DNA from: an uncultured Planctomycetota bacterium
GTDB lineage: Bacteria > Planctomycetota > Planctomycetia > Isosphaerales > Isosphaeraceae
Direction of reading: 5' to 3'
Length of the DNA stretch: 64,000 bases
NCBI GenBank assembly: GCA_963737655.1
Contig: CAVTTN010000002.1
Location: 5,472,001 to 5,536,000 of the forward strand
The notes below the pieces were generated by a model. That model had not been told where the DNA came from. It did no database searches and saw only the letters and a program-made list of their open reading frames with translations. The position numbers and the translations under genes are program-made. Below, piece by piece: positions 1-64,000 of this stretch; within the stretch, counting starts at the first letter, position 1; each line of letters opens with the position of its first letter.

Positions 1-230
1 CGGTCGTTTCACGGCCGATCCCGGATGATTCCGCGCGATCTTACCAGCGCCCGAGGCGGCCCGATATCGAGTTCTCCGGCCGGGAACGGCGGCTCGATCC
101 CGGCCACCCGGCGGCTCCGGGATCGAGGGCGATCCGCCCTCCCGGTGCGGTGGCCCCGATTCTCGGGACCTTTCTGGTATGCTCGTCCCCGGGCCCGAGT
201 CCGTCGGGCGGGCGATGTGCGGAGGGGGCC

Positions 231-1996
231 ATGTCCGGTCGGGATGGGGGTTTGCGGTGTTGGCGGTCCCGTCGTCTGGTCGGGCTGGGGACCGGGTTCG
301 CCTTGCTGGTGATCGCTGCGGCGGTGGTCCCTCCGTGGCTCTCGGCGGTCGTCCCGTGGGTGGCGGTCCGTCGGTGGATGACCTCCGCCCTGGAGGGATT
401 GATCGACGTTTATCCGCTGATCGTGGCGGTTGGCGTCCTGGCCCTGGTCGGCACGGGCGCCGTCCTGATCCGGGGACGACGCTCGGGGCAGACTCGGCCG
501 AGGCTGGCGAGGGTGTTCTCGCTGGGCCTGGCGACGCTCTTCGGCCTCGGGCTGGCCGAGGCGGGGGCGGGGGCCCGGCGGTCCTGGAAAAAGCCCGAGG
601 TCCGGCCGTCCGGCGCCGATCGGCGGATGGAGGTGGTGGTCCCTCCGGTCCGGTTCGGGGAACGATCGGGCGATGGAGACCTCTGCGTGACGGTCCTGGG
701 CGAGTCGAGCGCCGAGGGGCCCCTTATGAGATGCGGCTGTCGATGGGCAAGATCCTGGCGTGGAAGCTGGGCGAGGCGATCCCGGGCCGACGGTTCCACT
801 GCGAGCCCCTGGCGTATCGCGGCGACACCCTGGAGCGTCAGCAGGGCCGATTGGACGGCCTGCCCCATCGCCCGGACTTGCTGGTGATTTATTGTGGACA
901 TAATGAATTCGCCTCGCGCTACGCCTGGTCTCGCGAGGTGGAGTATTACCTCGACGAGAAACCCCCGACGAAGACGAGGGGCCTCGGCGGGGCGGCCCGG
1001 CGGTTCTCTCCCCTGTGCTCGTTGATGGACGAGGTGGCCGAGGCGCTGAGCGTGGCGACGCCCCCCCTGCCCCACGCTCGGCGTCCTCTGGTGGAGACGC
1101 CCAACTTCACGAAGGACGAGGCGGAGGCCCGCCGGATCGACTTCCGCCGGAGGCTCGACGCGATCCTCGACGGGTGCGAAACCTCGGGCATCCCGGCGGT
1201 CGTGGTGATCCCCCCGGCCAACGATGCCGACTTCGAGCCCAGCCGCTCCTTCCTGGCGCCGACGACCCCCCGGGCCGAGCGCGACGCCTTCTCGGCCGAG
1301 TTCCGGGCCCTCCGGGGCCGCGAGGATTCCGACCCGTCCGGGGCGGTCGCCGGCTATCGCGGGCTGATCGGCCGCCACCCCGAGTTCGCCGAGGCCCACT
1401 TCCGCCTCGCCCGGTTGCTGGACCGTCGCAAGCTGGGCTCGGGGGAGGAGGCGTACGAGCATTACGTCGCCGCCCGGGACCGCGACGGCATGCCCATGCG
1501 ATGCAGCCGCGAATTCCAGGAAGAATGCCGGAAGGCGGCCCAGACGCACCACGTCCCCGTCGTCGATGGCCAGGCCCTCTTCCATCAGATCGGGCCGAAT
1601 GGCCAGCTCGACGACCATCTGTTCCACGACGCGATGCATCCGACCCTGCTCGGGCACGTCGCGCTGTCGCGGGCCGTCCTGGAGGCGCTCCGAGGCCGAG
1701 GCGTGTTCGGCTGGCCGGCGACGACGCCCGTCCCGGCCTTCGATCCCGCCTCGTGCGCCGAGCATTTCGGCCTCGGGATGAGCGAATGGCGGATCATCGC
1801 CGAGAGGGCCCAGGTGTTCTACCACTCGACCGCCCCCCTGCGGTACGACCCGACCGAGCGCTGGGCCAAGAAGAACGCCTACCAGGAGGCCGCGAAACGG
1901 ATTGCCGCCGGAAAGCCGCCCGAAAAGCTCGGCCTGCCGAACCTCGGCCTGCCGTCTCCGGCGAAATCGGCCGGGGGAAGCCCTCCCGGGGGATGA
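231..1996 (+). CDS. SGNH/GDSL-like hydrolase with N-terminal TM helices and TPR-like region (frameshift near 718)
   Basis: TM-rich N-terminus ending LGESSAEG (ORF 150-887) continues in another frame as PYE..YCGHNEF..FHDAMHPT (SGNH blocks I, III, V). Confidence 0.7.
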
Positions 1997-2117
1997 CCGG
2001 CCGCCGCCCCGGGCGAAATCGGACAAATGTCAGAGACACCCCTGGACCGGGCCTCGGGACGGCGTATGATCCCCTCGTGGGACAATTGTCCGAGGCGGCG
2101 GGACGGGGGGTCGTGCG

Positions 2118-3017
2118 ATGAGCAGGACGCGACTGGCCTTCTATGGTGTGGGGGCGATGGCGGCGATCGTCGCCGGTCTCGGCGGGCGGGCGCTGGTCGG
2201 CCGGGCGGGGACTCCGGCGCCCCTGGCGACGGTGGGGATCGTGCCGAGGGGCGGGTCGCTGATGATCTGCGGAGGGGGACCGCTCCCCGAGTCGGTCCGC
2301 CGCCGGTTCCTGGAGCTGGCCGGAGGGGAGAAGGCCCGGATCGTGGTGATCCCCACGGCGCTCTCCTGGGCCGAGTCCCCCGAGAACGACGCGAACTTCC
2401 TCAAGCCCTGGCGAGACCTGGGCGCCGGGTCGGTCACGACGCTCCACACCCGGGACCGCAACCGGGCCAACGACCCGCGGTTCCTCGCCCCGTTGCGCGA
2501 GGCCACCGGCGTCTGGATCACCGGAGGCCACCAGTCCCGGCTGGCCGAAGCCTATGGAGGAACGGCCGTCGAGCGAGAGCTCAAGGCGGTGGTCGAGCGA
2601 GGGGGGATCGTCGGCGGGACCTCGGCCGGGGCGGCGATCATGACGAGGGTCATGCTGGTGGAGGAGACGCCCGGGGCGCCTCTCGGACGAGGTTTCGACC
2701 TCCTCGAAGGGGCGATCATCGACCAGCACTTCCTCAAGAGGCGGCACCTGAAGCGGCTGATCGAGGCCACCGAAGCGAACCCCGGCCTGATCGGCCTGGG
2801 GATCGACGAAGGGACGGCCTTGCTCGTCCGGGGCCGCCGCCTGGCCGTCCTGGGCGATTCCTACGTGGTCCTCTGCCTCCCCAAACCGACGGAAAGCGGC
2901 TCAATCCGGGTCGAAATCCTCCGAAGCGGAGACGAGGCGGACCTGAACTCGCTCCGAGGCCCGGCGCCGAGGATCGTTTCGGGGTTGAATATCGACCATA
3001 TTTCAGTCAATGAATAA
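2118..3017 (+). CDS. Cyanophycinase-like peptidase (S51 family) with N-terminal hydrophobic segment
   Basis: ICGGG, WITGGHQ, GTSAGA, DQHF and GIDE motifs. Confidence 0.85.
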   Translation: MSRTRLAFYGVGAMAAIVAGLGGRALVGRAGTPAPLATVGIVPRGGSLMICGGGPLPESVRRRFLELAGGEKARIVVIPTALSWAESPENDANFLKPWRDLGAGSVTTLHTRDRNRANDPRFLAPLREATGVWITGGHQSRLAEAYGGTAVERELKAVVERGGIVGGTSAGAAIMTRVMLVEETPGAPLGRGFDLLEGAIIDQHFLKRRHLKRLIEATEANPGLIGLGIDEGTALLVRGRRLAVLGDSYVVLCLPKPTESGSIRVEILRSGDEADLNSLRGPAPRIVSGLNIDHISVNE

Positions 3018-3153
3018 TTAAATGATCGATGGATAGTTCACACCATCATGAATCGGCCAAGATCCGCCGAAATCGATCGGAGGGGCGCCGCCTCGAACTT
3101 TCTTCCCCGATCCTCCGCTTTCGTCGCCGGGTTCGTCGCGGTAGATTGGCCGT

Positions 3154-3651
3154 ATGGAGACGGTCTATCTCGAAACGTCGGTCGTCAGCCATGCGACGGC
3201 TCGGCCGAGCGGCGATCCGGCCGTATTCGTGTTGCAGAGGCAGGCCCGAGAGTGGTGGGCGAGGGTGAGGCCGAGGTACTTCGTCGTCACGTCCCAACTG
3301 GTCCTGGACGAGGCCGCCCTCGGAGACCCGTCCGCCGCGGCCGAACGGGGGAAGCTGCTGGCGGATCTGCCCCTGGTCCCGATCGATCGCAAGGTCGAGG
3401 CCGTGGCCGAGGCGTTGATCGCCCGCTCTTTGATCCCCGAAAAGGCTCGGCTTGATGCGCTGCACGTTGCCGCGGCCGCCGTGGGCTCCGTACAATTCCT
3501 GTTGACCCAGAATTGTCGGCATATCGCCAATGCTCATGTTCTACCCCGGGTCTATCGCGCCCTGGACGATCTGGGCTACCCGGGACTTCTGATTTATACG
3601 CCCGCGGAATTCCTGGGAGGTCTCGACGATGACTCGGAATCCGATCCTTGA
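3154..3651 (+). CDS. PIN-domain (VapC-like) toxin
   Basis: VYLETSVVS...DALHVAAA...LLTQNCRHIAN...IYTPAE. Confidence 0.85.
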   Translation: METVYLETSVVSHATARPSGDPAVFVLQRQAREWWARVRPRYFVVTSQLVLDEAALGDPSAAAERGKLLADLPLVPIDRKVEAVAEALIARSLIPEKARLDALHVAAAAVGSVQFLLTQNCRHIANAHVLPRVYRALDDLGYPGLLIYTPAEFLGGLDDDSESDP

Positions 3652-3862
3652 GGAACTCCACGAGATCCGCGAGACGCTTCTGGCCGACGCGGGTGGTGAC
3701 CTCCAGCGCTTCTTGGCCGGCGTCCGCGAGCGTGAGGCCGCTTCCGGACGTCTGCTCGGGCCGTCGGTGGGGGCGGATTCCTCGTTGGCCCCGAGCGTGG
3801 CTGGTCCTTGCGTGGAGCCCTCGGTACTCGCCGTTGAGCCTTCGCGATCGGCTCCGAAATGA
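3629..3862 (+). CDS. Small putative antitoxin partner of the PIN protein
   Basis: Overlaps the PIN gene end; NPILEELHEIRE...GGDL pattern typical of small ORFs following this PIN family. Confidence 0.55.
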   Translation: MTRNPILEELHEIRETLLADAGGDLQRFLAGVREREAASGRLLGPSVGADSSLAPSVAGPCVEPSVLAVEPSRSAPK

Positions 3863-3972
3863 CGACGGTTTGCGCTTCGAGCTCGTTCCTCGCCGGGTCG
3901 GGTGGTGGTTTCTCGGGCCGGATTGGGTATGATCGGCGGCTCGTTGGATCGATCCTCTTGCCGTGAATCGCG

Positions 3973-4332
3973 ATGACCAAACTTTGCCCGTATTGCGCCG
4001 AGGAGATCAAGTCCGAGGCGGTCAAGTGCAAGCATTGCGGGTCGTGGGTCGATGGTCGGCCCGAGGGGCCGGTTCATGCGATCGACTCGGCCCCTCATGC
4101 CGATCCGTCGGCGATGCCGTTTGCCAAGAGGCGGCTGGTCCGGTCGTCCTCGGACTCGATGATCTCGGGGGTTTGCGGGGGGATCGGGCATTACCTGGGG
4201 ATCGACCCGACGTTGATCCGGGTGGCCTATGTCGTGGGGACGATCTTCACGGCCGTGATCCCGGGGGTCCTGGTGTATCTCGGGCTCTGGCTGGTGATCC
4301 CCAAGGACATTCATGCGGGCGGGATCTCTTGA
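3973..4332 (+). CDS. PspC-domain protein with N-terminal zinc ribbon
   Basis: CPYC..CKHC, then LVRSSSDSMISGVCGGIGHYLGIDPTLIRV. Confidence 0.9.
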   Translation: MTKLCPYCAEEIKSEAVKCKHCGSWVDGRPEGPVHAIDSAPHADPSAMPFAKRRLVRSSSDSMISGVCGGIGHYLGIDPTLIRVAYVVGTIFTAVIPGVLVYLGLWLVIPKDIHAGGIS

Positions 4333-4366
4333 TCGCCGACCCCCCGGGATGGGAGAATCTCCGGCG

Positions 4367-4636
4367 ATGACGACCCGGACCGGCCTGATCTTGCGGACGG
4401 TCGGCCCCCTGATCGAGATCCTCTGCCTCTCGGCCCTGTTCCGGCTGGGGGGCGAGGATCGCCCGATCGGCGGGTTCTCGCTCCGCGGCCTCCTGCTGAT
4501 GGGGATGGCCGCCGGGCTCGCGATGGTCGTGGCCGGGCTCGCCTTGCCGAGGAAGACGTACCGGTCCCGCAAGCCCTCCGACGACGAGGAAAACGGCCGG
4601 GGGCCCAAGGATACGGACATTCGCCTTCGCCTTTGA
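4367..4636 (+). CDS. Small hypothetical membrane protein
   Basis: Two hydrophobic segments; GGGAGA RBS before ATG. Confidence 0.55.
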   Translation: MTTRTGLILRTVGPLIEILCLSALFRLGGEDRPIGGFSLRGLLLMGMAAGLAMVVAGLALPRKTYRSRKPSDDEENGRGPKDTDIRLRL

Positions 4637-4763
4637 TCGGATCGAAACAGCACGGATCAGAACGGAACGACCACCCTTCTCTCCCGCCCTCGCGGCCTGA
4701 TCGCCCCGACCTCTCCCCCGGGCCGGGCCGCGAATCGTCCCATCCCGCAATCGTCGAGGTCCC

Positions 4764-5516
4764 ATGACGCCAGTTCCCCAGCTCGAGCGGGTCGATGGCG
4801 AGGGCGCCCTGGACGTCGGCCCGCCGAAGACGGCGGCTCGCGTCTATCGGTATTATGACCTGATCATGGCCGCGTTCGTGACGGTCCTGCTCTGCACCAA
4901 CCTGATCTCGGCGCCGAAGCGGGTGAGCCTCGGCGGGTTCACGTTCGGCGCCGGCGTGTTGTTCTTCCCGATCAGCTACCTGTTCGGAGACATCCTCACC
5001 GAGGTCTACGGCTACGCGAGGTCTCGCAAGGTGGTCTGGGCGGGGTTCGGGGCCCTGGTGTTCGCCACGATCGTGACCCAGGTGGTGCTGAACATGCCGG
5101 CCGACCCGTCGTGGAAGAACCAGGAGGCGTTCAAGGCGGTGTTCGGCGGGACGTGGCGGATCGTCCTGGCGTCGATGATCGGCTATTTCGCCGGGGAGTT
5201 CGTCAACTCGTTCACCCTGGCCAAGATGAAGGTCGCCACGAAGGGCCGGTTCCTCTGGATGAGGACCATCGGCTCGACGATGACCGGCGAGGCGGCCGAT
5301 TCGCTCCTGTTCTACCCCGTGGCGTTCCTCGGGATGCCCAGTTGGCCGGTCGAAAAAGTGCTCACGGTGATGGTCACGAACTACTGTTTGAAGGTAGCTT
5401 GGGAAATCCTGGCCACGCCGATGACGTATGGGATCGTCGGGTTCCTCAAGAAGGCCGAGTCCGAGGATTATTACGATATCCACACCGATTTCACGCCGTT
5501 TTCCCTCAAGACGTAG
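4764..5516 (+). CDS. Queuosine precursor transporter (VUT/YhhQ family)
   Basis: FPISYLFGDILTEVYG, RIVLASMIGY, WMRTIGST motifs. Confidence 0.9.
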   Translation: MTPVPQLERVDGEGALDVGPPKTAARVYRYYDLIMAAFVTVLLCTNLISAPKRVSLGGFTFGAGVLFFPISYLFGDILTEVYGYARSRKVVWAGFGALVFATIVTQVVLNMPADPSWKNQEAFKAVFGGTWRIVLASMIGYFAGEFVNSFTLAKMKVATKGRFLWMRTIGSTMTGEAADSLLFYPVAFLGMPSWPVEKVLTVMVTNYCLKVAWEILATPMTYGIVGFLKKAESEDYYDIHTDFTPFSLKT

Positions 5517-5668
5517 GGTGCATGAAATGCACCAACCACGCGGCGGCCACCGGGCCGCCTTCCTTTGTTCGCGTCCCCTGGTTTGGGTGGGTTGGGCGAA
5601 TCGCCCAGGGATCGGTAGGCGGCCCGGTGGCCGCCTCGGGTGAGTTTGGTGCATTTCATGCACCCTAC
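5513..5668. repeat. REP doublet (REPIN-like), family GTAGGGTGCATGAAATGCACC
   Basis: 21-mer at 5513 and its reverse complement at 5648-5668, with complementary inner arms. Confidence 0.9.
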
Positions 5669-5678
5669 GGGTGATCTC

Positions 5679-6247
5679 ATGCTCACACTGCTGATGATGG
5701 TCGTCCTGGAGGGCCCCGCGACGAGCCGTTGCGGGCCGAGCTCAAGGCGATGGTCTCGGCCGATCAGGACGCCCGGAAGGCCGCGATCGCGTCGAAATTC
5801 GAGGACAAGAAGGCCATTGAGGCGATGCAGGCGATCGACCGGAAGAACACGACGAGGCTCAAGGCGATCGTCGAGGAGAAGGGCTGGCCGGGGAAGTCTC
5901 TCGTGGGCGAAGATGGCGCCCACGAGGCCTGGCTCCTGGTCCAGCATGCGGACCTCGACCGCCCGTTCCAGAAGAAATGCCTCGACCTGCTGAAGGAGGC
6001 CGTCGCCAAGGAGGAGGCCAAGGGCTCGGACCTCGCGTACCTGACCGACCGCGTCCTCGTGGCCGAGGGGAAGAAGCAGAGGTACGGGACGCAGTTCGTC
6101 GGCCAGGGGGACGCGATGAAGCCCTCGCCGATCGAGGACGAGGCGAACGTGGACCAACGGCGGAAGGAGGTCGGCCTGGGGACGATGGCCGAATATCGCG
6201 AGCGGCTCCGCCAGGTGTATCGAGCCGACCCGGCCAAGAAACCTTGA
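5679..6247 (+). CDS. DUF6624-like protein (frameshift near 5720)
   Basis: DQDAR..GWPGKSLVGEDGAHEAWLLVQHAD..AYLTDR..QRYGTQ; hydrophobic N-terminus lies in an adjacent frame. Confidence 0.75.
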
Positions 6248-6277
6248 GAACCCTCGACTCGAACGGAGTCCCCTCCG

Positions 6278-8115
6278 ATGTGCGGAATCGTCGGCTACAC
6301 CGGCCCCCACGAGGCCACCCCGATCCTCCTGGCCGGCCTGCGGAGGCTCGAATATCGCGGATACGACAGCGCGGGCGTTGCGATCGTCGCCGACGGCCGG
6401 ATGGACGTCCGCAAGAAGGCCGGTCGCGTCCGGATGCTCGAAGAGGCGCTCGACCAGGAGCCGCCCGCGGTTCGTGCGGGATGGGCCACACCCGATGGGC
6501 CACCCACGGGCCTCCCAGCGACCGCAACGCCCACCCCCACGTCGGCGGGACCGGCGAGGTCGCCGTCGTCCACAACGGCGTGATCGAGAACCACTCGGCG
6601 CTCCGCAAGGAGCTGGAATCCGAAGGGTTCCGCTTCCACACCCAGACCGATACCGAGGTCGTCGCCCACCTGATCGCCCGCGAGCTCCGCGACGACCCCG
6701 CGAATGACCTGTTCGCGGCCGTCCAGCGCGCGTTGCCCCACCTCGAAGGGACGTATGGGCTGGCCGTCGTCAGCCCGAAATCGCCGGGCCTGATCGTGGG
6801 CGCAAGGCTGGGCAGCCCGCTGGTCGTCGGCGTGGGCGAGGGGGAGCATTTCCTCGCCAGCGACGCCTCGGCGATCGTCCACCACACGCCCGACGTGGCG
6901 TACTTGCAGGATGGCGAGGTCGTCCGCCTCACGCCCGATGACTTCGAGATCCGCCATCGCGAGCGGGGGCCGATCACGCCGAGGATCGACCGCCTCGACT
7001 GGAAGCCCGACGCCGTCGAGCTCGGCGGGTTCACGCACTACATGCAGAAGGAGATCCACGAGCAGCCGGACACCGTCCGCGACGCCTGCCGAGGCCGCCT
7101 CCGCCGGGCCGAGGCCACCGCCCTCTTCGGCGGCCTGAACATGACCGCCCGGCAACTGCGGAGGGTCCGCCGGGTGGTCTTCGCCGCGTGCGGGACGAGC
7201 TGGCACGCGGCCCTCGTGGGCGAATACCTGATCGAGAGGCTGGCGCATCTGCCCGTCGAGGTGGAATACGCGAGCGAATTCCGATATCGGAACGCCCCTC
7301 TGGATGACCGGACGCTCGTGTTCGTCCTCAGCCAGTCCGGCGAGACGGCCGACACCCTGGGCGCCCTCCGAGAGGCGAAGAGGCGAGGGCACCCGACGTT
7401 GGCGATCGTCAACACGGTCGGGAGCACGATCGCGAGGGAGGCCGACGGCGGGATCTATCTCCACGCCGGGCCCGAGGTCGGCGTGGCGAGCACCAAGGCG
7501 TTCTCGGCCCAGGTGATGGTGTTGACCCTGCTCGCCCTCCAGCTCGGCCGGTTGCGGCACCTGCCCTATACCGACGGCCTCGCGGTCCTCGACGCCATCG
7601 AGGCGGCGCCCGAGGCGATCGCCGCCGCCCTGGCCACCGAGCCCGCGGTGATCGAGGCGGCCGAGGCGATCGCCGGGGGGCGGAGCGTCCTCTACCTCGG
7701 CCGGGACCTGCATTACCCGGTCGCCCTGGAAGGGGCGCTGAAGCTCAAGGAGATCAGCTATCTCCACGCCGAGGGCTACCCCACGGCCGAGATGAAGCAC
7801 GGGCCGATCGCCCTGATCGACCCCTCCACGCCGAGCATCTTCATCGCCCCCAAAGGCCCCCTGCACGCCAAGACGCTCAGCAACATCGAGGAAGTCCGGG
7901 CGAGGAAGGGGCCGGTCCTGTCCGTGGGGACCGAGGGAGACGACGCGCTGAGGTCGATCTCCGACCGCTTCCTCTCCATCCCCGACGTCCCCGAGGTCGT
8001 CCAGCCGCTGGTGGCCGTCATCCCGTTGCAGCTTTTGGCGTATCATGTCGCCAGGTTGAGGGGCTGTGACATCGACAAGCCGCGTAATTTGGCCAAGAGC
8101 GTGACGGTGGAGTGA
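6278..8115 (+). CDS. glmS: Glutamine--fructose-6-phosphate aminotransferase (frameshift near 6470)
   Basis: MCGIVGY..RLEYRGYDSAG, then GHTRWATHG, SQSGETADT, KPRNLAKSVTVE. Confidence 0.97.
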
Positions 8116-8260
8116 CGCGGAGCGACGAGGGGAATCGGGCGAGGGGCGAGCTTCGCGAAGTTTTTGCTTGATCCGGGGCCGTGGGCTCCGGGACATTGGT
8201 TCGTGTCACCGAGGCCGCCGTTCGTCGGCCTCTCGACCGACGGTCCCGGGAGGCCGCTTC

Positions 8261-8584
8261 ATGTCCGCCCCGATCGCGACACGCATCAGTAAGAAGACGT
8301 TCGTCGTCAATCGCCAGAATTGCTTCTACGTCCGAGGCAAGAATTTCCTCAAGGCCAGCCTCGTCTCGGTCAAGGCCGACCAGTTCTCCTGGGTCCGGGT
8401 GTGGATGGACCCCGTGATCGACGACGATTGCGTCCTGATCCGGGGGATGCCCCGGTTCAACAACCTCCCTCAGCCGAAGCCGACCTCGACGACCCTCTCC
8501 GACGACCGGATCGTCATCACTCTGGCCGTCGGCGACAACGTCGGCGTCTATGACGTGGATGTGAAGTACAAATTCATCCCCTGA
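8261..8584 (+). CDS. Small IPT/TIG-like (Ig-fold) protein A
   Basis: GGGAGG RBS; PIATRIS..YVRGKNF..W..RGMP..IVITL..KY pattern shared with neighbours. Confidence 0.6.
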   Translation: MSAPIATRISKKTFVVNRQNCFYVRGKNFLKASLVSVKADQFSWVRVWMDPVIDDDCVLIRGMPRFNNLPQPKPTSTTLSDDRIVITLAVGDNVGVYDVDVKYKFIP

Positions 8585-8618
8585 TCGAATCGCGGCCCCA
8601 AGCCCCGGGAGACGATCC

Positions 8619-8972
8619 ATGAGCGTGCCGAACCCGACCACGTTGACGGCGAAGAATACGGACGCGAAGTACACCTCGGGCTCCGACGGGGTGTTCTGGG
8701 TCGATGGGGACACCTTATTGCCCTATACGTCGATCCAGATCAACGAGACGAAGGCGAGCGGGTGGACCTGGACCGATATCTACATCGATACGGCGGCCTC
8801 GTCCGCGGCCCACCTGGTCGTCCACGCCACGCCGTGGGAGACGATGGGCGGAGGGACCGACGGCGACGAGTCCAAGGACCACCCGTTCCTGCCGGGGGAC
8901 GTGCTGATCGTGGTCAGCAACGACGACGGCGCGAGCACGACCAACCCCCACACCCAGATCACCTATTACTGA
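8619..8972 (+). CDS. Small IPT/TIG-like protein B
   Basis: WVDGDTL..WTW..HATP..PGDVLIVVSNDDG..TYY. Confidence 0.65.
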   Translation: MSVPNPTTLTAKNTDAKYTSGSDGVFWVDGDTLLPYTSIQINETKASGWTWTDIYIDTAASSAAHLVVHATPWETMGGGTDGDESKDHPFLPGDVLIVVSNDDGASTTNPHTQITYY

Positions 8973-9068
8973 GCACGAAGCGCCCGATGAGGGCCGATCG
9001 CAGGGCCTCCTCGACGTTCGAGGTGGGCCTCCGCGCGGCCCGTCTATTCCCGGTGAGGAGAACGACCG

Positions 9069-9386
9069 ATGGCCCGGCCCGTCCTCAGCAAGATCGACAG
9101 CAGCACGGACTTTACCTGCGACACGGATACAACAATCCTGATCTCGGGGACCGACCTCGATCACCTCACGGGGGTGGAGATTTCGGCGACCAGTCGGGTG
9201 CACTGGGTGAAGAGTTCGTGGAGCTATCTCCAGAAAAGCAATCAGTTATCCGTCACGGCGATCCCCTGCAAGAGGCACAAGGATGATCTCCTGAAGAAAG
9301 GAGGAGTCCCGGGCGACGTGATCATCGTGGCCAGCAACAACGACGGGTCGGGGACGCTCGGCACCAACGCCACCTACACCGCCTGA
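9069..9386 (+). CDS. Small IPT/TIG-like protein C
   Basis: PVLSKID..ISGTDL..PGDVIIVASNNDGSGTLGTNATY. Confidence 0.7.
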   Translation: MARPVLSKIDSSTDFTCDTDTTILISGTDLDHLTGVEISATSRVHWVKSSWSYLQKSNQLSVTAIPCKRHKDDLLKKGGVPGDVIIVASNNDGSGTLGTNATYTA

Positions 9387-9488
9387 TCCCGATCCGGGGC
9401 GGAACGGGCCCGGGCGCCCGCCCGTTCGGTGGTTTCGCCCCCGCGTGTCCCCTCTCGCCGAACCCCCCTCCGAAACCGAGGCCCGTCG

Positions 9489-9839
9489 ATGGCTCGCCCG
9501 AAGCTCACCATGATCTCCCCTCTCGATTTTCAGATCGATCAGCCGATCACCTTCACGATCGAAGGGGAGAATCTTGACGCCGTGAATTCCATCCATGTCA
9601 GCTCGACCCTGCCGGTCGATTCGCGAGGCCGAAACGTCGTGCAATGGGCAAGCATTCATATTCAAAATAATATGGACGGGAAAATCCGATGCACGGCGAC
9701 CCCGCACCGGGTCCAGCAGGTGATGGCCGGGTGCGAGGGGGTGCCCGTGGTCGCCGCCTTACCGGGCGACGTGATCGTGGTGGCCGACGGCGGCGGCGGC
9801 TCGGCGACTCTGGGCACCAACGCAACGTATAACGGCTAA
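9489..9839 (+). CDS. Small IPT/TIG-like protein D
   Basis: PKLTMISP..TIEGENL..PGDVIVVADGGGGSATLGTNATY; paralog of C. Confidence 0.7.
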   Translation: MARPKLTMISPLDFQIDQPITFTIEGENLDAVNSIHVSSTLPVDSRGRNVVQWASIHIQNNMDGKIRCTATPHRVQQVMAGCEGVPVVAALPGDVIVVADGGGGSATLGTNATYNG

Positions 9840-9907
9840 AATTCCGAACACCCGAGGGGACGGACCCTTCGTCCAGGAAGGGCCCGTCCCATTTCTTGTT
9901 CGGAATT
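9840..9907. terminator. Hairpin between convergent genes (possible bidirectional terminator)
   Basis: AATTCCGAACA...TGTTCGGAATT outer stem and GGGACGGACCCTTC/GAAGGGCCCGTCCC inner stem fill the intergenic gap. Confidence 0.55.
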
Positions 9908-9908
9908 G

Positions 9909-12572
9909 TCAACGGGCCGGGCCCTTGCCGGACTGGTGTTCTTGTAGGGCCTTGAGGTCGATCGGGCTCTTCGGGTTGGCCGCCAGGACGCGTTGCTGGT
10001 GGCCGATCGCCTCCGAGAGGAGGGCGGAGGCGCGGGCCGCGTCGGGCTCGTGGCCGGCGAGGCGGCCGAGGACCCGGCCCATCAGGCTGTGGTATTCGGT
10101 GTTCCGGTCGTTGTCCTTCAGGAGGGCGCCCAGGAGGCCGCGGGCTTCGTTCAGGTCGGCGAGGGCATCGGCCTTGCGGTCGAGGAGGTCGAGCGTCTCG
10201 GAGCGTCGGAGGAGGACCTCGGCGAGCTCCCGGCGGAAGAAGGTGATCGAGGGCACCTGCGTCTGAAGGTCGCGGAGCCGGGCGACCGCCTGGGTCTGGT
10301 CCTCCAGGGCGGAGGCGCGACGGGCCGGGTCGGCCGAGGCGAACCGGGCGGGCCAGGCCAGGGCCTGGGCCAGACGGTACTGGCGGGCGAGGTCTCGGGG
10401 TTGTTCCTTCGATCGTCGTTCGGCCAGGGCCCGGGTTTTCTGGAAGACGGGGAGGGCGTCGGCCTCTCGGCCGGCTTCGGCGTGGAGGGCCCCGAGGAAC
10501 AAGAGGGCCTCGACCCACTCGTCGCCGTCGGTCACCAGGGCGTCGCCCAGCCCCTCGAACAGACGGGCCCCGTCGGCGGCGGGGGTTTCGGCCTCGCCCG
10601 GCCGTCCGGTCCGGAAGAGGGTGAAGGCCAGGTGGAGCGAGGCCCGGGCCCGGAGCCGGCGGACGTCCGGCGAGTCGCGGACCTCGGGCCGGAGGCGGTC
10701 GGCCACGGCGAGGATCTCGCGATACCGGGGCTCGGCGTCCCCCAGCTTCCCTTCGAGGAAATCCAGGGTCGCGAACTCGCCGAGGACCTCCGCCCGGGCG
10801 ACCTCCAGAGGAGTGGTGTCCCCGGGGTGGTTCCGTCGCAAGAAATCCAGGGGCAGGAGCGCGTCATTGAGGAGCGAGCGGGCCACGCCGATCTGGTCGG
10901 TGATCCTCCGGAGGTTCGCCAGCCGGCGATAGGTCCGCGAGACCTCGACCTGCATCGGGATGCTGGTCCGGCCGAGCTTCTTGAGCTCGCGGACGTGATT
11001 CTGGGCTCGGTTCGCGAACTTTTCGCGGGTGTTCTGGCCCTGGGCGTCTCGCCCCAGGTCGATCTCGGCGATGCCGAAGATCTCGTCCAGCAGCTTCGCG
11101 TCCTCTCGGGCGAGCGTCTCGATCTCGTTCCGGGCGTTGACGGCCTCCTGCCTCTTCTCCTCGGTCCGGCCCTTCTCCCGGTAGATCAGGGCCGAGCCGA
11201 TCCCCAGGGCGAGGACCGAGGCGACCAGCAGGACGATCGTCCCGGCCACGGCCGGCTGATGGTGCCGGGCCCATCGGGCGGCCCGGGCGGGCCACGGCTC
11301 GCGGAGGGCGGACACCGGCTCGTCGGCCAGCCATCGTCGGACCTCCTCGCCCACCTCCTTCGCCGTCTCGTACCGCCTCTCGGGCTGCGGGTCCATCGCC
11401 TTCAGGCAGATCGCCTCCAGGGCCGGCGGGATCGAGCCGTCCAGCGACCGCGGCGACGGCGGCCTCGCCTCGATCGCCAGGCGGATCACCTCCGCCGAGC
11501 TCCCGCCGTCGTACGGCGGCCTGCCGGTGAGGACCAGGTACAGAAGGGCGCCGAGGCCGAAGACGTCGCTTCGCTGGTTGATGCGCGGGCGGTCTCCGGC
11601 GGCCTGCTCCGGCGGCATGTAGTTGGGCGTGCCGATCGCCTGGCCCGGCTCGGTCGCCCCTCGCGTGGAGTCCGGCCCGCGGTCCTCGCCCGGCGCCGCC
11701 TCGGCCAGAGGGTCGTCGGGCCGGTCGAGCCGCTTGGCCAGGCCCCAGTCGAGCACCACCACCTCGCCATACGGCCCCAGCGCCACGTTCTGGCCCTTGA
11801 TGTCCCGGTGGATCACCCCCCGCGAGTGCGCGAACGCCACCGCGTTGCTGACCGCGACGAACGACTCGAGAAGGACGCGCAAACCGGCCTTCGTGGCCCC
11901 GGGGTCGAGCTTCCCGGCGTGGTGGTCGCGGACGGCGTCCTTGAGCGTCTTTTTGCCCAGGAGCCTCATGCTGTAGAACGGCCGTTCGGTCCACTCGGAC
12001 AGGTCGTGGACCGGGACGATGTTGGGGTGCTCCAGCGAGGCGGCGACCCGGGCTTCCTCGAGGAATCGGGCCTCCAGGCCGGGCGAGAGGGCGCGGTCGG
12101 GCCTCAGGTCCTTGACGGCGACCTCCCGGCCGAGGACCGAGTCCCACGCCCGCCAGACCCGGCCCAGGCCGCCTCCGGCGTGGAACACCGGATCGCGATA
12201 CCTGGAGCCGAACTCCTGGTCGTTCCCCCCGAGATCGCCCGCCCCCTCGGCGGCGTGGCCGTCGATCGTGGGGAGCTGCGACAGGGCGATGTCGCCGGAG
12301 TCGGACGGGTCGGGACGATCCTCGACCAGGCCGAGGCGGCCGTCTCCCCCGGGGGCGACCGTGCTTCGAGCGGCCCCGTTGGTCTCCTGGAGGGCGTGCT
12401 CGACGGTCGAGACCTCCTCGTCGGACAGCCATCGGTGCTCGGCGAGGACCTCGGCCAGCGTGCTCGACGGCCGGGACAGCCATTGCTCGACGGCCTCGGC
12501 CAGTTGGCTCGGGTCGATCAGCCCCTTCTTCAGCGCGAGCAGGCCGAAACGGAGGTTGCGGTCGGCGTCCAT
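9909..12572 (-). CDS. Hanks-type Ser/Thr protein kinase with TM helix and TPR-like C-terminus (kinase 1)
   Basis: GGLGRV, VAVK, HRDIKGQN, DWG, YMPPEQ, SDVFGLG; TM VAGTIVLLVASVLALGIG; helical repeats. Confidence 0.93.
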   Translation of the reverse strand: MDADRNLRFGLLALKKGLIDPSQLAEAVEQWLSRPSSTLAEVLAEHRWLSDEEVSTVEHALQETNGAARSTVAPGGDGRLGLVEDRPDPSDSGDIALSQLPTIDGHAAEGAGDLGGNDQEFGSRYRDPVFHAGGGLGRVWRAWDSVLGREVAVKDLRPDRALSPGLEARFLEEARVAASLEHPNIVPVHDLSEWTERPFYSMRLLGKKTLKDAVRDHHAGKLDPGATKAGLRVLLESFVAVSNAVAFAHSRGVIHRDIKGQNVALGPYGEVVVLDWGLAKRLDRPDDPLAEAAPGEDRGPDSTRGATEPGQAIGTPNYMPPEQAAGDRPRINQRSDVFGLGALLYLVLTGRPPYDGGSSAEVIRLAIEARPPSPRSLDGSIPPALEAICLKAMDPQPERRYETAKEVGEEVRRWLADEPVSALREPWPARAARWARHHQPAVAGTIVLLVASVLALGIGSALIYREKGRTEEKRQEAVNARNEIETLAREDAKLLDEIFGIAEIDLGRDAQGQNTREKFANRAQNHVRELKKLGRTSIPMQVEVSRTYRRLANLRRITDQIGVARSLLNDALLPLDFLRRNHPGDTTPLEVARAEVLGEFATLDFLEGKLGDAEPRYREILAVADRLRPEVRDSPDVRRLRARASLHLAFTLFRTGRPGEAETPAADGARLFEGLGDALVTDGDEWVEALLFLGALHAEAGREADALPVFQKTRALAERRSKEQPRDLARQYRLAQALAWPARFASADPARRASALEDQTQAVARLRDLQTQVPSITFFRRELAEVLLRRSETLDLLDRKADALADLNEARGLLGALLKDNDRNTEYHSLMGRVLGRLAGHEPDAARASALLSEAIGHQQRVLAANPKSPIDLKALQEHQSGKGPAR

Positions 12573-12783
12573 CGTCGGCTCCCACCGGCCCCAAACGGGT
12601 CTCGATCCGATCGCGGAGGTTACGAGAGTAAACGAGCCGACGCTCCGCCGCAATCGGCAGAAAACGGCCGAATTTCCTTGATTCGGGCGAGGCGCAGCCC
12701 TTACGGTAGTTTCGGGCGGCGACGAGGCCGCCCGCGCTTCGAGTTCCAGTGAGATCGAGCAACCGATTGACCGGGAGGGTCCC

Positions 12784-13542
12784 ATGCCAGCGCCGGGTGT
12801 GTATTACTTCGTCGTGAGGAATGGGTGTCTGCTCGCCAGCGAGACGGGCCGCGAGAACCCGATCGTAATCTATGGACATGGGTTCGACCCGGTCTCCGCC
12901 CATTTCAAGGTCCACGGCGAAGGGATCGACTTCCACGACTTCAAGGCCCTCGTGGTCACCGACGCGGAGTTCCACGGGTCGTTCGTAGCCCAGATCTGCA
13001 AGGGCGAGAATCTCCCGGCCTCGGTGAGTCTGAAGGTGTGGGTCTCCAACGGCCACGGCCAACGGAGCCAGGATACCGACGTCGTCGCCCTGCACGACGC
13101 CGCCGCCTCTCCGTCGGACGGGGAGTTCGATGAGGACGGCCCCGAGTCCGTCGGGCGGAGGCCGCAGGACCGCCGGCGCGTCGTCACGAACCCCTGTACC
13201 GTCACGTTCTCCATGCCCCCCTCAGACCAGATCGTCTACGGGACCGACGCGACCCCGCAGGACAATAACATCCGCATCGAAGGCGAGAACTTCCAGTCCA
13301 CGGACACGTTCACCTGCTCTTCGTTGGTCGCCAACCTGAGTGCACCGAAGGTCACCTCGAACGACGGTTACACGATCATGGGTAAGTTCAAGGCGGGCTC
13401 GGGGTACGGCAGCGGCGACATGACGGTGACGGTCACCAACTGCAACACGGCGGTCCGCCACGGCGTTTCCACCAGGGCCGCACAAACCCAGCTTTCCTCC
13501 GAGGAGGAGATCCTCGTGGTCGAGGTTGAGGACGGCCGTTGA
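12784..13542 (+). CDS. Two-domain IPT/TIG-like protein E
   Basis: IVIYGHGF..LKVWVSN and IRIEGENF..GDMTVTVTN repeats; GGGAGG RBS. Confidence 0.65.
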   Translation: MPAPGVYYFVVRNGCLLASETGRENPIVIYGHGFDPVSAHFKVHGEGIDFHDFKALVVTDAEFHGSFVAQICKGENLPASVSLKVWVSNGHGQRSQDTDVVALHDAAASPSDGEFDEDGPESVGRRPQDRRRVVTNPCTVTFSMPPSDQIVYGTDATPQDNNIRIEGENFQSTDTFTCSSLVANLSAPKVTSNDGYTIMGKFKAGSGYGSGDMTVTVTNCNTAVRHGVSTRAAQTQLSSEEEILVVEVEDGR

Positions 13543-13581
13543 AGACGCTCCCCCGGACCCCTTCCCGCGAGGTTCCCACCC

Positions 13582-14316
13582 ATGCCCGCGCCTGTCGTTA
13601 GCGGTTTCACGGTCAACTCCGGGACGCTGGTCGCCTCGCCGACCGGATCGACCAACACGATCACGATCTTCGGGTCGAATTTCGACCTGGCGGACTCGAC
13701 GTTCAAGCTCACCGGAGGGGGCGTCGCGTTCTCGGGCTACGTCGTCACGTCCCGGACGGCGATGCAGATCAAGGGCACGTTCCTGGCCTCGGTGGCGTCG
13801 TCGCCGTCGCCGTCGCCGGGCTTCCTGATGGGGACGAGCTCGGATGCCGACCTGGTGGTGACCGTCACCAACGGGTCGAGCAGCCTGGACCAGCCCACCC
13901 CGGTGGCGGTGCCGACGGTCCACCCGGTCTTCCCGGAGGACGAAGTTTATCCCAGGGTGGCCGGGGGCAGTCCCGGCAACTCGTTCTCCCTGAACGGGGC
14001 CGTCCCCCCGGCCACGGGGACGCTCAATTATTCGACCATGGCCCCGGCGGCGAATAACTCGGTGACGATCACCGGCTCGGGCTTCGGCGCGTCGCCGGGC
14101 GGTTCGCTGTCGTGCTCGGCCGGCGGGTTCACGTTCTCGACGCCGGCGGTCGCATCGTGGTCCGATACCCAGATCCGCGCGAGCTTCACGGCGATGAAGG
14201 CCGGGCCGAACGAGTACAACGACTCCGACCTGACGATCACGGTCACCAACGGCGCGGGCATCCCGATCCTGGAGCAGGTCCCGACGAAGCTGGTCAACCC
14301 GCCGGGCAATGCCTGA
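13582..14316 (+). CDS. Two-domain IPT/TIG-like protein F
   Basis: PVVSGF..ITIFGSNF..DLVVTVTN and VTITGSGFG..SWSDTQI..DLTITVTN (classic IPT signatures). Confidence 0.75.
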   Translation: MPAPVVSGFTVNSGTLVASPTGSTNTITIFGSNFDLADSTFKLTGGGVAFSGYVVTSRTAMQIKGTFLASVASSPSPSPGFLMGTSSDADLVVTVTNGSSSLDQPTPVAVPTVHPVFPEDEVYPRVAGGSPGNSFSLNGAVPPATGTLNYSTMAPAANNSVTITGSGFGASPGGSLSCSAGGFTFSTPAVASWSDTQIRASFTAMKAGPNEYNDSDLTITVTNGAGIPILEQVPTKLVNPPGNA

Positions 14317-14331
14317 AGTCCGCCGCGGGGT

Positions 14332-16964
14332 TCATGGACCCGGCGGCGTCGGCCCGAGGCGGCGGAGGTCTTCCTCGATCCTCTGGGCGGTGGCGCGGTC
14401 CTCGGGGTCGGCCGGCTGGAGTTGGAGGGCCTTCGCCTCCTGGAGCCAGGCGGAGGCGCGATCGGTCCGGTGGAGGTCCAGGGCCAGGCGGGCCCGGGCC
14501 TCCAGGGCCCGGGCGAGCTCGCCGTCGAGGGTGCGGACCTTGGGGAAACGAACGCGGAGGTCCTTCAGCATCTCGGCCTCTCGGCGGAACTCGTCGTCGG
14601 CCGCCTCGGGCTGGCCCGAGTCGATCAAGAGCCGGCCCTTGTCGTCGTGGGCCTGGGCCAGGTTCAGGCGGAAGTGGATCACCTGCGGCCTGTCCTCGAC
14701 GATCGCGGCGATCTCCCCGATCGCCCGGTCGAACAGTCCGCTCGCCTCGGCCCGGGAGGCCGGCTGAAGGGCCAGGGCCCGGCCGAGCTCCACTCGGGAC
14801 ATGGCCAGGAGGAACCGGACGTCCACGCCCGGGGCGCCCCGGGCCGCCTCGGACTCCGCCCAGGCCAGGGCGCGGCGGAGCATCCTGGCCGAGTCGTCGA
14901 GCCGGCCCTCGGAACGGTAGATCGCGCCCCTCTCCTTCAGGCTCAGGGCGGCCACGAGCCGATAGGGCCTGTCCGGGGAGTCCAGGTCCGGCAGGAGCCG
15001 CTCCAGGGCCTGGTCCATCAGGGCACCGGCCTCGGCGGCGCGGCCCTGGCGAGTGAGCAGGCTGGCCCGGTGGGCCAGGATCCGCCCCTCGGTCCGGCGG
15101 TAGTTGGGTTCGTCGGGGATGAACCGCCGGAGCTCGCCGATGATCGCGCCGGCCTGGCGATACTCCTCGGCGGCGGCGGCGCGATCGCCTTTGCGGTCCC
15201 ACATCGTGCCGAACTCCAGGTGGAGCTCGGCCAGGCGGTCGCGGTCCCCGGGGGTCATCTGGTCCTCCGGGGCGATCTCCCTGGCCAGCCGGATGGCCTC
15301 GAAGTAGTCGATCCGGGCGAGGTCGAACTCGAAGGTCATCCGGTGGAGGTTCCCGGCTTCGAGGAAGAAGTTCAGGGCGACCTTCTTGACCCGGGCATCC
15401 TCGTCATTGAGCTGCGTCAGGGCCTTGCCGACCCGGGCGAGCCGGTTGGCGACCTGGGTGCGGACGCCCTCGGCGTCGGGCAGCAGAGGCAAGTTCTCGC
15501 GGAGCAGGCCGAGCGTCTCGGACAGGCCATCGAGCGAGGAGTGGAGGGTGCCCACGGCGGCCTTGCGGGACTCGTCCGCCCGGTAAGCCGCGTCGCTGGC
15601 CTTCTGCGTCTCCAGGCCGAGCCGCCAGGCCCCCAGGGCCAGGGCGACCGTCGCCGTGATCAGGATGGCCGTGCTCCCGGCCATCATCGACTGGTGATGC
15701 CTCGCCCACCGCGCCGCCCTGTCGATCATCCGGCCCGGGTACGCTTCGACCGGCTCGTCGGCCAGCCATCGTCGGACCTCCTCGCCCACCTCCTTCGCCG
15801 TCTCGTACCGCCTCTCGGGCTGCGGGTCCATCGCCTTCAGGCAGATCGCCTCCAGGGCCGGCGGGATCGAGCCGTCCAGCGACCGCGGCGACGGCGGCCT
15901 CGCCTCGATCGCCAGGCGGATCACCTCCGCCGAGCTCCCGCCGTCGTACGGCGGCCTGCCGGTGAGGACCAGGTACAGAAGGGCCCCCAGGCCGAAGACG
16001 TCGCTTCGCTCGCCGATCCGCGGGCGGTCTCCGGCGGCCTGCTCCGGCGGCATGTAGTTGGGCGTGCCGATCGCCTGGCCCGGCTCGGTCGCCCCTCGCG
16101 TGGAGTCCGGCCCGCGGTCCTCGCCCGGCGCCGCCTCGGCCAGAGGGTCGTCGGGCCGGTCGAGCCGCTTGGCCAGGCCCCAGTCGAGCACGACCACCTC
16201 GCCATACGGCCCCAACGCCACGTTCTGGCCCTTGATGTCCCGGTGGATCACCCCCCGCGAGTGCGCGAACGCCACCGCGTTGCTGACCGCGACGAACGAC
16301 TCGAGCAACGCCCGGAGCCCCTTCGCCGAGCGCCCCCGCCGTCCTTGCGGTGGTGGTCGCGGACGGCGTCCTTGAGCGTCCGGTCCCCCAGGAGCCTCAT
16401 GCTGTAGAACGGCCGTTCGGTCCACTCGGACAGGTCGTGGACCGGGACGATGTTGGGGTGCTCCAGTCCCGCCGTCACCCGGGCTTCCTCCAGGAATCGG
16501 GCCGCCAGGCCGGGGGTGAAGGCGCGTTCGGGCCGGAGGTCTTTCAGGGCGACCTCCCGGCCGAGGACCGAGTCCCACGCCCGCCAGACCCGGCCGAGCC
16601 CTCCGCAGGCGTGGAGCCTCAGGTCGCGATAGCGCGAGCCGAAGCCCCGGCCGTCGGCCTCGTCGTCCAGGCCGGCGGCGACCGCCGACCCGCCCGAGGG
16701 AGACCAGTCCTTCGTGGATAACTCCGAGGGGGAGTCGGCCCGGGACGAGTCGTCGGGATGGGTGGATCGGCCCTCGTCGTCGAGCTCATGCTCCACGGTC
16801 GAGACCTCCTCGTCGCTCAGCCAGCCGCGATCCCCAAGGACCTGGGCGAGCGGTCGCTCCGGGCAGGCCAGCCAGTCCTCTCCGGCCTCGACCAGTTGTC
16901 CCGGATCGATCAGGCCCCGGCGGACGGCCATCAGGCCGAATCGGAAGTTGCGGTCGGCGTCCAT
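14332..16964 (-). CDS. Ser/Thr protein kinase with TM and TPR-like C-terminus (kinase 2; frameshift near 16335)
   Basis: MDADRN start as in kinase 1; N-lobe in ORF 16248-16964, HRDIKGQN/DWG and TPR region in ORF 14332-16578. Confidence 0.9.
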
Positions 16965-17454
16965 CGTCGGCTCCCGGGGCGGTCTCGGGGGAAGGCCGGG
17001 CGGGATCGGCTTTCACCCCGTCGGCGACGTCCCCGCCAACCAGGATAACCGTCGCAGGCCGCCGGACGGAGGAGAAAGTCGGAACGGATTGGGGCCGATC
17101 GGGCACTGACCCTGGATTCCGGAGATCGGCGCGACGGGAAGCCGCATGGAGGATGCCGCCGTCCTCGAACCGGCGAGGCGAAGAGGCCCTCTCGATCGCC
17201 CCCCGGGCCTCTTGCGGCTCCGCCACCCCGGTCCTCGACCCGGGGGAGCCGAATCGAGGCGACCCCGGAACGAAATCGCCAGAATCCCGGGCCCGACCCG
17301 GGGCGATTCGACGATTCCCCGGAGAGACCGCCCGATTGACCGCGCGGAACGGGTGCCGTACATTCCAGTTCCTGCCTCGCGACGATGGATCTGATCCTCC
17401 GCCTCGCGTCGTTCCGCGTCCTGCCGCCTCGCTCCCCAGAGGAGTCTACCCCTC

Positions 17455-18732
17455 ATGACGGGTCCCAATCGTCGGACGTTCCTCGCCAGCGCCGGCTCGG
17501 GGGCCGCGGCCCTGGCGCTGCCCTCGCTGGCCCGAGCTTCCGTCGGGCCGAATGACCGGATTCACGTCGCCGTCCTGGGCATCCGCAGCCGGGGGCAGTC
17601 GCACATCGACGCCTTCACCAAGCACAAGGAGACCGCCGTCGTCGCCCTGGTCGACCCGGACAGCCGCCTCTTCGCCGGGTCGAGCAAGAAGGTCGAGGAC
17701 CGCTCGGGCAAGGCCCCTCAGCTCGTCTCGGACCTCCGGCGGATCATGGACGACAAGGCCATCGACGTCGTCTCGATCGCCACGCCCAACCACTGGCACG
17801 CGCTGGCCTCCGTCTGGGCGATCCAGGCCGGCAAGGATGTTTACGTGGAGAAGCCGGTCAGTCATAACGTCAGCGAGGGGCGGAAGATCGCCGACGCCGC
17901 GAAGACGCACAACCGGATCGTCCAGGCCGGGACGCAGAACCGCTCGTCCGAGGGCGTGAAGTCGGCGATGGAGTTCCTCCACTCGGGCAAGCTCGGCAAG
18001 GTCTACCTGGCCAAGGGCCTCTGCTACAAGAGGCGCGACTCGATCGGCCACAAGGCGGATGCGCCGGTGCCCGAGGGGGTCGATTACAACGTCTGGCTCG
18101 GCCCCGCGCCGGAGAAGCCGTTCAACCCGAACCGCTTCCACTACGAATGGCACTGGAACTGGGACTACGGCGGGGGGGACATCGCCAACCAGGGCATCCA
18201 CCAGATGGACCTCGCCCGCTGGGGCCTGAACAAGGGGCTGCCCGACCACATCGTCTCCTCGGGCGGCCGATACGGCTACCAGGACGACGGCGAGACGCCC
18301 AACACGCAGGTCGCCGCGTTCAAGTACGACGATTGCCTCCTGGAATTCGAGGTCCGCGGCCTGCCCACCAACGCCGAATCCGGCGTGAAGGTCGGCAACC
18401 TGTTCTACGGGACAGAAGGCGTGCTCGTCCTGAACGAAGGCAAGTGGGAGACATTCCTCGGCCACAAGAACGAGCCCGGACCCAAAGGCCAGGGCCACGG
18501 AGGCGGCGACCACTTCGCCAACTTCATCGAGGCCGTCAAGGCGCGAGACCCGAAAAAGCTAAACGCGGAGGTCGTCGAGGGGCACCTCTCCAGCGCCCTC
18601 TGCCACCTCGCGAACATCTCCTACCGCCTCGGCCGCGCCCTGAAGTTCGACCCCAAGGCCGAAAACTTCGGCGGAGACTCTGAGGCGAACGCCATGCTGA
18701 CCCGAGAATATCGGTCGCCGTTCGCGATGTAG
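17455..18732 (+). CDS. Gfo/Idh/MocA oxidoreductase, Tat-exported
   Basis: NRRTFL Tat motif; IATPNHWH, GKDVYVEKP, GIHQMD. Confidence 0.92.
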   Translation: MTGPNRRTFLASAGSGAAALALPSLARASVGPNDRIHVAVLGIRSRGQSHIDAFTKHKETAVVALVDPDSRLFAGSSKKVEDRSGKAPQLVSDLRRIMDDKAIDVVSIATPNHWHALASVWAIQAGKDVYVEKPVSHNVSEGRKIADAAKTHNRIVQAGTQNRSSEGVKSAMEFLHSGKLGKVYLAKGLCYKRRDSIGHKADAPVPEGVDYNVWLGPAPEKPFNPNRFHYEWHWNWDYGGGDIANQGIHQMDLARWGLNKGLPDHIVSSGGRYGYQDDGETPNTQVAAFKYDDCLLEFEVRGLPTNAESGVKVGNLFYGTEGVLVLNEGKWETFLGHKNEPGPKGQGHGGGDHFANFIEAVKARDPKKLNAEVVEGHLSSALCHLANISYRLGRALKFDPKAENFGGDSEANAMLTREYRSPFAM

Positions 18733-18898
18733 GGTGCATGAAATGCACCACCCACAATGCGGCGGGCCTCGCCCGCCTCCCGCTCTCGACCACGCCTCAT
18801 AAGGGCCATTCTGGAGCAAGGTAGGCGGGCGAGGCCCGCCGCATTGTGGGTGGTGCATTTCATGCACCCTACACGACGGTGCATTTCATGCACCCTGC
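18729..18898. repeat. REP triplet (doublet plus extra reverse unit), GTAGGGTGCATGAAATGCACC family
   Basis: Units at 18729, 18852-18872 and 18878-18898. Confidence 0.9.
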
Positions 18899-18899
18899 A

Positions 18900-19940
18900 T
18901 CACTTCTTCGCCCAGGGGCTTTGCGGATAGAGCTGCTTGAGCCGCTCGTGGACCTCGGCGGCCCGGCCGTCCTGCTTGATCTCGGTGAAGAGCTGCTCGA
19001 TCATGGCCAGGGCCCGGGGGTGCTGCTCCTTGTCCTTATCGAAGAGGACGTCGGTCTTCAGGTAGGCGAGGAGGGCGTCTTTCCTCCGGCCGGCGGCCCG
19101 GTAGCAATCGCCCAGGGTGTTGTGGGCGAGGGCCTGGACGTCGGCGGCCTCGGGCGGGGCCTCCTTGATGACCTCCTGGACGTTCGCCAGGGCGTCGTCG
19201 TACTTCTTCTGCATGACGAGCGCCTCGGCCTTGGCGAGCTTGGCCTCGCGGGCCTGGGCCGAGCCCTTGGGGGCGGTCAGCAAGATCTTGTCGAGCCCGG
19301 CGATGGCCAGGTCGGGCTTGCCCGACTTCGCCTGGACCCTCGCCTTCAGGACTCCGACCCGGCCCGAGGCGGTCGTGACCTTCTCCGAAAGCTGAGAGAG
19401 GGCGGCGTCGGCCTTCGCGGTCTCCCCTTTCTGGAGGCTCAGGCGGATGATGAGCTCCAGGGCCGGGCCGAGCTGGCGGGCGTTCGGGGCGGACTTGACG
19501 AAGGCGTCGAGCTCCTCCAGGGCCGAGGCCGCCTTGGTCGGGTCGGCCAGCGCCTCCTCGGCCAGGATGTTCGCCCTCTTGAACCGGGCGGACTGGGCGA
19601 TGTAGGGCTTGGTGGCGGCCTCGGTGGCGGCCTTCTTGTAGAGGTCGGCGGCGTCCTTGAGCTGGCCGTTGTTCTCGCGGGTCTCGGCCAGGGCGTAGCT
19701 CGGCGGGGCGCCGTCATAGGTCACGTCGGCGATCTGATCGACGGGGACGAGCTGATCGGCGCCGACGGCCGGCTTGATCTTCACCTCGGCGGGGGTCTCC
19801 GTGGAGATCTGCCCGCGGATTCGCCCGCCTGCGGCCTTGACGGTGGAATTGGGGATCAGCACGATTTCATCGGCCAGCGCGAGGGTCGAGAGGCCGACGG
19901 TCAGGCCGAGGGACAGGCACGCGGCGGTTCGCCGAGTCAT
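18900..19940 (-). CDS. Secreted TPR-like protein
   Basis: Signal peptide (..TLALA-DE); helical repeats, AHNTLGDCY..ALLAYL. Confidence 0.8.
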   Translation of the reverse strand: MTRRTAACLSLGLTVGLSTLALADEIVLIPNSTVKAAGGRIRGQISTETPAEVKIKPAVGADQLVPVDQIADVTYDGAPPSYALAETRENNGQLKDAADLYKKAATEAATKPYIAQSARFKRANILAEEALADPTKAASALEELDAFVKSAPNARQLGPALELIIRLSLQKGETAKADAALSQLSEKVTTASGRVGVLKARVQAKSGKPDLAIAGLDKILLTAPKGSAQAREAKLAKAEALVMQKKYDDALANVQEVIKEAPPEAADVQALAHNTLGDCYRAAGRRKDALLAYLKTDVLFDKDKEQHPRALAMIEQLFTEIKQDGRAAEVHERLKQLYPQSPWAKK

Positions 19941-19995
19941 GACGGGGGGTCCTTGGGTCGGTTTTTCGGGCGAGGCCGGTCCTCGCCGAGTTCCA

Positions 19996-20026
19996 CCCTC
20001 TCCCCCGAAGCAAGCGGGGGAGAGGG
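19996..20026. repeat. CCCTCTCCCCCG...CGGGGGAGAGGG palindromic repeat
   Basis: Same hairpin at 28026 (both followed by CGTC(C)AGAAGC) and at 23685. Confidence 0.7.
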
Positions 20027-20063
20027 CGTCCAGAAGCCGATTCCGCGGCGGGTGAGGCCCGCG

Positions 20064-22869
20064 TTATTTGCCCAGCTCCTTCAGGAGGCCGACGTACTTG
20101 GCCTTCATCTCGGGCTTGCCGACCGACGGGCTGAGCTTCATCACGCGTTCGAGGCTGGTCACGGCCTCGGCCCGGCGTCCCTGGCCGGTCTGGGCGATGG
20201 CCATGTGGTACACGCTGTCGTAATACTCCAGGGGCTTGGTCCGGTAGCGGCTGAGGTCGGCGACCCGCTCCTTCCAGTAGGCGAAGGCGACGTTCCACCG
20301 CTCCAGGCTCCGTTCGGCGCGGGCCCAGTCCTCGTACAGGAAGCCCTTCTCCATCATCAGGGTGAGGTCGCGCGGGCTGGCGGTCAGGAGTTCCTTGTCG
20401 AGCGCCAGGGCGTCCTCGAACTTGTTGGCCTCGCGGAGGGCCACGGCCTTCTTGTACTTGAGATAGGCGAGGCTGGTGGCGGCCTTGGGGTCCTTGAGGA
20501 ACTCGGGGTCCTTGCCGAACCGGGTGAGCATGGAGTCGAACACGGGGACGGCCTCCGCCCCCATGCCCATCTCGATCATGGCGCTGCCGGCGAAGAGGAG
20601 GGACTGGTACGTCTGGCCCGACTGGCTGGTCGCCAGGGCCGTGAGGAACTTCTTGAACGACTCGCGGGTCTTCTTGTAGCCGACGGCGTCATTCCGGGCC
20701 TTCTGGGCCTCCATGTCCTCCTTCAAACGCATGGTCAGGTCGTAATACAGGCCGGTGAGCTTCTCCTTGGTGCTCCCGGCCTTTTCCAGAGTCTTGAGGT
20801 CGGCGATGGCCCGGTCGGTCTGGCCGTCGCCGAGGTGGGCCTTGAGCAGGATCGTCACGAGCGCCTCGTACAGCGGGGCGAGCTCGGCCGACTGCGACGC
20901 CCCGGCCAGGGTCTTCTCCAGGGGTTCGAGGAGGGCGAGCGCCTCCTTCGGCTTGCCCGTGGCGCGGAGGATCTCGGCCACGTCGGTCGAGTTGCGGACC
21001 AGGGCCGGGTCGGTGGCCGGGGCCCCGGCCTTCTTGCGGGCCTCCAGGGCCGAGGATTCGAGGTCCAGCGCCGCCTTGCCCTGGGCCTCGGCCTCGGACC
21101 CCTTGTCCTCCTCGCGGAGCTTCTGGGCGAGCCTCCAGAGCGCCTCCCCGGCCATCATCTGGGCGTCGAGCCGGCGGGGGGACTCGGCCCGGACTCCTTC
21201 ATACGACTTCGCCGCCCTCACGTACTCCTGGCGGCCGAAATAGATCTCCCCGAGGGTGACGCGGGCGGCGTCTCCCTGGTCCTTGTCGCTCCAGGTCTCG
21301 GCGGCGAAGGAGGCGAGGTCGATCAGGCGGTCGAGGTCGCTCGTCCGGTCGATCTCCACATACGTGTTGTACGCCATCGTCAGGGCCGCGATGCCGATAT
21401 CGACGGCCTTCAAGGACCATTCGTCCTGGGGATACCGCCGGACGAGGTGATCGCAGATCGCGGCGGCGGAATAGTACCTCTGGGCCGAGTATTCGCAGTA
21501 GGCGAGGAAGTAGCGGGCCTTGTTCGCCTTGGCGGGTTCCCGGGCGGGGTCGGCCCTCTTGATGGCCTGCTGGAACAGCTTGATGGCGCGGTCCCATTCG
21601 TGGGTGCTCATCGCCGAATCGGCCTGGGCCATCGCCTCGTCATACGTCATGGCGGCGATCTGGCGGTCGTCGACGTCGCCGCCGATCTTGAACTTGTCGC
21701 GGATCTCCTTGCGGAGGACCAGGGCCTCGGCCTTGTACGGCGAGAAGTAGCGGACGACCTCATCCAGCCGCGCCAGGGCCTTGCGGGCGGCCTCCTTCTG
21801 GTCCTTCTCGTTGAGCTCGTCGAGCTGGGCCTTCAGGGCCCGGGCCAATTCGAGCTGGACGCCCAGGCCGGACTCGCTGGAGAGATACCGAGGGTTGTCC
21901 TGGAGCCATCGGGCGGCCTCGTCCACCGCGAGGGCATACTCCTTCCTCTTGTTATCGACGATGATCCGGAAGAAGCCGATCCGCCGCCTCATCTCGTTGT
22001 AGATGGGGTCGTTCATCGGCTGGGCGAAGAGCTCGTTGTAGATGCCCATCGCCGGGCCGAGCTCCCCTTTTTCCTCGTAGCACTTGCCCTGGAGCATCCG
22101 GGCGGAGAGGCCGGCGAGCTGCGACCGGTAGTCCTTGTACACGATCTCGAACGCGGCGATGGCCTTGTCCAGGAGGTCGTTCCTCTCCTTCGAGCCGAGC
22201 GGCCAGGACTGCGCGTCCTCGTAATCGACCACCGTCCTCTGGAGGCGGGCGTCCATCAGGGCGGTGTGCGGCGCGCTCCTTCGAGTCCTTCGCCGGGTTC
22301 CCCTCGGGGATGAATTTTGGGAAGGACTCGAACGCCTTCTGCAAGAGGGGCAACGCGCGCTCGTAGGCGGCGCGGGCCTCGACGAACGAGGCGCGGGCGG
22401 AGGTCAGCTTGGCCTTCTCCTCGGCCCCCTTGAGATCGCGGGACTGGACGAGGTCGGTATGCCCCCGCTCGACGAACAAGCGGGCGAGCTGCGTGAGGGC
22501 CTCGGGCGTGAGCGGGTGATCGGGGTTCTTGCGGGCGAACTCGTCGAGCTTCGCGCGGGCCGAGTCCAGGAGGGCCGTCTTGGTCTCCAGGTTGTTGGAG
22601 ACGGTCGCCTCTTCCAGGAGCCCCCGGCCGACCTGGTAATCGAGCGTGACCTTCAAGTCGGCGGGCGCGGCGGGGTCTTTGCGGAGGCTTTCGAGGTACT
22701 CCAGGGCGAGGTCATGATAGCCCCGTTCGCGCAAGCCCTGGGCGAACTTCAGGGCCTGGCGGGCCTCGGGCGACATCTCGTCGGCGGCCCGGACGAGCGA
22801 AGGAGCCAGGAAACCGGCCGCCACGACGGCCCAAAGCCCGGCGAGCGAGGCGCGACGGGGCATCTTCAT
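20064..22869 (-). CDS. Large secreted TPR protein (frameshift near 22270)
   Basis: Signal peptide MKMPRRASL..VRA in ORF 21952-22971 continues into TPR ORF 20064-22256. Confidence 0.75.
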
Positions 22870-22995
22870 GAGGAGGCTCCGGGGCGAGACGGGGCGTCCC
22901 CGGGGCCGGTCCGAACTCGTCCCGGCCCCCCGGGGCCGCGTGTGTCGAGAGCGTGGATGCGTTCGATCCAATCTACGGCGCCCGGAGGGGCCTCG

Positions 22996-24268
22996 TCAAT
23001 CGAGCGGAGGAACCCGGGGCTTCGGCGGGGCGACCGGCCCGTAGCCGAATCGGTCCTTCAAGCTCAGGATCGGCCTCTCGATCAGGAACCACGAGGCCGA
23101 GGCCGCCGCGATCGTGATCGCGACCTTCGCCGCCCGGGTCGTCCACGGCTGGTCGTACCGGAATTCCGAGGCCTTCGGGAACCCGTCGATCGCCCAGAAG
23201 ATCGGCACGTGATAGAGGTACACCCCGTAGCTGATCAGACCAAGATAGACCAGAGGAGGCATCCTCAAGGGGGCCAGCCACCGGCTCCCGGCGTTCGCGG
23301 CGACCGTGCCGACCAGGCCGAAATAGGTCACGCCGACGGCCAGGATCGTCGTCGAGGGCCTCCTCGGCGTGGGCAGGCCGAGGAAGCCCACCGGGTCCCC
23401 CTCGGCGATCATCCCCCAGGCGATGTAGAGCAATCCGCCGACGAGCGCGGCGGTGGTCGCCATGCGGATTCGCCGATCGACGACCATCCGAGGGCGAGGC
23501 CGCCCCATCATCGCCGCCAGCAGCCCGCCCAGGGCGAAGCCGTCGCATCGGCCGATCAGGGTCCGCTCGACGAACGGCTCCCAGGCGATCCACCCCCCTT
23601 CCCTCGCCGCCACCGACAGCGCGATGGCCCCCAGGGCGAGGAAGATCGTCCGTTTGCGGGCGGGGTCGATCGGGACGACCTGAACCCTCTCCCCCGCCCC
23701 GGGGGAGAGGACAGGGTGAGGGGGCAAGACGCCGCTCGACGAGGATTCTCCTCGGGCCCACAGGGAACGCCACCCCCTCACCCCCGGGGCGAAGGCGCGT
23801 CGGAGCCGGGAGAGATCCGGCAGCCTCGCCGCCAGGAGGATCAGCGCGGGCCAGATCAGGTAAAACTGCTCCTCCAGGGCGAGCGTCCAGGAATGGTCAA
23901 ACGCCACCATCTCCTTCGGGACATCGTAGCGCCACATCCGCGGCAGGTTCTGCGTGTACGTGAGGTAATACGGGACGCTCCCCAGGGGCTCGGGCCGGGG
24001 GATCCGGCCGTTGATCGCCACGAGGACGCCCAGGACGAGGTAATAGATCGGCCAGATCCGCAACCCCCGGCGGACGTAGAAAACCCCCAAAAATCGCGGC
24101 GAATCGCCGTGGTCGAGCACGATCGCCGTGATCAAATAGCCCGAGAGGACGAAGAACAGGTCCACGCCCGTCCATCCGGGGAAAAACCCCGGCGGATTCA
24201 GGTGGAACGCCAGGATCGCCAGGGCCGCGAGCCCCTCGGAGGCTGTCGAGCTCGGGGACTCGTCTCAT
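22996..24268 (-). CDS. Acyltransferase family 3 (OafA-like; frameshift near 24232; in-frame repeat insertion)
   Basis: RVPELDSLRG, DLFFVLSGYLI, RRGLRIWP, HSWTLALEEQFY, GLISYGVYLYH. Confidence 0.9.
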
Positions 24269-24355
24269 GCGATGGGCCTTGACTCGGGCCGTCCGGTCGT
24301 GTCCCCTGAATCGGGCCGCCAATGGCCTTCATAACAGGCCCGAGCCCCGCCCGCC

Positions 24356-25365
24356 ATGCCCGCCCGACGCGCCGTCTCCGAGATCTCCCTGGTCAACGGC
24401 TCGGCCGGAGACCCCGTCCTGTTCGTCGATTATCCCGGCCGGGACGACGCGCTCCTGTTCGACGCCGGGGAGAACGGCTCGCTCGACCCGAAGCGGCTCG
24501 GCGACCTCCTCGCCGTGTTCATCTCGCATCATCACATCGACCATTTCATCGGCCTGGATCGGATCGTCCGGGCGAACCTCGATCGGGACAAGACCTTGCA
24601 CCTCTTCGGCCCCCCGGGGACGATCCGCAAGGTCTTCGACCGCGTGACCAGCTACGACCACCCGTTCTTCCCGTTCCAGAAGCTCATCCTGGCCGTCCAC
24701 GAGATCCAGCCGGGGCGGCAACGACGGGCCGAGTTGCGGTGCGAGGACAAGTTCGCGGAGCCCGAGATCGTGGAATCGGAGTGGTCGGGCCCGACGATCT
24801 TCGAGACGCCCGAGATCCGCGTCGAGGCCGCCCCCGCCGATCACACCGTCCCCTGCCTGGCCTATGCGATGGTCGAGGCGACCGGGTATCATCCCGACCC
24901 GAAGCGGAGGGACACCGGCCCGCTCCGGCCCGGCCCGTGGCTGTCGAAGGCCCTGGAGCTCCTCCGCCTGGCGCGGCCCCGGAGACGCCGGTGGACGTCG
25001 ATGGCGGGAGCTTCCCCCTGGGTAGGCTGGCCGAGGCGTATTTTGTGAAGACCGGAGGCTCGCGAGTCGCGTTCGTGACCGATACCGCGTGGTCCGAAGC
25101 GTCCGCGCCGGGCCTCCTCCGCCTGGCCCACCGGGCCGACCGGCTCTATTGCGACTCGTTTTACGCGAATGCCCAGAAAAAACAGGCCGAGAAGTACCAT
25201 CACATGACCGCGACCCAGGCCGCCTCGTTCGCGAAGGCGGCGAGGGCCTCCGAATTGATCCTGATCCACTTCGCCTCGCGCTATGCCGGCGCCTACGAAT
25301 CCTTGGTTCAAGAAGCCCGAGCGATCTTCCCGGCGACCTCGGCCGTCCTGCCTGAACCGCCATGA
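24356..25365 (+). CDS. Ribonuclease Z-like metallo-beta-lactamase (frameshift near 24965)
   Basis: LLFDAG, SHHHIDHF, DHTVPCLAY, FVTDT, HMTA, LIHFASRY. Confidence 0.8.
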
Positions 25366-25411
25366 GGATGGGGAGGCTCCGGAGAGAACCTCGGCGAGAG
25401 CCAGGAAGCCG

Positions 25412-25479
25412 GTAGGTCCGACTTCAGTCGTGCCTGCAAATCCCAATCTTTCCGCAGGCCCGACTGAAGTCGGACCTAC
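25412..25479. repeat. Second GTAG-type REP doublet (GTAGGTCCGACTTCAGTCG)
   Basis: Perfect 19-bp inverted repeat starting with GTAG. Confidence 0.8.
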
Positions 25480-25563
25480 TCGCCTTGTCACTCCGAATCG
25501 GGTGGATTCGGAAAGGGACGGGCCGGTCAAGATCCCCGCCCGCCCGGCGAATACCCGGTCACC

Positions 25564-26907
25564 ATGAGACTGGAGGCCGATCCGATGGACCCGACCGCGA
25601 CGCCGATTGCCGATCCCGAACCGCTCGTCCCCGACCCGATCGAGGACTCCGCGCCCGGACCCGAGACGCCGGAAAAGGGCTCCACGATGAGGCCCGCCGA
25701 GGCGTGGGAGCGGATGGCCCGGGGCGAGACGATCCAGAACGTCCGGATCGAGCGGATGACCTTCCGGGGGACGATCGCGCACCCGGTCCGCATGATCGGC
25801 GTGAGGCTGGTCCAGCCCCGGTTCGAGAAGGTCGAATTCGCCGAGGAGGTCGTCCTGGCCAAGTCCACGATCGACCGGCCGAGCTTCAACCGCCGCGTGG
25901 TGATGGCCAAGGGCCTGGACCTTCGCGGATCGACGATCCTCCACATGAACGTGAGGTCGCTGGAAGTCCATGGCGCCTTCTCGGCCGACCGGACGAAGTG
26001 GCTCGGCAAGTTCGTCCTCACCAACGCGACGTTCCACGGGACCACGAGGTTCTGGGAGGCGAAGTTCGAGGGCTGGGTGGACATCAAGAATTGCACGTTC
26101 CACGATACCGCCGACTTCCGCAGCCTCCACGGCGACGAGGGGCTCTCGATCGAGGGGTGCCGGTTCGTCAAGGACTTCCTGTTCCGAGGGTCGACCGTCT
26201 GCAAGAAGCTGGACCTCGGCCGGTCGCGGTTCGAGGCGCTTTTGGACCTCTCCAAGGCCAAGCTGCACGACTTCGTCTACCTCGAAGGGATCGAGGCGGG
26301 CCCGGAGCAGAGGTTCGCCGTCAAGAACGCGCTGGCCGAGCGGTTGCTGGTCCGGCCCGAGCAGATCGAAGGGCGGCTCCAGAGCGAGGAGACCGGCGAC
26401 CACGCCTCGGCGATGGAGGAATACGGCCTGTTGAAGCGCGGGTTCGAGGGGCTCCACCGCTACGACCAGGAGGACTGGGCGTTCTATCGCTTCAAGGTCA
26501 ACGCCCGACGGTCGAGGAAGAGGTCGTGGAACCGTCCGTGGAGCAAGGTCGCCCAGTTCTTCGACTGGCTGTTGCTGGACCTGGGCTGCGGGTATGGGAC
26601 TCACCCGCTCCGGGCCGTCCGCGCCTCGTTGATCATCATCGCCGTGTTCGCCGTGATGTACATGCTCGGGGCCGAGGCGCTGAGGGTCGAACAGTTCCCG
26701 TTCCCGGACGCCCGAGGCGTCGGCTACCTGCCCAACCGCGTACTGGTGGGCCTGCTGACCAGCGTGACCGTGTTCACATCCGGGTTCGGGAACCTCCGGG
26801 ACATGGGCCAGGGCTGGATGCTCCTGCCCCTGATCGTGGAATCGCTCCTCGGGACGTTCCTCTGGGGCCTGTTCATCGTCGCGTTCAGCCGGAAGGTCAT
26901 CCGATAA
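25564..26907 (+). CDS. Pentapeptide-repeat protein with C-terminal membrane/pore-like domain
   Basis: Repeating A(T/K)F-type beta units, GYG..P.R, TM helices flanking SVTVFTSGFGNL. Confidence 0.7.
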   Translation: MRLEADPMDPTATPIADPEPLVPDPIEDSAPGPETPEKGSTMRPAEAWERMARGETIQNVRIERMTFRGTIAHPVRMIGVRLVQPRFEKVEFAEEVVLAKSTIDRPSFNRRVVMAKGLDLRGSTILHMNVRSLEVHGAFSADRTKWLGKFVLTNATFHGTTRFWEAKFEGWVDIKNCTFHDTADFRSLHGDEGLSIEGCRFVKDFLFRGSTVCKKLDLGRSRFEALLDLSKAKLHDFVYLEGIEAGPEQRFAVKNALAERLLVRPEQIEGRLQSEETGDHASAMEEYGLLKRGFEGLHRYDQEDWAFYRFKVNARRSRKRSWNRPWSKVAQFFDWLLLDLGCGYGTHPLRAVRASLIIIAVFAVMYMLGAEALRVEQFPFPDARGVGYLPNRVLVGLLTSVTVFTSGFGNLRDMGQGWMLLPLIVESLLGTFLWGLFIVAFSRKVIR

Positions 26908-26929
26908 AGATCGACGGATAAAACCGCCT

Positions 26930-27096
26930 GTCGGGTGCATGAAATGCACCAACCTCGCGGCGGCCCCCGGGCCGCCCACCTTTTGCCCTCCTCGTTCGAT
27001 CGCCCAGGGAGGAGCAAGCGGGAGGCGGCCCGGGGGCCGCCGCGAGGTTGGTGCAGTTCATGCACCCGACATCACGGCGCATTTCATGCACCCTAC
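26930..27096. repeat. REP triplet, GTAGGGTGCATGAAATGCACC family
   Basis: Units at 26930, 27050-27070 and 27076-27096. Confidence 0.9.
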
Positions 27097-27401
27097 TTGG
27101 AGACGATCGAGTCGAACACGCGGACCTTGGCCCAGTTGTCTCGGCTCTCGGCGATGAACTGGTGGTGGAGCTCGGCGTCCTGGTAGAGGTCGTGGTTCTC
27201 TGCCGAGTCGAACACGACGTGGAGGGCGACGTCGAAATCGCGGTCGTTCACCGGGCGGTTGAGCTCCTGGGCGAGCCCGCCGACGGCGAAGAAAATCACT
27301 CCGGGATGGTCGGCCAGGTACTTCTTGCAGGCGGCGATCAGGGCGTCTCGCGACGAGTCGGATCGGTCCTTCAGCGCGAAATAGACGTTGTGGGCGAGCA
27401 T
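27093..27401 (-). CDS. Dabb family (stress-responsive A/B barrel) protein
   Basis: HNVYFALKD..DFDVALHVVF..YQ...H..FI..VRVFD. Confidence 0.88.
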   Translation of the reverse strand: MLAHNVYFALKDRSDSSRDALIAACKKYLADHPGVIFFAVGGLAQELNRPVNDRDFDVALHVVFDSAENHDLYQDAELHHQFIAESRDNWAKVRVFDSIVSK

Positions 27402-27439
27402 GGTTCGGGCGGTTCTCTCGGGGTGGGTGGCTGAGGGGT

Positions 27440-27892
27440 TCAGGCGGTGGGGTTCGCTTCGAGATACTGCTCGACGAGCATCTTGAGCCCTCCGGCGACG
27501 GCCAGGCCCATCGCCTGGCCGCGATCGATCACCTCGGAGGCGGGCCAGCCGTGGGCCCGGGCCTGCTGCAACAACACCATCGCCGCGGCCCGGCCCCCGG
27601 CCTTGCAGTGGACCAGGACCTTGCCGGCCTTCGCGTGCTGGTCGATGAAGTCGCTGATCGCCGAGACGGCCGTCGGCGAAAGCGGCGCGCCGCCCACGCC
27701 CGAGTGGATGTATTCCAGGCCGGAGGCGACGACCACGGCCCCTTCGGCCGCGGTGCCGAGGGGCTGTTCCGGCTCGCCGTCGTTGCGGAGGTTCACCACG
27801 CCGGTGTAACCGGCCGCCTTCAGGCCCGAGAGGTCGGCCTCCGTCGGCTGGCCGGCGATGGCGATCGTCGGCGTGATCGGGCGGACGTCCAT
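27440..27892 (-). CDS. DUF442/tyrosine-phosphatase-like (Blh-type sulfurtransferase) protein
   Basis: AGQP..VVNLR..E, HCKAGGRA (Cx5R-like loop). Confidence 0.8.
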   Translation of the reverse strand: MDVRPITPTIAIAGQPTEADLSGLKAAGYTGVVNLRNDGEPEQPLGTAAEGAVVVASGLEYIHSGVGGAPLSPTAVSAISDFIDQHAKAGKVLVHCKAGGRAAAMVLLQQARAHGWPASEVIDRGQAMGLAVAGGLKMLVEQYLEANPTA

Positions 27893-28025
27893 GTGATTCT
27901 CCTGCTCGCGGCGGCTCGGGATGCTCGTCGGTTCCAAGGCCCCTACCCTACCAGCGGACGGGCCGATCGTCCAACGGGCAGGGCCGGGCAGGGTCGATCG
28001 TTTCTTCATTCCGAGGCGGAGCTTA

Positions 28026-28052
28026 CCCTCTCCCCCGCCTCGGGGGAGAGGG
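28026..28052. repeat. CCCTCTCCCCCG...CGGGGGAGAGGG palindromic repeat
   Basis: Copy of the hairpin at 19996. Confidence 0.7.
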
Positions 28053-28134
28053 CGTCAGAAGCTCCGGCTTGAACAACCGATCGGCCCTGCCGGGTTGAGC
28101 CCGCCCGACAACCCCGAAAAGCCGCAAGCTCCTC

Positions 28135-28162
28135 TTGACGCCCCCCGCGTTCTTTCTAGAAT
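28135..28162 (+). promoter_or_regulatory. Putative sigma70 promoter of the marR-efflux operon
   Basis: TTGACG-N16-TAGAAT about 50 nt upstream of the marR start. Confidence 0.5.
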
Positions 28163-28213
28163 CGAGTTGTTCGATTTCCGAATCTTTCGTCGGATGAAGT
28201 TCTTGCGAGGATC

Positions 28214-28723
28214 ATGAAGACCCACGCGGACGACGTGCTGGAGGCGAGGGCCGAGGACCTGCGCGAGCAGCTTTTCTCGGTCGTCCACCGGCTGAAGTCG
28301 GTCGATGCCCGGTGCGCGGGGTCGATGGACACGGACATCAGCCTGCCGGAGCTCCGGGTGATCGAGATCCTCGGGGACTGCCCGGGCCTGATGATGAAGG
28401 AGCTGGCCGACCGGATGCTCGCGGCGGTGAGCACGGCGACGGGCCTGGTGGATAAGCTGGTCCAGAAGGGCTACGTGAGGCGGGACCGGGGGGACGAGGA
28501 CCGCCGGATCGTCCGGGTGGACCTCTCGGACTCGGGCCGGGTCGTCTGCGAAGGCGTGAAGGCGATGCACCTGGACCTGTGCCGGGGGATGCTCGCCGCG
28601 CTGAACGAGGATGAGCGGGAGATCTTCCTCGTCCTCATGAGGAAGATCGCCCGGGGGCCGTCGCCGATCGGCCCCGGGGAGGAAAGGGAGGGTCATGGAA
28701 ACGATCGACGCGACCGAGCTTGA
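28214..28723 (+). CDS. MarR family transcriptional regulator
   Basis: ELA..STATGLVDKLVQKGYVRR..DRRIVRVDLS. Confidence 0.92.
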   Translation: MKTHADDVLEARAEDLREQLFSVVHRLKSVDARCAGSMDTDISLPELRVIEILGDCPGLMMKELADRMLAAVSTATGLVDKLVQKGYVRRDRGDEDRRIVRVDLSDSGRVVCEGVKAMHLDLCRGMLAALNEDEREIFLVLMRKIARGPSPIGPGEEREGHGNDRRDRA

Positions 28724-30002
28724 GCGCCCTTACGCCCCGCCCGAGGCCCGCGCCGAGCCGACGGCCTCCGAGAAGGCCCGGGCCGCCGAGAGGCTGCTCC
28801 TGTTCGTCCTGGCGGCCGTCCAGTTCGCCAACATCATGGACTTCATGATCGTGATGCCCCTGGGGCCTCGGTTGATGAGTAGCCTGGGGATCGCGGCGAA
28901 CCAGTTCGGCAACGTGGTGTCCTTCTATACCTACAGCGCCAGCATCGCCGGGCTGCTGGCGGCCCTGGTCATCGATCGGTTCGACCGGAGGACGGCCCTG
29001 CTGTTCCTGGTCACGGGGTTCACGATCGGGACGTTCTCCTGCGGCCTGGCCGGGACGTATCCGCTCCTCCTGGCCGCCCGGGTGGCGACCGGGGCGTTCG
29101 GCGGGGTGCTCGGGGCGTTGGTCTTCGCGATCATCGGCGACGCCTTCCCCGAGTCGAGGCGGGGGGCGGCCACCGGGATCATCACCTCGGCGTTCGCCGT
29201 GGCGTCCGTCTTCGGCGTCCCGTTCGGCCTGTACCTGGGGACCCGCTACGGATGGCCCGCGCCGTTCTTCCTGCTCGGGGGGATCGGCGTCGTGGTGGGC
29301 CTCGTGGCCTTCGTCTCGATGCCGAGCCTCAAGGGGCACCTGGAAAAGACCCGGGATCGCGACCCGCTCGGCGAGCTCCTGGGCCTGTTGACCCACCCGA
29401 ACCACCTCCGGGCGTTCGCCCTGATGGTGGCGATCATGTTCAGCAGCTTCGCCGTGGTGCCGTACATCGCCGCCTCGATGGAGGCGAACGTGGGGATCAC
29501 CAAGCATGACATGATGTGGTTGTACGTGATGGGCGGGGCCTGCGCCCTGGTCTCCTCGCCGATCATCGGCCGGCTGGCCGACCGGTTCGGCAAGCTCCGG
29601 GTGTACTGGATCATGGCGGTGCTGTCGATCGTGCCGATCGTGGCGATCACGAACCTGCCGAGGGTCCCCCTGATCGTGGCGATGACGGCGGTCTCCGGGC
29701 TGATGGTGTGCAATTCGGGCCGGATGGTGCCGGCGGTGGCGATGATCACCTCCAGCGTGGAGCCGTCGCGCCGGGGCCGGTTCATGAGCGTGAACGCGGC
29801 GATCCAGCACCTGTCGGCGGGCCTGGCGGCGCAGGTGGCGGCGACGATCCTCGGCAGCGAGGACCACGTGACGGCCTCCGGGTTCCGCACGGTCGGGTTC
29901 CTGGCCGTCGCGGCGACCCTGGCGAGCCTGCCGCTGGCCGCTCGGCTCCGTGCGGCGAAGCCTCCGGCCCTGGCCGAGGTCGCCGTCGATCCCCTGGTGT
30001 GA
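28695..30002 (+). CDS. MFS transporter
   Basis: About 12 TM helices; DRFDRR and GRLADRFGK motif A. Confidence 0.92.
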   Translation: METIDATELERPYAPPEARAEPTASEKARAAERLLLFVLAAVQFANIMDFMIVMPLGPRLMSSLGIAANQFGNVVSFYTYSASIAGLLAALVIDRFDRRTALLFLVTGFTIGTFSCGLAGTYPLLLAARVATGAFGGVLGALVFAIIGDAFPESRRGAATGIITSAFAVASVFGVPFGLYLGTRYGWPAPFFLLGGIGVVVGLVAFVSMPSLKGHLEKTRDRDPLGELLGLLTHPNHLRAFALMVAIMFSSFAVVPYIAASMEANVGITKHDMMWLYVMGGACALVSSPIIGRLADRFGKLRVYWIMAVLSIVPIVAITNLPRVPLIVAMTAVSGLMVCNSGRMVPAVAMITSSVEPSRRGRFMSVNAAIQHLSAGLAAQVAATILGSEDHVTASGFRTVGFLAVAATLASLPLAARLRAAKPPALAEVAVDPLV

Positions 30003-30040
30003 CGAATTCCCGGCCGGAAGGCCGCGAGGGAGGATAGGGC

Positions 30041-31384
30041 ATGAGCGTCGCGATTCGAAGAGGAGTCGGGGCCCCGATCGGGCTGGGGGCCGCCGTCCTG
30101 GCCCTCGTCCTGCCCGGCTGCGGCCACCACGCCGAGAAGAAGGCCACGGCCGAGACCGCCGTCCGACCCGTGTCGGTCACGGCCGCCGAGCTGGTCCGCA
30201 AGGACGTGGACCGCACCGTGGACGTCGTCGGCACGCTCAAGGGGATGGACGAGGTCACGGTCGGCTCGAAACGGGCCGGGCGCGTCCTCAAGGTCCTGCA
30301 CGACGTCGGCGACCGCGTCCCCCCGGGCGAGCCCCTGGTCGAGCTCGACCCGATCGACGCCGGGCTCGCCTATCAGCAGGCCGAGACCCGCTACCTGAGC
30401 GAGCTCGCCAAGCTCGGCGTGACCCGCAAGCAGGCCGAGGATTTCCTCGCCAAGTTCGGCATCGGCGAGAGCATCCTGATGGGCGAGGAAGTCGATCGCC
30501 GGATCCGCGAGGTCCCGGCCGTCCACCAGGCGAAGGTGGCCGTGGACCGCGCCGGCCAGAACCTCGGCCGCCAGAGGCTGCTCCGGGCCCGAGACGCCGG
30601 GACCGCCCAGGAGCTCCAGAACGCCGAGAACGACGCCGAGGCGGCGCAGGCCGCCTTCGACAATGCCATCATCACCGCCCGCTCCGTCCTGGCCGCCGCC
30701 CTGGCGAGCAAGGTCGCGCTGGACGTCGCCGACCAGGCCCGCAAGGACCTGATCATCCGCGCCCCGGTCCCCTCGTACCTGACCCCCGGCTCGACCGGCG
30801 GGATCGTCTTCGCCGTGACCAGGAAGTCCGTCTCCGAGGGGCAGATGCTCCGCGACGGCGACGCCGTGGCCGACCTCGTGATCGAGGACCCGCTGAGGCT
30901 CTGGGCCAACGTCCCGTCGCGGTACTCGGCCGACGTGAAGGTGGGCCAGCCGGTGCAGATCCTGGTGGACTCCCTGATGGACGAGCAGGGCCAGCCGATC
31001 CCGAAGGTCGGGCAGGTCAAGAGGATCAACCCCTCGGTCGATCCGGTCAGCCGGACGTTCCACGTCGAGATCGAGGTCCCGAATCCCGAGGGCAAGCTCC
31101 GCCCCGGGACGTTCGCCAAGGCGGCCATCCGCACCCGCCACGACGTCCAGGCCGTGGTCGTCCCGACCGAGGCGGTCGTCCGGTTCGCCGGGGTCACCAA
31201 GGTCTTCGTCGTCGACGGCAAGGCGGCCAAGGCCGTCCCCGTGACGACCGGCCTGGAAGGCAAGGACTGGGTCGAGGTCCTCGGCGACCTGCCCACCGAA
31301 GGCCGGGTCGTCACCAGCGGCCAGGCCATGCTCGCCGACGGCACGCCGATCGTCATCCGGGAGCAGGAGAGCAAGAAGGAGTAG
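30041..31384 (+). CDS. RND efflux periplasmic adaptor (lipoprotein)
   Basis: LPGC lipobox; GDRV..GEPL, IRAP, INPSVDPVSRT, LRPG. Confidence 0.92.
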   Translation: MSVAIRRGVGAPIGLGAAVLALVLPGCGHHAEKKATAETAVRPVSVTAAELVRKDVDRTVDVVGTLKGMDEVTVGSKRAGRVLKVLHDVGDRVPPGEPLVELDPIDAGLAYQQAETRYLSELAKLGVTRKQAEDFLAKFGIGESILMGEEVDRRIREVPAVHQAKVAVDRAGQNLGRQRLLRARDAGTAQELQNAENDAEAAQAAFDNAIITARSVLAAALASKVALDVADQARKDLIIRAPVPSYLTPGSTGGIVFAVTRKSVSEGQMLRDGDAVADLVIEDPLRLWANVPSRYSADVKVGQPVQILVDSLMDEQGQPIPKVGQVKRINPSVDPVSRTFHVEIEVPNPEGKLRPGTFAKAAIRTRHDVQAVVVPTEAVVRFAGVTKVFVVDGKAAKAVPVTTGLEGKDWVEVLGDLPTEGRVVTSGQAMLADGTPIVIREQESKKE

Positions 31385-31563
31385 GGTGCATGAAATGCAC
31401 CAACCACGCCGCGGCCGACGGGCCGCCCGCCGCCTCGAATTCGAAGGCCGATCGCAACACCTCAACAAGGCCGGGACCACGGGACACGGGAGGCGGGCTT
31501 CGCCCGCCGCCGGTTTGGTGCATTTCATGCACCCTCCATGACGGTGCATTTCATGCACCCTAC
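31381..31563. repeat. REP triplet inside the efflux operon
   Basis: Units at 31381, 31517-31537 and 31543-31563. Confidence 0.9.
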
Positions 31564-31572
31564 AGGTGATCC

Positions 31573-34500
31573 ATGACCATCTCCGAAGTCTGCATTCGTC
31601 GGCCGGTGTTCACCTGGGTCCTCGTGATGATCCCGGTGGTCCTCGGGATCGTGGCGTACAACTCCCTGGGCGTGGACCTGTTCCCGAACGTGGACTTCCC
31701 GGTCTGCACGGTCGTGACGGTCCTGCCCGGCGCGGGCGTGGAGGAGGTCGAGTCCTCCGTGACCAAGCCCCTGGAGGACATCATCAACACCGTCGGCGGG
31801 ATCGAGGAGCTCCGCTCGACCACCAGCGAGGGGATCTCGACGATCACCGTCCAGTTCCTGCTGTCGAAGAACGGCGACGTGGGGACCCAGGAGGTCCGCG
31901 ACAAGGTCACGTCCATCCTCTCGACCCTCCCCGAGGGGACCGAGACGCCGATCATCAACAAGTTCGACACCGACGCCATGCCCGTGGCCACGATCGCCGT
32001 CTCCGGCCGTCGCGACTTCCGCGAGGTCACCGAGATCGCCCGCAAGAAGATCAAGGAGAGGCTGGAGACCGTCCCGGGCGTGGGCGCCGTGAGCCTCGTC
32101 GGCGGCCGGACCCGGGCCATGAACATCATCGTGGACACCGACAAGCTCGTCTCCTACGGGCTCTCGATCGATGACGTGAGGACCGCCCTCCGCCGCCAGA
32201 ACCTGGAAGTCCCCGGAGGGCGGATCGACCAGGGGCCTCGCGAATTGATCCTGAGGACGCTCGGCCGCCTGAACACCGCCGCCGAGTTCAACGCGATGAT
32301 CATCGGCACCAAGAGGGGCTACCCGGTCCGCGTCCGGGACGTCGGCCGCGCCGTCGATTCCAACGAGGAGCCGCGATCGCTCGCCCGACTCGACGGCCAG
32401 AACGCCGTGAGCCTGGTCATCCAGAAGCAGTCCGGGACGAACACCGTGGCCGTGGCCGACGCCATCCAGGAACGGCTGGACGAGCTCCGGGCGGCCCTCC
32501 CGCCGGACATCGTCACCGAGGTCATCCGCGACCAGTCCCGGTTCATCCGCAACTCGATCGAGGAGGTGAAATTCCACCTCCTCCTGGCCGCGGGCCTCGT
32601 CTCGGCCACGATCTTGCTGTTCATCCGCGACTGGCGGACGACCGTGATCGCGACGCTCGCCATCCCCACGTCGATCGTGCCGACGTTCCTGATGATGCAG
32701 TTCATGGGGTTCACGCTCAATAATATCACGATGCTCGGGCTGATCCTGGCGATCGGGATCGTGATCGACGACGCGGTGGTCGTCCACGAGAACATCTTCC
32801 GCCACATGGAGGAGCACGGGCTGGACGGGATGGAGGCCAGCCGGGTCGGCACCCGGGAGATCGCCCTGCCGGTGTTGGCGACGAGCCTGTCGCTGATCGT
32901 CATCTTCCTGCCGATCGCCTTCATGGGGGGGATCGTCGGCCGATTCTTCTCCAGCTTCGGCGTGACGGTCGCCTTCGCCGTGGCGATGAGCCTGTTCGTG
33001 AGCTTCACGCTGACCCCCATGCTCTGCTCGCGGTTCCTCAAGCTGGAGCCGGGCGAGGCGGGCCACGCCAAGAGCAAGGACGGGTTCATCTACAAGATCA
33101 TCGACAAGAGCTACGCGGGCGTCCTCCGGGCGGCCATGAGGTTCAAGTTCGCGGTGGTCCTCCTGACGATCGGCGTGATCGTCAGCACGGTGCCGATCGG
33201 CTCGATCATGGGGTTCTCGCTGATCCCCCGCGACGACCAGAGCGAGTACGAGGTCACCGTGACCGCGCCCGAGGGGTACAGCCTGGAACGGGCCGACGGC
33301 GTGTTCCGCGACCTGGAGAAGAAGCTCCGGGCCCTGCCCGGGACCGTCCACCTCTTCACCACGATCGGCCAGACCTCCGGCGGGGTGACCGTGAAGGGCG
33401 AGGGGGACGTGACCCGGGGGACGATCTATGTTCGCATGAAGGACATCACCGAACGCCCCTACACCCAGTTCGCGATCCAGGAGCAGGCGCGCGGCGTCCT
33501 GGCGCAGTACGGCGAGCTCCGGCTGTCGGTCAATGACGTGTCGCAGTTCCAGGGGGGCCGCCGTCCCCAGCTCTTCCAGGTGAACCTGGGCGGCCCCGAC
33601 CTGGACCGCCTGGCGACGTACGCCGAGACCTTGAAAGAGCGGCTCGGCGCGATGGGCGGGATGACCGACATGGACACCTCGCTGTCGCTGAGGAAGCCCG
33701 AGGTCCAGGTGGCCGTCGATCGCGAGGCGGCGGCCGACCTGGGCATCCCCGTCGGCTCGATCGCCGACACCCTCCGCGTCCTCGTCGGCGGCCTGCCGGT
33801 GAGCAACTTCAAGGACGAGGGGGAGCAGTACGACGTCTGGCTCCGCGCCAAGTCCGAGAACCGCGCGAGCCTCGAGGGCCTCTACGGCCTGACCATCCCC
33901 TCGCCCACCGCCGGCCCGGTCAAGCTCGATAGCGTCGCCCGGCTCGTCGAGAAGTCCGGCCCCACGGAGATCGAGCGCCTGAGCCGCCAGAGGATCGTCA
34001 CCGTCCTGGGCAACCCCGAGTCGATCTCCCTGGGCGAGGCCACCAGCCGGGCCCAAAAAGTCCTCGCGGAGATGAACATGGAGCCGGGCTACTCGGCCGT
34101 CCTCACCGGCCAGGCGAAGACGCTCCAGGAGACCGGCAAGTACATGATGATCGCCTTCGGGCTGTCCATGATGTTCATGTACCTGATCCTCGCGGCGCAG
34201 TTCGAGAGCTGGACCCAGCCGGTGGCGATCCTGATGGCCCTCCCGGTGACGATCCCGTTCGGCCTCCTGTCGCTCGTCCTGTGGCGGACGCCGATGGACC
34301 TCTACGCGATGTTCGGGCTGTTCATGCTGGTGGGGATCGTCAAGAAGAACGGCATCCTCCAGGTGGACGCCACCAACCAGAACCGGGCCAAGGGGATGCC
34401 CCGGCACGAGGCGATCCTCGACGCCAACCGCACCCGGCTCCGGCCGATCCTCATGACCACGATGATGCTCGTCGCGGCGATGGTCCCGATCGCCCTGGGC

Positions 34501-34737
34501 AAGGGGCCCGGGGCCGGGGCCCGGGCCAGCATGGCCAAGGTCATCATCGGCGGCCAGATGCTCTCGCTCGTGCTGGCGCTGGTGGTCACACCGGTGTTCT
34601 ACGCCTTGCTGGACATGACGGTGAACCTGTCGAGGAGGATGGGCATCCGGTTCGCGGTCCAGCCCAGGGAAAAAGCCCCGCACCACGCGGCCGAGGCCAA
34701 GGCCCCGGCGCCCGAGGCGGCGGAGTCGCTGGCGTGA
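31573..34737 (+). CDS. RND efflux permease (AcrB/AcrD/AcrF family)
   Basis: 1054 aa; IRRPV, GIVIDDAVVVHEN, GIVKKNGIL, RLRPILMTT. Confidence 0.95.
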   Translation: MTISEVCIRRPVFTWVLVMIPVVLGIVAYNSLGVDLFPNVDFPVCTVVTVLPGAGVEEVESSVTKPLEDIINTVGGIEELRSTTSEGISTITVQFLLSKNGDVGTQEVRDKVTSILSTLPEGTETPIINKFDTDAMPVATIAVSGRRDFREVTEIARKKIKERLETVPGVGAVSLVGGRTRAMNIIVDTDKLVSYGLSIDDVRTALRRQNLEVPGGRIDQGPRELILRTLGRLNTAAEFNAMIIGTKRGYPVRVRDVGRAVDSNEEPRSLARLDGQNAVSLVIQKQSGTNTVAVADAIQERLDELRAALPPDIVTEVIRDQSRFIRNSIEEVKFHLLLAAGLVSATILLFIRDWRTTVIATLAIPTSIVPTFLMMQFMGFTLNNITMLGLILAIGIVIDDAVVVHENIFRHMEEHGLDGMEASRVGTREIALPVLATSLSLIVIFLPIAFMGGIVGRFFSSFGVTVAFAVAMSLFVSFTLTPMLCSRFLKLEPGEAGHAKSKDGFIYKIIDKSYAGVLRAAMRFKFAVVLLTIGVIVSTVPIGSIMGFSLIPRDDQSEYEVTVTAPEGYSLERADGVFRDLEKKLRALPGTVHLFTTIGQTSGGVTVKGEGDVTRGTIYVRMKDITERPYTQFAIQEQARGVLAQYGELRLSVNDVSQFQGGRRPQLFQVNLGGPDLDRLATYAETLKERLGAMGGMTDMDTSLSLRKPEVQVAVDREAAADLGIPVGSIADTLRVLVGGLPVSNFKDEGEQYDVWLRAKSENRASLEGLYGLTIPSPTAGPVKLDSVARLVEKSGPTEIERLSRQRIVTVLGNPESISLGEATSRAQKVLAEMNMEPGYSAVLTGQAKTLQETGKYMMIAFGLSMMFMYLILAAQFESWTQPVAILMALPVTIPFGLLSLVLWRTPMDLYAMFGLFMLVGIVKKNGILQVDATNQNRAKGMPRHEAILDANRTRLRPILMTTMMLVAAMVPIALGKGPGAGARASMAKVIIGGQMLSLVLALVVTPVFYALLDMTVNLSRRMGIRFAVQPREKAPHHAAEAKAPAPEAAESLA

Positions 34738-34798
34738 CCGTGGCGGCCGGGTCCGGTAGAATCGACCCGGTCGCTCGGATTCGGGGGGGAGGGACGTC

Positions 34799-35101
34799 AT
34801 GCAGATCGCGATCTGGGTCGAGCCGGTGGACGGGATCGGCTTCCGGGCCACCGGATCGGCGCCGATCCCTCTCCACGCCGACGGGGCGACCCGTGACGAG
34901 GCCGTGAGGAACCTCGGCGCGAAGATCCGCGAGCGCCTGGCCGGCGGGGCGGTCCTCCTGCCTCTCGATTTCCCGGGCGAGACGCACCCCCTCCCCTCTC
35001 CCCTCGACGACCTCAAGGACGAACCCCTCCTCGATCGCTGGAAGCGGGCGATGGCCGAGTATCGCCGGAGGGCCGACGAGGAAGACGAGGCCCGAGGGTG
35101 A
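34799..35101 (+). CDS. Putative antitoxin (HicB-like N-terminus)
   Basis: IWVEP..GFRA..ADGATRDEAVRNL; GTGA overlap with the downstream PIN gene. Confidence 0.6.
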   Translation: MQIAIWVEPVDGIGFRATGSAPIPLHADGATRDEAVRNLGAKIRERLAGGAVLLPLDFPGETHPLPSPLDDLKDEPLLDRWKRAMAEYRRRADEEDEARG

Positions 35102-35515
35102 CGCGATTCATCCTCGACACCGATCCCTTGACCCTCCTTCGCGAAGGGAATCCAGCGATCCTGGCGAGGGTCGTCGCGAGATCCGCCGAGGCGTTGGCCG
35201 TCACGGTGATCACGGTCGAGGAGCAGCTCGGGGGCTGGTACGCCCTCCTGCGTCAGGCGAAGGAGCCGGCCGAACTCGCGGGTCTATCGGAGGTTGGCGG
35301 AGTCCGTCGCCTACCTCGGTCGCTTCCCCATCCTGGACTTCCCGGAAGCCGCGATCGCCCGATTTGAGGACCTGAAGAGGAAGAAGCTCAACGTCGGCGG
35401 GATGGACCTCAAAATTGCCGCGATCGTCCTGGAGGCGGGGGCGATCCTCGTCTCGCGGAACCTTCGCGACTTCCGCCGGGTCCCGGGCCTGGTCGTCGAG
35501 GACTGGGCGGCCTGA
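35098..35515 (+). CDS. VapC/PIN toxin (frameshift near 35282)
   Basis: ILDTD..TVEEQL..; MDLKIAAI..VSRNLRDFRRVPGLVVEDW. Confidence 0.85.
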
Positions 35516-35652
35516 TCCCGGCAAGCTCGGGCTTCGGCGCGCGTCCCAATCGCGACGCGCCTCCGTAGAGGACTGCGGAAGAGATCCACCGGCCCGGGAC
35601 TTGCATCATTCTGGGGGCCGGGGGTCTTGTCCTGACCGAACCGGAGGGCGCG

Positions 35653-36557
35653 ATGATGCCCGCGACACGACGATCGCTCGACGAGGCCGACGACACGACC
35701 GGCGAGTTCATCCCGATCCCCAGCCGGTCCCCGACCGTCTCGGTGGAGGTCGGCGCGGCCACCCACCCGGGGAAGGTCCGCGGCAATAACGAGGACAGCT
35801 ACCTCGTCGCCAAGCTCGCCAAGTCGATGAGGATCTGCCGGACCAGCCTCAAGGACGACCTGGCCACGCGGTTCTCCGACGAGGAGGGGTATCTCTTCGT
35901 GATCGCCGACGGCATGGGCGGCGCCGCCGGGGGGGAGGTCGCCAGCACCCTGGCCGTCGAGACGATCGAGGCGTTCATCCTCGACGTCGTGAAGTGGTTC
36001 CTCCACCTCGACCGAGAGGACGCCCAGCTCCTGGCCGAGCTCCGACGGGCCTTCGAGCGCGCCGACGCCTCGGTGATCGACCGGGCGAGGTCCGACCCGA
36101 GGCTCCATGGCATGGGCACCACGCTGACGACCGCCTTCAGCGTGGGGACCGACCTGTTCATCGTCCACGCCGGCGATTCCCGGGCGTATTTGCTCCGTCA
36201 GGGCCATCTGCATCAAATCACCAACGATGACACGCTCGTCAACATCCTGGTGAAAGGGGGGCAGCTCTCGGCCGAGGACGCCCGGCACCATAGCCGTCGC
36301 CACGTCGTGACCAACGTGGTCGGCGGGCCCAATCTCGGCGTCCAGACCGAGGTCCACAAGATCGCCGTCGAGGATGGCGACGTCTTGCTCCTCTGCTCCG
36401 ACGGCCTGACCGAGCCCGTGGAAGACCCGGACATCGCCCAGGTCCTCGTCAAGCATCGCGAACCGGACTTCGCCTGTCGCCGGCTCGTCGAGCTCGCCCT
36501 GGCCGGGGGCGCCCGGACAACGTCACGGTCGTCGCCGCCCGGTATACCGTGAAATGA
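35653..36557 (+). CDS. PP2C family Ser/Thr phosphatase (frameshift near 36510)
   Basis: RGNNED, IADGMGG, MGTT, HAGDSRAY, LCSDGL; terminal PDNVTVV in a shifted frame. Confidence 0.92.
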
Positions 36558-36602
36558 GCCAAGGTCGCGGGGCGCCGGGACGTCGGCGCCCCGTCTCCGA
36601 CC

Positions 36603-37022
36603 TCACTTCTTGTCGTCGGCCAGGTACGAGTCGAACACCCGGACCTTGGCGAACTTCTCCTTGTTCTCCTCGACGAACTGGACGTGCCGGGGGTGCTTCA
36701 GGTACGTGGCGCCGTCTTCCTTCGTCTTGAAGACGATGTGGAGCGACACGTCGAAATCCTTCACGCTGACCGGCTCGGTCACGTCCTCGGCGATCGTCCC
36801 CACGGAGAACGACTCGACCCCCTCGTGCCCCGTCAGGTACTTCTGGCACGACGCCAGGAACGTCCCGCGGGACTCGGCCGAATGGTCCTTCAGCGTGAAG
36901 AAGACCATGTGGGCCTGGCGAGGCGCCGGCGCCGCCGCCGCCCCGGGACGGGCGAAGGCCGCGGCGAGGGGGACGGCGCAGGCGACCAGCAACAGGACGG
37001 ACACAGCGGACCGGGTCGTCAT
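36603..37022 (-). CDS. Dabb family protein with signal peptide
   Basis: HMVFFTLKD..DFDVSLHIVF..HPRH..VRVFDS; paralog of 27093-27401. Confidence 0.85.
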   Translation of the reverse strand: MTTRSAVSVLLLVACAVPLAAAFARPGAAAAPAPRQAHMVFFTLKDHSAESRGTFLASCQKYLTGHEGVESFSVGTIAEDVTEPVSVKDFDVSLHIVFKTKEDGATYLKHPRHVQFVEENKEKFAKVRVFDSYLADDKK

Positions 37023-37112
37023 CGGGGGTTCCTCCAGGAGCATCGTTCGACGGTCGGCCCGGACATCATGACCGGCCGGGGCCGGGCGGGCAAGACGCCT
37101 CGGGGCCGACGG

Positions 37113-38657
37113 TCACGGTCGGCCCGGCGTCGTGGCCCGGGCCATCTGCTCCATCATCTCGGCCTCGTCGATCCCCATCCAGCAATGCCCCTCGCCGGGG
37201 CCGTAGGCGATCGAGCCTCCGTACGGCGGCTCCGCCCGGGAGAGGAAGGCGTCGAGCCGGTGGACGGCCTCGTTGAGAAAATAATCATCCGACTCCCCGA
37301 CCCAAACGTGAATCTTCCCTCGAAGCTTCGGGCCGAGCGTCGCCCAGTCGCGTTCCAGGATCATCCGGAGGTCATACTTCTTCCAATGCTCGGCGACCGC
37401 ACGGTCGATCGCGCCGGTCTTCGGGTCCCAGAGCGGGACGGGCCGACCGTCGGCGCCTTTGGGGCCATAGGTGGCGTTCCACGCGCCCCATTGGCCGCCG
37501 GACATCGCCCAGGAATCGCCCAGGCCGAGCAGGTTTTCCATCCCGAGCTCATGCCTCATCGTGTATCGCACCGCGCCGCCCGGCTCCCTGGCCGCGGGGC
37601 GCTCGGCCCCGTTGGCATCCGTGTAGGCATTTTTGTCCTGGTAGATGTTCACGAGCTGGAATGAGCGGAAATCGACGCCGTCGGGGCAGGACGACCAGCA
37701 GCCGGCGAAATCCTCGGGGTAGAAGACCTGCAACGCCAGCGAGACCCAGCCGCCCGTCGAGCCGCCGTCCAGGACCCGCGACTTGCCGTCGCCGACCCCT
37801 CGGAATTTCGCCTCGACCGACGGGATCAGCTCGCGGGTCACCGCCTCGCCATACGGGCCGTGATTGGCCGAATCGACCTGGTACGGATCGCCCAGGGGGC
37901 CGGCGCCGTCGAGATGGAGGAAGACCATCCTCGGGGCGTCGTCGGCCATCCACGCCTTGCGGAAGGCCGATCCCTCGCGCATCCGGCCGAGCACCTCGGT
38001 ATAGCGCGATCCATAGCCGCCGATGTGGACCCGGAGGGGATATTTGCGGTCCGGCTCCCGGTCGAAGTCGCGGGGCAGGATCACCCCGGCCCGGAGGAAG
38101 ATCGGTCGGCCATGAAATCGGCTCAGCGCCCTGGATTCCAGCTTCACGAACTTGACGAGGTCCGTCTCCCTGGGCACGATCTCGGCGGGGACCTCTTCGG
38201 TCAGGCGGAGGCGGACCGTCCCGCCCTTCGCCGGGTCGAGCTGGATTTTCTCGACCGGGCCGAACAGGTCGCCGGGGGCGTTCGGGAGGTCCAGGTCCGG
38301 GTTCGAGTGGAACGCGGCCTGGGCGAAATACTCTCCGGGCGGGATCGCGGCGAGCGAGGCGACCGGGAAGCACCGGGCGGAGGCGTCGATCACGGCCACG
38401 GACCCGCTCTTCATCCCCCGGACATCGACGGCCAGCATCGGCGGCTCGCCTCGGCCCACCCGCCCCAGGGCCCGCCTCGGCTCGGGCCTCGCCGTCCGCC
38501 CCAGGACCACGAACAACCGCCCCGAGCGAGGAACCTCGATCCCCGGCCGGGCGAATTCCACGTCGAATCGCAGAGGGGGCGAATCCGCCAGGCCCGGCCC
38601 GGCCAGGACCAGCGGCAGGAGGGCGCCGAGCGGGGTCGTCTTGTTGAGGATCGCCAT
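37113..38657 (-). CDS. Secreted alpha/beta-hydrolase (putative esterase)
   Basis: GGSTGGW nucleophile elbow, YQVDSANHGPY, GEGH. Confidence 0.8.
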   Translation of the reverse strand: MAILNKTTPLGALLPLVLAGPGLADSPPLRFDVEFARPGIEVPRSGRLFVVLGRTARPEPRRALGRVGRGEPPMLAVDVRGMKSGSVAVIDASARCFPVASLAAIPPGEYFAQAAFHSNPDLDLPNAPGDLFGPVEKIQLDPAKGGTVRLRLTEEVPAEIVPRETDLVKFVKLESRALSRFHGRPIFLRAGVILPRDFDREPDRKYPLRVHIGGYGSRYTEVLGRMREGSAFRKAWMADDAPRMVFLHLDGAGPLGDPYQVDSANHGPYGEAVTRELIPSVEAKFRGVGDGKSRVLDGGSTGGWVSLALQVFYPEDFAGCWSSCPDGVDFRSFQLVNIYQDKNAYTDANGAERPAAREPGGAVRYTMRHELGMENLLGLGDSWAMSGGQWGAWNATYGPKGADGRPVPLWDPKTGAIDRAVAEHWKKYDLRMILERDWATLGPKLRGKIHVWVGESDDYFLNEAVHRLDAFLSRAEPPYGGSIAYGPGEGHCWMGIDEAEMMEQMARATTPGRP

Positions 38658-38755
38658 GATCGATCGGCCTCGTCCCTTTTCTCGGCGTCGTGTCCCCAGG
38701 AGGCCGGGCCATCGTAAGGAATCCGGCAGCCATCGCGAAAGGGAGGGCCGGACCT

Positions 38756-38810
38756 GGAACTCGGCGTCGGATCGATTTTCGCCGCGAATGTCGATCCGAC
38801 GCCGAGTTCC
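38756..38810. repeat. Perfect 20-bp inverted repeat between divergent genes
   Basis: GGAACTCGGCGTCGGATCGA ... TCGATCCGACGCCGAGTTCC. Confidence 0.7.
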
Positions 38811-38843
38811 TCCCCGACTCCAGGTCCCTGATCGGAGAATCCC

Positions 38844-40061
38844 GTGGACCGCTTGCCCCTGGCCGACGAGTTGCCGTATCGCTTCGAGCCGCCGAGGCTG
38901 CGGCCCTGGGTCGTGAGGGCCACCCGGCCCCTCCGCCGCCGGATGCTCCGCAAGGAGCATCGCGTCGAGAGGATCGAGGTCGAGGGGGTCGAGCGGCTCT
39001 CGCCCCTGCTGAAGACCGGCGACGGCGTCCTGATCGCGCCGAACCATTCGGACCGGGCCGATGGCCTGGTCCTCCTGGACCTGGCCGACCGCGTGGGCGT
39101 GCCGTTCTGTTCAATGGCCGCGCACCAGATCTTCCACGGGACGCGCCGGCTCCGGCACTGGCTGTTCCCCCGGCTGGGGATCTTCCCGGTCGATCGCGAG
39201 GGCTCGGACCTCTCGGCCGTGAAGGCGGCGGTGGAGGTGCTCTCGGCGGGCCGGAACCCCTTGCTCGTCTTCCCCGAGGGGGAGGTGTACCACCTGGCCG
39301 ACCGCCTCACGCCGATCCGGGAAGGCGTGGCGTTCCTCGCCGCCTCGGCCGCGAAGAAGCTGGCCGAGGGGAAGACCTCGTGGATCGTCCCGGTCGGCCT
39401 GAAATATCGATTCCTCGATGGGTTCGACCCCCTGCCCGCCCTGAACGACCTGATGGACCGGCTCGAACGCCGGTTCACCTGGTGGAATGATCGGGAGAAA
39501 TCGCTGGTCGAGCGGATCTATCGGTTCGCCGAGGGGATGCTCGCCCTGAAGGAGCTCGAATACCTCGGCTCGGCCCGGTCCGGGTGCCTCAAGGAGCGGA
39601 TCGCGAGCCTGATGGCCTTCCTCCTCGACTCCCTGGAAGACCGCCTCTTCGGCCGCAAGAAGAGCGACGACCCGCCATCTCGCGTGAAGGAGATCCGCCG
39701 CCACTGCGTCGAGTGGCTGACTTCCAAGGACCTCTCCGACGCCGCGGCGCGGCAGCTCCGGCGCGACCTGAACGACGTGTTCGTGGCCGTCCAGCTCTTC
39801 AGCTATCCCGGCGACTACCTCCGCGAGAACCCGACGGTCGAACGGGCCGCCGAGGTCCTCATGAAGTTCGAGGAAGACGTCCTCGGCGCCGAGTTCGGCG
39901 TCCCCCGAGGCCCCCGCAGGGCCGTCCTCCGCGTGGGAGAGCCGATCGACGTCGGCGCCCGGCTCCACGACGGCAAGCTCAAGGCCGTGGTCGCTTCGGT
40001 GACCGAGGAACTCGAACGGCGAATCCAGGGGCTGCTCGACGCCATCGGCCCCGGGCGTTAA
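38844..40061 (+). CDS. 1-acyl-sn-glycerol-3-phosphate acyltransferase family protein
   Basis: NHSDRAD (HxxxxD), FPVDR, FPEG, IVPVG. Confidence 0.85.
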   Translation: MDRLPLADELPYRFEPPRLRPWVVRATRPLRRRMLRKEHRVERIEVEGVERLSPLLKTGDGVLIAPNHSDRADGLVLLDLADRVGVPFCSMAAHQIFHGTRRLRHWLFPRLGIFPVDREGSDLSAVKAAVEVLSAGRNPLLVFPEGEVYHLADRLTPIREGVAFLAASAAKKLAEGKTSWIVPVGLKYRFLDGFDPLPALNDLMDRLERRFTWWNDREKSLVERIYRFAEGMLALKELEYLGSARSGCLKERIASLMAFLLDSLEDRLFGRKKSDDPPSRVKEIRRHCVEWLTSKDLSDAAARQLRRDLNDVFVAVQLFSYPGDYLRENPTVERAAEVLMKFEEDVLGAEFGVPRGPRRAVLRVGEPIDVGARLHDGKLKAVVASVTEELERRIQGLLDAIGPGR

Positions 40062-40064
40062 GAC

Positions 40065-40156
40065 GGGTGTAGCTCTGGAACCTGGAGTTTTTGGGTGCCC
40101 CCGGTTCTTGAACCGGGGGCACCCTTTGGGAAGATCCAGGTTCCAGAGCTACACCC
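40065..40156. mobile_element. MITE, 92 bp, 22-bp terminal inverted repeats, 9-bp target duplication
   Basis: GGGTGTAGCTCTGGAACCTGGA...TCCAGGTTCCAGAGCTACACCC flanked by CGTTAAGAC on both sides. Confidence 0.85.
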
Positions 40157-40230
40157 CGTTAAGACCTCGTCCCCGCCGTTTCCCCGATCGGCCTGGACAT
40201 CGCCTCGCCCGTCCACGAAACTTCGCCATC

Positions 40231-40939
40231 ATGGACGATCGGCGACGGGTCTCCGAATCCTCCGACGAGCTCCACGGCCCGGGCGGGCTACGAGGCGTGG
40301 GCGTCGTGCTACGACGACGACGGCAACCCCCTGATCGCGCTGGAGGGGGAGGCGGTCCGGGCCCGGTTCGGCCCGATCTCCGGAGACCTGGCGCTGGACC
40401 TGGGCTGCGGGACCGGGCGGCATTCCCTGGCCCTGGTCGAGGCCGGGGCACGGGTCGTGGCGATCGACCAGAGTCCGGCGATGATGGCCCTGGCGAGGCG
40501 GAAGCTCGATGGAGTGGCCTGGGCGAAGCTCGCCCTTCCCGGACGTCTGCCGATCGCCGACGGCCGGGTCGGGCTGATCGTGATGGGCCTGGTGGCCGAG
40601 CACCTGGCCGACCTCCGCCCGGTGGCGAGCGAAGCGGCGAGGGCGAGCCGGCCCGGGGCCAGGCTGGTGCTCTCGGCCCTCCACCCCGACCGCACCGCCG
40701 AGGGCCAGAGGGCCCGGTTCATCGACCCACAGACGGGAATCCGCCGGCCGATCGCCACGGTCCACCGCTCGAAGGACGACTACCGCCGGGAGATCGAGCC
40801 GGCCGGCTGGCGATTCGTCGAGGAAGCCGACCTGATCGTGACGAAGAAAGTCGCCGCCAGCTTTCCCAGGGCGGCCAAGTATGAAGGGCTGCCCCTGGGT
40901 TGGGTCATGAGCCTGGAACGCATCTCGTCGGGTGCATGA
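40231..40939 (+). CDS. Class I SAM-dependent methyltransferase (frameshift near the 5' end)
   Basis: GYEAWASCYD..NPL..LDLGCGTGRH in frame with ORF 40457-40939. Confidence 0.8.
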
Positions 40940-40947
40940 AATGCACC
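40927..40947 (+). repeat. Single REP unit (GTCGGGTGCATGAAATGCACC)
   Basis: Overlaps the methyltransferase stop codon. Confidence 0.8.
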
Positions 40948-40972
40948 ATCCTCGGTCCATGAGGGCCGAGGT

Positions 40973-41425
40973 TCAGCGGACGAGGATCGGGATCGTCACG
41001 CGCTTCCCGCCGAGGTCGCAAGTGAGCTCGCCGTCGATCCCCGTCCCTCCGCGGTAGGGGGCGGGTTCGGACTCGAAGCCGTCACCCTTGGCGAGAAGGG
41101 CGTAGGTCTTCACGCCTCCGGGGACGTTGGAGTTGAACCGGACGTCCGTGGGGGCGGGGGAGAGCGGGGCGGTGCGGTCGGGGTTGAGGAAGTAGGCGGC
41201 GAAGACCGTCGGCGGCCCGTTCTTGGATTTCGCCGGATCGGCGTTCGCCTTCACGACGAACTCGACGTGGCCGAGCCCGTCGGGGATCGGGAAGACGTTG
41301 CCCCCGTGGGGCGGGATCGGCTGGGGCGAGGTGCTCGGGGCGCCACCCCCGCAGCCCGCCAGGAAGAGGGCGAGCGGGGCGGCGAGGGAGATGCGGGACG
41401 TTCTGGAAAGCATCGGATCACTCAT
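40973..41425 (-). CDS. Hypothetical lipoprotein (DUF1559-associated)
   Basis: LFLAGC lipobox; PHGG motif; lies downstream of the DUF1559 gene. Confidence 0.65.
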   Translation of the reverse strand: MSDPMLSRTSRISLAAPLALFLAGCGGGAPSTSPQPIPPHGGNVFPIPDGLGHVEFVVKANADPAKSKNGPPTVFAAYFLNPDRTAPLSPAPTDVRFNSNVPGGVKTYALLAKGDGFESEPAPYRGGTGIDGELTCDLGGKRVTIPILVR

Positions 41426-41510
41426 CGGAAGGAGGGGCCGGGCCGGGCGCATCCTCGCCGGCCCGGCCCCTTCAAGACAGACGGAAAATCGCCGTGTTCC
41501 GGGCGGACGC

Positions 41511-42634
41511 TCAGAAGTCGGTGGCGCCGATGATCTCGCCGAAGGCCCGGGTCGAAAGCTTCTGGTAGACGCCGAGCTGGCATCCCGGGTTGACCGTGAA
41601 CACGTAGTTGTTCCAGGTCACGCCGTTGGGCGTGTTGCCGTGGTTGCTCGTGCCCGACTGGCCGAAGCTCCAGGAGCTCACGCCGTCCTTGACGAACTTG
41701 ACCGAGCCGTCGCAGAAGGCGAAGTTCGCCCCGCCGGGGTGCTGGCTCGTGGCCACGGTCGGGAACCAGTAGTTCGACGAGTCGCCGAACAGGCCGGCGC
41801 CGGGGTGCCCGGGATACCCGGCTTGATGTTCAGCGGGTAGTAGGTGGCGAACTGGGTATCGTACCACCGGCCCGAGTTCCAGGAGTTGTCCGACACGCCG
41901 TACTGGGGGTCATACTTCAGGAGCTGGCCGTGGCTGTGCTCGCCGAAGATGAAGGTGTTGCTGGTGCCGTCGGTGATGTCGGCGATGCGGATGGCGCTGT
42001 CGTTGTAGATCACACCATTGTGCATGTCGCGCTCGCCGGCGCCGTTGGAGCTATTCAGGTAGGTGTTGTTGTAGCCGAAGCCGAACGTCCCGGCGCTGCC
42101 GGCGTAGCTGGAGAAGGCCTGGAGCCAGGTCCCCGGGGGCAGGGGGAAGAGCTGGTTGAAGCTCCAGCCGGGCGTCACGCCGCTGACCGTCGGCTGGATC
42201 CCGACCGGGACGTTGTTCGTGTCGCTCGGGCAGAGGAGCGAGGCGACCTGGACGCCCGAGATCGTGATGTTCTCGACGTTCGAGGAGGTCAGGTTGAAGT
42301 TCGTCGCGTTGTACATCGGCATCTGCTCGAAGTACGGCAGCATGCGGACGAAGCAGCTGAAGTTCTCGTAGTACTTGTTCGGCGGGTTGTAGAACTGGCC
42401 GCTGTAGGAGTTGCCCGGGAAGCAGCCGTTGGTGTCGTGGTAGTTCTGGGCGGCCAGGCCCATCTGCTTCAGGTTGTTGGTGCACTGGGCCCGGCGGGCG
42501 GCCTCTCTCGCGGCCTGGACGGCCGGCAGGAGCAGGGCGATCAGGACGCCGATGATGGCGATCACGACCAGCAGCTCGATCAGGGTGAAGCCTCGGCGCT
42601 TCGGGAGACTCGGGGCGTTCGGGGGCGTCGTCAT
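41511..42634 (-). CDS. DUF1559 prepilin-type protein (frameshift near 41790)
   Basis: [48 protein letters not shown]. Confidence 0.92.
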
Positions 42635-43135
42635 GGGGGGCAGTTCCTCGGTTCGGAAGAGGGATCGATCGATCGGGCCCGTCGTCACGGACCTCGCGGG
42701 GGCACGTCGGATTCGGCGGGATGCCCCGAGGGGCCGATTCGGCGGCGGAGGGGTCGGGTCGCCCGACGATCTCGGCTCGGGCTGTCGGGCGTCGTCGTCG
42801 AGGCCGGCTGCGGAAGGGATCGATCGAGGCTCTACCGCCGGGGAGAGGTTCGGCGGCGGCGATGGACTTCGCCGGGCCGAGGAAGTTTAGCCGATCCCTC
42901 ATGAATATTGCGTGAAATTCTCGTGAATCCGGCGTGAACCGCCGAACGACCGGATTCTCCTCCGTATCGTGGGCGGCTCCCCACGGCTCGACCCCTCGCC
43001 GCGAATCCGCCTCGCCGGGGCGATTGTAGTCATGCATCTTGATGATTCGATGAAGACTCGGGGAAGATCGTCGGAGGGTTCTCGGCCGCCTAGAACGATC
43101 GTAGAACACACTCCGGACCTCGAAGGCGCCACCTC

Positions 43136-44518
43136 GTGACCGTTCCCGACGACCTGCTCGCGCCCCGGCCCGGGGTCCGCATCCTCCGAGGCGGCCCGCC
43201 CGACCCGTCCGGCCGGTGCGTCCTCTACTGGATGCAACGGGCCCAGAGGGGCCGGGATAACCCCGCTTTGAACCTGGCCATCGAACTCGGAAATGCCCGG
43301 AAATTGCCGGTGGTCGCGGTCTTTGGCCTGTTCGCGGGGTATCCCGCCGCGCAGAGGAGGCACTTCCGGTTCCTGGTCGAGGGGTTGCCCGAGACGAGGG
43401 ATGCTTTGATGGCCCGGGGGGTCCCCCTGGTCGTCCGGCTCGGCCCTCCGCCGGAGGTCGTCCGGGAGATCGTGGAGGAGGTCCGTCCGGCGGTCGTCGT
43501 GGGGGATGAAAATCCGTTACGAGTGCCGAGACTGTGGAGGGACGAGCTGGCCCGGGGCCTGGATGTGCCATTCGCGTGCGTGGATGCGGACGTGGTCGTC
43601 CCCTCCGACCTGTTCCCGAAGGAGGAATATGCGGCGAGGACCTTGAGGCCCAAGCTCCTCCGGGTCCGGGACGACTACGTGAAGCCGATCCCCAACCCCC
43701 GGAGCCGGACGCCCTGGCCCTCGGGCACCGAGCCGATGGGGGAGGCGGTCGAGGTCGATCCGTTGATGGCGAAATTGAAGGTGGGCGGGGTGGGCGAGGT
43801 CTCCGGCTATCGAGGGGGGACCGCCGAGGCGATGAGACGGCTCCGCCGGTTCCTCAAGGACCGGCTGCCGAGGTACTCGACCGAGAGGAACGAGCCCACG
43901 CCGTACCAGACGAGCGAACTCTCGGCCCACCTCCACTTCGGCCACATCTCTCCCACGACGATCGCCCTGGCCGTCCGGGACAGCGGCGAGGCGCCCGAGG
44001 ACATCGACGTCTATCTCGAAGAACTGATCGTCCGCCGCGAGCTCGCCGTGAACTTCGCGGCGAGGAACCCGGACTACGACCGCCTGGAAGGCTGCCCGGC
44101 CTGGGCCCTGCAAACCCTGGCCAAACACCGAGGCGACCCCAGGCCGGGCGTCACCCCGGCCGACCGCCTCGATCGCGGGGAATCGGCCGACCCTTTGTGG
44201 AATGCGGCCCAGAACGAGATGGTCCTGACCGGCCGGATGCACAATTACTTGCGGATGTACTGGGCCAAGAGGCTCCTGGAGCTCACGCCCGACGCCGAAA
44301 CGGCCTTCGCCCTGGCCGTCGAGTGGAATGACCGGTACGAGATGGACGGCCGGGACCCCAACGGCTACGCCGGGATCGCCTGGGCGATCGGGGGCCGGCA
44401 CGACCGCCCCTGGCCCGAACGGCCGGTGTTCGGGACGGTCCGTTCGATGTCGGAGCGAAGCACGCCGAAAAAGTTCGACTCGGCGGCGTATATCGCCAGG
44501 GTTCGCAACCTGATGTAG
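43136..44518 (+). CDS. phrB: Deoxyribodipyrimidine photolyase (class II)
   Basis: LYWMQRAQR..DNPAL, LHFGHIS, EELIVRRELA, MHNYLRMYWAK, DGRDPNGY. Confidence 0.92.
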   Translation: MTVPDDLLAPRPGVRILRGGPPDPSGRCVLYWMQRAQRGRDNPALNLAIELGNARKLPVVAVFGLFAGYPAAQRRHFRFLVEGLPETRDALMARGVPLVVRLGPPPEVVREIVEEVRPAVVVGDENPLRVPRLWRDELARGLDVPFACVDADVVVPSDLFPKEEYAARTLRPKLLRVRDDYVKPIPNPRSRTPWPSGTEPMGEAVEVDPLMAKLKVGGVGEVSGYRGGTAEAMRRLRRFLKDRLPRYSTERNEPTPYQTSELSAHLHFGHISPTTIALAVRDSGEAPEDIDVYLEELIVRRELAVNFAARNPDYDRLEGCPAWALQTLAKHRGDPRPGVTPADRLDRGESADPLWNAAQNEMVLTGRMHNYLRMYWAKRLLELTPDAETAFALAVEWNDRYEMDGRDPNGYAGIAWAIGGRHDRPWPERPVFGTVRSMSERSTPKKFDSAAYIARVRNLM

Positions 44519-44683
44519 GGTGCATGCAATGCACCAACCTTGCAGCGGCCCTCGGCCGCCCTCCGTTTCCCCTCTCCCTTCCCATCCGAGGGTCCGAGGG
44601 GAGAACAAGGAGGGCGGCCAATGGCCGCCGCATAATTGGTGCATTGCATGCACCCTACATCAGGTGCATTGCATGCACCCTAC
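44515..44683. repeat. REP triplet, variant GTAGGGTGCATGCAATGCACC
   Basis: Units at 44515, 44638-44658 and 44663-44683; provides the stops of both flanking genes. Confidence 0.9.
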
Positions 44684-45288
44684 GAGACTCCGTGTTCCTT
44701 CAGCCGTTCTCGGAGGTCGTCCAGGCCCTGGAAGAGGATGGCGTGGAGGCCCAGGGCGTGGGCGGGCTCGACGTTCAGGGGCCGGTCGTCGATGAAGATC
44801 GCCCGTTCCCGGCGGCATCCGGCGATCCCCAGGGCGTTCAGGTAGATGTCCTCGTCGGGCTTCACCTGTCCGAGGTAGCAGGAGGTGAAGAACGCCCGGA
44901 AGGTGGAGGCGAGGTCGAACTTGACGACCCGGGCCTCGTGGAGCTCCCGGGACTCGTTGTTCAGGGTGAACAGGCGGTACTTGTCCGACTTCGCCAGGGA
45001 GCGGACCCACTCCAGGGTGTCGCCCAGGAGTTCGGACTGGGCCTTCATGAACTCCTGGAACGCCTCGGGGGGGAACGGCCGTTCGCGATGGAAGACGGCC
45101 TTCTTGACGTAGGAGTGCAGGCTCAGGCGGCCGGTTTCGAAGGCCGTCTTGAGCATCTCGTGGCGGGTCTGGAACTCGGGGAAGTCCAGGCCGAACTCGG
45201 CGGCGGCCTTCTTCCGGGAGGCGGTGTCCCAGCCGTTGGTCAGGAGGACCCCGCCCACGTCGAAGAACAGGGTCGGCGAGTCGGTCAT
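44680..45288 (-). CDS. HAD family phosphatase
   Basis: FDVGGVL, LNNE, KPD, FIDD. Confidence 0.9.
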   Translation of the reverse strand: MTDSPTLFFDVGGVLLTNGWDTASRKKAAAEFGLDFPEFQTRHEMLKTAFETGRLSLHSYVKKAVFHRERPFPPEAFQEFMKAQSELLGDTLEWVRSLAKSDKYRLFTLNNESRELHEARVVKFDLASTFRAFFTSCYLGQVKPDEDIYLNALGIAGCRRERAIFIDDRPLNVEPAHALGLHAILFQGLDDLRERLKEHGVS

Positions 45289-46115
45289 CAGGGGTCCTCC
45301 GGCTCCGGGTCGTCGGGATTGAGGTAGGCCTCGGCTTCGAGGCCCTTGAGGTAGTCCAGGGCCTCGTCGATCGAGGGGACCGGGACGCCCGTCTCCCGGC
45401 CCGCCTCGTCGAGGTCCCTCAAGAGCACAAGATCCTCGAACGACTCGGACTCTTCAAGCGCCTTCTTCAACTTGGGAGGGATCGGCCGGTCGGGGCGGGC
45501 GAGCAGGTCCATGTGGTGCTCGACCAGCCACTGGGTCCGGGGGGTCAGGGTCCCCCGGAGCGCCTCGACCCCGGAGGCCACGTGGTCGTGGGGGTCGATC
45601 GCCTTGCCGACGTCGTGCAACAGGGCGGCCAGGAGGAATTCCTCGTCGTAGGGCCGCTCTCGGCGGGCCCGTTCGAAGACCTGGAGGCTGTGGTAGAGGG
45701 CGTCCCCCTCGGGATGCCACTTCGGGTTCTGCTTGACGGCGGCCAGGGGCTGGAGCCGCATCTTGTAGATGGCGAAGCGGTCGAGGTGGTCGGCCATCCG
45801 TCGCGGCTCCGGGGGATCGTCGGCGTCGGTGGGGCCCAGGTCCAGGGGGCGGCGCTCCTGGGCGAGTTCGCGGGCCTGGGCGAGGACCTCGTCATCGGAG
45901 GGGAGGTCGCCGGGCCGGACCGGGTGGCCCAGGACGGCGGCGGCCTTTCTCTTGGCGGTGTAAAACTCGGCCTCGGTCGGCCGGAGGGCCTCGAGGTCGC
46001 CGCCCTCGGGCAGGTCGGCGAGCAAGCGGCGGGCCGCCTCCCGGGCGATCTGCCGGCGGACCCGGTCATCGGCCCGGGGGGCCTGGAACCGCTTGCGGAA
46101 CTTGTCGGGCTTCAT
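45288..46115 (-). CDS. HD-domain protein
   Basis: HPEGDALYHS..AALLHDVGK..HV..HHM. Confidence 0.85.
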   Translation of the reverse strand: MKPDKFRKRFQAPRADDRVRRQIAREAARRLLADLPEGGDLEALRPTEAEFYTAKRKAAAVLGHPVRPGDLPSDDEVLAQARELAQERRPLDLGPTDADDPPEPRRMADHLDRFAIYKMRLQPLAAVKQNPKWHPEGDALYHSLQVFERARRERPYDEEFLLAALLHDVGKAIDPHDHVASGVEALRGTLTPRTQWLVEHHMDLLARPDRPIPPKLKKALEESESFEDLVLLRDLDEAGRETGVPVPSIDEALDYLKGLEAEAYLNPDDPEPEDP

Positions 46116-47299
46116 CGGGGGGTGGCCCCGACGGCCGAAGCTTGGGCGTCTCGGAGCATCAGCGCGACGGTCCTTTCGACGGCGAACCGGGCGTCGTAGA
46201 GGGCCAGCGCGGCCTCGCCCAGGGCCAGCCGGGCGGCGGGGTCATCCAGAAGGGCGTCGGCCCTCCGGAGGAAGGCCGGGGCGTCCTCGGCCGGCACCAG
46301 GGCCACGGCGCCGGCCTCGGCCCAGATCGGCTCGGTCAGGGCCCCGCTCGTCGTCAGCATCGGCCGGCCGTGGGCCAGGCCCGCCATCGCGCTGCCCCGT
46401 CGCGAGCTGATGCCGTCGGGGAACGGCTGGATCATCAGGTCGCACGCCTGGAGATGGAAGGACGCCTGGGTCGGTTCGAGCCAGCCGGTGGCCTTGACCC
46501 GGGGGGCCAGGTCCGGGGCCCGGCGGAGGACCTCCTCCGCCACGGACACCCCGCCCTGGCCGACGAGCAAGGCCGAGCGATCGGGCCGACCGGCCAGGAG
46601 GCCCATCAGGGCCTCGATCAGCCTCCGGCGGAGCCATGCCGGGCCGAGCGACCCGAAGCCCCCGAGGACCGTCCCGCCCTCGACGCCCACGCTCCGCCGG
46701 ATCGCCTCGACGGCCGCGGGCGACTCGACGACCGGCACGTTGCTGGGCACCGGCGCCCAGGAGATCGGCCGCCTCGGCCCCGTCTCCAGGCGCCGGAGCT
46801 TCCGCTTCCACGCCGGGATCGACACGTACGCCCGGGAGGCCGAGGCCAGGACGTTCCGGGCCATCCTCGTCTGGACGGCCGTCACCAGCCACCGCGTCGG
46901 CTTGTCGATCAGGGTCCACGGATAGGCGACTTCATGGAACATCGGCTGGATGCTGTCGCCGAGTTTCCTCCGACCGACCAGCCACCGGGAGAAACCCAGG
47001 TTCATCCCCTTGAACCCGAATTCGTTGGACACATACTGGACCGAGATCCGCCTCGGACCGGGGAACGCATCCAGCAACGCCGAGAGGCGGACAAGATCCG
47101 AGCGGCCCCAGCCTCCCGCCTCGCGATGGATCACCTCGCCGTCGGGGCCCCGGGAGGCCCCCTCGCGACCGCCCGTCCACACGTGGACTTCCTGGCCCGA
47201 GCGGGCCAGGGCCCCGGCCAAAAGCTGGCTGTAATCCGCCACGCCCCCATCCTCGGGCGGATAACGGCCGACGACGACATGCCACACGAGGAGAGACAT
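46112..47299 (-). CDS. Glycosyltransferase family 4
   Basis: GGVADY, MFHE, PFPDGISSRRGSAMAGLAHG. Confidence 0.8.
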   Translation of the reverse strand: MSLLVWHVVVGRYPPEDGGVADYSQLLAGALARSGQEVHVWTGGREGASRGPDGEVIHREAGGWGRSDLVRLSALLDAFPGPRRISVQYVSNEFGFKGMNLGFSRWLVGRRKLGDSIQPMFHEVAYPWTLIDKPTRWLVTAVQTRMARNVLASASRAYVSIPAWKRKLRRLETGPRRPISWAPVPSNVPVVESPAAVEAIRRSVGVEGGTVLGGFGSLGPAWLRRRLIEALMGLLAGRPDRSALLVGQGGVSVAEEVLRRAPDLAPRVKATGWLEPTQASFHLQACDLMIQPFPDGISSRRGSAMAGLAHGRPMLTTSGALTEPIWAEAGAVALVPAEDAPAFLRRADALLDDPAARLALGEAALALYDARFAVERTVALMLRDAQASAVGATPR

Positions 47300-47409
47300 C
47301 GCGAGGTTCGGGTCCGAAGGTAAGAGAGGCGAGAAGTCCGGGGAACCCGGACGGCTTTATCCTAAGAACGTCTCTCGGCGCCGGCAAGGCGCGGGGCACC
47401 CCGTCCGGG

Positions 47410-47598
47410 CCGTTTCCTCCTCGGAGGACGATTCTCCGGAAGAGTTCTGCGTGGCACGGGTTCCGTCTTCGGAACCCCGGGGAAAGGGCCGGCCCCGCCG
47501 CCCCCCCAGGACCAATCGGTCCTCGGTTCGGGACGGGCCACCTCGCTCGCCTGCGGATTCTCTAGAAACATGACCACGACCACCATCAAGGGAAACGG
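47410..47598 (-). ncRNA. Candidate structured RNA, 6S-like long rod
   Basis: About 190 nt with end-to-end pairing and G-U pairs that work only on the minus strand; see findings. Confidence 0.45.
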
Positions 47599-47697
47599 AA
47601 CGCCCAGGGGTTTTGTGACGGCCTTCCCGCCCCGTGAGGTCCATCCGAGACGCCGCGAACCGACGAGGACCCAACCCCCGGGCCTCTCCCAGTCCAC

Positions 47698-48303
47698 TCA
47701 ACCCCCGCAAAGGAACTCGGTGATCGACATCACGGCCCCCGAGGCCACGAACTCGCCGAATTGGTCCGCCTCGGCCTCCCGGTCGATCGCCCGGACGGCG
47801 TCGGCGACCACGACCACCTTCTGGCCCCGATGCAACAGCCCCATCACGGCGCACCGGACGCAATAATCGGTCGCCACGCCATAGACGACGAACGTCGGGC
47901 GGTCCCGGCCATAGCGAGCGACGACCCGGTCGGCGTCGGGCCGGGAGAACAGGTCGTACCGGGTCTTCTCCAGGGTCAGATGGGCGGGCAGGCTCGGCCC
48001 CGGGTCCTCGAACGGCCGGTCGGGGCCGAGGACCATCCCGCCGGGCCAGGCCGTCTCCGCGACCCTCTCCTGACCCGGAGTCCCCACCAGGCAATGCGGG
48101 GGGAACGGCTCGGGGTCCGCCTCGTCGAGCGAATGGGCGCAGGCCGAGGCCAGGATCGGGATGCCCCTGGTCCGGGCGAACCGCGTCAGACGCCCCAGAT
48201 TCCCCAGGATGCCGTCGGAGCCCGGGACGAACAAGGCCCCGGACGGCTCCAGGAAGTCGCGCTGGGTGTCGATGTCCACGAACACGAGTGGGCCGTCGAG
48301 CAT
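47698..48303 (-). CDS. Isochorismatase/nicotinamidase-like cysteine hydrolase
   Basis: DIDTQRDF..GAL, FPPHC..GT, EK, GVATDYCV. Confidence 0.88.
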   Translation of the reverse strand: MLDGPLVFVDIDTQRDFLEPSGALFVPGSDGILGNLGRLTRFARTRGIPILASACAHSLDEADPEPFPPHCLVGTPGQERVAETAWPGGMVLGPDRPFEDPGPSLPAHLTLEKTRYDLFSRPDADRVVARYGRDRPTFVVYGVATDYCVRCAVMGLLHRGQKVVVVADAVRAIDREAEADQFGEFVASGAVMSITEFLCGG

Positions 48304-49197
48304 GAAAAGACCCCGGGACGGTCGGTTTCGGAGCAGCGGGGCGAGGCCCCCTCCCCCGGCCCCATGATGCCGGGAGAGGGCCCGCGGCGGCAAGGCCGCC
48401 CTCGGACCGGGAGGGACGACCGGGTCTCGCCCTCGATTCCGGGAGGCCGGAATGGCCGGGCCCGGGATCGGGGCCGTCCCACGACGCGGGACCCTGTTCC
48501 CGGATCATCGCGAGCGAGGCCCCCCCACGATCACCCAATCCGTCGGCCGCGACGTCTTCATGGCCAACTTCATGAAATGAACGCACCACATCTTGTAATT
48601 TTGTGGATGAATCGCGACCGTGCGCCATGTCGCGCCCGGCGCGTGAATCGGCCCGATCACGCCGCGGGACGGCTCGCCGCATCTGTCGATGAAACCGGGG
48701 TTTGCGATTTTTGACAATAAAAATTTTGTCATGATGACCCGTCTCCGCGCACGAGTGACTGCGCACACGAATTCCCTGCAATTTCCGCCGTTTTCGCGAT
48801 TTTGCGGCGAAATGTGTAGTCAACTTCCTGCCGGGTGTCCCTCGCAGCGCCCTGATTGATCCAAGATCTGATTGTAAAACCACATTTTATCGAAATAGGT
48901 CCTGTCGAAGACCTCGGGGCCTCGCGAATCGAAGACCCCGGCGGGGTGAACGGCGGAGGAAGTCGGCCTGACCTCGGCGGGGAACTATTTATGATTTTGC
49001 GTTCATAAATCCTGGCAGAATCCGGACCGACGCCCTTCCCCACATTCTAGGAGATAGGTTGTGTGGAAACGACGCGTCCTCCCGGATTTCACATTCAGCC
49101 TATATTGCTCATTTACCCCATAATTCCGAGACCGCCGGCCGGGCGGGGCCAATCGTGGAATCGCGAGGGCCGACCGCCAAACTCGCTCCAGATGGAC

Positions 49198-49225
49198 TTG
49201 ACGGCCCCGCGGGGATCGTTAGGAT
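49198..49225 (+). promoter_or_regulatory. Putative sigma70 promoter of rplM-rpsI
   Basis: TTGACG-N16-TAGGAT about 90 nt before rplM. Confidence 0.5.
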
Positions 49226-49312
49226 AGGCGTTTCGACCCGAGCGGCGGCGACCCTGATTCGTTGCGCGCACGGAGGCAGGATTCCTTCCGTCCGTTAGGT
49301 GGTCCCACGGCG

Positions 49313-50053
49313 ATGAACTGTTTCCAGGCGAAGGCGGGGCAAATCGCCCCCCAGTGGTTCGTGATCGACGCGTCCGATCAAGTCGTGGGACGGCTCGCCG
49401 CCCAGATCGCGCCGATCTTGATGGGCAAGCACCGCCCGACGTACACCCCGCACATCGACACCGGCGACTTCGTGATCGTCACGAACGTTGATAAGGTCGT
49501 CTTCACGGGGAACAAGTGGCGGCAGAAGTCGTACCAGCGCTACAGCGGCCACCCCGGCGGCCAGAAGGAAGAGGCCGCGTGGAAGCTGTTCCAGCGCCGG
49601 CCGGCGCGGATCCTGGAGCTGGCCATCCTGCGGATGATGCCGAAGAACAAGATCGGCCGCCACATGATGGCGAAGCTGAAGCTGTACGTGGGCAACCAGC
49701 ACCCGCACCAGGCGCAGGCCCCCACGCCGCTTGAAGCCATGTCGGGCCGCCCGGCCGCCTCGGGCCTGATCCTCGCCCCGCCGAGGGTCGTCAACCCGCC
49801 GAAGCGGAAGGAAAAGGCCAAGGCGAAGCCCGCCGAGGCCCCCGAGACGACCGCGCCGGCCCCGACCGAGGCCGAGCACCAGCTCCCCGCCCCCGGCCCG
49901 GCCGACGAGCCGCAGCTGCCGGCGCCCGAGGCGTCGGCCCCGGCGGCCGAAGCCGCCCCGGCCGGCGAATCGGCCCCGGCCGCCCCGCCCGAGCCGGCCC
50001 CGGCCGAGCCCGAGGCCCCGGCCTCCGAGACACCTCCGCCCACCTCGGCCTGA
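49313..50053 (+). CDS. rplM: 50S ribosomal protein L13 with Pro/Ala-rich C-terminal extension
   Basis: WFVIDA..GRLA..GKHRPTYTPHIDTGD..HPHQAQ. Confidence 0.97.
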   Translation: MNCFQAKAGQIAPQWFVIDASDQVVGRLAAQIAPILMGKHRPTYTPHIDTGDFVIVTNVDKVVFTGNKWRQKSYQRYSGHPGGQKEEAAWKLFQRRPARILELAILRMMPKNKIGRHMMAKLKLYVGNQHPHQAQAPTPLEAMSGRPAASGLILAPPRVVNPPKRKEKAKAKPAEAPETTAPAPTEAEHQLPAPGPADEPQLPAPEASAPAAEAAPAGESAPAAPPEPAPAEPEAPASETPPPTSA

Positions 50054-50107
50054 ACCCCGACCCGGACGCCCCGAACGCCTTCATTTCCCGAGGATTGAGA
50101 CACCGCC

Positions 50108-50509
50108 ATGGCCACGGCCGAGAAGACGTACATCTGGGGCACCGGCCGCCGCAAGACGGCCGTCGCCCGAGTCCGCATCCGGGAGGGGACCGGCCAGTTC
50201 CTGGTCAACCACCTCGAAGCCGACGCCTACTTCCTCGTCGAGACCGAGCGCAACGCCATCCGAGGCCCCTTGCTCGCCACCGAGATGGCCGGCCGGGTGG
50301 ACGTGTGGGTCAACGTCGTCGGCAGCGGCAAGAGCAGCCAGTCCGGGGCCGTCCTGATGGGCCTCGCCCGGGCCCTGAAGGAATTCCGACCCGACCTGGA
50401 GCCGGCCCTCCGCCAGGGCGAGTTCCTCACCCGAGACCCGAGGATGGTCGAGCGGAAGAAGTACGGCCACAAGAAGGCCCGCCGCAGCTTCCAGTTCAGC
50501 AAGCGCTGA
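50108..50509 (+). CDS. rpsI: 30S ribosomal protein S9
   Basis: GTGRRKTAVARV..LTRDPRMVERKKYG..QFSKR. Confidence 0.98.
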   Translation: MATAEKTYIWGTGRRKTAVARVRIREGTGQFLVNHLEADAYFLVETERNAIRGPLLATEMAGRVDVWVNVVGSGKSSQSGAVLMGLARALKEFRPDLEPALRQGEFLTRDPRMVERKKYGHKKARRSFQFSKR

Positions 50510-50666
50510 GCCAGCCCGGACCATCGGGCGGACGACCTCCCACAACCACGGCCGGGACGCGCCTCCGAGCGCGATCCCGCCGTGGTTTTTCGTTGGCGGT
50601 CGCCGCGATTTCCGGGGAGAATCTCCGAGAAGGACGCCGGGCTCGAATCGTTCGGGGAGAGCGGCC

Positions 50667-51254
50667 ATGAACACCGAGGACCCGGCCGCCAGCGACCTGG
50701 GCGCGCTCGTCGACGCGGAGCTCGAACCGGGCGAGCGGGTCATCTGGTCCGGCCAGCCGATCCCGTCCCGCTACGCGCGGATGACCCTGCCGATCGTCCT
50801 GTTCGGCATCCCGTGGACGGCCTTCGCGCTGTTCTGGATGGCCGGGGCCAGCGGCTTCAAGGTCCCCGACTTCTCCAAGGGTTTCGACGTCTTCCCCCTC
50901 TTCGGCATCCCCTTCGTCCTGATCGGCTTCGGCCTGCTCTCCTCGCCGTTCTGGACGGGTCGCAAGGCCCGACGCACCGCCTACGTCCTCACCGACCGCC
51001 GGGCCTTCACGCTCGACGGCCACGCCTGGCGAGGGTTCACCGTCCGCTCGTTCGCCCCCGGGCGCCTGACCGACCTCAAGAGGACCCAGTACCCCGACGG
51101 CTCGGGCAACCTGATCTTCGCCCGGCAATATCGGGCCGATAGCGACGGGGCCCAGCACTCCACGGAAGTGGGCTTCTTCGCGATCCACGACGTCAAACAC
51201 GTCGAATCCTTGATCCGAGACCTCGTGAATCGGTCCAGGATTTCGGACGACTAG
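50667..51254 (+). CDS. Hypothetical membrane protein (possible bacterial PH-like domain)
   Basis: LEPGERVIWSG, two TM helices, YVLTDRR, GSGNLIF. Confidence 0.7.
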   Translation: MNTEDPAASDLGALVDAELEPGERVIWSGQPIPSRYARMTLPIVLFGIPWTAFALFWMAGASGFKVPDFSKGFDVFPLFGIPFVLIGFGLLSSPFWTGRKARRTAYVLTDRRAFTLDGHAWRGFTVRSFAPGRLTDLKRTQYPDGSGNLIFARQYRADSDGAQHSTEVGFFAIHDVKHVESLIRDLVNRSRISDD

Positions 51255-51340
51255 CCCGGCCAGGCCACAGGACCCAACCGGCCGAATCCCGCCCCTCGGT
51301 TTTCCGCGGACATTCGGCGCTCGCGCGCGAGGATCGGGGC

Positions 51341-51763
51341 ATGGGCATTCCGATGGACTCGAAACCCGGGAGGACGAGGCCGACGGAGGCCCGGCGGATG
51401 GCCGTCGGCCTGGCCGTGTTCTCCGGGTTGTTTCTGACGACCTCCGCACTGGTTCGAGGCGATCGACCGCCCTCGGCCGTGATCAAGGGAAGCCTGGTGG
51501 GCGTCCTCAGCGTCGCGAGCTGGTCCCTCTATCGTCGCCTGAGTCGTCAGGACGACGGCCTTGTGTTCGCCATGGGGATCGCCTTCGGCGCGGCGGGGTC
51601 GTCGCGGCCCGATTTCCCCCTCGCGGCGATCCTCCTGATCGGGCTCGTGGTCCAGTTGCCCCTGGCCATCGTCTGCGGGCTCTGGACGAGGGCCCGCTCG
51701 CCAATTCCATCCACGGAACCATCCGATTCGCCGCTGTATGACTCCGAGACCGACGGCCCATGA
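51341..51763 (+). CDS. Hypothetical membrane protein
   Basis: Four hydrophobic segments. Confidence 0.45.
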   Translation: MGIPMDSKPGRTRPTEARRMAVGLAVFSGLFLTTSALVRGDRPPSAVIKGSLVGVLSVASWSLYRRLSRQDDGLVFAMGIAFGAAGSSRPDFPLAAILLIGLVVQLPLAIVCGLWTRARSPIPSTEPSDSPLYDSETDGP

Positions 51764-51827
51764 AGCGAAGAGGGGTCGGCGGCCACTCGCGCGGCCGCCG
51801 ATCCGAACATCCACTTGTAATCATGAA

Positions 51828-52349
51828 TCAGAACCCGACGCCCACCTTCTCCATCGCCGGCTTGAGGGCCTCCTGGACCTCGCCGACGGACTCCTTGGCG
51901 GCGTCGGCGACCTGGTCGAGGGTCATCCCCATCGCCTGGGAGCCGAGCTTGAGGGCGAGGTAGTCCTCGGCGATCCCGAGGAGGGCGTCGGGGATGCCCA
52001 GGCCCTTGCTGCCGACGATCCGGACCATCGGCGCGACCGAGGCCACGCCCGCCGCCACGATGGCGCCGAGGGCCGCCCCGGTGTTGCCGTCCTCGCCGTC
52101 CTCGATCATGCTCTCGCGGGCCACCCACGCGCCGGCCAGGGTGTGGGGGATCAAAAGCATGGGCCGGAACCGGGCGGGGAAGACGCCGACCTTGTCCAGG
52201 ACCATCTCCCCCAGGGCCCCGAGGACCCAGTTCCGGGCCGTCGGGCTGTTCTGGCGAGTCTTCAGGAACGCCGGCCCCAGGGCGATCTTGAGCCCGCTGA
52301 GGGCCGCCAGGGTCATCGCTTTTTCGAACGCCTTGGTCTTCTCGGGCAT
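51828..52349 (-). CDS. Hypothetical membrane protein (possibly DUF4126-like)
   Basis: GGAG RBS before MPEKTK; ALGEMVLDK and AEDYLAL motifs. Confidence 0.65.
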   Translation of the reverse strand: MPEKTKAFEKAMTLAALSGLKIALGPAFLKTRQNSPTARNWVLGALGEMVLDKVGVFPARFRPMLLIPHTLAGAWVARESMIEDGEDGNTGAALGAIVAAGVASVAPMVRIVGSKGLGIPDALLGIAEDYLALKLGSQAMGMTLDQVADAAKESVGEVQEALKPAMEKVGVGF

Positions 52350-52521
52350 GGCTGAACTCCTCCCCGGCCCGGGACGCGCCGGGCCGCTCGATCGCCGGCC
52401 GCGCCCTCGGCGCGGCCCCCGGAATCCCCCATGCAACCCCAGGGCCGATCGCGAGACGGCGTTGAGTTCCCGAAGCTTTCCGATGCCGGTGGGGCGATGG
52501 CGGCATTGTAAGCCCGATGCC

Positions 52522-52938
52522 TCATCCGGCGGCACTTCGCCGCCGGGGCCTTCGGTCGCGAGCGATCCTTCGACGAGAGCAAGCGAAGATCCACGCCTTG
52601 AGGATGGCGATTCCGCCCAACTCGGTCGGGCCCAGGACCTTGACACCCTCTTCCACGCGACAGATCGCCAGGACAGCTTCCAGGAACGGGGTCCCCTCGT
52701 CGAGGACGACGAGCCGGGACAGGTCGCGCAGCTCCGAGGTCGAGAGGGCGTCCTGCACCCGTCCGGCGATGAATCGCAGGGCCTCGGCGTCATCGGAGCG
52801 GAGCCACGAAGCCGCCATCACGAGGTCCCACCCCTCCGGTGCATCCTCGCGGACGAACGCCCCGAAGAGATCGAAGGGCCCCTGATCCCTGGCGAGCCCG
52901 GCCAGGACCTCGGCGAGTTTCTCGGATGGGATGGTCAT
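52522..52938 (-). CDS. Putative HEPN-partner (nucleotidyltransferase-like) protein
   Basis: GPFDLFGAFVREDAPEGWDLVMAASW; ATGA overlap with the upstream HEPN fragment. Confidence 0.6.
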   Translation of the reverse strand: MTIPSEKLAEVLAGLARDQGPFDLFGAFVREDAPEGWDLVMAASWLRSDDAEALRFIAGRVQDALSTSELRDLSRLVVLDEGTPFLEAVLAICRVEEGVKVLGPTELGGIAILKAWIFACSRRRIARDRRPRRRSAAG

Positions 52939-53168
52939 AGCGCCCTCAGGAGAAGGTCCGCCGCTCGGATCATCTGATCGGCCTCGTCCCGCGTCGCCGC
53001 AACCGTCGGGGAATATCGGGATTCCGGGTCCCATTTCGCGACGGTGGACCACTCCGCGAGGTACTTCCGCTTGATCGTCTCCTCGTGGCCGCAGAGGTGG
53101 AGGAGGACGTCCGGCTTGTGCGTCTTGAAGCTTTGATAGGGCTCGAACTCCCTCCGAGTTTCCGGGTT
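52935..53168 (-). pseudogene. 5'-truncated HEPN-domain gene
   Basis: SFKTH..LL..W..V..WDPESRY C-terminal half only; no start codon or N-terminal half before the MTase stop. Confidence 0.6.
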
Positions 53169-53220
53169 CGAGGCGATCCCCTCAACGCCGTCAAGACCCG
53201 AAAACCGGATGGCCGGCCCC

Positions 53221-53919
53221 TCACCCCGGCGCCGGCGGCCTGGGTCGCCTCTCGGGCTTGCGGAAGACGAGGAAATAGGAGTGGTTCTTCCTCGCGTGGA
53301 CCTGCTTGACGACCCGGCTGACACCCGGCCGGTTCACCCTCACCACCACGAAGAGGTCTTCGACGAGGAAGCTCCCGTCTTTCACCAATTCGTTGATGAT
53401 CTCGACGTGGGTGAGCCTCTGGCGGTTGGCGCAGACCTCGTCGGCGCATTTGACCACGTAGATCCCGCCCGGCTTGAGGACTCGGAGGGCCTCCTGGGCC
53501 GCGGCGAAATAGAGGTCGAGCACGGCCTCGTGGTATTTCCTGGGCGTGCCGTTGCCCGAGCCGTTGTTGCGGTAATAGCCCTCGAAATTCTGGTGATTCG
53601 CGTGGGCCGAGCCCCCGGGGGTGTGCATGTACGGCGGGTCGAAGACCACGCAGTCGATCGAGGCCTCGTCATAGGGCAGCGATCGGCAATCGGTGCCGGT
53701 CTTCAGGTCGGTGGGGAGGACGCGATAGAGCCCCTCGGGCACGGCCTTCCAGAAGACGCCCCGGCCGAAGGTGACGTCGGCGACGAGCCCTCCGGGCGGG
53801 ACGTACAGGGCGAGGACCTGGGGGAACACGGCGTCGTTGGTGTCGCGATAGGCGGAGAAGACCAGGTCGTTGGTGGGGGAGCCGGCGGGGGATTTCCGCC
53901 TCGGCCGGGCGGGGTTCAT
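53221..53919 (-). CDS. Orphan amino-DNA methyltransferase (N6A/N4C type)
   Basis: DVTFGRG SAM-binding motif, FDPPY catalytic motif, RVLKPGG. Confidence 0.8.
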
Positions 53920-54962
53920 CCTCGGAATTCCTTCCGGAACTGGTCCAGGTTGGCCCTCCGGCCCAGGAGGACGATCGAATCCCCGGGGGCGAACGGGGTG
54001 TCGCCCGAGGGGGGGAACTCGACCCGGCCGTCGGCCCTCTTGATGGCCATGACGATCACCCCGGTCTTCCGGCCGACGTCGGCGTCGCGGAGCGATCGGC
54101 CGGAGAACGGGCCCGAGGCCGTCACGGCGACCTCGTCCATCTCGATCGCCAGGCTCGACCGATGCGTCACGAGTTCGATGAACTCGACGGCCGACGGGTT
54201 GGTGAGGATCGAGACGATCCGATGGGCGCCGATGGCCGCGGGCAGGACGACCTGGTTGGCCCCGGCCTGGCGGAGCTTCTTCTGGGTGGTCGCGCGCTCG
54301 GCCCGCGCCACGATCCCCAGCTTCGGGTTCCTCTGGCGGGCCGTCAGGGTGATGAAGACGTTGGCGGCGTCGTTGGGCATGGCGGCCACGAGCGATCTGG
54401 CGCGATCGACGCCGGCGCGTTCCAGGACGTCCTCCTCGGTGGCGTCCCCCTGGACGAACAGCCAGCCTCGGGCCTCGGCCTCGGCGACCTTCTCGGCGGA
54501 CAGGTCGATCACGACGAACCGATGGCCGCCGTGGGCGAGCTCCTCGGCCACGAGCTGGCCCATCCGGCCGAGGCCGACGACGATGATATGGCCGTCCAGG
54601 GTGTCGATGGTTCGCCTCACGCGATGGTGGCCGACGAGGCGGCGGAATTCCTCCTCGGTGACCAGCCGGAGGAAGCCGCCGACGGTGTAGCCGGTGGCGA
54701 CGAGGCCCAGGGCGATCACCGCCGAGGTGTGGAGCCGCAAGGCCGTCGTGTCGATCGGCCGGACGTCGCCGAACCCGACCGTGGAGATCGTGATGACCAC
54801 CATATACAGGGCGTCGCCCACGGGCCAGCCCATCGCGACGTATCCGGCCGCGCCGAAGACGATCACCGCGAGCAGGGCGAGCAGGCCGACGACGATCGAG
54901 CGGATCGCCCGTCGCCGGGAGGCGTCGTCCGGGTCGGGCCTGGGGATCGGGCGATCGGGCAT
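53916..54962 (-). CDS. Potassium channel protein with TrkA-N/TrkA-C domains
   Basis: ISTVGFGD pore; GLGRMG; GDAT; RCK-C. Confidence 0.92.
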
Positions 54963-54987
54963 CGGCGGGGCTCGGAACCGCGGGGGG

Positions 54988-55239
54988 TCAGACGGCCCGG
55001 TCCGCCGCGACGGGCGACTCGTCTTCCGAACGGATCACCGAGGGGTCCGGGAGGGGTCGGCCATTCGCGCGGAAGGCGTCGATCAGCCCGTCCAGGGCCT
55101 CCCGGCCGTTCCTCGCCGCCTCCTCATACGTCTCCCCGTGGGTCTGCGGCCAGTCCTCCCCGGTCAACTCGGGGAAACACACCAGGAAGAGCCGATCTTC
55201 CTCGGACCACCGAATGAGCATGCTGTAGGGAATCATCAT
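54988..55239 (-). CDS. hicB: HicB family antitoxin
   Basis: YSMLIRWSEED..FPEL..THGETYEEAARNGREAL..PLP. Confidence 0.88.
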   Translation of the reverse strand: MMIPYSMLIRWSEEDRLFLVCFPELTGEDWPQTHGETYEEAARNGREALDGLIDAFRANGRPLPDPSVIRSEDESPVAADRAV

Positions 55240-55436
55240 CCACCTCGAACGATCCGGAGGGCCCGACGCACCAGCTTTTCTTGATAGCGTTTCGCGTCGT
55301 CGCCGTCGTTGCCGGAGATCGTGAACGGCCTGCCGATCGCGGGGTGATACCAGTTCCCGTGACTGCCCTTGCCGGGGGTCTACGAGAACCCCGCCCCCCG
55401 CAATTCCGACTTCAGCTCGCGGATCGTCTTCGGCAT
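55236..55436 (-). pseudogene. hicA: HicA toxin with internal TAG
   Basis: MPKTIRELKSELRGAGFS*TPGKGSHGNWYHP..ISGNDGDDAKRYQEK; TAG at 55380-55382. Confidence 0.85.
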
Positions 55437-55445
55437 GGCTCGCGG

Positions 55446-56468
55446 TCATCCCCGGCCGCGGACCCTCTGGTTGAAGGCGACGGCCAGGACGATGATGGTG
55501 CCGAGCACCAGGCCCTCGATCTGGGTCGGGTCGATCCATTTGACGATCAGCCCGGTCCCCTTGATGACGATCTGGATCAGGCAGAGGCCGAGGACCGTCC
55601 CCCGGACCGATCCCACGCCGCCGGAGAGGCTGCACCCGCCGACGACCGCCGCGGTGATCGCCATGAGCTCGTAGGAGACGCCCATCGTCCCCTTGCCCTG
55701 GCCGTCGTCCCCGGCGAACAGGAGGCCGCCGAGGGCCGAGAGCATCCCGGAGAGGCCGTAGGCGATCATCTTCAGCCGGACCGTCGGCAGGCCGCTGAGC
55801 CGGGCCGCCGCCTCGTTGCCGCCGAGGGCATAAAGGTGACGCCCCAGGACCGTCGCCCCCATCATCACGCTCACCACCAGGGCCACCGCCAGGAAGATCG
55901 GCACGGTGTAGAGCCAGTCCTTGCCGGAGACCCGGAACCACTCGAAATTCATGTTCACGGACTGATTTTTGCTGACGACGATCGCCACGCTCCGCAGGCC
56001 GGCCATGGTGGCCAGGGTGGCGATGAAGGGGGGGAGGCGGAACCCGGCGATGAACAGGGCGTGGAGCAGGCCGATGGCCGCGCCCATCGCCAGGGTCAGG
56101 ACGACGGCCCCGGCGATGACCCACGGGGAGATCGGCCCGCCCGAGCGGGCCGCGCCGGGGAGCCACTCCGTCATGAGCTTCCCCGCCACCACCGCCGACA
56201 GCGCCACGACCGAGCCGACGGACAGGTCGATCCCCCCGGCGACGATCACCACGGTCGCCCCCACGGCCAGGACCCCGTAGAGCGCCACGGTGTGGAGGAC
56301 GTTCGAGAGGTTCTCCATCTTGAAGAACGAGTGGGGCGGCCCCTGGAGCTGATAGATCCCGCCCAGGACGGCGGCGATGGCCACCAGCAAGCTCAGTTCC
56401 GGGGCCCGGAGGGCGGCGACCAGGGGGTTGGGCCCGCCGCCCTCGCCTCGTCTCGGGGCGTCGCTCAT
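55446..56468 (-). CDS. Sugar ABC transporter permease (RbsC-like)
   Basis: GGIDLSVGS, PPFIATL, YALGGNEAAARLSG, ELMAITAAVVGG. Confidence 0.93.
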   Translation of the reverse strand: MSDAPRRGEGGGPNPLVAALRAPELSLLVAIAAVLGGIYQLQGPPHSFFKMENLSNVLHTVALYGVLAVGATVVIVAGGIDLSVGSVVALSAVVAGKLMTEWLPGAARSGGPISPWVIAGAVVLTLAMGAAIGLLHALFIAGFRLPPFIATLATMAGLRSVAIVVSKNQSVNMNFEWFRVSGKDWLYTVPIFLAVALVVSVMMGATVLGRHLYALGGNEAAARLSGLPTVRLKMIAYGLSGMLSALGGLLFAGDDGQGKGTMGVSYELMAITAAVVGGCSLSGGVGSVRGTVLGLCLIQIVIKGTGLIVKWIDPTQIEGLVLGTIIVLAVAFNQRVRGRG

Positions 56469-57556
56469 GAGGACCTCAGCCCCTTGCTCTTGAGCCACGA
56501 CTTCATCTCTTCGATGGTGATCACGCCCTCGCCCTTGACCGGCGAATCCGCCTTGGGGACGATCACGCGGACCTTGGTGTCGAGGCTCTTGCCGTCGGGG
56601 AGGACTTCCTTGACGGTCTTGTCGTCCTTCCGGATCAGGGCCTTCAGGAGCTTCACGCCCTGGAAGCCCATCTCGTAGGGGTTCTGGCAGACGGAGGCGT
56701 CGATGTGCCCCTTCTCCAGCTCGCCGACGGCCGCCTCGTCGAGGTCGAAGGTGACGATCGTGGTCCTCTCGCGGACGCCCGACGATTTGGAGACCTCCTC
56801 GGCGATCGGCTGGGCGTTGTAGGACCAGAGGCCGAGGAAGAGGCCGAGGTCGGGGTACTTCGTCAGGGCGGTCTGGACGTTCACGCGGGCCCGGGCGTGG
56901 TCGCTGTTGTCTTCGAGGGTCTCCAGGTCCTGGAACGCGGGGCCGGCGCCCTGGAAGAAGCCCTGCTTCCGCTCCCGGGCATTGGCGGCGGCCGACGTGC
57001 CGACGAACACCGCGACCTTGCCGCCCTGGGGCCGGAGCGTCGCGGCGGCCTTGCCGGCGACCTCGCCGGCCTTGACGTTGTTGGTGCCGATGTAGCCCGA
57101 TCGGGCGTCGGCCGAATTCGGCTCGATGTCCGAGTCGATGGTGATCACGACCTTGCCGGCTTTCTGGAGCGCCTTCATCGCGTCGGCCACCCCGGGCGCC
57201 TCGGCCTCGATCACCGAGACGGCCACGCCCTGGACGTCCAGGCTCAGGGCCTCGCGGAGGCGGTCGATCTGCCCCCGGGTCGTGCCCTCGTTCCGCCTCA
57301 TCTCGACCTGGACGCCGAACTCCTTGCCGCCGTCTTGCATCCCTTTCTCGACGGCGTTCCACCAGTCGGCGTTGCTGTTGGTGACGAACAGGAGCTTGAT
57401 CGGGCCGGTCCCCGGGGAGCCGGAGCCGGTCGTCGACGACGTCGAGCCGCCCGAGGAGCCCGCGTCCTTCGTGCCCTCCGAACAGCCGACCGCGAGGACG
57501 GGGGCCAGCGCCACCGCCACCCCCCAGAAGAGCCGCCTGAGACCGAGCCGATTCAC
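56465..57556 (-). CDS. Sugar ABC transporter substrate-binding lipoprotein
   Basis: LAVGC lipobox; ITIDSD, YIGTNN..AG, QNPYEMG. Confidence 0.9.
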   Translation of the reverse strand: MNRLGLRRLFWGVAVALAPVLAVGCSEGTKDAGSSGGSTSSTTGSGSPGTGPIKLLFVTNSNADWWNAVEKGMQDGGKEFGVQVEMRRNEGTTRGQIDRLREALSLDVQGVAVSVIEAEAPGVADAMKALQKAGKVVITIDSDIEPNSADARSGYIGTNNVKAGEVAGKAAATLRPQGGKVAVFVGTSAAANARERKQGFFQGAGPAFQDLETLEDNSDHARARVNVQTALTKYPDLGLFLGLWSYNAQPIAEEVSKSSGVRERTTIVTFDLDEAAVGELEKGHIDASVCQNPYEMGFQGVKLLKALIRKDDKTVKEVLPDGKSLDTKVRVIVPKADSPVKGEGVITIEEMKSWLKSKGLRSS

Positions 57557-57716
57557 GGAGCCGTCCCCCGTCGCGAGAGGTGGGCACGCGACCTCCTCGG
57601 AGGGCGGTCGCGGCCGGAGAGGGGCCCGGCGGCCTCGCGGAAGCCGGGCCGTCCCGATGGGTTTGGCCGTATCTTAACCGGCCCGAGGGTCGAAAGAAAC
57701 ATGCCCGAGCCGACGA

Positions 57717-57804
57717 GGGTGCAGCTCCCGAATCCGGAGGATTTCGGGTGCCCCCGGTTCGAGAACCGGGGGCACCCTGCAGTTCCGGGTTCCAGAGCTA
57801 TACC
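57717..57804. mobile_element. Second, degenerate copy of the 40065 MITE
   Basis: Same GGGTGCCCCCGGTTC..GAACCGGGGGCACCC core, similar ends, flanked by direct repeat GAGCCGACG. Confidence 0.75.
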
Positions 57805-57823
57805 GAGCCGACGGCTTTTCGCG

Positions 57824-60223
57824 TCACTTCGGCGCCTTCGTGAGGAACGCCATGAGGTCGCGCATCCTCGCCTCGCCGATCGCCCCGGGCAGGCCGACCG
57901 GCATGATCGACGTGGCCGAGGGGCGGATCTCCTCGACCTCGGACCGGGGAATGACCGTCGCCTTCGCGTCGGCCCCGAGGACCCGGATCGCGTCCTTCCC
58001 CTCGGCCCGGACCACCCCGGCGAGCACCCGCCCGTCCTTGGTCGAGACCGTGAACGGGACGTAATCCGGGTTGATCGTGGCGCTGGGCTCGGCGATGTCG
58101 CGATAGACCGAGGCGGCGTCCTTGTGGACGAGGTTGCTCAGGTCCGGGCCGACCTGCCCGCCCTTCCCTCGGATCGCGTGGCAGGTCGAGCACTTGGCCT
58201 CTTCCGAGTAGAACACCGCCTCGCCCCGGGTCGCGTCGCCGCCGGCGACCTCCTTCGGCACCGGGGCGGGGGCCGACGACTCCGGAGGGGCCGGAGGGGC
58301 CCAGGGGACCGAGAATCGCGCCGAGGGGACCGGCCTCTCGGTCGGGTCGTCGGCCATCACGTAGGTCGCGTGGAGCGACAGGGGCTTGCCCGCCTTCCCG
58401 GTGCGGACCGTCACGAAGAGTTCCATCGGCTCGCCGTTGGTCTCGTTCCCCAGATCGACCGATCCCGACGACGACGATCCCGAGGCCCCTCCGAGGCTGG
58501 CGTCCTCGATCGCCGCGTCGGCCCGGAGGCGGAGCGTTGCGTTCCCTTTCGGCAGGGCGAGATAGCCCTTGAGGGTGAGCCTCCCCGGCGTCTTCAGGAG
58601 TTCGAGCGACCTCTCGTGCTCGGCCGAACCGGCGGCCACCCGGCGGACGACCCAGGGGTCGAGGTGGGGCCACCAGCCCGACCATCGCGGCTTCGCCCCC
58701 TCGGTGCCGTCGTCCCAGGAGACCTCCAGGCCGGAGAGGTCGAACGCGACGTCGGCGTCTTCCCCGGGGCCCTTCGATCCCTCGGTGTGGACGTTCGGCA
58801 CGGTCACGGCATACGAGGCGCGGAACGGGATGGGATCGGTCCCCAGGACGAGCGTCCGGCCGTCGTCGGCGAGCGTCGCGGAGGCGACCTTCAACGTCCC
58901 CTTCGCCGCGGCCTGCTGGGCCTCGACCGCCTTGTACGGCGGGCGGATCGTCTCGAAGCGGTCGCCGGCCCGGACGAACGTGCCGTAGGGGATCGTCGCG
59001 CCGACGATCTTCTCGGCCGCCCTCGGGTGGATCGGCCGGTCGAAAGCGACCTTCGCTTCGAGGGGGCCGGTGGGCCAGGCGATCACCGGCCTCGGGCTTC
59101 CGCGATACGAGATCTTGAACAGGTCGCCCGGCCCGCTGGGCCCGGTGCCCCAGTCGGGCTGGCCGCCGTGGGCACTCAGGTAGAGGTCCCCGGAGGGGGA
59201 GATCGCGACGTCGGAGACCATCCGATCGACGCAGGCGAAGACGTTCGGCCGGCCGACGTAGCCGCCCGGGACCTTGACCAGATCGACCCGCCAGACCTTC
59301 CCCCGCGAGAACCCGGCCACGATCGCCGAGCCCTCCCAGGCCTCCGGGCCAAACCGCTGCCAGCCGGGTCGGGCCTCGTCGAAGACCATCCCGCAGGCCG
59401 ATTGGTGCTGGGGGGAGAACTCGGCCACGGGCGGCTCGTCGCGGCTGTCCTTCAAGAAGCGTTCATGCTTCGGGGGCCATCCGTAGTGGCGCCCCTTCTC
59501 GATCAGGTTCAGCTCGTCGAGCGGGTTCGCGCCGGGGAGCCAGGTCTCGCCCTCCTGGTCGGTCGCGAAGAGGTCGCCCTGCCGGTTGAACTTCAGGGCG
59601 TAGGCGAAGCGGATGCCGCCGGCGAAGACCTCGCGAGACTTGCGGTCGGGCGCGACCTTGAGGATCGCGCCCAGCTCGCTCTTCGGGTCGTAATGCGACT
59701 TGCCGTCCTTCTCCAGGTAGGGATTCGAGTAGTCGGCGCAGCCGATGGCGACGAACAGGTTGTTCTGGGGGTCGAGGGCGATCCCCATCGCATCGACCAG
59801 GCCGCTGCCGCTGGGGATGTTCGGCCAGCCCGTGGCGACGACCTCCTCGCGATCGGCCTTGCCGTCCTTGTCGGCGTCGATCAGGAGAGAGACCTTGAGG
59901 TGGGACGACACGTAGAGCCCCTCCGGCGCCCAGATGGCCTGGATCGGCGAAATCAGCGTGTTCTTGTCCCAGAACATCTCGGCCGTGTCTTCGAGTCCGT
60001 CGCCGTCGGTATCAACAAGACGGCGGATCTTGCCGTCATAGCCCACGGCGAACAGGCGGCCGTCGGGGGCGAAGGCCAGGCCGTTGACGTTCGTGAGGTT
60101 CAAGGGGAGCCGTCGGGCCGAGAACCCCGGCGAGAGGACGTGGACCGTCGGCTCGTCGGCCGGGAGGGCCATCGCGGGAAGGACGAGGAGGGCGAGCGAA
60201 ACCGTCGCGAGGCGAGTGATCAT
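57824..60223 (-). CDS. PVC-type heme-binding (CxxCH) beta-propeller/sorbosone dehydrogenase-like protein
   Basis: DTDGDG repeats, DELN..HYGWP, CSTCH..GPDLS..SIMP. Confidence 0.88.
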   Translation of the reverse strand: MITRLATVSLALLVLPAMALPADEPTVHVLSPGFSARRLPLNLTNVNGLAFAPDGRLFAVGYDGKIRRLVDTDGDGLEDTAEMFWDKNTLISPIQAIWAPEGLYVSSHLKVSLLIDADKDGKADREEVVATGWPNIPSGSGLVDAMGIALDPQNNLFVAIGCADYSNPYLEKDGKSHYDPKSELGAILKVAPDRKSREVFAGGIRFAYALKFNRQGDLFATDQEGETWLPGANPLDELNLIEKGRHYGWPPKHERFLKDSRDEPPVAEFSPQHQSACGMVFDEARPGWQRFGPEAWEGSAIVAGFSRGKVWRVDLVKVPGGYVGRPNVFACVDRMVSDVAISPSGDLYLSAHGGQPDWGTGPSGPGDLFKISYRGSPRPVIAWPTGPLEAKVAFDRPIHPRAAEKIVGATIPYGTFVRAGDRFETIRPPYKAVEAQQAAAKGTLKVASATLADDGRTLVLGTDPIPFRASYAVTVPNVHTEGSKGPGEDADVAFDLSGLEVSWDDGTEGAKPRWSGWWPHLDPWVVRRVAAGSAEHERSLELLKTPGRLTLKGYLALPKGNATLRLRADAAIEDASLGGASGSSSSGSVDLGNETNGEPMELFVTVRTGKAGKPLSLHATYVMADDPTERPVPSARFSVPWAPPAPPESSAPAPVPKEVAGGDATRGEAVFYSEEAKCSTCHAIRGKGGQVGPDLSNLVHKDAASVYRDIAEPSATINPDYVPFTVSTKDGRVLAGVVRAEGKDAIRVLGADAKATVIPRSEVEEIRPSATSIMPVGLPGAIGEARMRDLMAFLTKAPK

Positions 60224-60337
60224 GGCGGGACGTCCCCGGGTCCGGTCGGCAGAGGCGGCCCGGCCATCGTAGCTTCGGACGATCGGATCGGACAAGCGCC
60301 CGAAGGTCGGCCCCGCGTTTGCTCGCGAGATCCGGGC

Positions 60338-61045
60338 ATGGCCACCACGAAGCGATCGAGAGCGACCCCCGAATCCCCGGCGCCGAAGGAGCCCCTGGAC
60401 ATCGACGAGGTGTTCGCGAGGCTCCGTCGGGCCGTCGCGGACGTGCCGAAAGCGGCGATGTTCGACCTCCGCGACCGGGGATTCTCGTCGCCGTTCGAGC
60501 AGCTCGTCGGCAGCCTGATCTCGGCCCGGACCCGCGACGAGACGACGATGACCGTCTGCCTCCGCCTCTTCGCTCGCGCCCGGACGCCGGCCGAGATGCT
60601 CACCCTGGACGAATCGGAGCTCGCCAGCCTGGTCCGCCCGGCCACGTTCCCCGAGGCCAAGGCGCGCGACATCCTCGCGTTCTCGCGATCGATCGTGGAC
60701 GACCTGGGCGGGGACGTGCCGGACACGCTCGAAGGGCTGACCGCGTTCCGAGGCGTCGGCCCGAAGGTCGCCGCGCTGACCCTGGCCGTCGGGTTCGGCC
60801 GGCCGGCCATCGCGGTGGACATCCACGTCCACCGGATCGTCAACCGATGGGGCTATGTCCACACCTCCACCCCCGAGAAGACTGCGGACGCCCTGGCGAA
60901 GCTCCTGCCCGAGCGATACTGGATCGAGATCAACGAACGGCTCGTCCCGTTCGGCAAGTGGACGTGCACGGCGGCCCGGCCCAGGTGCTCGACGTGCCCG
61001 CTGCTCGCGATGTGCCAGCAGGTGGGCGTGACGGACCCTCGATGA
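60338..61045 (+). CDS. nth: Endonuclease III
   Basis: LISARTRDE, GVGPKVA, AVDIHVHRI, C-x6-C-x2-C-x5-C. Confidence 0.92.
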   Translation: MATTKRSRATPESPAPKEPLDIDEVFARLRRAVADVPKAAMFDLRDRGFSSPFEQLVGSLISARTRDETTMTVCLRLFARARTPAEMLTLDESELASLVRPATFPEAKARDILAFSRSIVDDLGGDVPDTLEGLTAFRGVGPKVAALTLAVGFGRPAIAVDIHVHRIVNRWGYVHTSTPEKTADALAKLLPERYWIEINERLVPFGKWTCTAARPRCSTCPLLAMCQQVGVTDPR

Positions 61046-61070
61046 ATCATCGCCGGGATGCCGGGTTCTC

Positions 61071-61127
61071 GTAGGGCAGGCCTCGGCCTGCCGTCCCTGC
61101 CCGTCGGCAGGCCGAGGCCTGCCCTAC
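61071..61127. repeat. Third GTAG-type REP doublet (GTAGGGCAGGCCTCGGCCTGCC)
   Basis: 22-bp inverted repeat between convergent genes. Confidence 0.8.
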
Positions 61128-61138
61128 GAGAACCGGCG

Positions 61139-63004
61139 TCATCGCGTCTCCAAAGTGCCCATCGCCTTCAGGAGCACACCGCCGCCGGTCCTGTCGGGCG
61201 TGGCCCCCTTCTTCAACTCGCCCCCCTGCCCTTCGGCGCCGACCCGGACGTAACTCTCGAACGGCTTGCCGGTGAAGCAGGATTCGCCCAGGGTCGCGGC
61301 CAGGCGTCCGCCCTCGACGACGAACATCGGGGCGCCTTTCGGATCGGTCGTGGTGTAACACAGGCCGCCGAGGACCTCGGTCGATCCGCCCCCGGCCGTC
61401 TTCACCAGGATCCCGCCCCGCTCGGTCTTGAACCCGAGGACCCAGAGTTGACCGCCGTCGTTCAGGACGTGCGTCCCCTCGTTCTCGACGTTGAATTGAC
61501 GGGCCCACACGTTTTGCTCGCCGAATCGCCAGTCGGTGAACGGGTTCGAGCAGACGTCTTCGAGGAACAGGTCGCCCTTGCCGGTGAAGTGGCCGTTGAC
61601 GTTGCAGCAGTCCTTGACGACGAGCGTCCGGGCCGAGGTGTTGTCGAGCATCGGCGTGGTCGAATAGCCGCCGCCGAACCTCTCGAAGACCACGACCGGC
61701 GCGGACCCCTCGCCGATCTCGAACGCGGGCCGCCCCTTCAGGTCGTCGGGGATCAACGTCGCCTCGCAACCGATCAGCCGGCGGACCGTCCCCCCGACGC
61801 GGACGGTCCGGCCGATCTTGTAGGCCCCGGGAGGGAAATAGATCGTGGATCGGCCCGAATCGACGGCCTTCTGGATCGCCTCGGAGTCGTCCTGATCGTC
61901 GTCGGGCTTCGCGCCGAAATGCGTGGGGCTGGCCCAGTCCTTCAGGGCATCCCAGGGGACTTCCGGCGTCTCCTTCACCGGGAGATTGGCGACCGAGGCC
62001 GAGGCGATCGGCGACGACGGGTGCGAGACGAATTCGGGGACGACGCGGCCCGGGTCGGGCCTCCGCGAGTTGGCCGAGTTGCGGATCGTCTCGGCGAACC
62101 CGACCGACGCGACGTTCCTTGCCAGCAAGAACCCCTCATTCAGCACCGCCGGCTTCGCCACCGACCCCCGGAGCGACCGGATCTCGGCGTCGATCAGGAC
62201 GAGCACGCCGGCCCCTCCCGAGTTCACCACGGCCGGGACGAGCCCTCGCGTCTTGAGTCCTCGGAGGCTCACGCACTGCCCTTCATTCGCGAATCCGAAT
62301 CGGTTTTGGTTCTCCAGTTCGAGATTTTCCAGCGTGATGCTGTCAACCACATGGGCCGTCCTCACGCCGAAGTCGAACCCGACGACCTTCACGTCCTTGA
62401 TCAAGCAGGGGCCGTTCTCATCGGTGTACGCAAGGTCCAGGCCGACCTGGCCTTTCCCGTCACCCGAGCGGATCGTGACGTCCCGGACGCAGCCTTGATT
62501 GTTCGCCATGAACCGCAGGCCGATGGCGCCGGGGTTCTTCTTGCCGGTGTCGATGGTGAGGTCGCGGACGGCGTTGCGGAACCGCTGGGCGGGGGCCTGG
62601 CCGGTCCAGATCGTGGCTTTCGGGGCCATCGGGTCGTCGAAGCCGGGGCAGGCGTCGGGGATCTTCAAGATGGTCTTCTCGCGGGCCTGCCCCTGGAGGA
62701 TCGTGTTCTTCTCCTCCCAGCCGCCGACGGTCCCATGCGGCCATTTCAGGGTGTCGGTGATCTTGTAAGTGCCGGCCGGAAGGTAGATGATGCGACCACC
62801 GTTGGGGAAGGCGTCCAGCGCCTTCTGGATCGCGGCGGTGTCGTCTCGGAGGCCGTCCCCCCTCGCGCCGAAATCCCTCACGTTGACCACGCCCGAATCC
62901 TTCGGGAAGATGAGGTCGGCCGATCGAGCGGGGTTCGGAAAGATCGCCAGCCAAACTGCGGCGAACACGGGCGCGAGGCGACGGCGGGCAAAGTTCTTCG
63001 TCAC
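61139..63004 (-). CDS. Secreted pectate-lyase-superfamily/GH55-like beta-helix protein
   Basis: Two NVRDFGA.GDG..DDT.AIQ.A / IYFPPG.Y motifs; signal peptide. Confidence 0.85.
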   Translation of the reverse strand: MTKNFARRRLAPVFAAVWLAIFPNPARSADLIFPKDSGVVNVRDFGARGDGLRDDTAAIQKALDAFPNGGRIIYLPAGTYKITDTLKWPHGTVGGWEEKNTILQGQAREKTILKIPDACPGFDDPMAPKATIWTGQAPAQRFRNAVRDLTIDTGKKNPGAIGLRFMANNQGCVRDVTIRSGDGKGQVGLDLAYTDENGPCLIKDVKVVGFDFGVRTAHVVDSITLENLELENQNRFGFANEGQCVSLRGLKTRGLVPAVVNSGGAGVLVLIDAEIRSLRGSVAKPAVLNEGFLLARNVASVGFAETIRNSANSRRPDPGRVVPEFVSHPSSPIASASVANLPVKETPEVPWDALKDWASPTHFGAKPDDDQDDSEAIQKAVDSGRSTIYFPPGAYKIGRTVRVGGTVRRLIGCEATLIPDDLKGRPAFEIGEGSAPVVVFERFGGGYSTTPMLDNTSARTLVVKDCCNVNGHFTGKGDLFLEDVCSNPFTDWRFGEQNVWARQFNVENEGTHVLNDGGQLWVLGFKTERGGILVKTAGGGSTEVLGGLCYTTTDPKGAPMFVVEGGRLAATLGESCFTGKPFESYVRVGAEGQGGELKKGATPDRTGGGVLLKAMGTLETR

Positions 63005-63085
63005 GGGAAGCCCCCGGATGGACGTTCGGCGAGGAGACGGCGGGCGGAGGTTCTCCCGGGGATTCTAACCGGACGGGGTGCTGCG

Positions 63086-64000
63086 ATGGCGAGGAGTCTT
63101 CCGAAAGGCGGGGGTGAGACGGGCGGTGCGGCCGGCGGGTTCTTCCCCGGCTCGGACGTGGCGATCTCGGACTTACGGGCGCTGAAACGACGGTTCTCGA
63201 AGCGCTATCTCGGGCCGGGCGGGCCGACGACGGAGGCCCGGCCCACGCGGTTCGCCGCCTCGGCCGTCCTCGCCCCGTCGCCGACCGTCGGCGACGGCAA
63301 CATCGTCGGCGTGGGAGTCGGCGAGAAGCTCTCCGAGGGCGGGCCGACCGGCGTCCCCGCCCTGACGTTCCTGGTCAAGGTGAAATATCCGCCCTCCCAG
63401 CTCTCCGCGAAGGGCCTGATCCCGCCGACCGTCGACGGCATCCCCACGGATGTCGTCGAGGTCGGCGTCCTCCGGCCGGTCGCCGCGAGGAAGAAGGCGG
63501 CGAAGGCGGCGGCCCCGGCCTCGTCGCCGCCGGACCCCAAGGTCCGCATCCGGCCCGCCGCCCCGGGCAGCTCGATCGGCTTCCGCGACCCGGGCGACGC
63601 CTTCGTGATGGCCGGGACGTTCGGCGCCCTCGTGGCCGACGACAAGGGCGTGTACATCCTGAGCAATAATCACGTTTTGGCCGACGAGAACCAGCTCGCG
63701 CTCGGCTCGCCGATCTTCCAGCCCGGGCTGCTCGACGGCGGCAATCCCACGAAGGACCAGGTCGCCACGCTGACCCGGTTCATCCCGATCGACACCTCGG
63801 CCGACAACAAGGTCGATTGCGCGATCGCCCAGGCGCTCAGGCCCGACCTCGTCACCAACGCGATCCTCCAGATCGGCGCCCCGACCGGCTCGGCCGAGGC
63901 CGCGTTCGACATGAACGTCCACAAGTTCGGCCGGACCAGCGGCTACACCGCCGGGCGGATCGCCAGCATCGACACCGACGTGACCATCCAGTACGAGGCC
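63086..64000 (+). CDS. Trypsin-like serine protease (partial, runs off the window)
   Basis: Frame open from ATG 63086 to the window end; GIPTDV, GTFG..ILSNNHV..QPG..DCAIA..KFGRTSGYT. Confidence 0.8.
   Translation, partial: MARSLPKGGGETGGAAGGFFPGSDVAISDLRALKRRFSKRYLGPGGPTTEARPTRFAASAVLAPSPTVGDGNIVGVGVGEKLSEGGPTGVPALTFLVKVKYPPSQLSAKGLIPPTVDGIPTDVVEVGVLRPVAARKKAAKAAAPASSPPDPKVRIRPAAPGSSIGFRDPGDAFVMAGTFGALVADDKGVYILSNNHVLADENQLALGSPIFQPGLLDGGNPTKDQVATLTRFIPIDTSADNKVDCAIAQALRPDLVTNAILQIGAPTGSAEAAFDMNVHKFGRTSGYTAGRIASIDTDVTIQYEA

Follow-up and report, generated by a model that had tools for sequence, protein, structure and literature searches.

What do small, leaderless Ig-like proteins do beside the receptor kinases whose genes theirs face? 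Planctomycetes have tens to hundreds of transmembrane (TM) kinases with TPR ectodomains, of mostly unknown function in the sections of the source cited here (PMC11032199). In the window, that is, the whole 64,000-nucleotide stretch analysed here from an uncultured Planctomycetota bacterium (genome G000), six ORFs without leader (A to F), amounting to eight domains, all converge on two Hanks kinase-TM-TPR genes. A to D (+) lie tail-to-tail with kinase 1 (-) in unit 1, as do E and F (+) with kinase 2 (-) in unit 2; E and F are additionally divergent from kinase 1, across a gap of 211 bp. The ORFs confirmed the two consecutive units of the same layout that an earlier note on this DNA had described. 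Since G000 has about 104 kinase loci and this IPT family occurs at this locus only, the arrangement exceeds chance. The left flank is glmS (6278..8115, +), frameshifted as kinase 2 is, and the right flank is a Gfo/Idh/MocA oxidoreductase gene with a Tat-like signal (17455..18732, +); glmS also flanks the module in genomes G002 and G034, and the oxidoreductase gene in G002.

Mini-protein A (8261..8584, +; 107 aa), the most divergent member of unit 1, has one IPT-like domain and no leader (17.6 bits; best shuffle, 3.3). The IPT-like B (8619..8972, +; 117 aa; 21.4 bits; best shuffle, 16.7) is acidic and a paralogue of C and D, C (9069..9386, +; 105 aa) has a seven-stranded Ig/E-set (IPT) fold, and the IPT-like D (9489..9839, +; 116 aa) matches Pfam TIG at E 0.011, below cut-off. 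Proteins E (12784..13542, +; 252 aa; leaderless) and F (13582..14316, +; 244 aa; Ser/Thr-rich) have two IPT-like domains each and share 30% identity. An AF2 model of C, seven-stranded and with a pLDDT of 81, matched Ig/E-set domains, the best being VIA (Z 8.4, rmsd 2.5, 83 aligned), with a Met receptor fragment (Z 7.5) and the EBF3 IPT/TIG domain (Z 7.0) among the further matches; by Atlas features, C groups with 96-98-aa IPT/TIG clusters at 0.93. The structural check that the earlier note had proposed for the small proteins thus returned an Ig/IPT fold for C.

Of the six window proteins, Pfam TIG (PF01833) matched just two, D at 16.1 bits and F at 20.5 bits, both below the gathering cut-off of 20.9, and at E<=1 it matched six of 23 family domains (best 5.4e-6). 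An HMM of the IPT family trained on 19 domains from outside the window recovered seven of the eight window domains at E<=0.02, with E domain 1 scoring weakly, at 7.4 bits against 3.0 for the best of 100 shuffles. The claim that all eight domains are IPT therefore holds for C by its structure model and for seven of the eight by profile, and is weak for E domain 1; the motif quoted for them is loosely kept, A, D and E1 departing from it in the last strands. By these profile scores, the mini domains are a divergent subfamily that behaves like IPT and falls below the Pfam gathering score. As the earlier note had also stated, the minis have no evident signal peptide: no N-terminal hydrophobic stretch, TM stretch or signal-like in-frame extension upstream was found. 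Their Ser+Thr content is 9-38%, many being Ser/Thr-rich. That the minis are shadow ORFs was ruled out by recurring homologues, ribosome-site-like purine runs before B to F and the confident fold of C. No sigma-70 site for the mini genes turned up in a promoter scan.

The gap between the stop codons of D and kinase 1 is occupied by a long hairpin (9840..9907; -42 kcal/mol, z -6.4; equalled by none of 200 shuffles), likely a two-way terminator or stabiliser. Kinase 1 (9909..12572, -; 887 aa, intact) comprises an N-terminal helical domain (12369..12572, -), a Hanks kinase domain, a single TM helix (11184..11240, -; mean hydropathy 2.49, with basic residues towards the kinase domain) and a 424-aa TPR-like ectodomain (9912..11183, -), predicted to be periplasmic and of the type that accompanies mini-partners. 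Kinase 2 (14332..16964, -) has the same architecture, with a 432-aa ectodomain. A frameshift near 16330, on which the earlier note was silent, splits it and is probably an assembly error. The Pkinase match of kinase 1 exceeds the cut-off (93.7 bits), and the VAxK, HRD, D[FW]G and [AP]PE motifs are intact, spanning the frameshift in kinase 2; by sequence, both are Hanks-type Ser/Thr kinases. A single hydrophobic helix follows the kinase domain, and the TPR repeats lie C-terminal (matches of E 1e-4, below cut-offs); this helix predicts the kinase domain to be inside and the TPR ectodomain periplasmic, a topology and a sensing role with precedent in the portions of PMC11032199 and PMC13147305 drawn on here. 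The N-terminal domain of kinase 1 weakly resembles the MshEN c-di-GMP motif, a lead only, with three weak matches (NF053729, 15.8 bits against a cut-off of 38) and no match to Pfam MshEN in 13 members.

The earlier note called the arrangement a duplicated module. This description fits the kinase domains, which are 89% identical in protein sequence between the window units, and fails for the ectodomains (28%) and minis (11-23%). Recent segmental duplication of the units was ruled out, the likeness being confined to the kinase cores. A 300-nt block of the kinase C-lobe (11314..11613) is 98% identical to 15749-16048 and is a possible recombination anchor. Judging from these identities, the window kinase domains are homogenised and the units are not plain duplicates.

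The tail-to-tail module was found as 22 units in 19 genomes, 17 from eight genera of the window's family and two from another family, with one to four minis per kinase and partners that vary far more than the kinases. The homologues thus recur convergent on kinase-TPR genes, as the proposed neighbourhood check had asked. The linkage spans different chromosomal sites, ectodomain identities of 20-33% between genera, and a second family. At the ligA site of genus g31, kinase and minis are both present in five genomes and both absent from three, and a remnant stands alone in one; identities there are 81-90% for ligA, 67-74% for the kinase, 43-51% for the ectodomain and 17-29% for the partner. Kinase-free IPT genes are present in two genera, namely in three genomes of g68 and in G114. 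Homology to the window minis is unsupported for the partners in g31, G142, G136 and G274 (hhalign 5%; HMM <8 bits); the AF2 model of one g31 partner is poor (pLDDT 53) and its fold search uninformative (best Z 5.4), and its Atlas model reaches TM 0.53-0.62 to Ig-like sandwiches. Searching 401 genomes of the class with the IPT profile gave no convincing match outside the window's family; the ectodomain route found two module genomes outside it, so the IPT profile under-counts. In a protein library, F retrieved a near-copy of itself and a single generic TIG protein, the B/C/D profile one standalone relative without context (P0006), and profile A3 only its inputs. A metagenome scan with the kinase alignment returned at least 80 distant kinases (32-49%), and none of the 80 matches listed, many on short contigs, had an IPT-family neighbour. 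A GTDB pattern scan with the IPT alignment gave no match, and a literature search found no published description of the module.

Which part of the kinase does the partner follow? Among untrained kinases, a leaderless beta-rich convergent partner was present in 8 of the 22 that have this ectodomain end and in 0 of the 62 that lack it (Fisher p 7e-6; 4e-4 when genus g31 counts once); 12-14 of the 22 have no mini partner. In leave-out tests, only the C-terminal end set partnered kinases apart from the rest; an HMM of the entire ectodomain failed to do so. All 16 partnered kinases tested fall within one 22-row ectodomain clade (SH-aLRT 89, with long-branch warnings and no starred support), and the kinase-domain tree requires at least two origins for partnered kinases. 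A single kinase-domain lineage, seen in a first tree, was overturned by larger trees. By these comparisons, partner class tracks the TPR ectodomain type rather than the kinase domain. Other ectodomain types face convergent genes whose products are exported (eight PEP-CTERM-like, and three in which a planctomycete export-like leader was seen by eye), indicating that convergent partners tend to be extracytoplasmic. Of the modular system proposed earlier, in which each kinase has its own diversified partners, the pairing stands in that it follows the ectodomain; the linkage is not absolute, given the kinase-free IPT genes and the mini-less kinases.

Selected linkage of mini, ectodomain and kinase is well supported, and selected functional pairing of kinase and minis is very probable. 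Because pairing follows the ectodomain and not the near-identical kinase domains, a ligand is favoured over a substrate or adaptor. We tentatively read the module as a polymorphic, swappable cassette of receptor ectodomain and partner, in which a single-pass Hanks kinase with a ~430-aa periplasmic TPR solenoid would be matched to one to four leaderless Ig-fold minis, its putative cognate ligands outside the cytoplasm. Exchange within the conserved kinase portion may carry the kinase gene's 3' half together with the minis as a single block. Direct binding of mini to ectodomain, a putative step to which we give somewhat less than an even chance, would switch the kinase, which would phosphorylate a regulator encoded elsewhere. 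The minis might enter the periplasm independently of Sec, through kin lysis or delivery from neighbours, with a T6SS as the leading candidate; T6SS delivery as such is putative and doubtful. Against the ligand reading, proteins without a signal peptide stay by default in the cytoplasm, on the opposite side of the membrane from the ectodomain, and against the cassette reading, adjacent DNA co-travels even without function. Strict lock-and-key is strained by G135 and G138, whose ectodomains are 77% identical and whose partners are merely 31% identical. For a single pair among the many possible, the ectodomain of kinase 1 and mini-protein C, complex prediction returned 0.00 (mark 0.32), which favours neither side.

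It is unlikely, though deserving of serious weight, that the minis are instead an output: the kinase would sense an outside cue and activate the mini genes through an ECF or other regulator elsewhere, the minis being structural, surface or secreted proteins. Phosphorylation of an ECF by a kinase-TM-TPR protein is proven for PknS/EcfK in the part of PMC13147305 cited, G142 has an ECF-like gene immediately upstream of a partnered kinase (all matches below cut-off), and partner replacement under a conserved ectodomain is easily accommodated, as are kinase-free minis. However, no ECF was seen by eye among ORFs of 4000-22000 in the window, as the earlier note had said of this cluster, and no shared promoter motif stood out by eye across 19 upstream regions; nor does an output role explain why partner class follows the ectodomain. 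This last pattern also weighs on the improbable alternative that the minis serve the kinase domain from within the cytoplasm, as its substrates or its adaptors. Sharing its compartment and being often Ser/Thr-rich would suit them to that role, but the window kinase domains, near-identical over the C-lobe, face unrelated minis, and partnered kinases stem from at least two kinase-domain lineages.

Arms races are typified by extreme variability, patchy presence and remnants, and these traits would also fit a conflict module: the variable minis would act as decoys for foreign proteins, such as phage or rival effectors, or would trap them, and the kinase would signal the attack. We consider this quite improbable, since PADLOC 2.0 matched none of the six minis and kinase 1 mainly within the shared kinase domain (one model, C3a189, extends to residue 711), and the flanks (glmS, ligA, carA) are housekeeping genes rather than defence islands. 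Hitchhiking, in which an old chance adjacency would ride along on the kinase gene's 3' end, free of any functional link, draws on the joint recombination of neighbouring DNA and on the finding of each part without the other; it is very improbable, given that linkage is kept across sites, extends to a second family and persists between genera at such low ectodomain identity, and that both parts are jointly absent at the g31 site.

For delivery under the cassette reading, G000 has two Hcp/TssC (T6SS) clusters, both unlinked to the module locus. One G000 Hcp has a close relative in 12 of 16 other module genomes and in 21 of 104 others (post hoc), and within genera this type was observed 11 times against 8.0 expected (p 0.01, post hoc); no such relative was found in module genomes G002, G017, G034 and G119. 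Any Hcp is weakly enriched (14/17 module genomes against 60/104 others, p 0.06). The enrichment of this Hcp type is a post-hoc T6SS lead. It is distinctly unlikely that the module is an S-locus-type bacterial allorecognition system, in which hypervariable, leaderless Ig-fold identity tags would be passed to neighbours, small T6SS cargo being one example, and a matching TPR receptor kinase would read them in the periplasm, ectodomain and tags being swapped together; if true, it would be a bacterial kinase-based self/non-self system made of Ig folds. The module supplies small, easily expressed candidate ligands for one TPR ectodomain class, and natural allelic series in genera g1, g20 and g31 suit specificity tests. 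As convergent partners differ in kind from one ectodomain class to the next (leaderless Ig, PEP-CTERM-like or export-leader peptides), a general route to de-orphaning these receptors may follow.

In the plant S-locus, the receptor kinase SRK is linked to the small variable ligand gene SCR, and in polymorphic toxin-immunity cassettes (CdiA-CT/CdiI, Rhs), 3' ends are exchanged behind a conserved part. Different from these, the module has unrelated folds, no toxin domain was seen, and its genes are convergent rather than co-transcribed. The planctomycete Hanks kinase-TM-periplasmic TPR proteins resemble the module kinases in architecture, predicted topology and large paralogue families; in the portion of PMC11032199 cited, no ligand or conserved partner gene is named, and the word immunoglobulin occurs 0 times in its main text. 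PknS-EcfK and other ECF43/kinase pairs are likewise kinase-TM-TPR proteins and are tied to a T6SS; as described in the parts of PMC13147305 and PMC7826278 used, the periplasmic part is required for signalling and the ligand is unknown, as is the PknS signal (PMC13147305). In contrast to these pairs, the window has a convergent variable Ig partner and no co-encoded ECF. The adjacent, allele-variable gene pair IdsD/IdsE of Proteus mirabilis self-recognition would share its logic with the module, provided that neighbouring cells receive the minis; according to the sections of PMC4471559 cited, IdsD and IdsE bind through membrane-spanning subdomains, no kinase being named there. Binding and T6SS export are proven for Ids, whereas for the window minis both are putative. 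By analogy only, Dictyostelium TgrB1/TgrC1 allorecognition uses hypervariable IPT/TIG domains for self/non-self; those proteins, as portrayed in the cited portion of PMC12745789, are eukaryotic, multi-domain and membrane-anchored on both sides, whereas the window minis are soluble, leaderless and without TM, and face a TPR receptor.

The earlier note had described six leaderless mini-protein ORFs (minis A-F, eight IPT-like domains) converging on two kinase genes in two units, and the ORFs at the window locus bear out this layout: glmS is followed by A-D (four ORFs, 105-117 aa each), kinase 1 on the opposite strand, E and F (two ORFs of two domains each), kinase 2 and a Gfo/Idh gene. A strong hairpin occupies the gap between D and kinase 1. 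Kinase 2 is interrupted by a frameshift near 16330, which could mark a pseudogene; since glmS (6463-6508) and 5/104 kinase loci of the window's own genome, G000 (7.6 Mb, 88% complete), are frameshifted too, an assembly error appears likelier, and the frame breaks in the window, including one in a TPR gene (22256-22971), suggest indel errors of the G000 assembly. By gene content G000 is probably a planctomycete; in the genome set its family coincides with its order, as would be expected of Isosphaeraceae. The kinases of G002, a genome of the same genus, are also broken. Short REP-like intergenic repeats, with similar translated stretches in several frames, lie at 18536-18870 and 5490-5680. The stretches 12369-12572 and 16761-16964 encode a kinase N-terminal domain common to many kinases of the family, which is weakly like the MshEN c-di-GMP motif and might be a second input to the kinase.

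A confident AlphaFold2 model of mini C (14-row alignment) is a seven-stranded sandwich matching Ig and E-set/IPT domains (best Z 8.4, in a range rated common by the search tool), and its Atlas features are nearest to small IPT/TIG proteins. Pfam TIG scores of the minis at best come close to the cut-off, none above it, and a profile from 19 non-window domains found 7/8 window domains at E<=0.02, with E domain 1 matching weakly. No signal-like stretch was detected in any window mini, in line with the earlier note; the IPT/Ig fold proposed there is supported for C by the model and for the other domains by profile, weakly for E domain 1. Standalone IPT/TIG clusters of 96-98 aa in the Atlas are most frequent in Acidobacteriota. 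In the G002 minis (L008:5441-6784), the last strands are separated by an insert that is basic, looks amphipathic and might bind membranes.

The kinase domains of kinases 1 and 2 share 89% identity, and about 500 nt of their DNA are 94-100% identical, whereas their TPR-like ectodomains share 28% and the minis of the two units 11-23%. Duplication of the module, as first proposed, therefore describes the kinase domains and not the ectodomains or minis: the conserved kinase core is homogenised, while the 3' end and the adjoining genes differ.

Minis or mini-like partners recur convergent on kinase genes, in total in 22 units of 19 genomes, as a neighbourhood comparison suggested in the earlier note revealed. 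Searching with the minis uncovered two kinases with three plus one mini genes between the same flanks in G002, two units in G034 from another genus (one next to glmS), and G017, with minis convergent on a kinase in each of the three genomes; one G017 mini terminates at a contig edge. Minis without a kinase were found in genus g68 (3 genomes) and in G114, where IPT genes form a tandem of three with a broken first copy (L076:9702-10790), with no kinase inside the 11.5 kb fetched. In G103 (L074:6888-9280), a mini stands opposite two genes, one metallo-beta-lactamase-fold-like and the other an unknown gene of 238 aa, both missing from the corresponding G104 site. Searching with the kinases, minis were present at 3/20 top-scoring kinases, at 0/31 further kinases and, among the metagenome matches listed, at 0/80 distant kinases. 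Partners in genus g31, G142, G136 and G274 are beta-rich with similar ends, one having an Ig-like Atlas model; profile and alignment comparison did not establish their homology to the window minis.

In an ectodomain tree of 60 rows, all 16 partnered kinases tested fell inside one 22-row clade (SH-aLRT 89, unstarred and with long-branch warnings), whereas a tree built from the kinase domains of these rows requires at least two origins for them; neither tree includes the WD40 kinase, a truncated kinase of G034, the genes broken in G002 or ectodomains shorter than 400 aa. Eight kinases opposite PEP-CTERM-like genes, a weak family name, form a separate ectodomain clade. In this sister module (loci L016, L018, L019, L022, L170, L172, L175 and L181), kinases whose ectodomains are about 760-810 aa long converge on secreted PEP-CTERM-like beta proteins, partners of a different class. 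Kinases also converge on small proteins at L174:3434-3634, L247:5028-5345 and L238:5361-6299, one just 66 aa, which gave no match in a family search and carry a leader that we take to be a planctomycete export-like motif.

At the ligA site of g31, a kinase with one or two minis is present in five genomes, neither in three, and a remnant in one. Variability there is lowest in ligA (81-90% identity), higher in the kinase (67-74%), higher again in the ectodomain (43-51%) and highest in the partner (17-29%). The remnant, 98 aa with a mini-like end (L283:3744-4040, G122), lies where relatives carry the whole module. G138 and G022 share 69% ectodomain and 64% partner identity; G135 and G138 share 77% and 31%, which counts against tight co-evolution.

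Partnered kinases have a common 424-460-aa ectodomain with a distinctive end, and a profile of this end trained on 11 partnered loci was applied prospectively to kinases outside that set. In batch 1, under a fixed filter (leaderless beta-rich convergent ORF with a penultimate-strand motif), 6/17 kinases scoring >50 bits passed (8 by eye) against 0/48 low scorers; the leaderless neighbours of three low scorers lacked the motif, look enzyme-like and did not count as partners. Batch 2, with a looser filter and reading by eye (1/20 loci without a host ORF), gave a partner for 2/5 high scorers, both of another family, against 0/14 low scorers. Pooled, 8/22 high-scoring untrained kinases had a partner versus 0/62 low scorers.

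A single exchange within the conserved kinase part could swap ectodomain and minis together, because the tail-to-tail order sets the ectodomain-coding end beside the minis; toxin-immunity cassettes provide an analogy for joint exchange of a gene end and its neighbour. Between substrate and ligand roles for the minis, the ligand role would fit better, because the partner tracks the ectodomain and the window kinase cores are near-identical. The kinases have a single TM helix preceded by basic residues, so the kinase domain is predicted to be cytoplasmic and the TPR part periplasmic, a topology also predicted for TM-TPR Hanks kinases in the accessible part of PMC11032199. As judged from these predictions, leaderless minis facing a periplasmic ectodomain are a difficulty for the ligand reading.

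Small domains may be suitable as Hcp-tube cargo. G000 has two T6SS gene clusters (C2:4010219-4025228 and 7527464-7534980), neither linked to the module locus. Any Hcp occurs in 14/17 module genomes versus 60/104 others, a weak enrichment (p 0.06). Close relatives of one G000 Hcp occur in 12/16 other module genomes versus 21/104, and by genus in 6/8 versus 14/45 (within-genus p 0.01), at a cut-off fixed before the search. The association of this Hcp type with the module is only a lead, because the query was picked after the first Hcp results, kin are non-independent, genomes are incomplete and module absence was checked at the syntenic site in g31 only.

Together, the module is real, recurrent and fast-evolving, and selection on the kinase-mini linkage is well supported; the binding, export and biological role of the minis we can only infer. 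No description of the module was found in the accessible literature, and the accessible part of PMC8195603 holds no comparable one; supplementary neighbourhood tables of kinase, ECF and conflict-system surveys could contain it. As far as searched, the module is new, based on a known receptor class: by sequence, its kinases are members of the TM-TPR Hanks class (PMC11032199, PMC13147305 and PMC7826278, each in part). The window kinases fall outside the definition of the ECF43/kinase pair; in G142 an ECF-like gene lies upstream of the kinase. From the accessible parts of the sources, IdsD/IdsE (PMC4471559; Ids export as given in search listings) and TgrB1/C1 (PMC12745789) are functional analogues of the module, not homologues.
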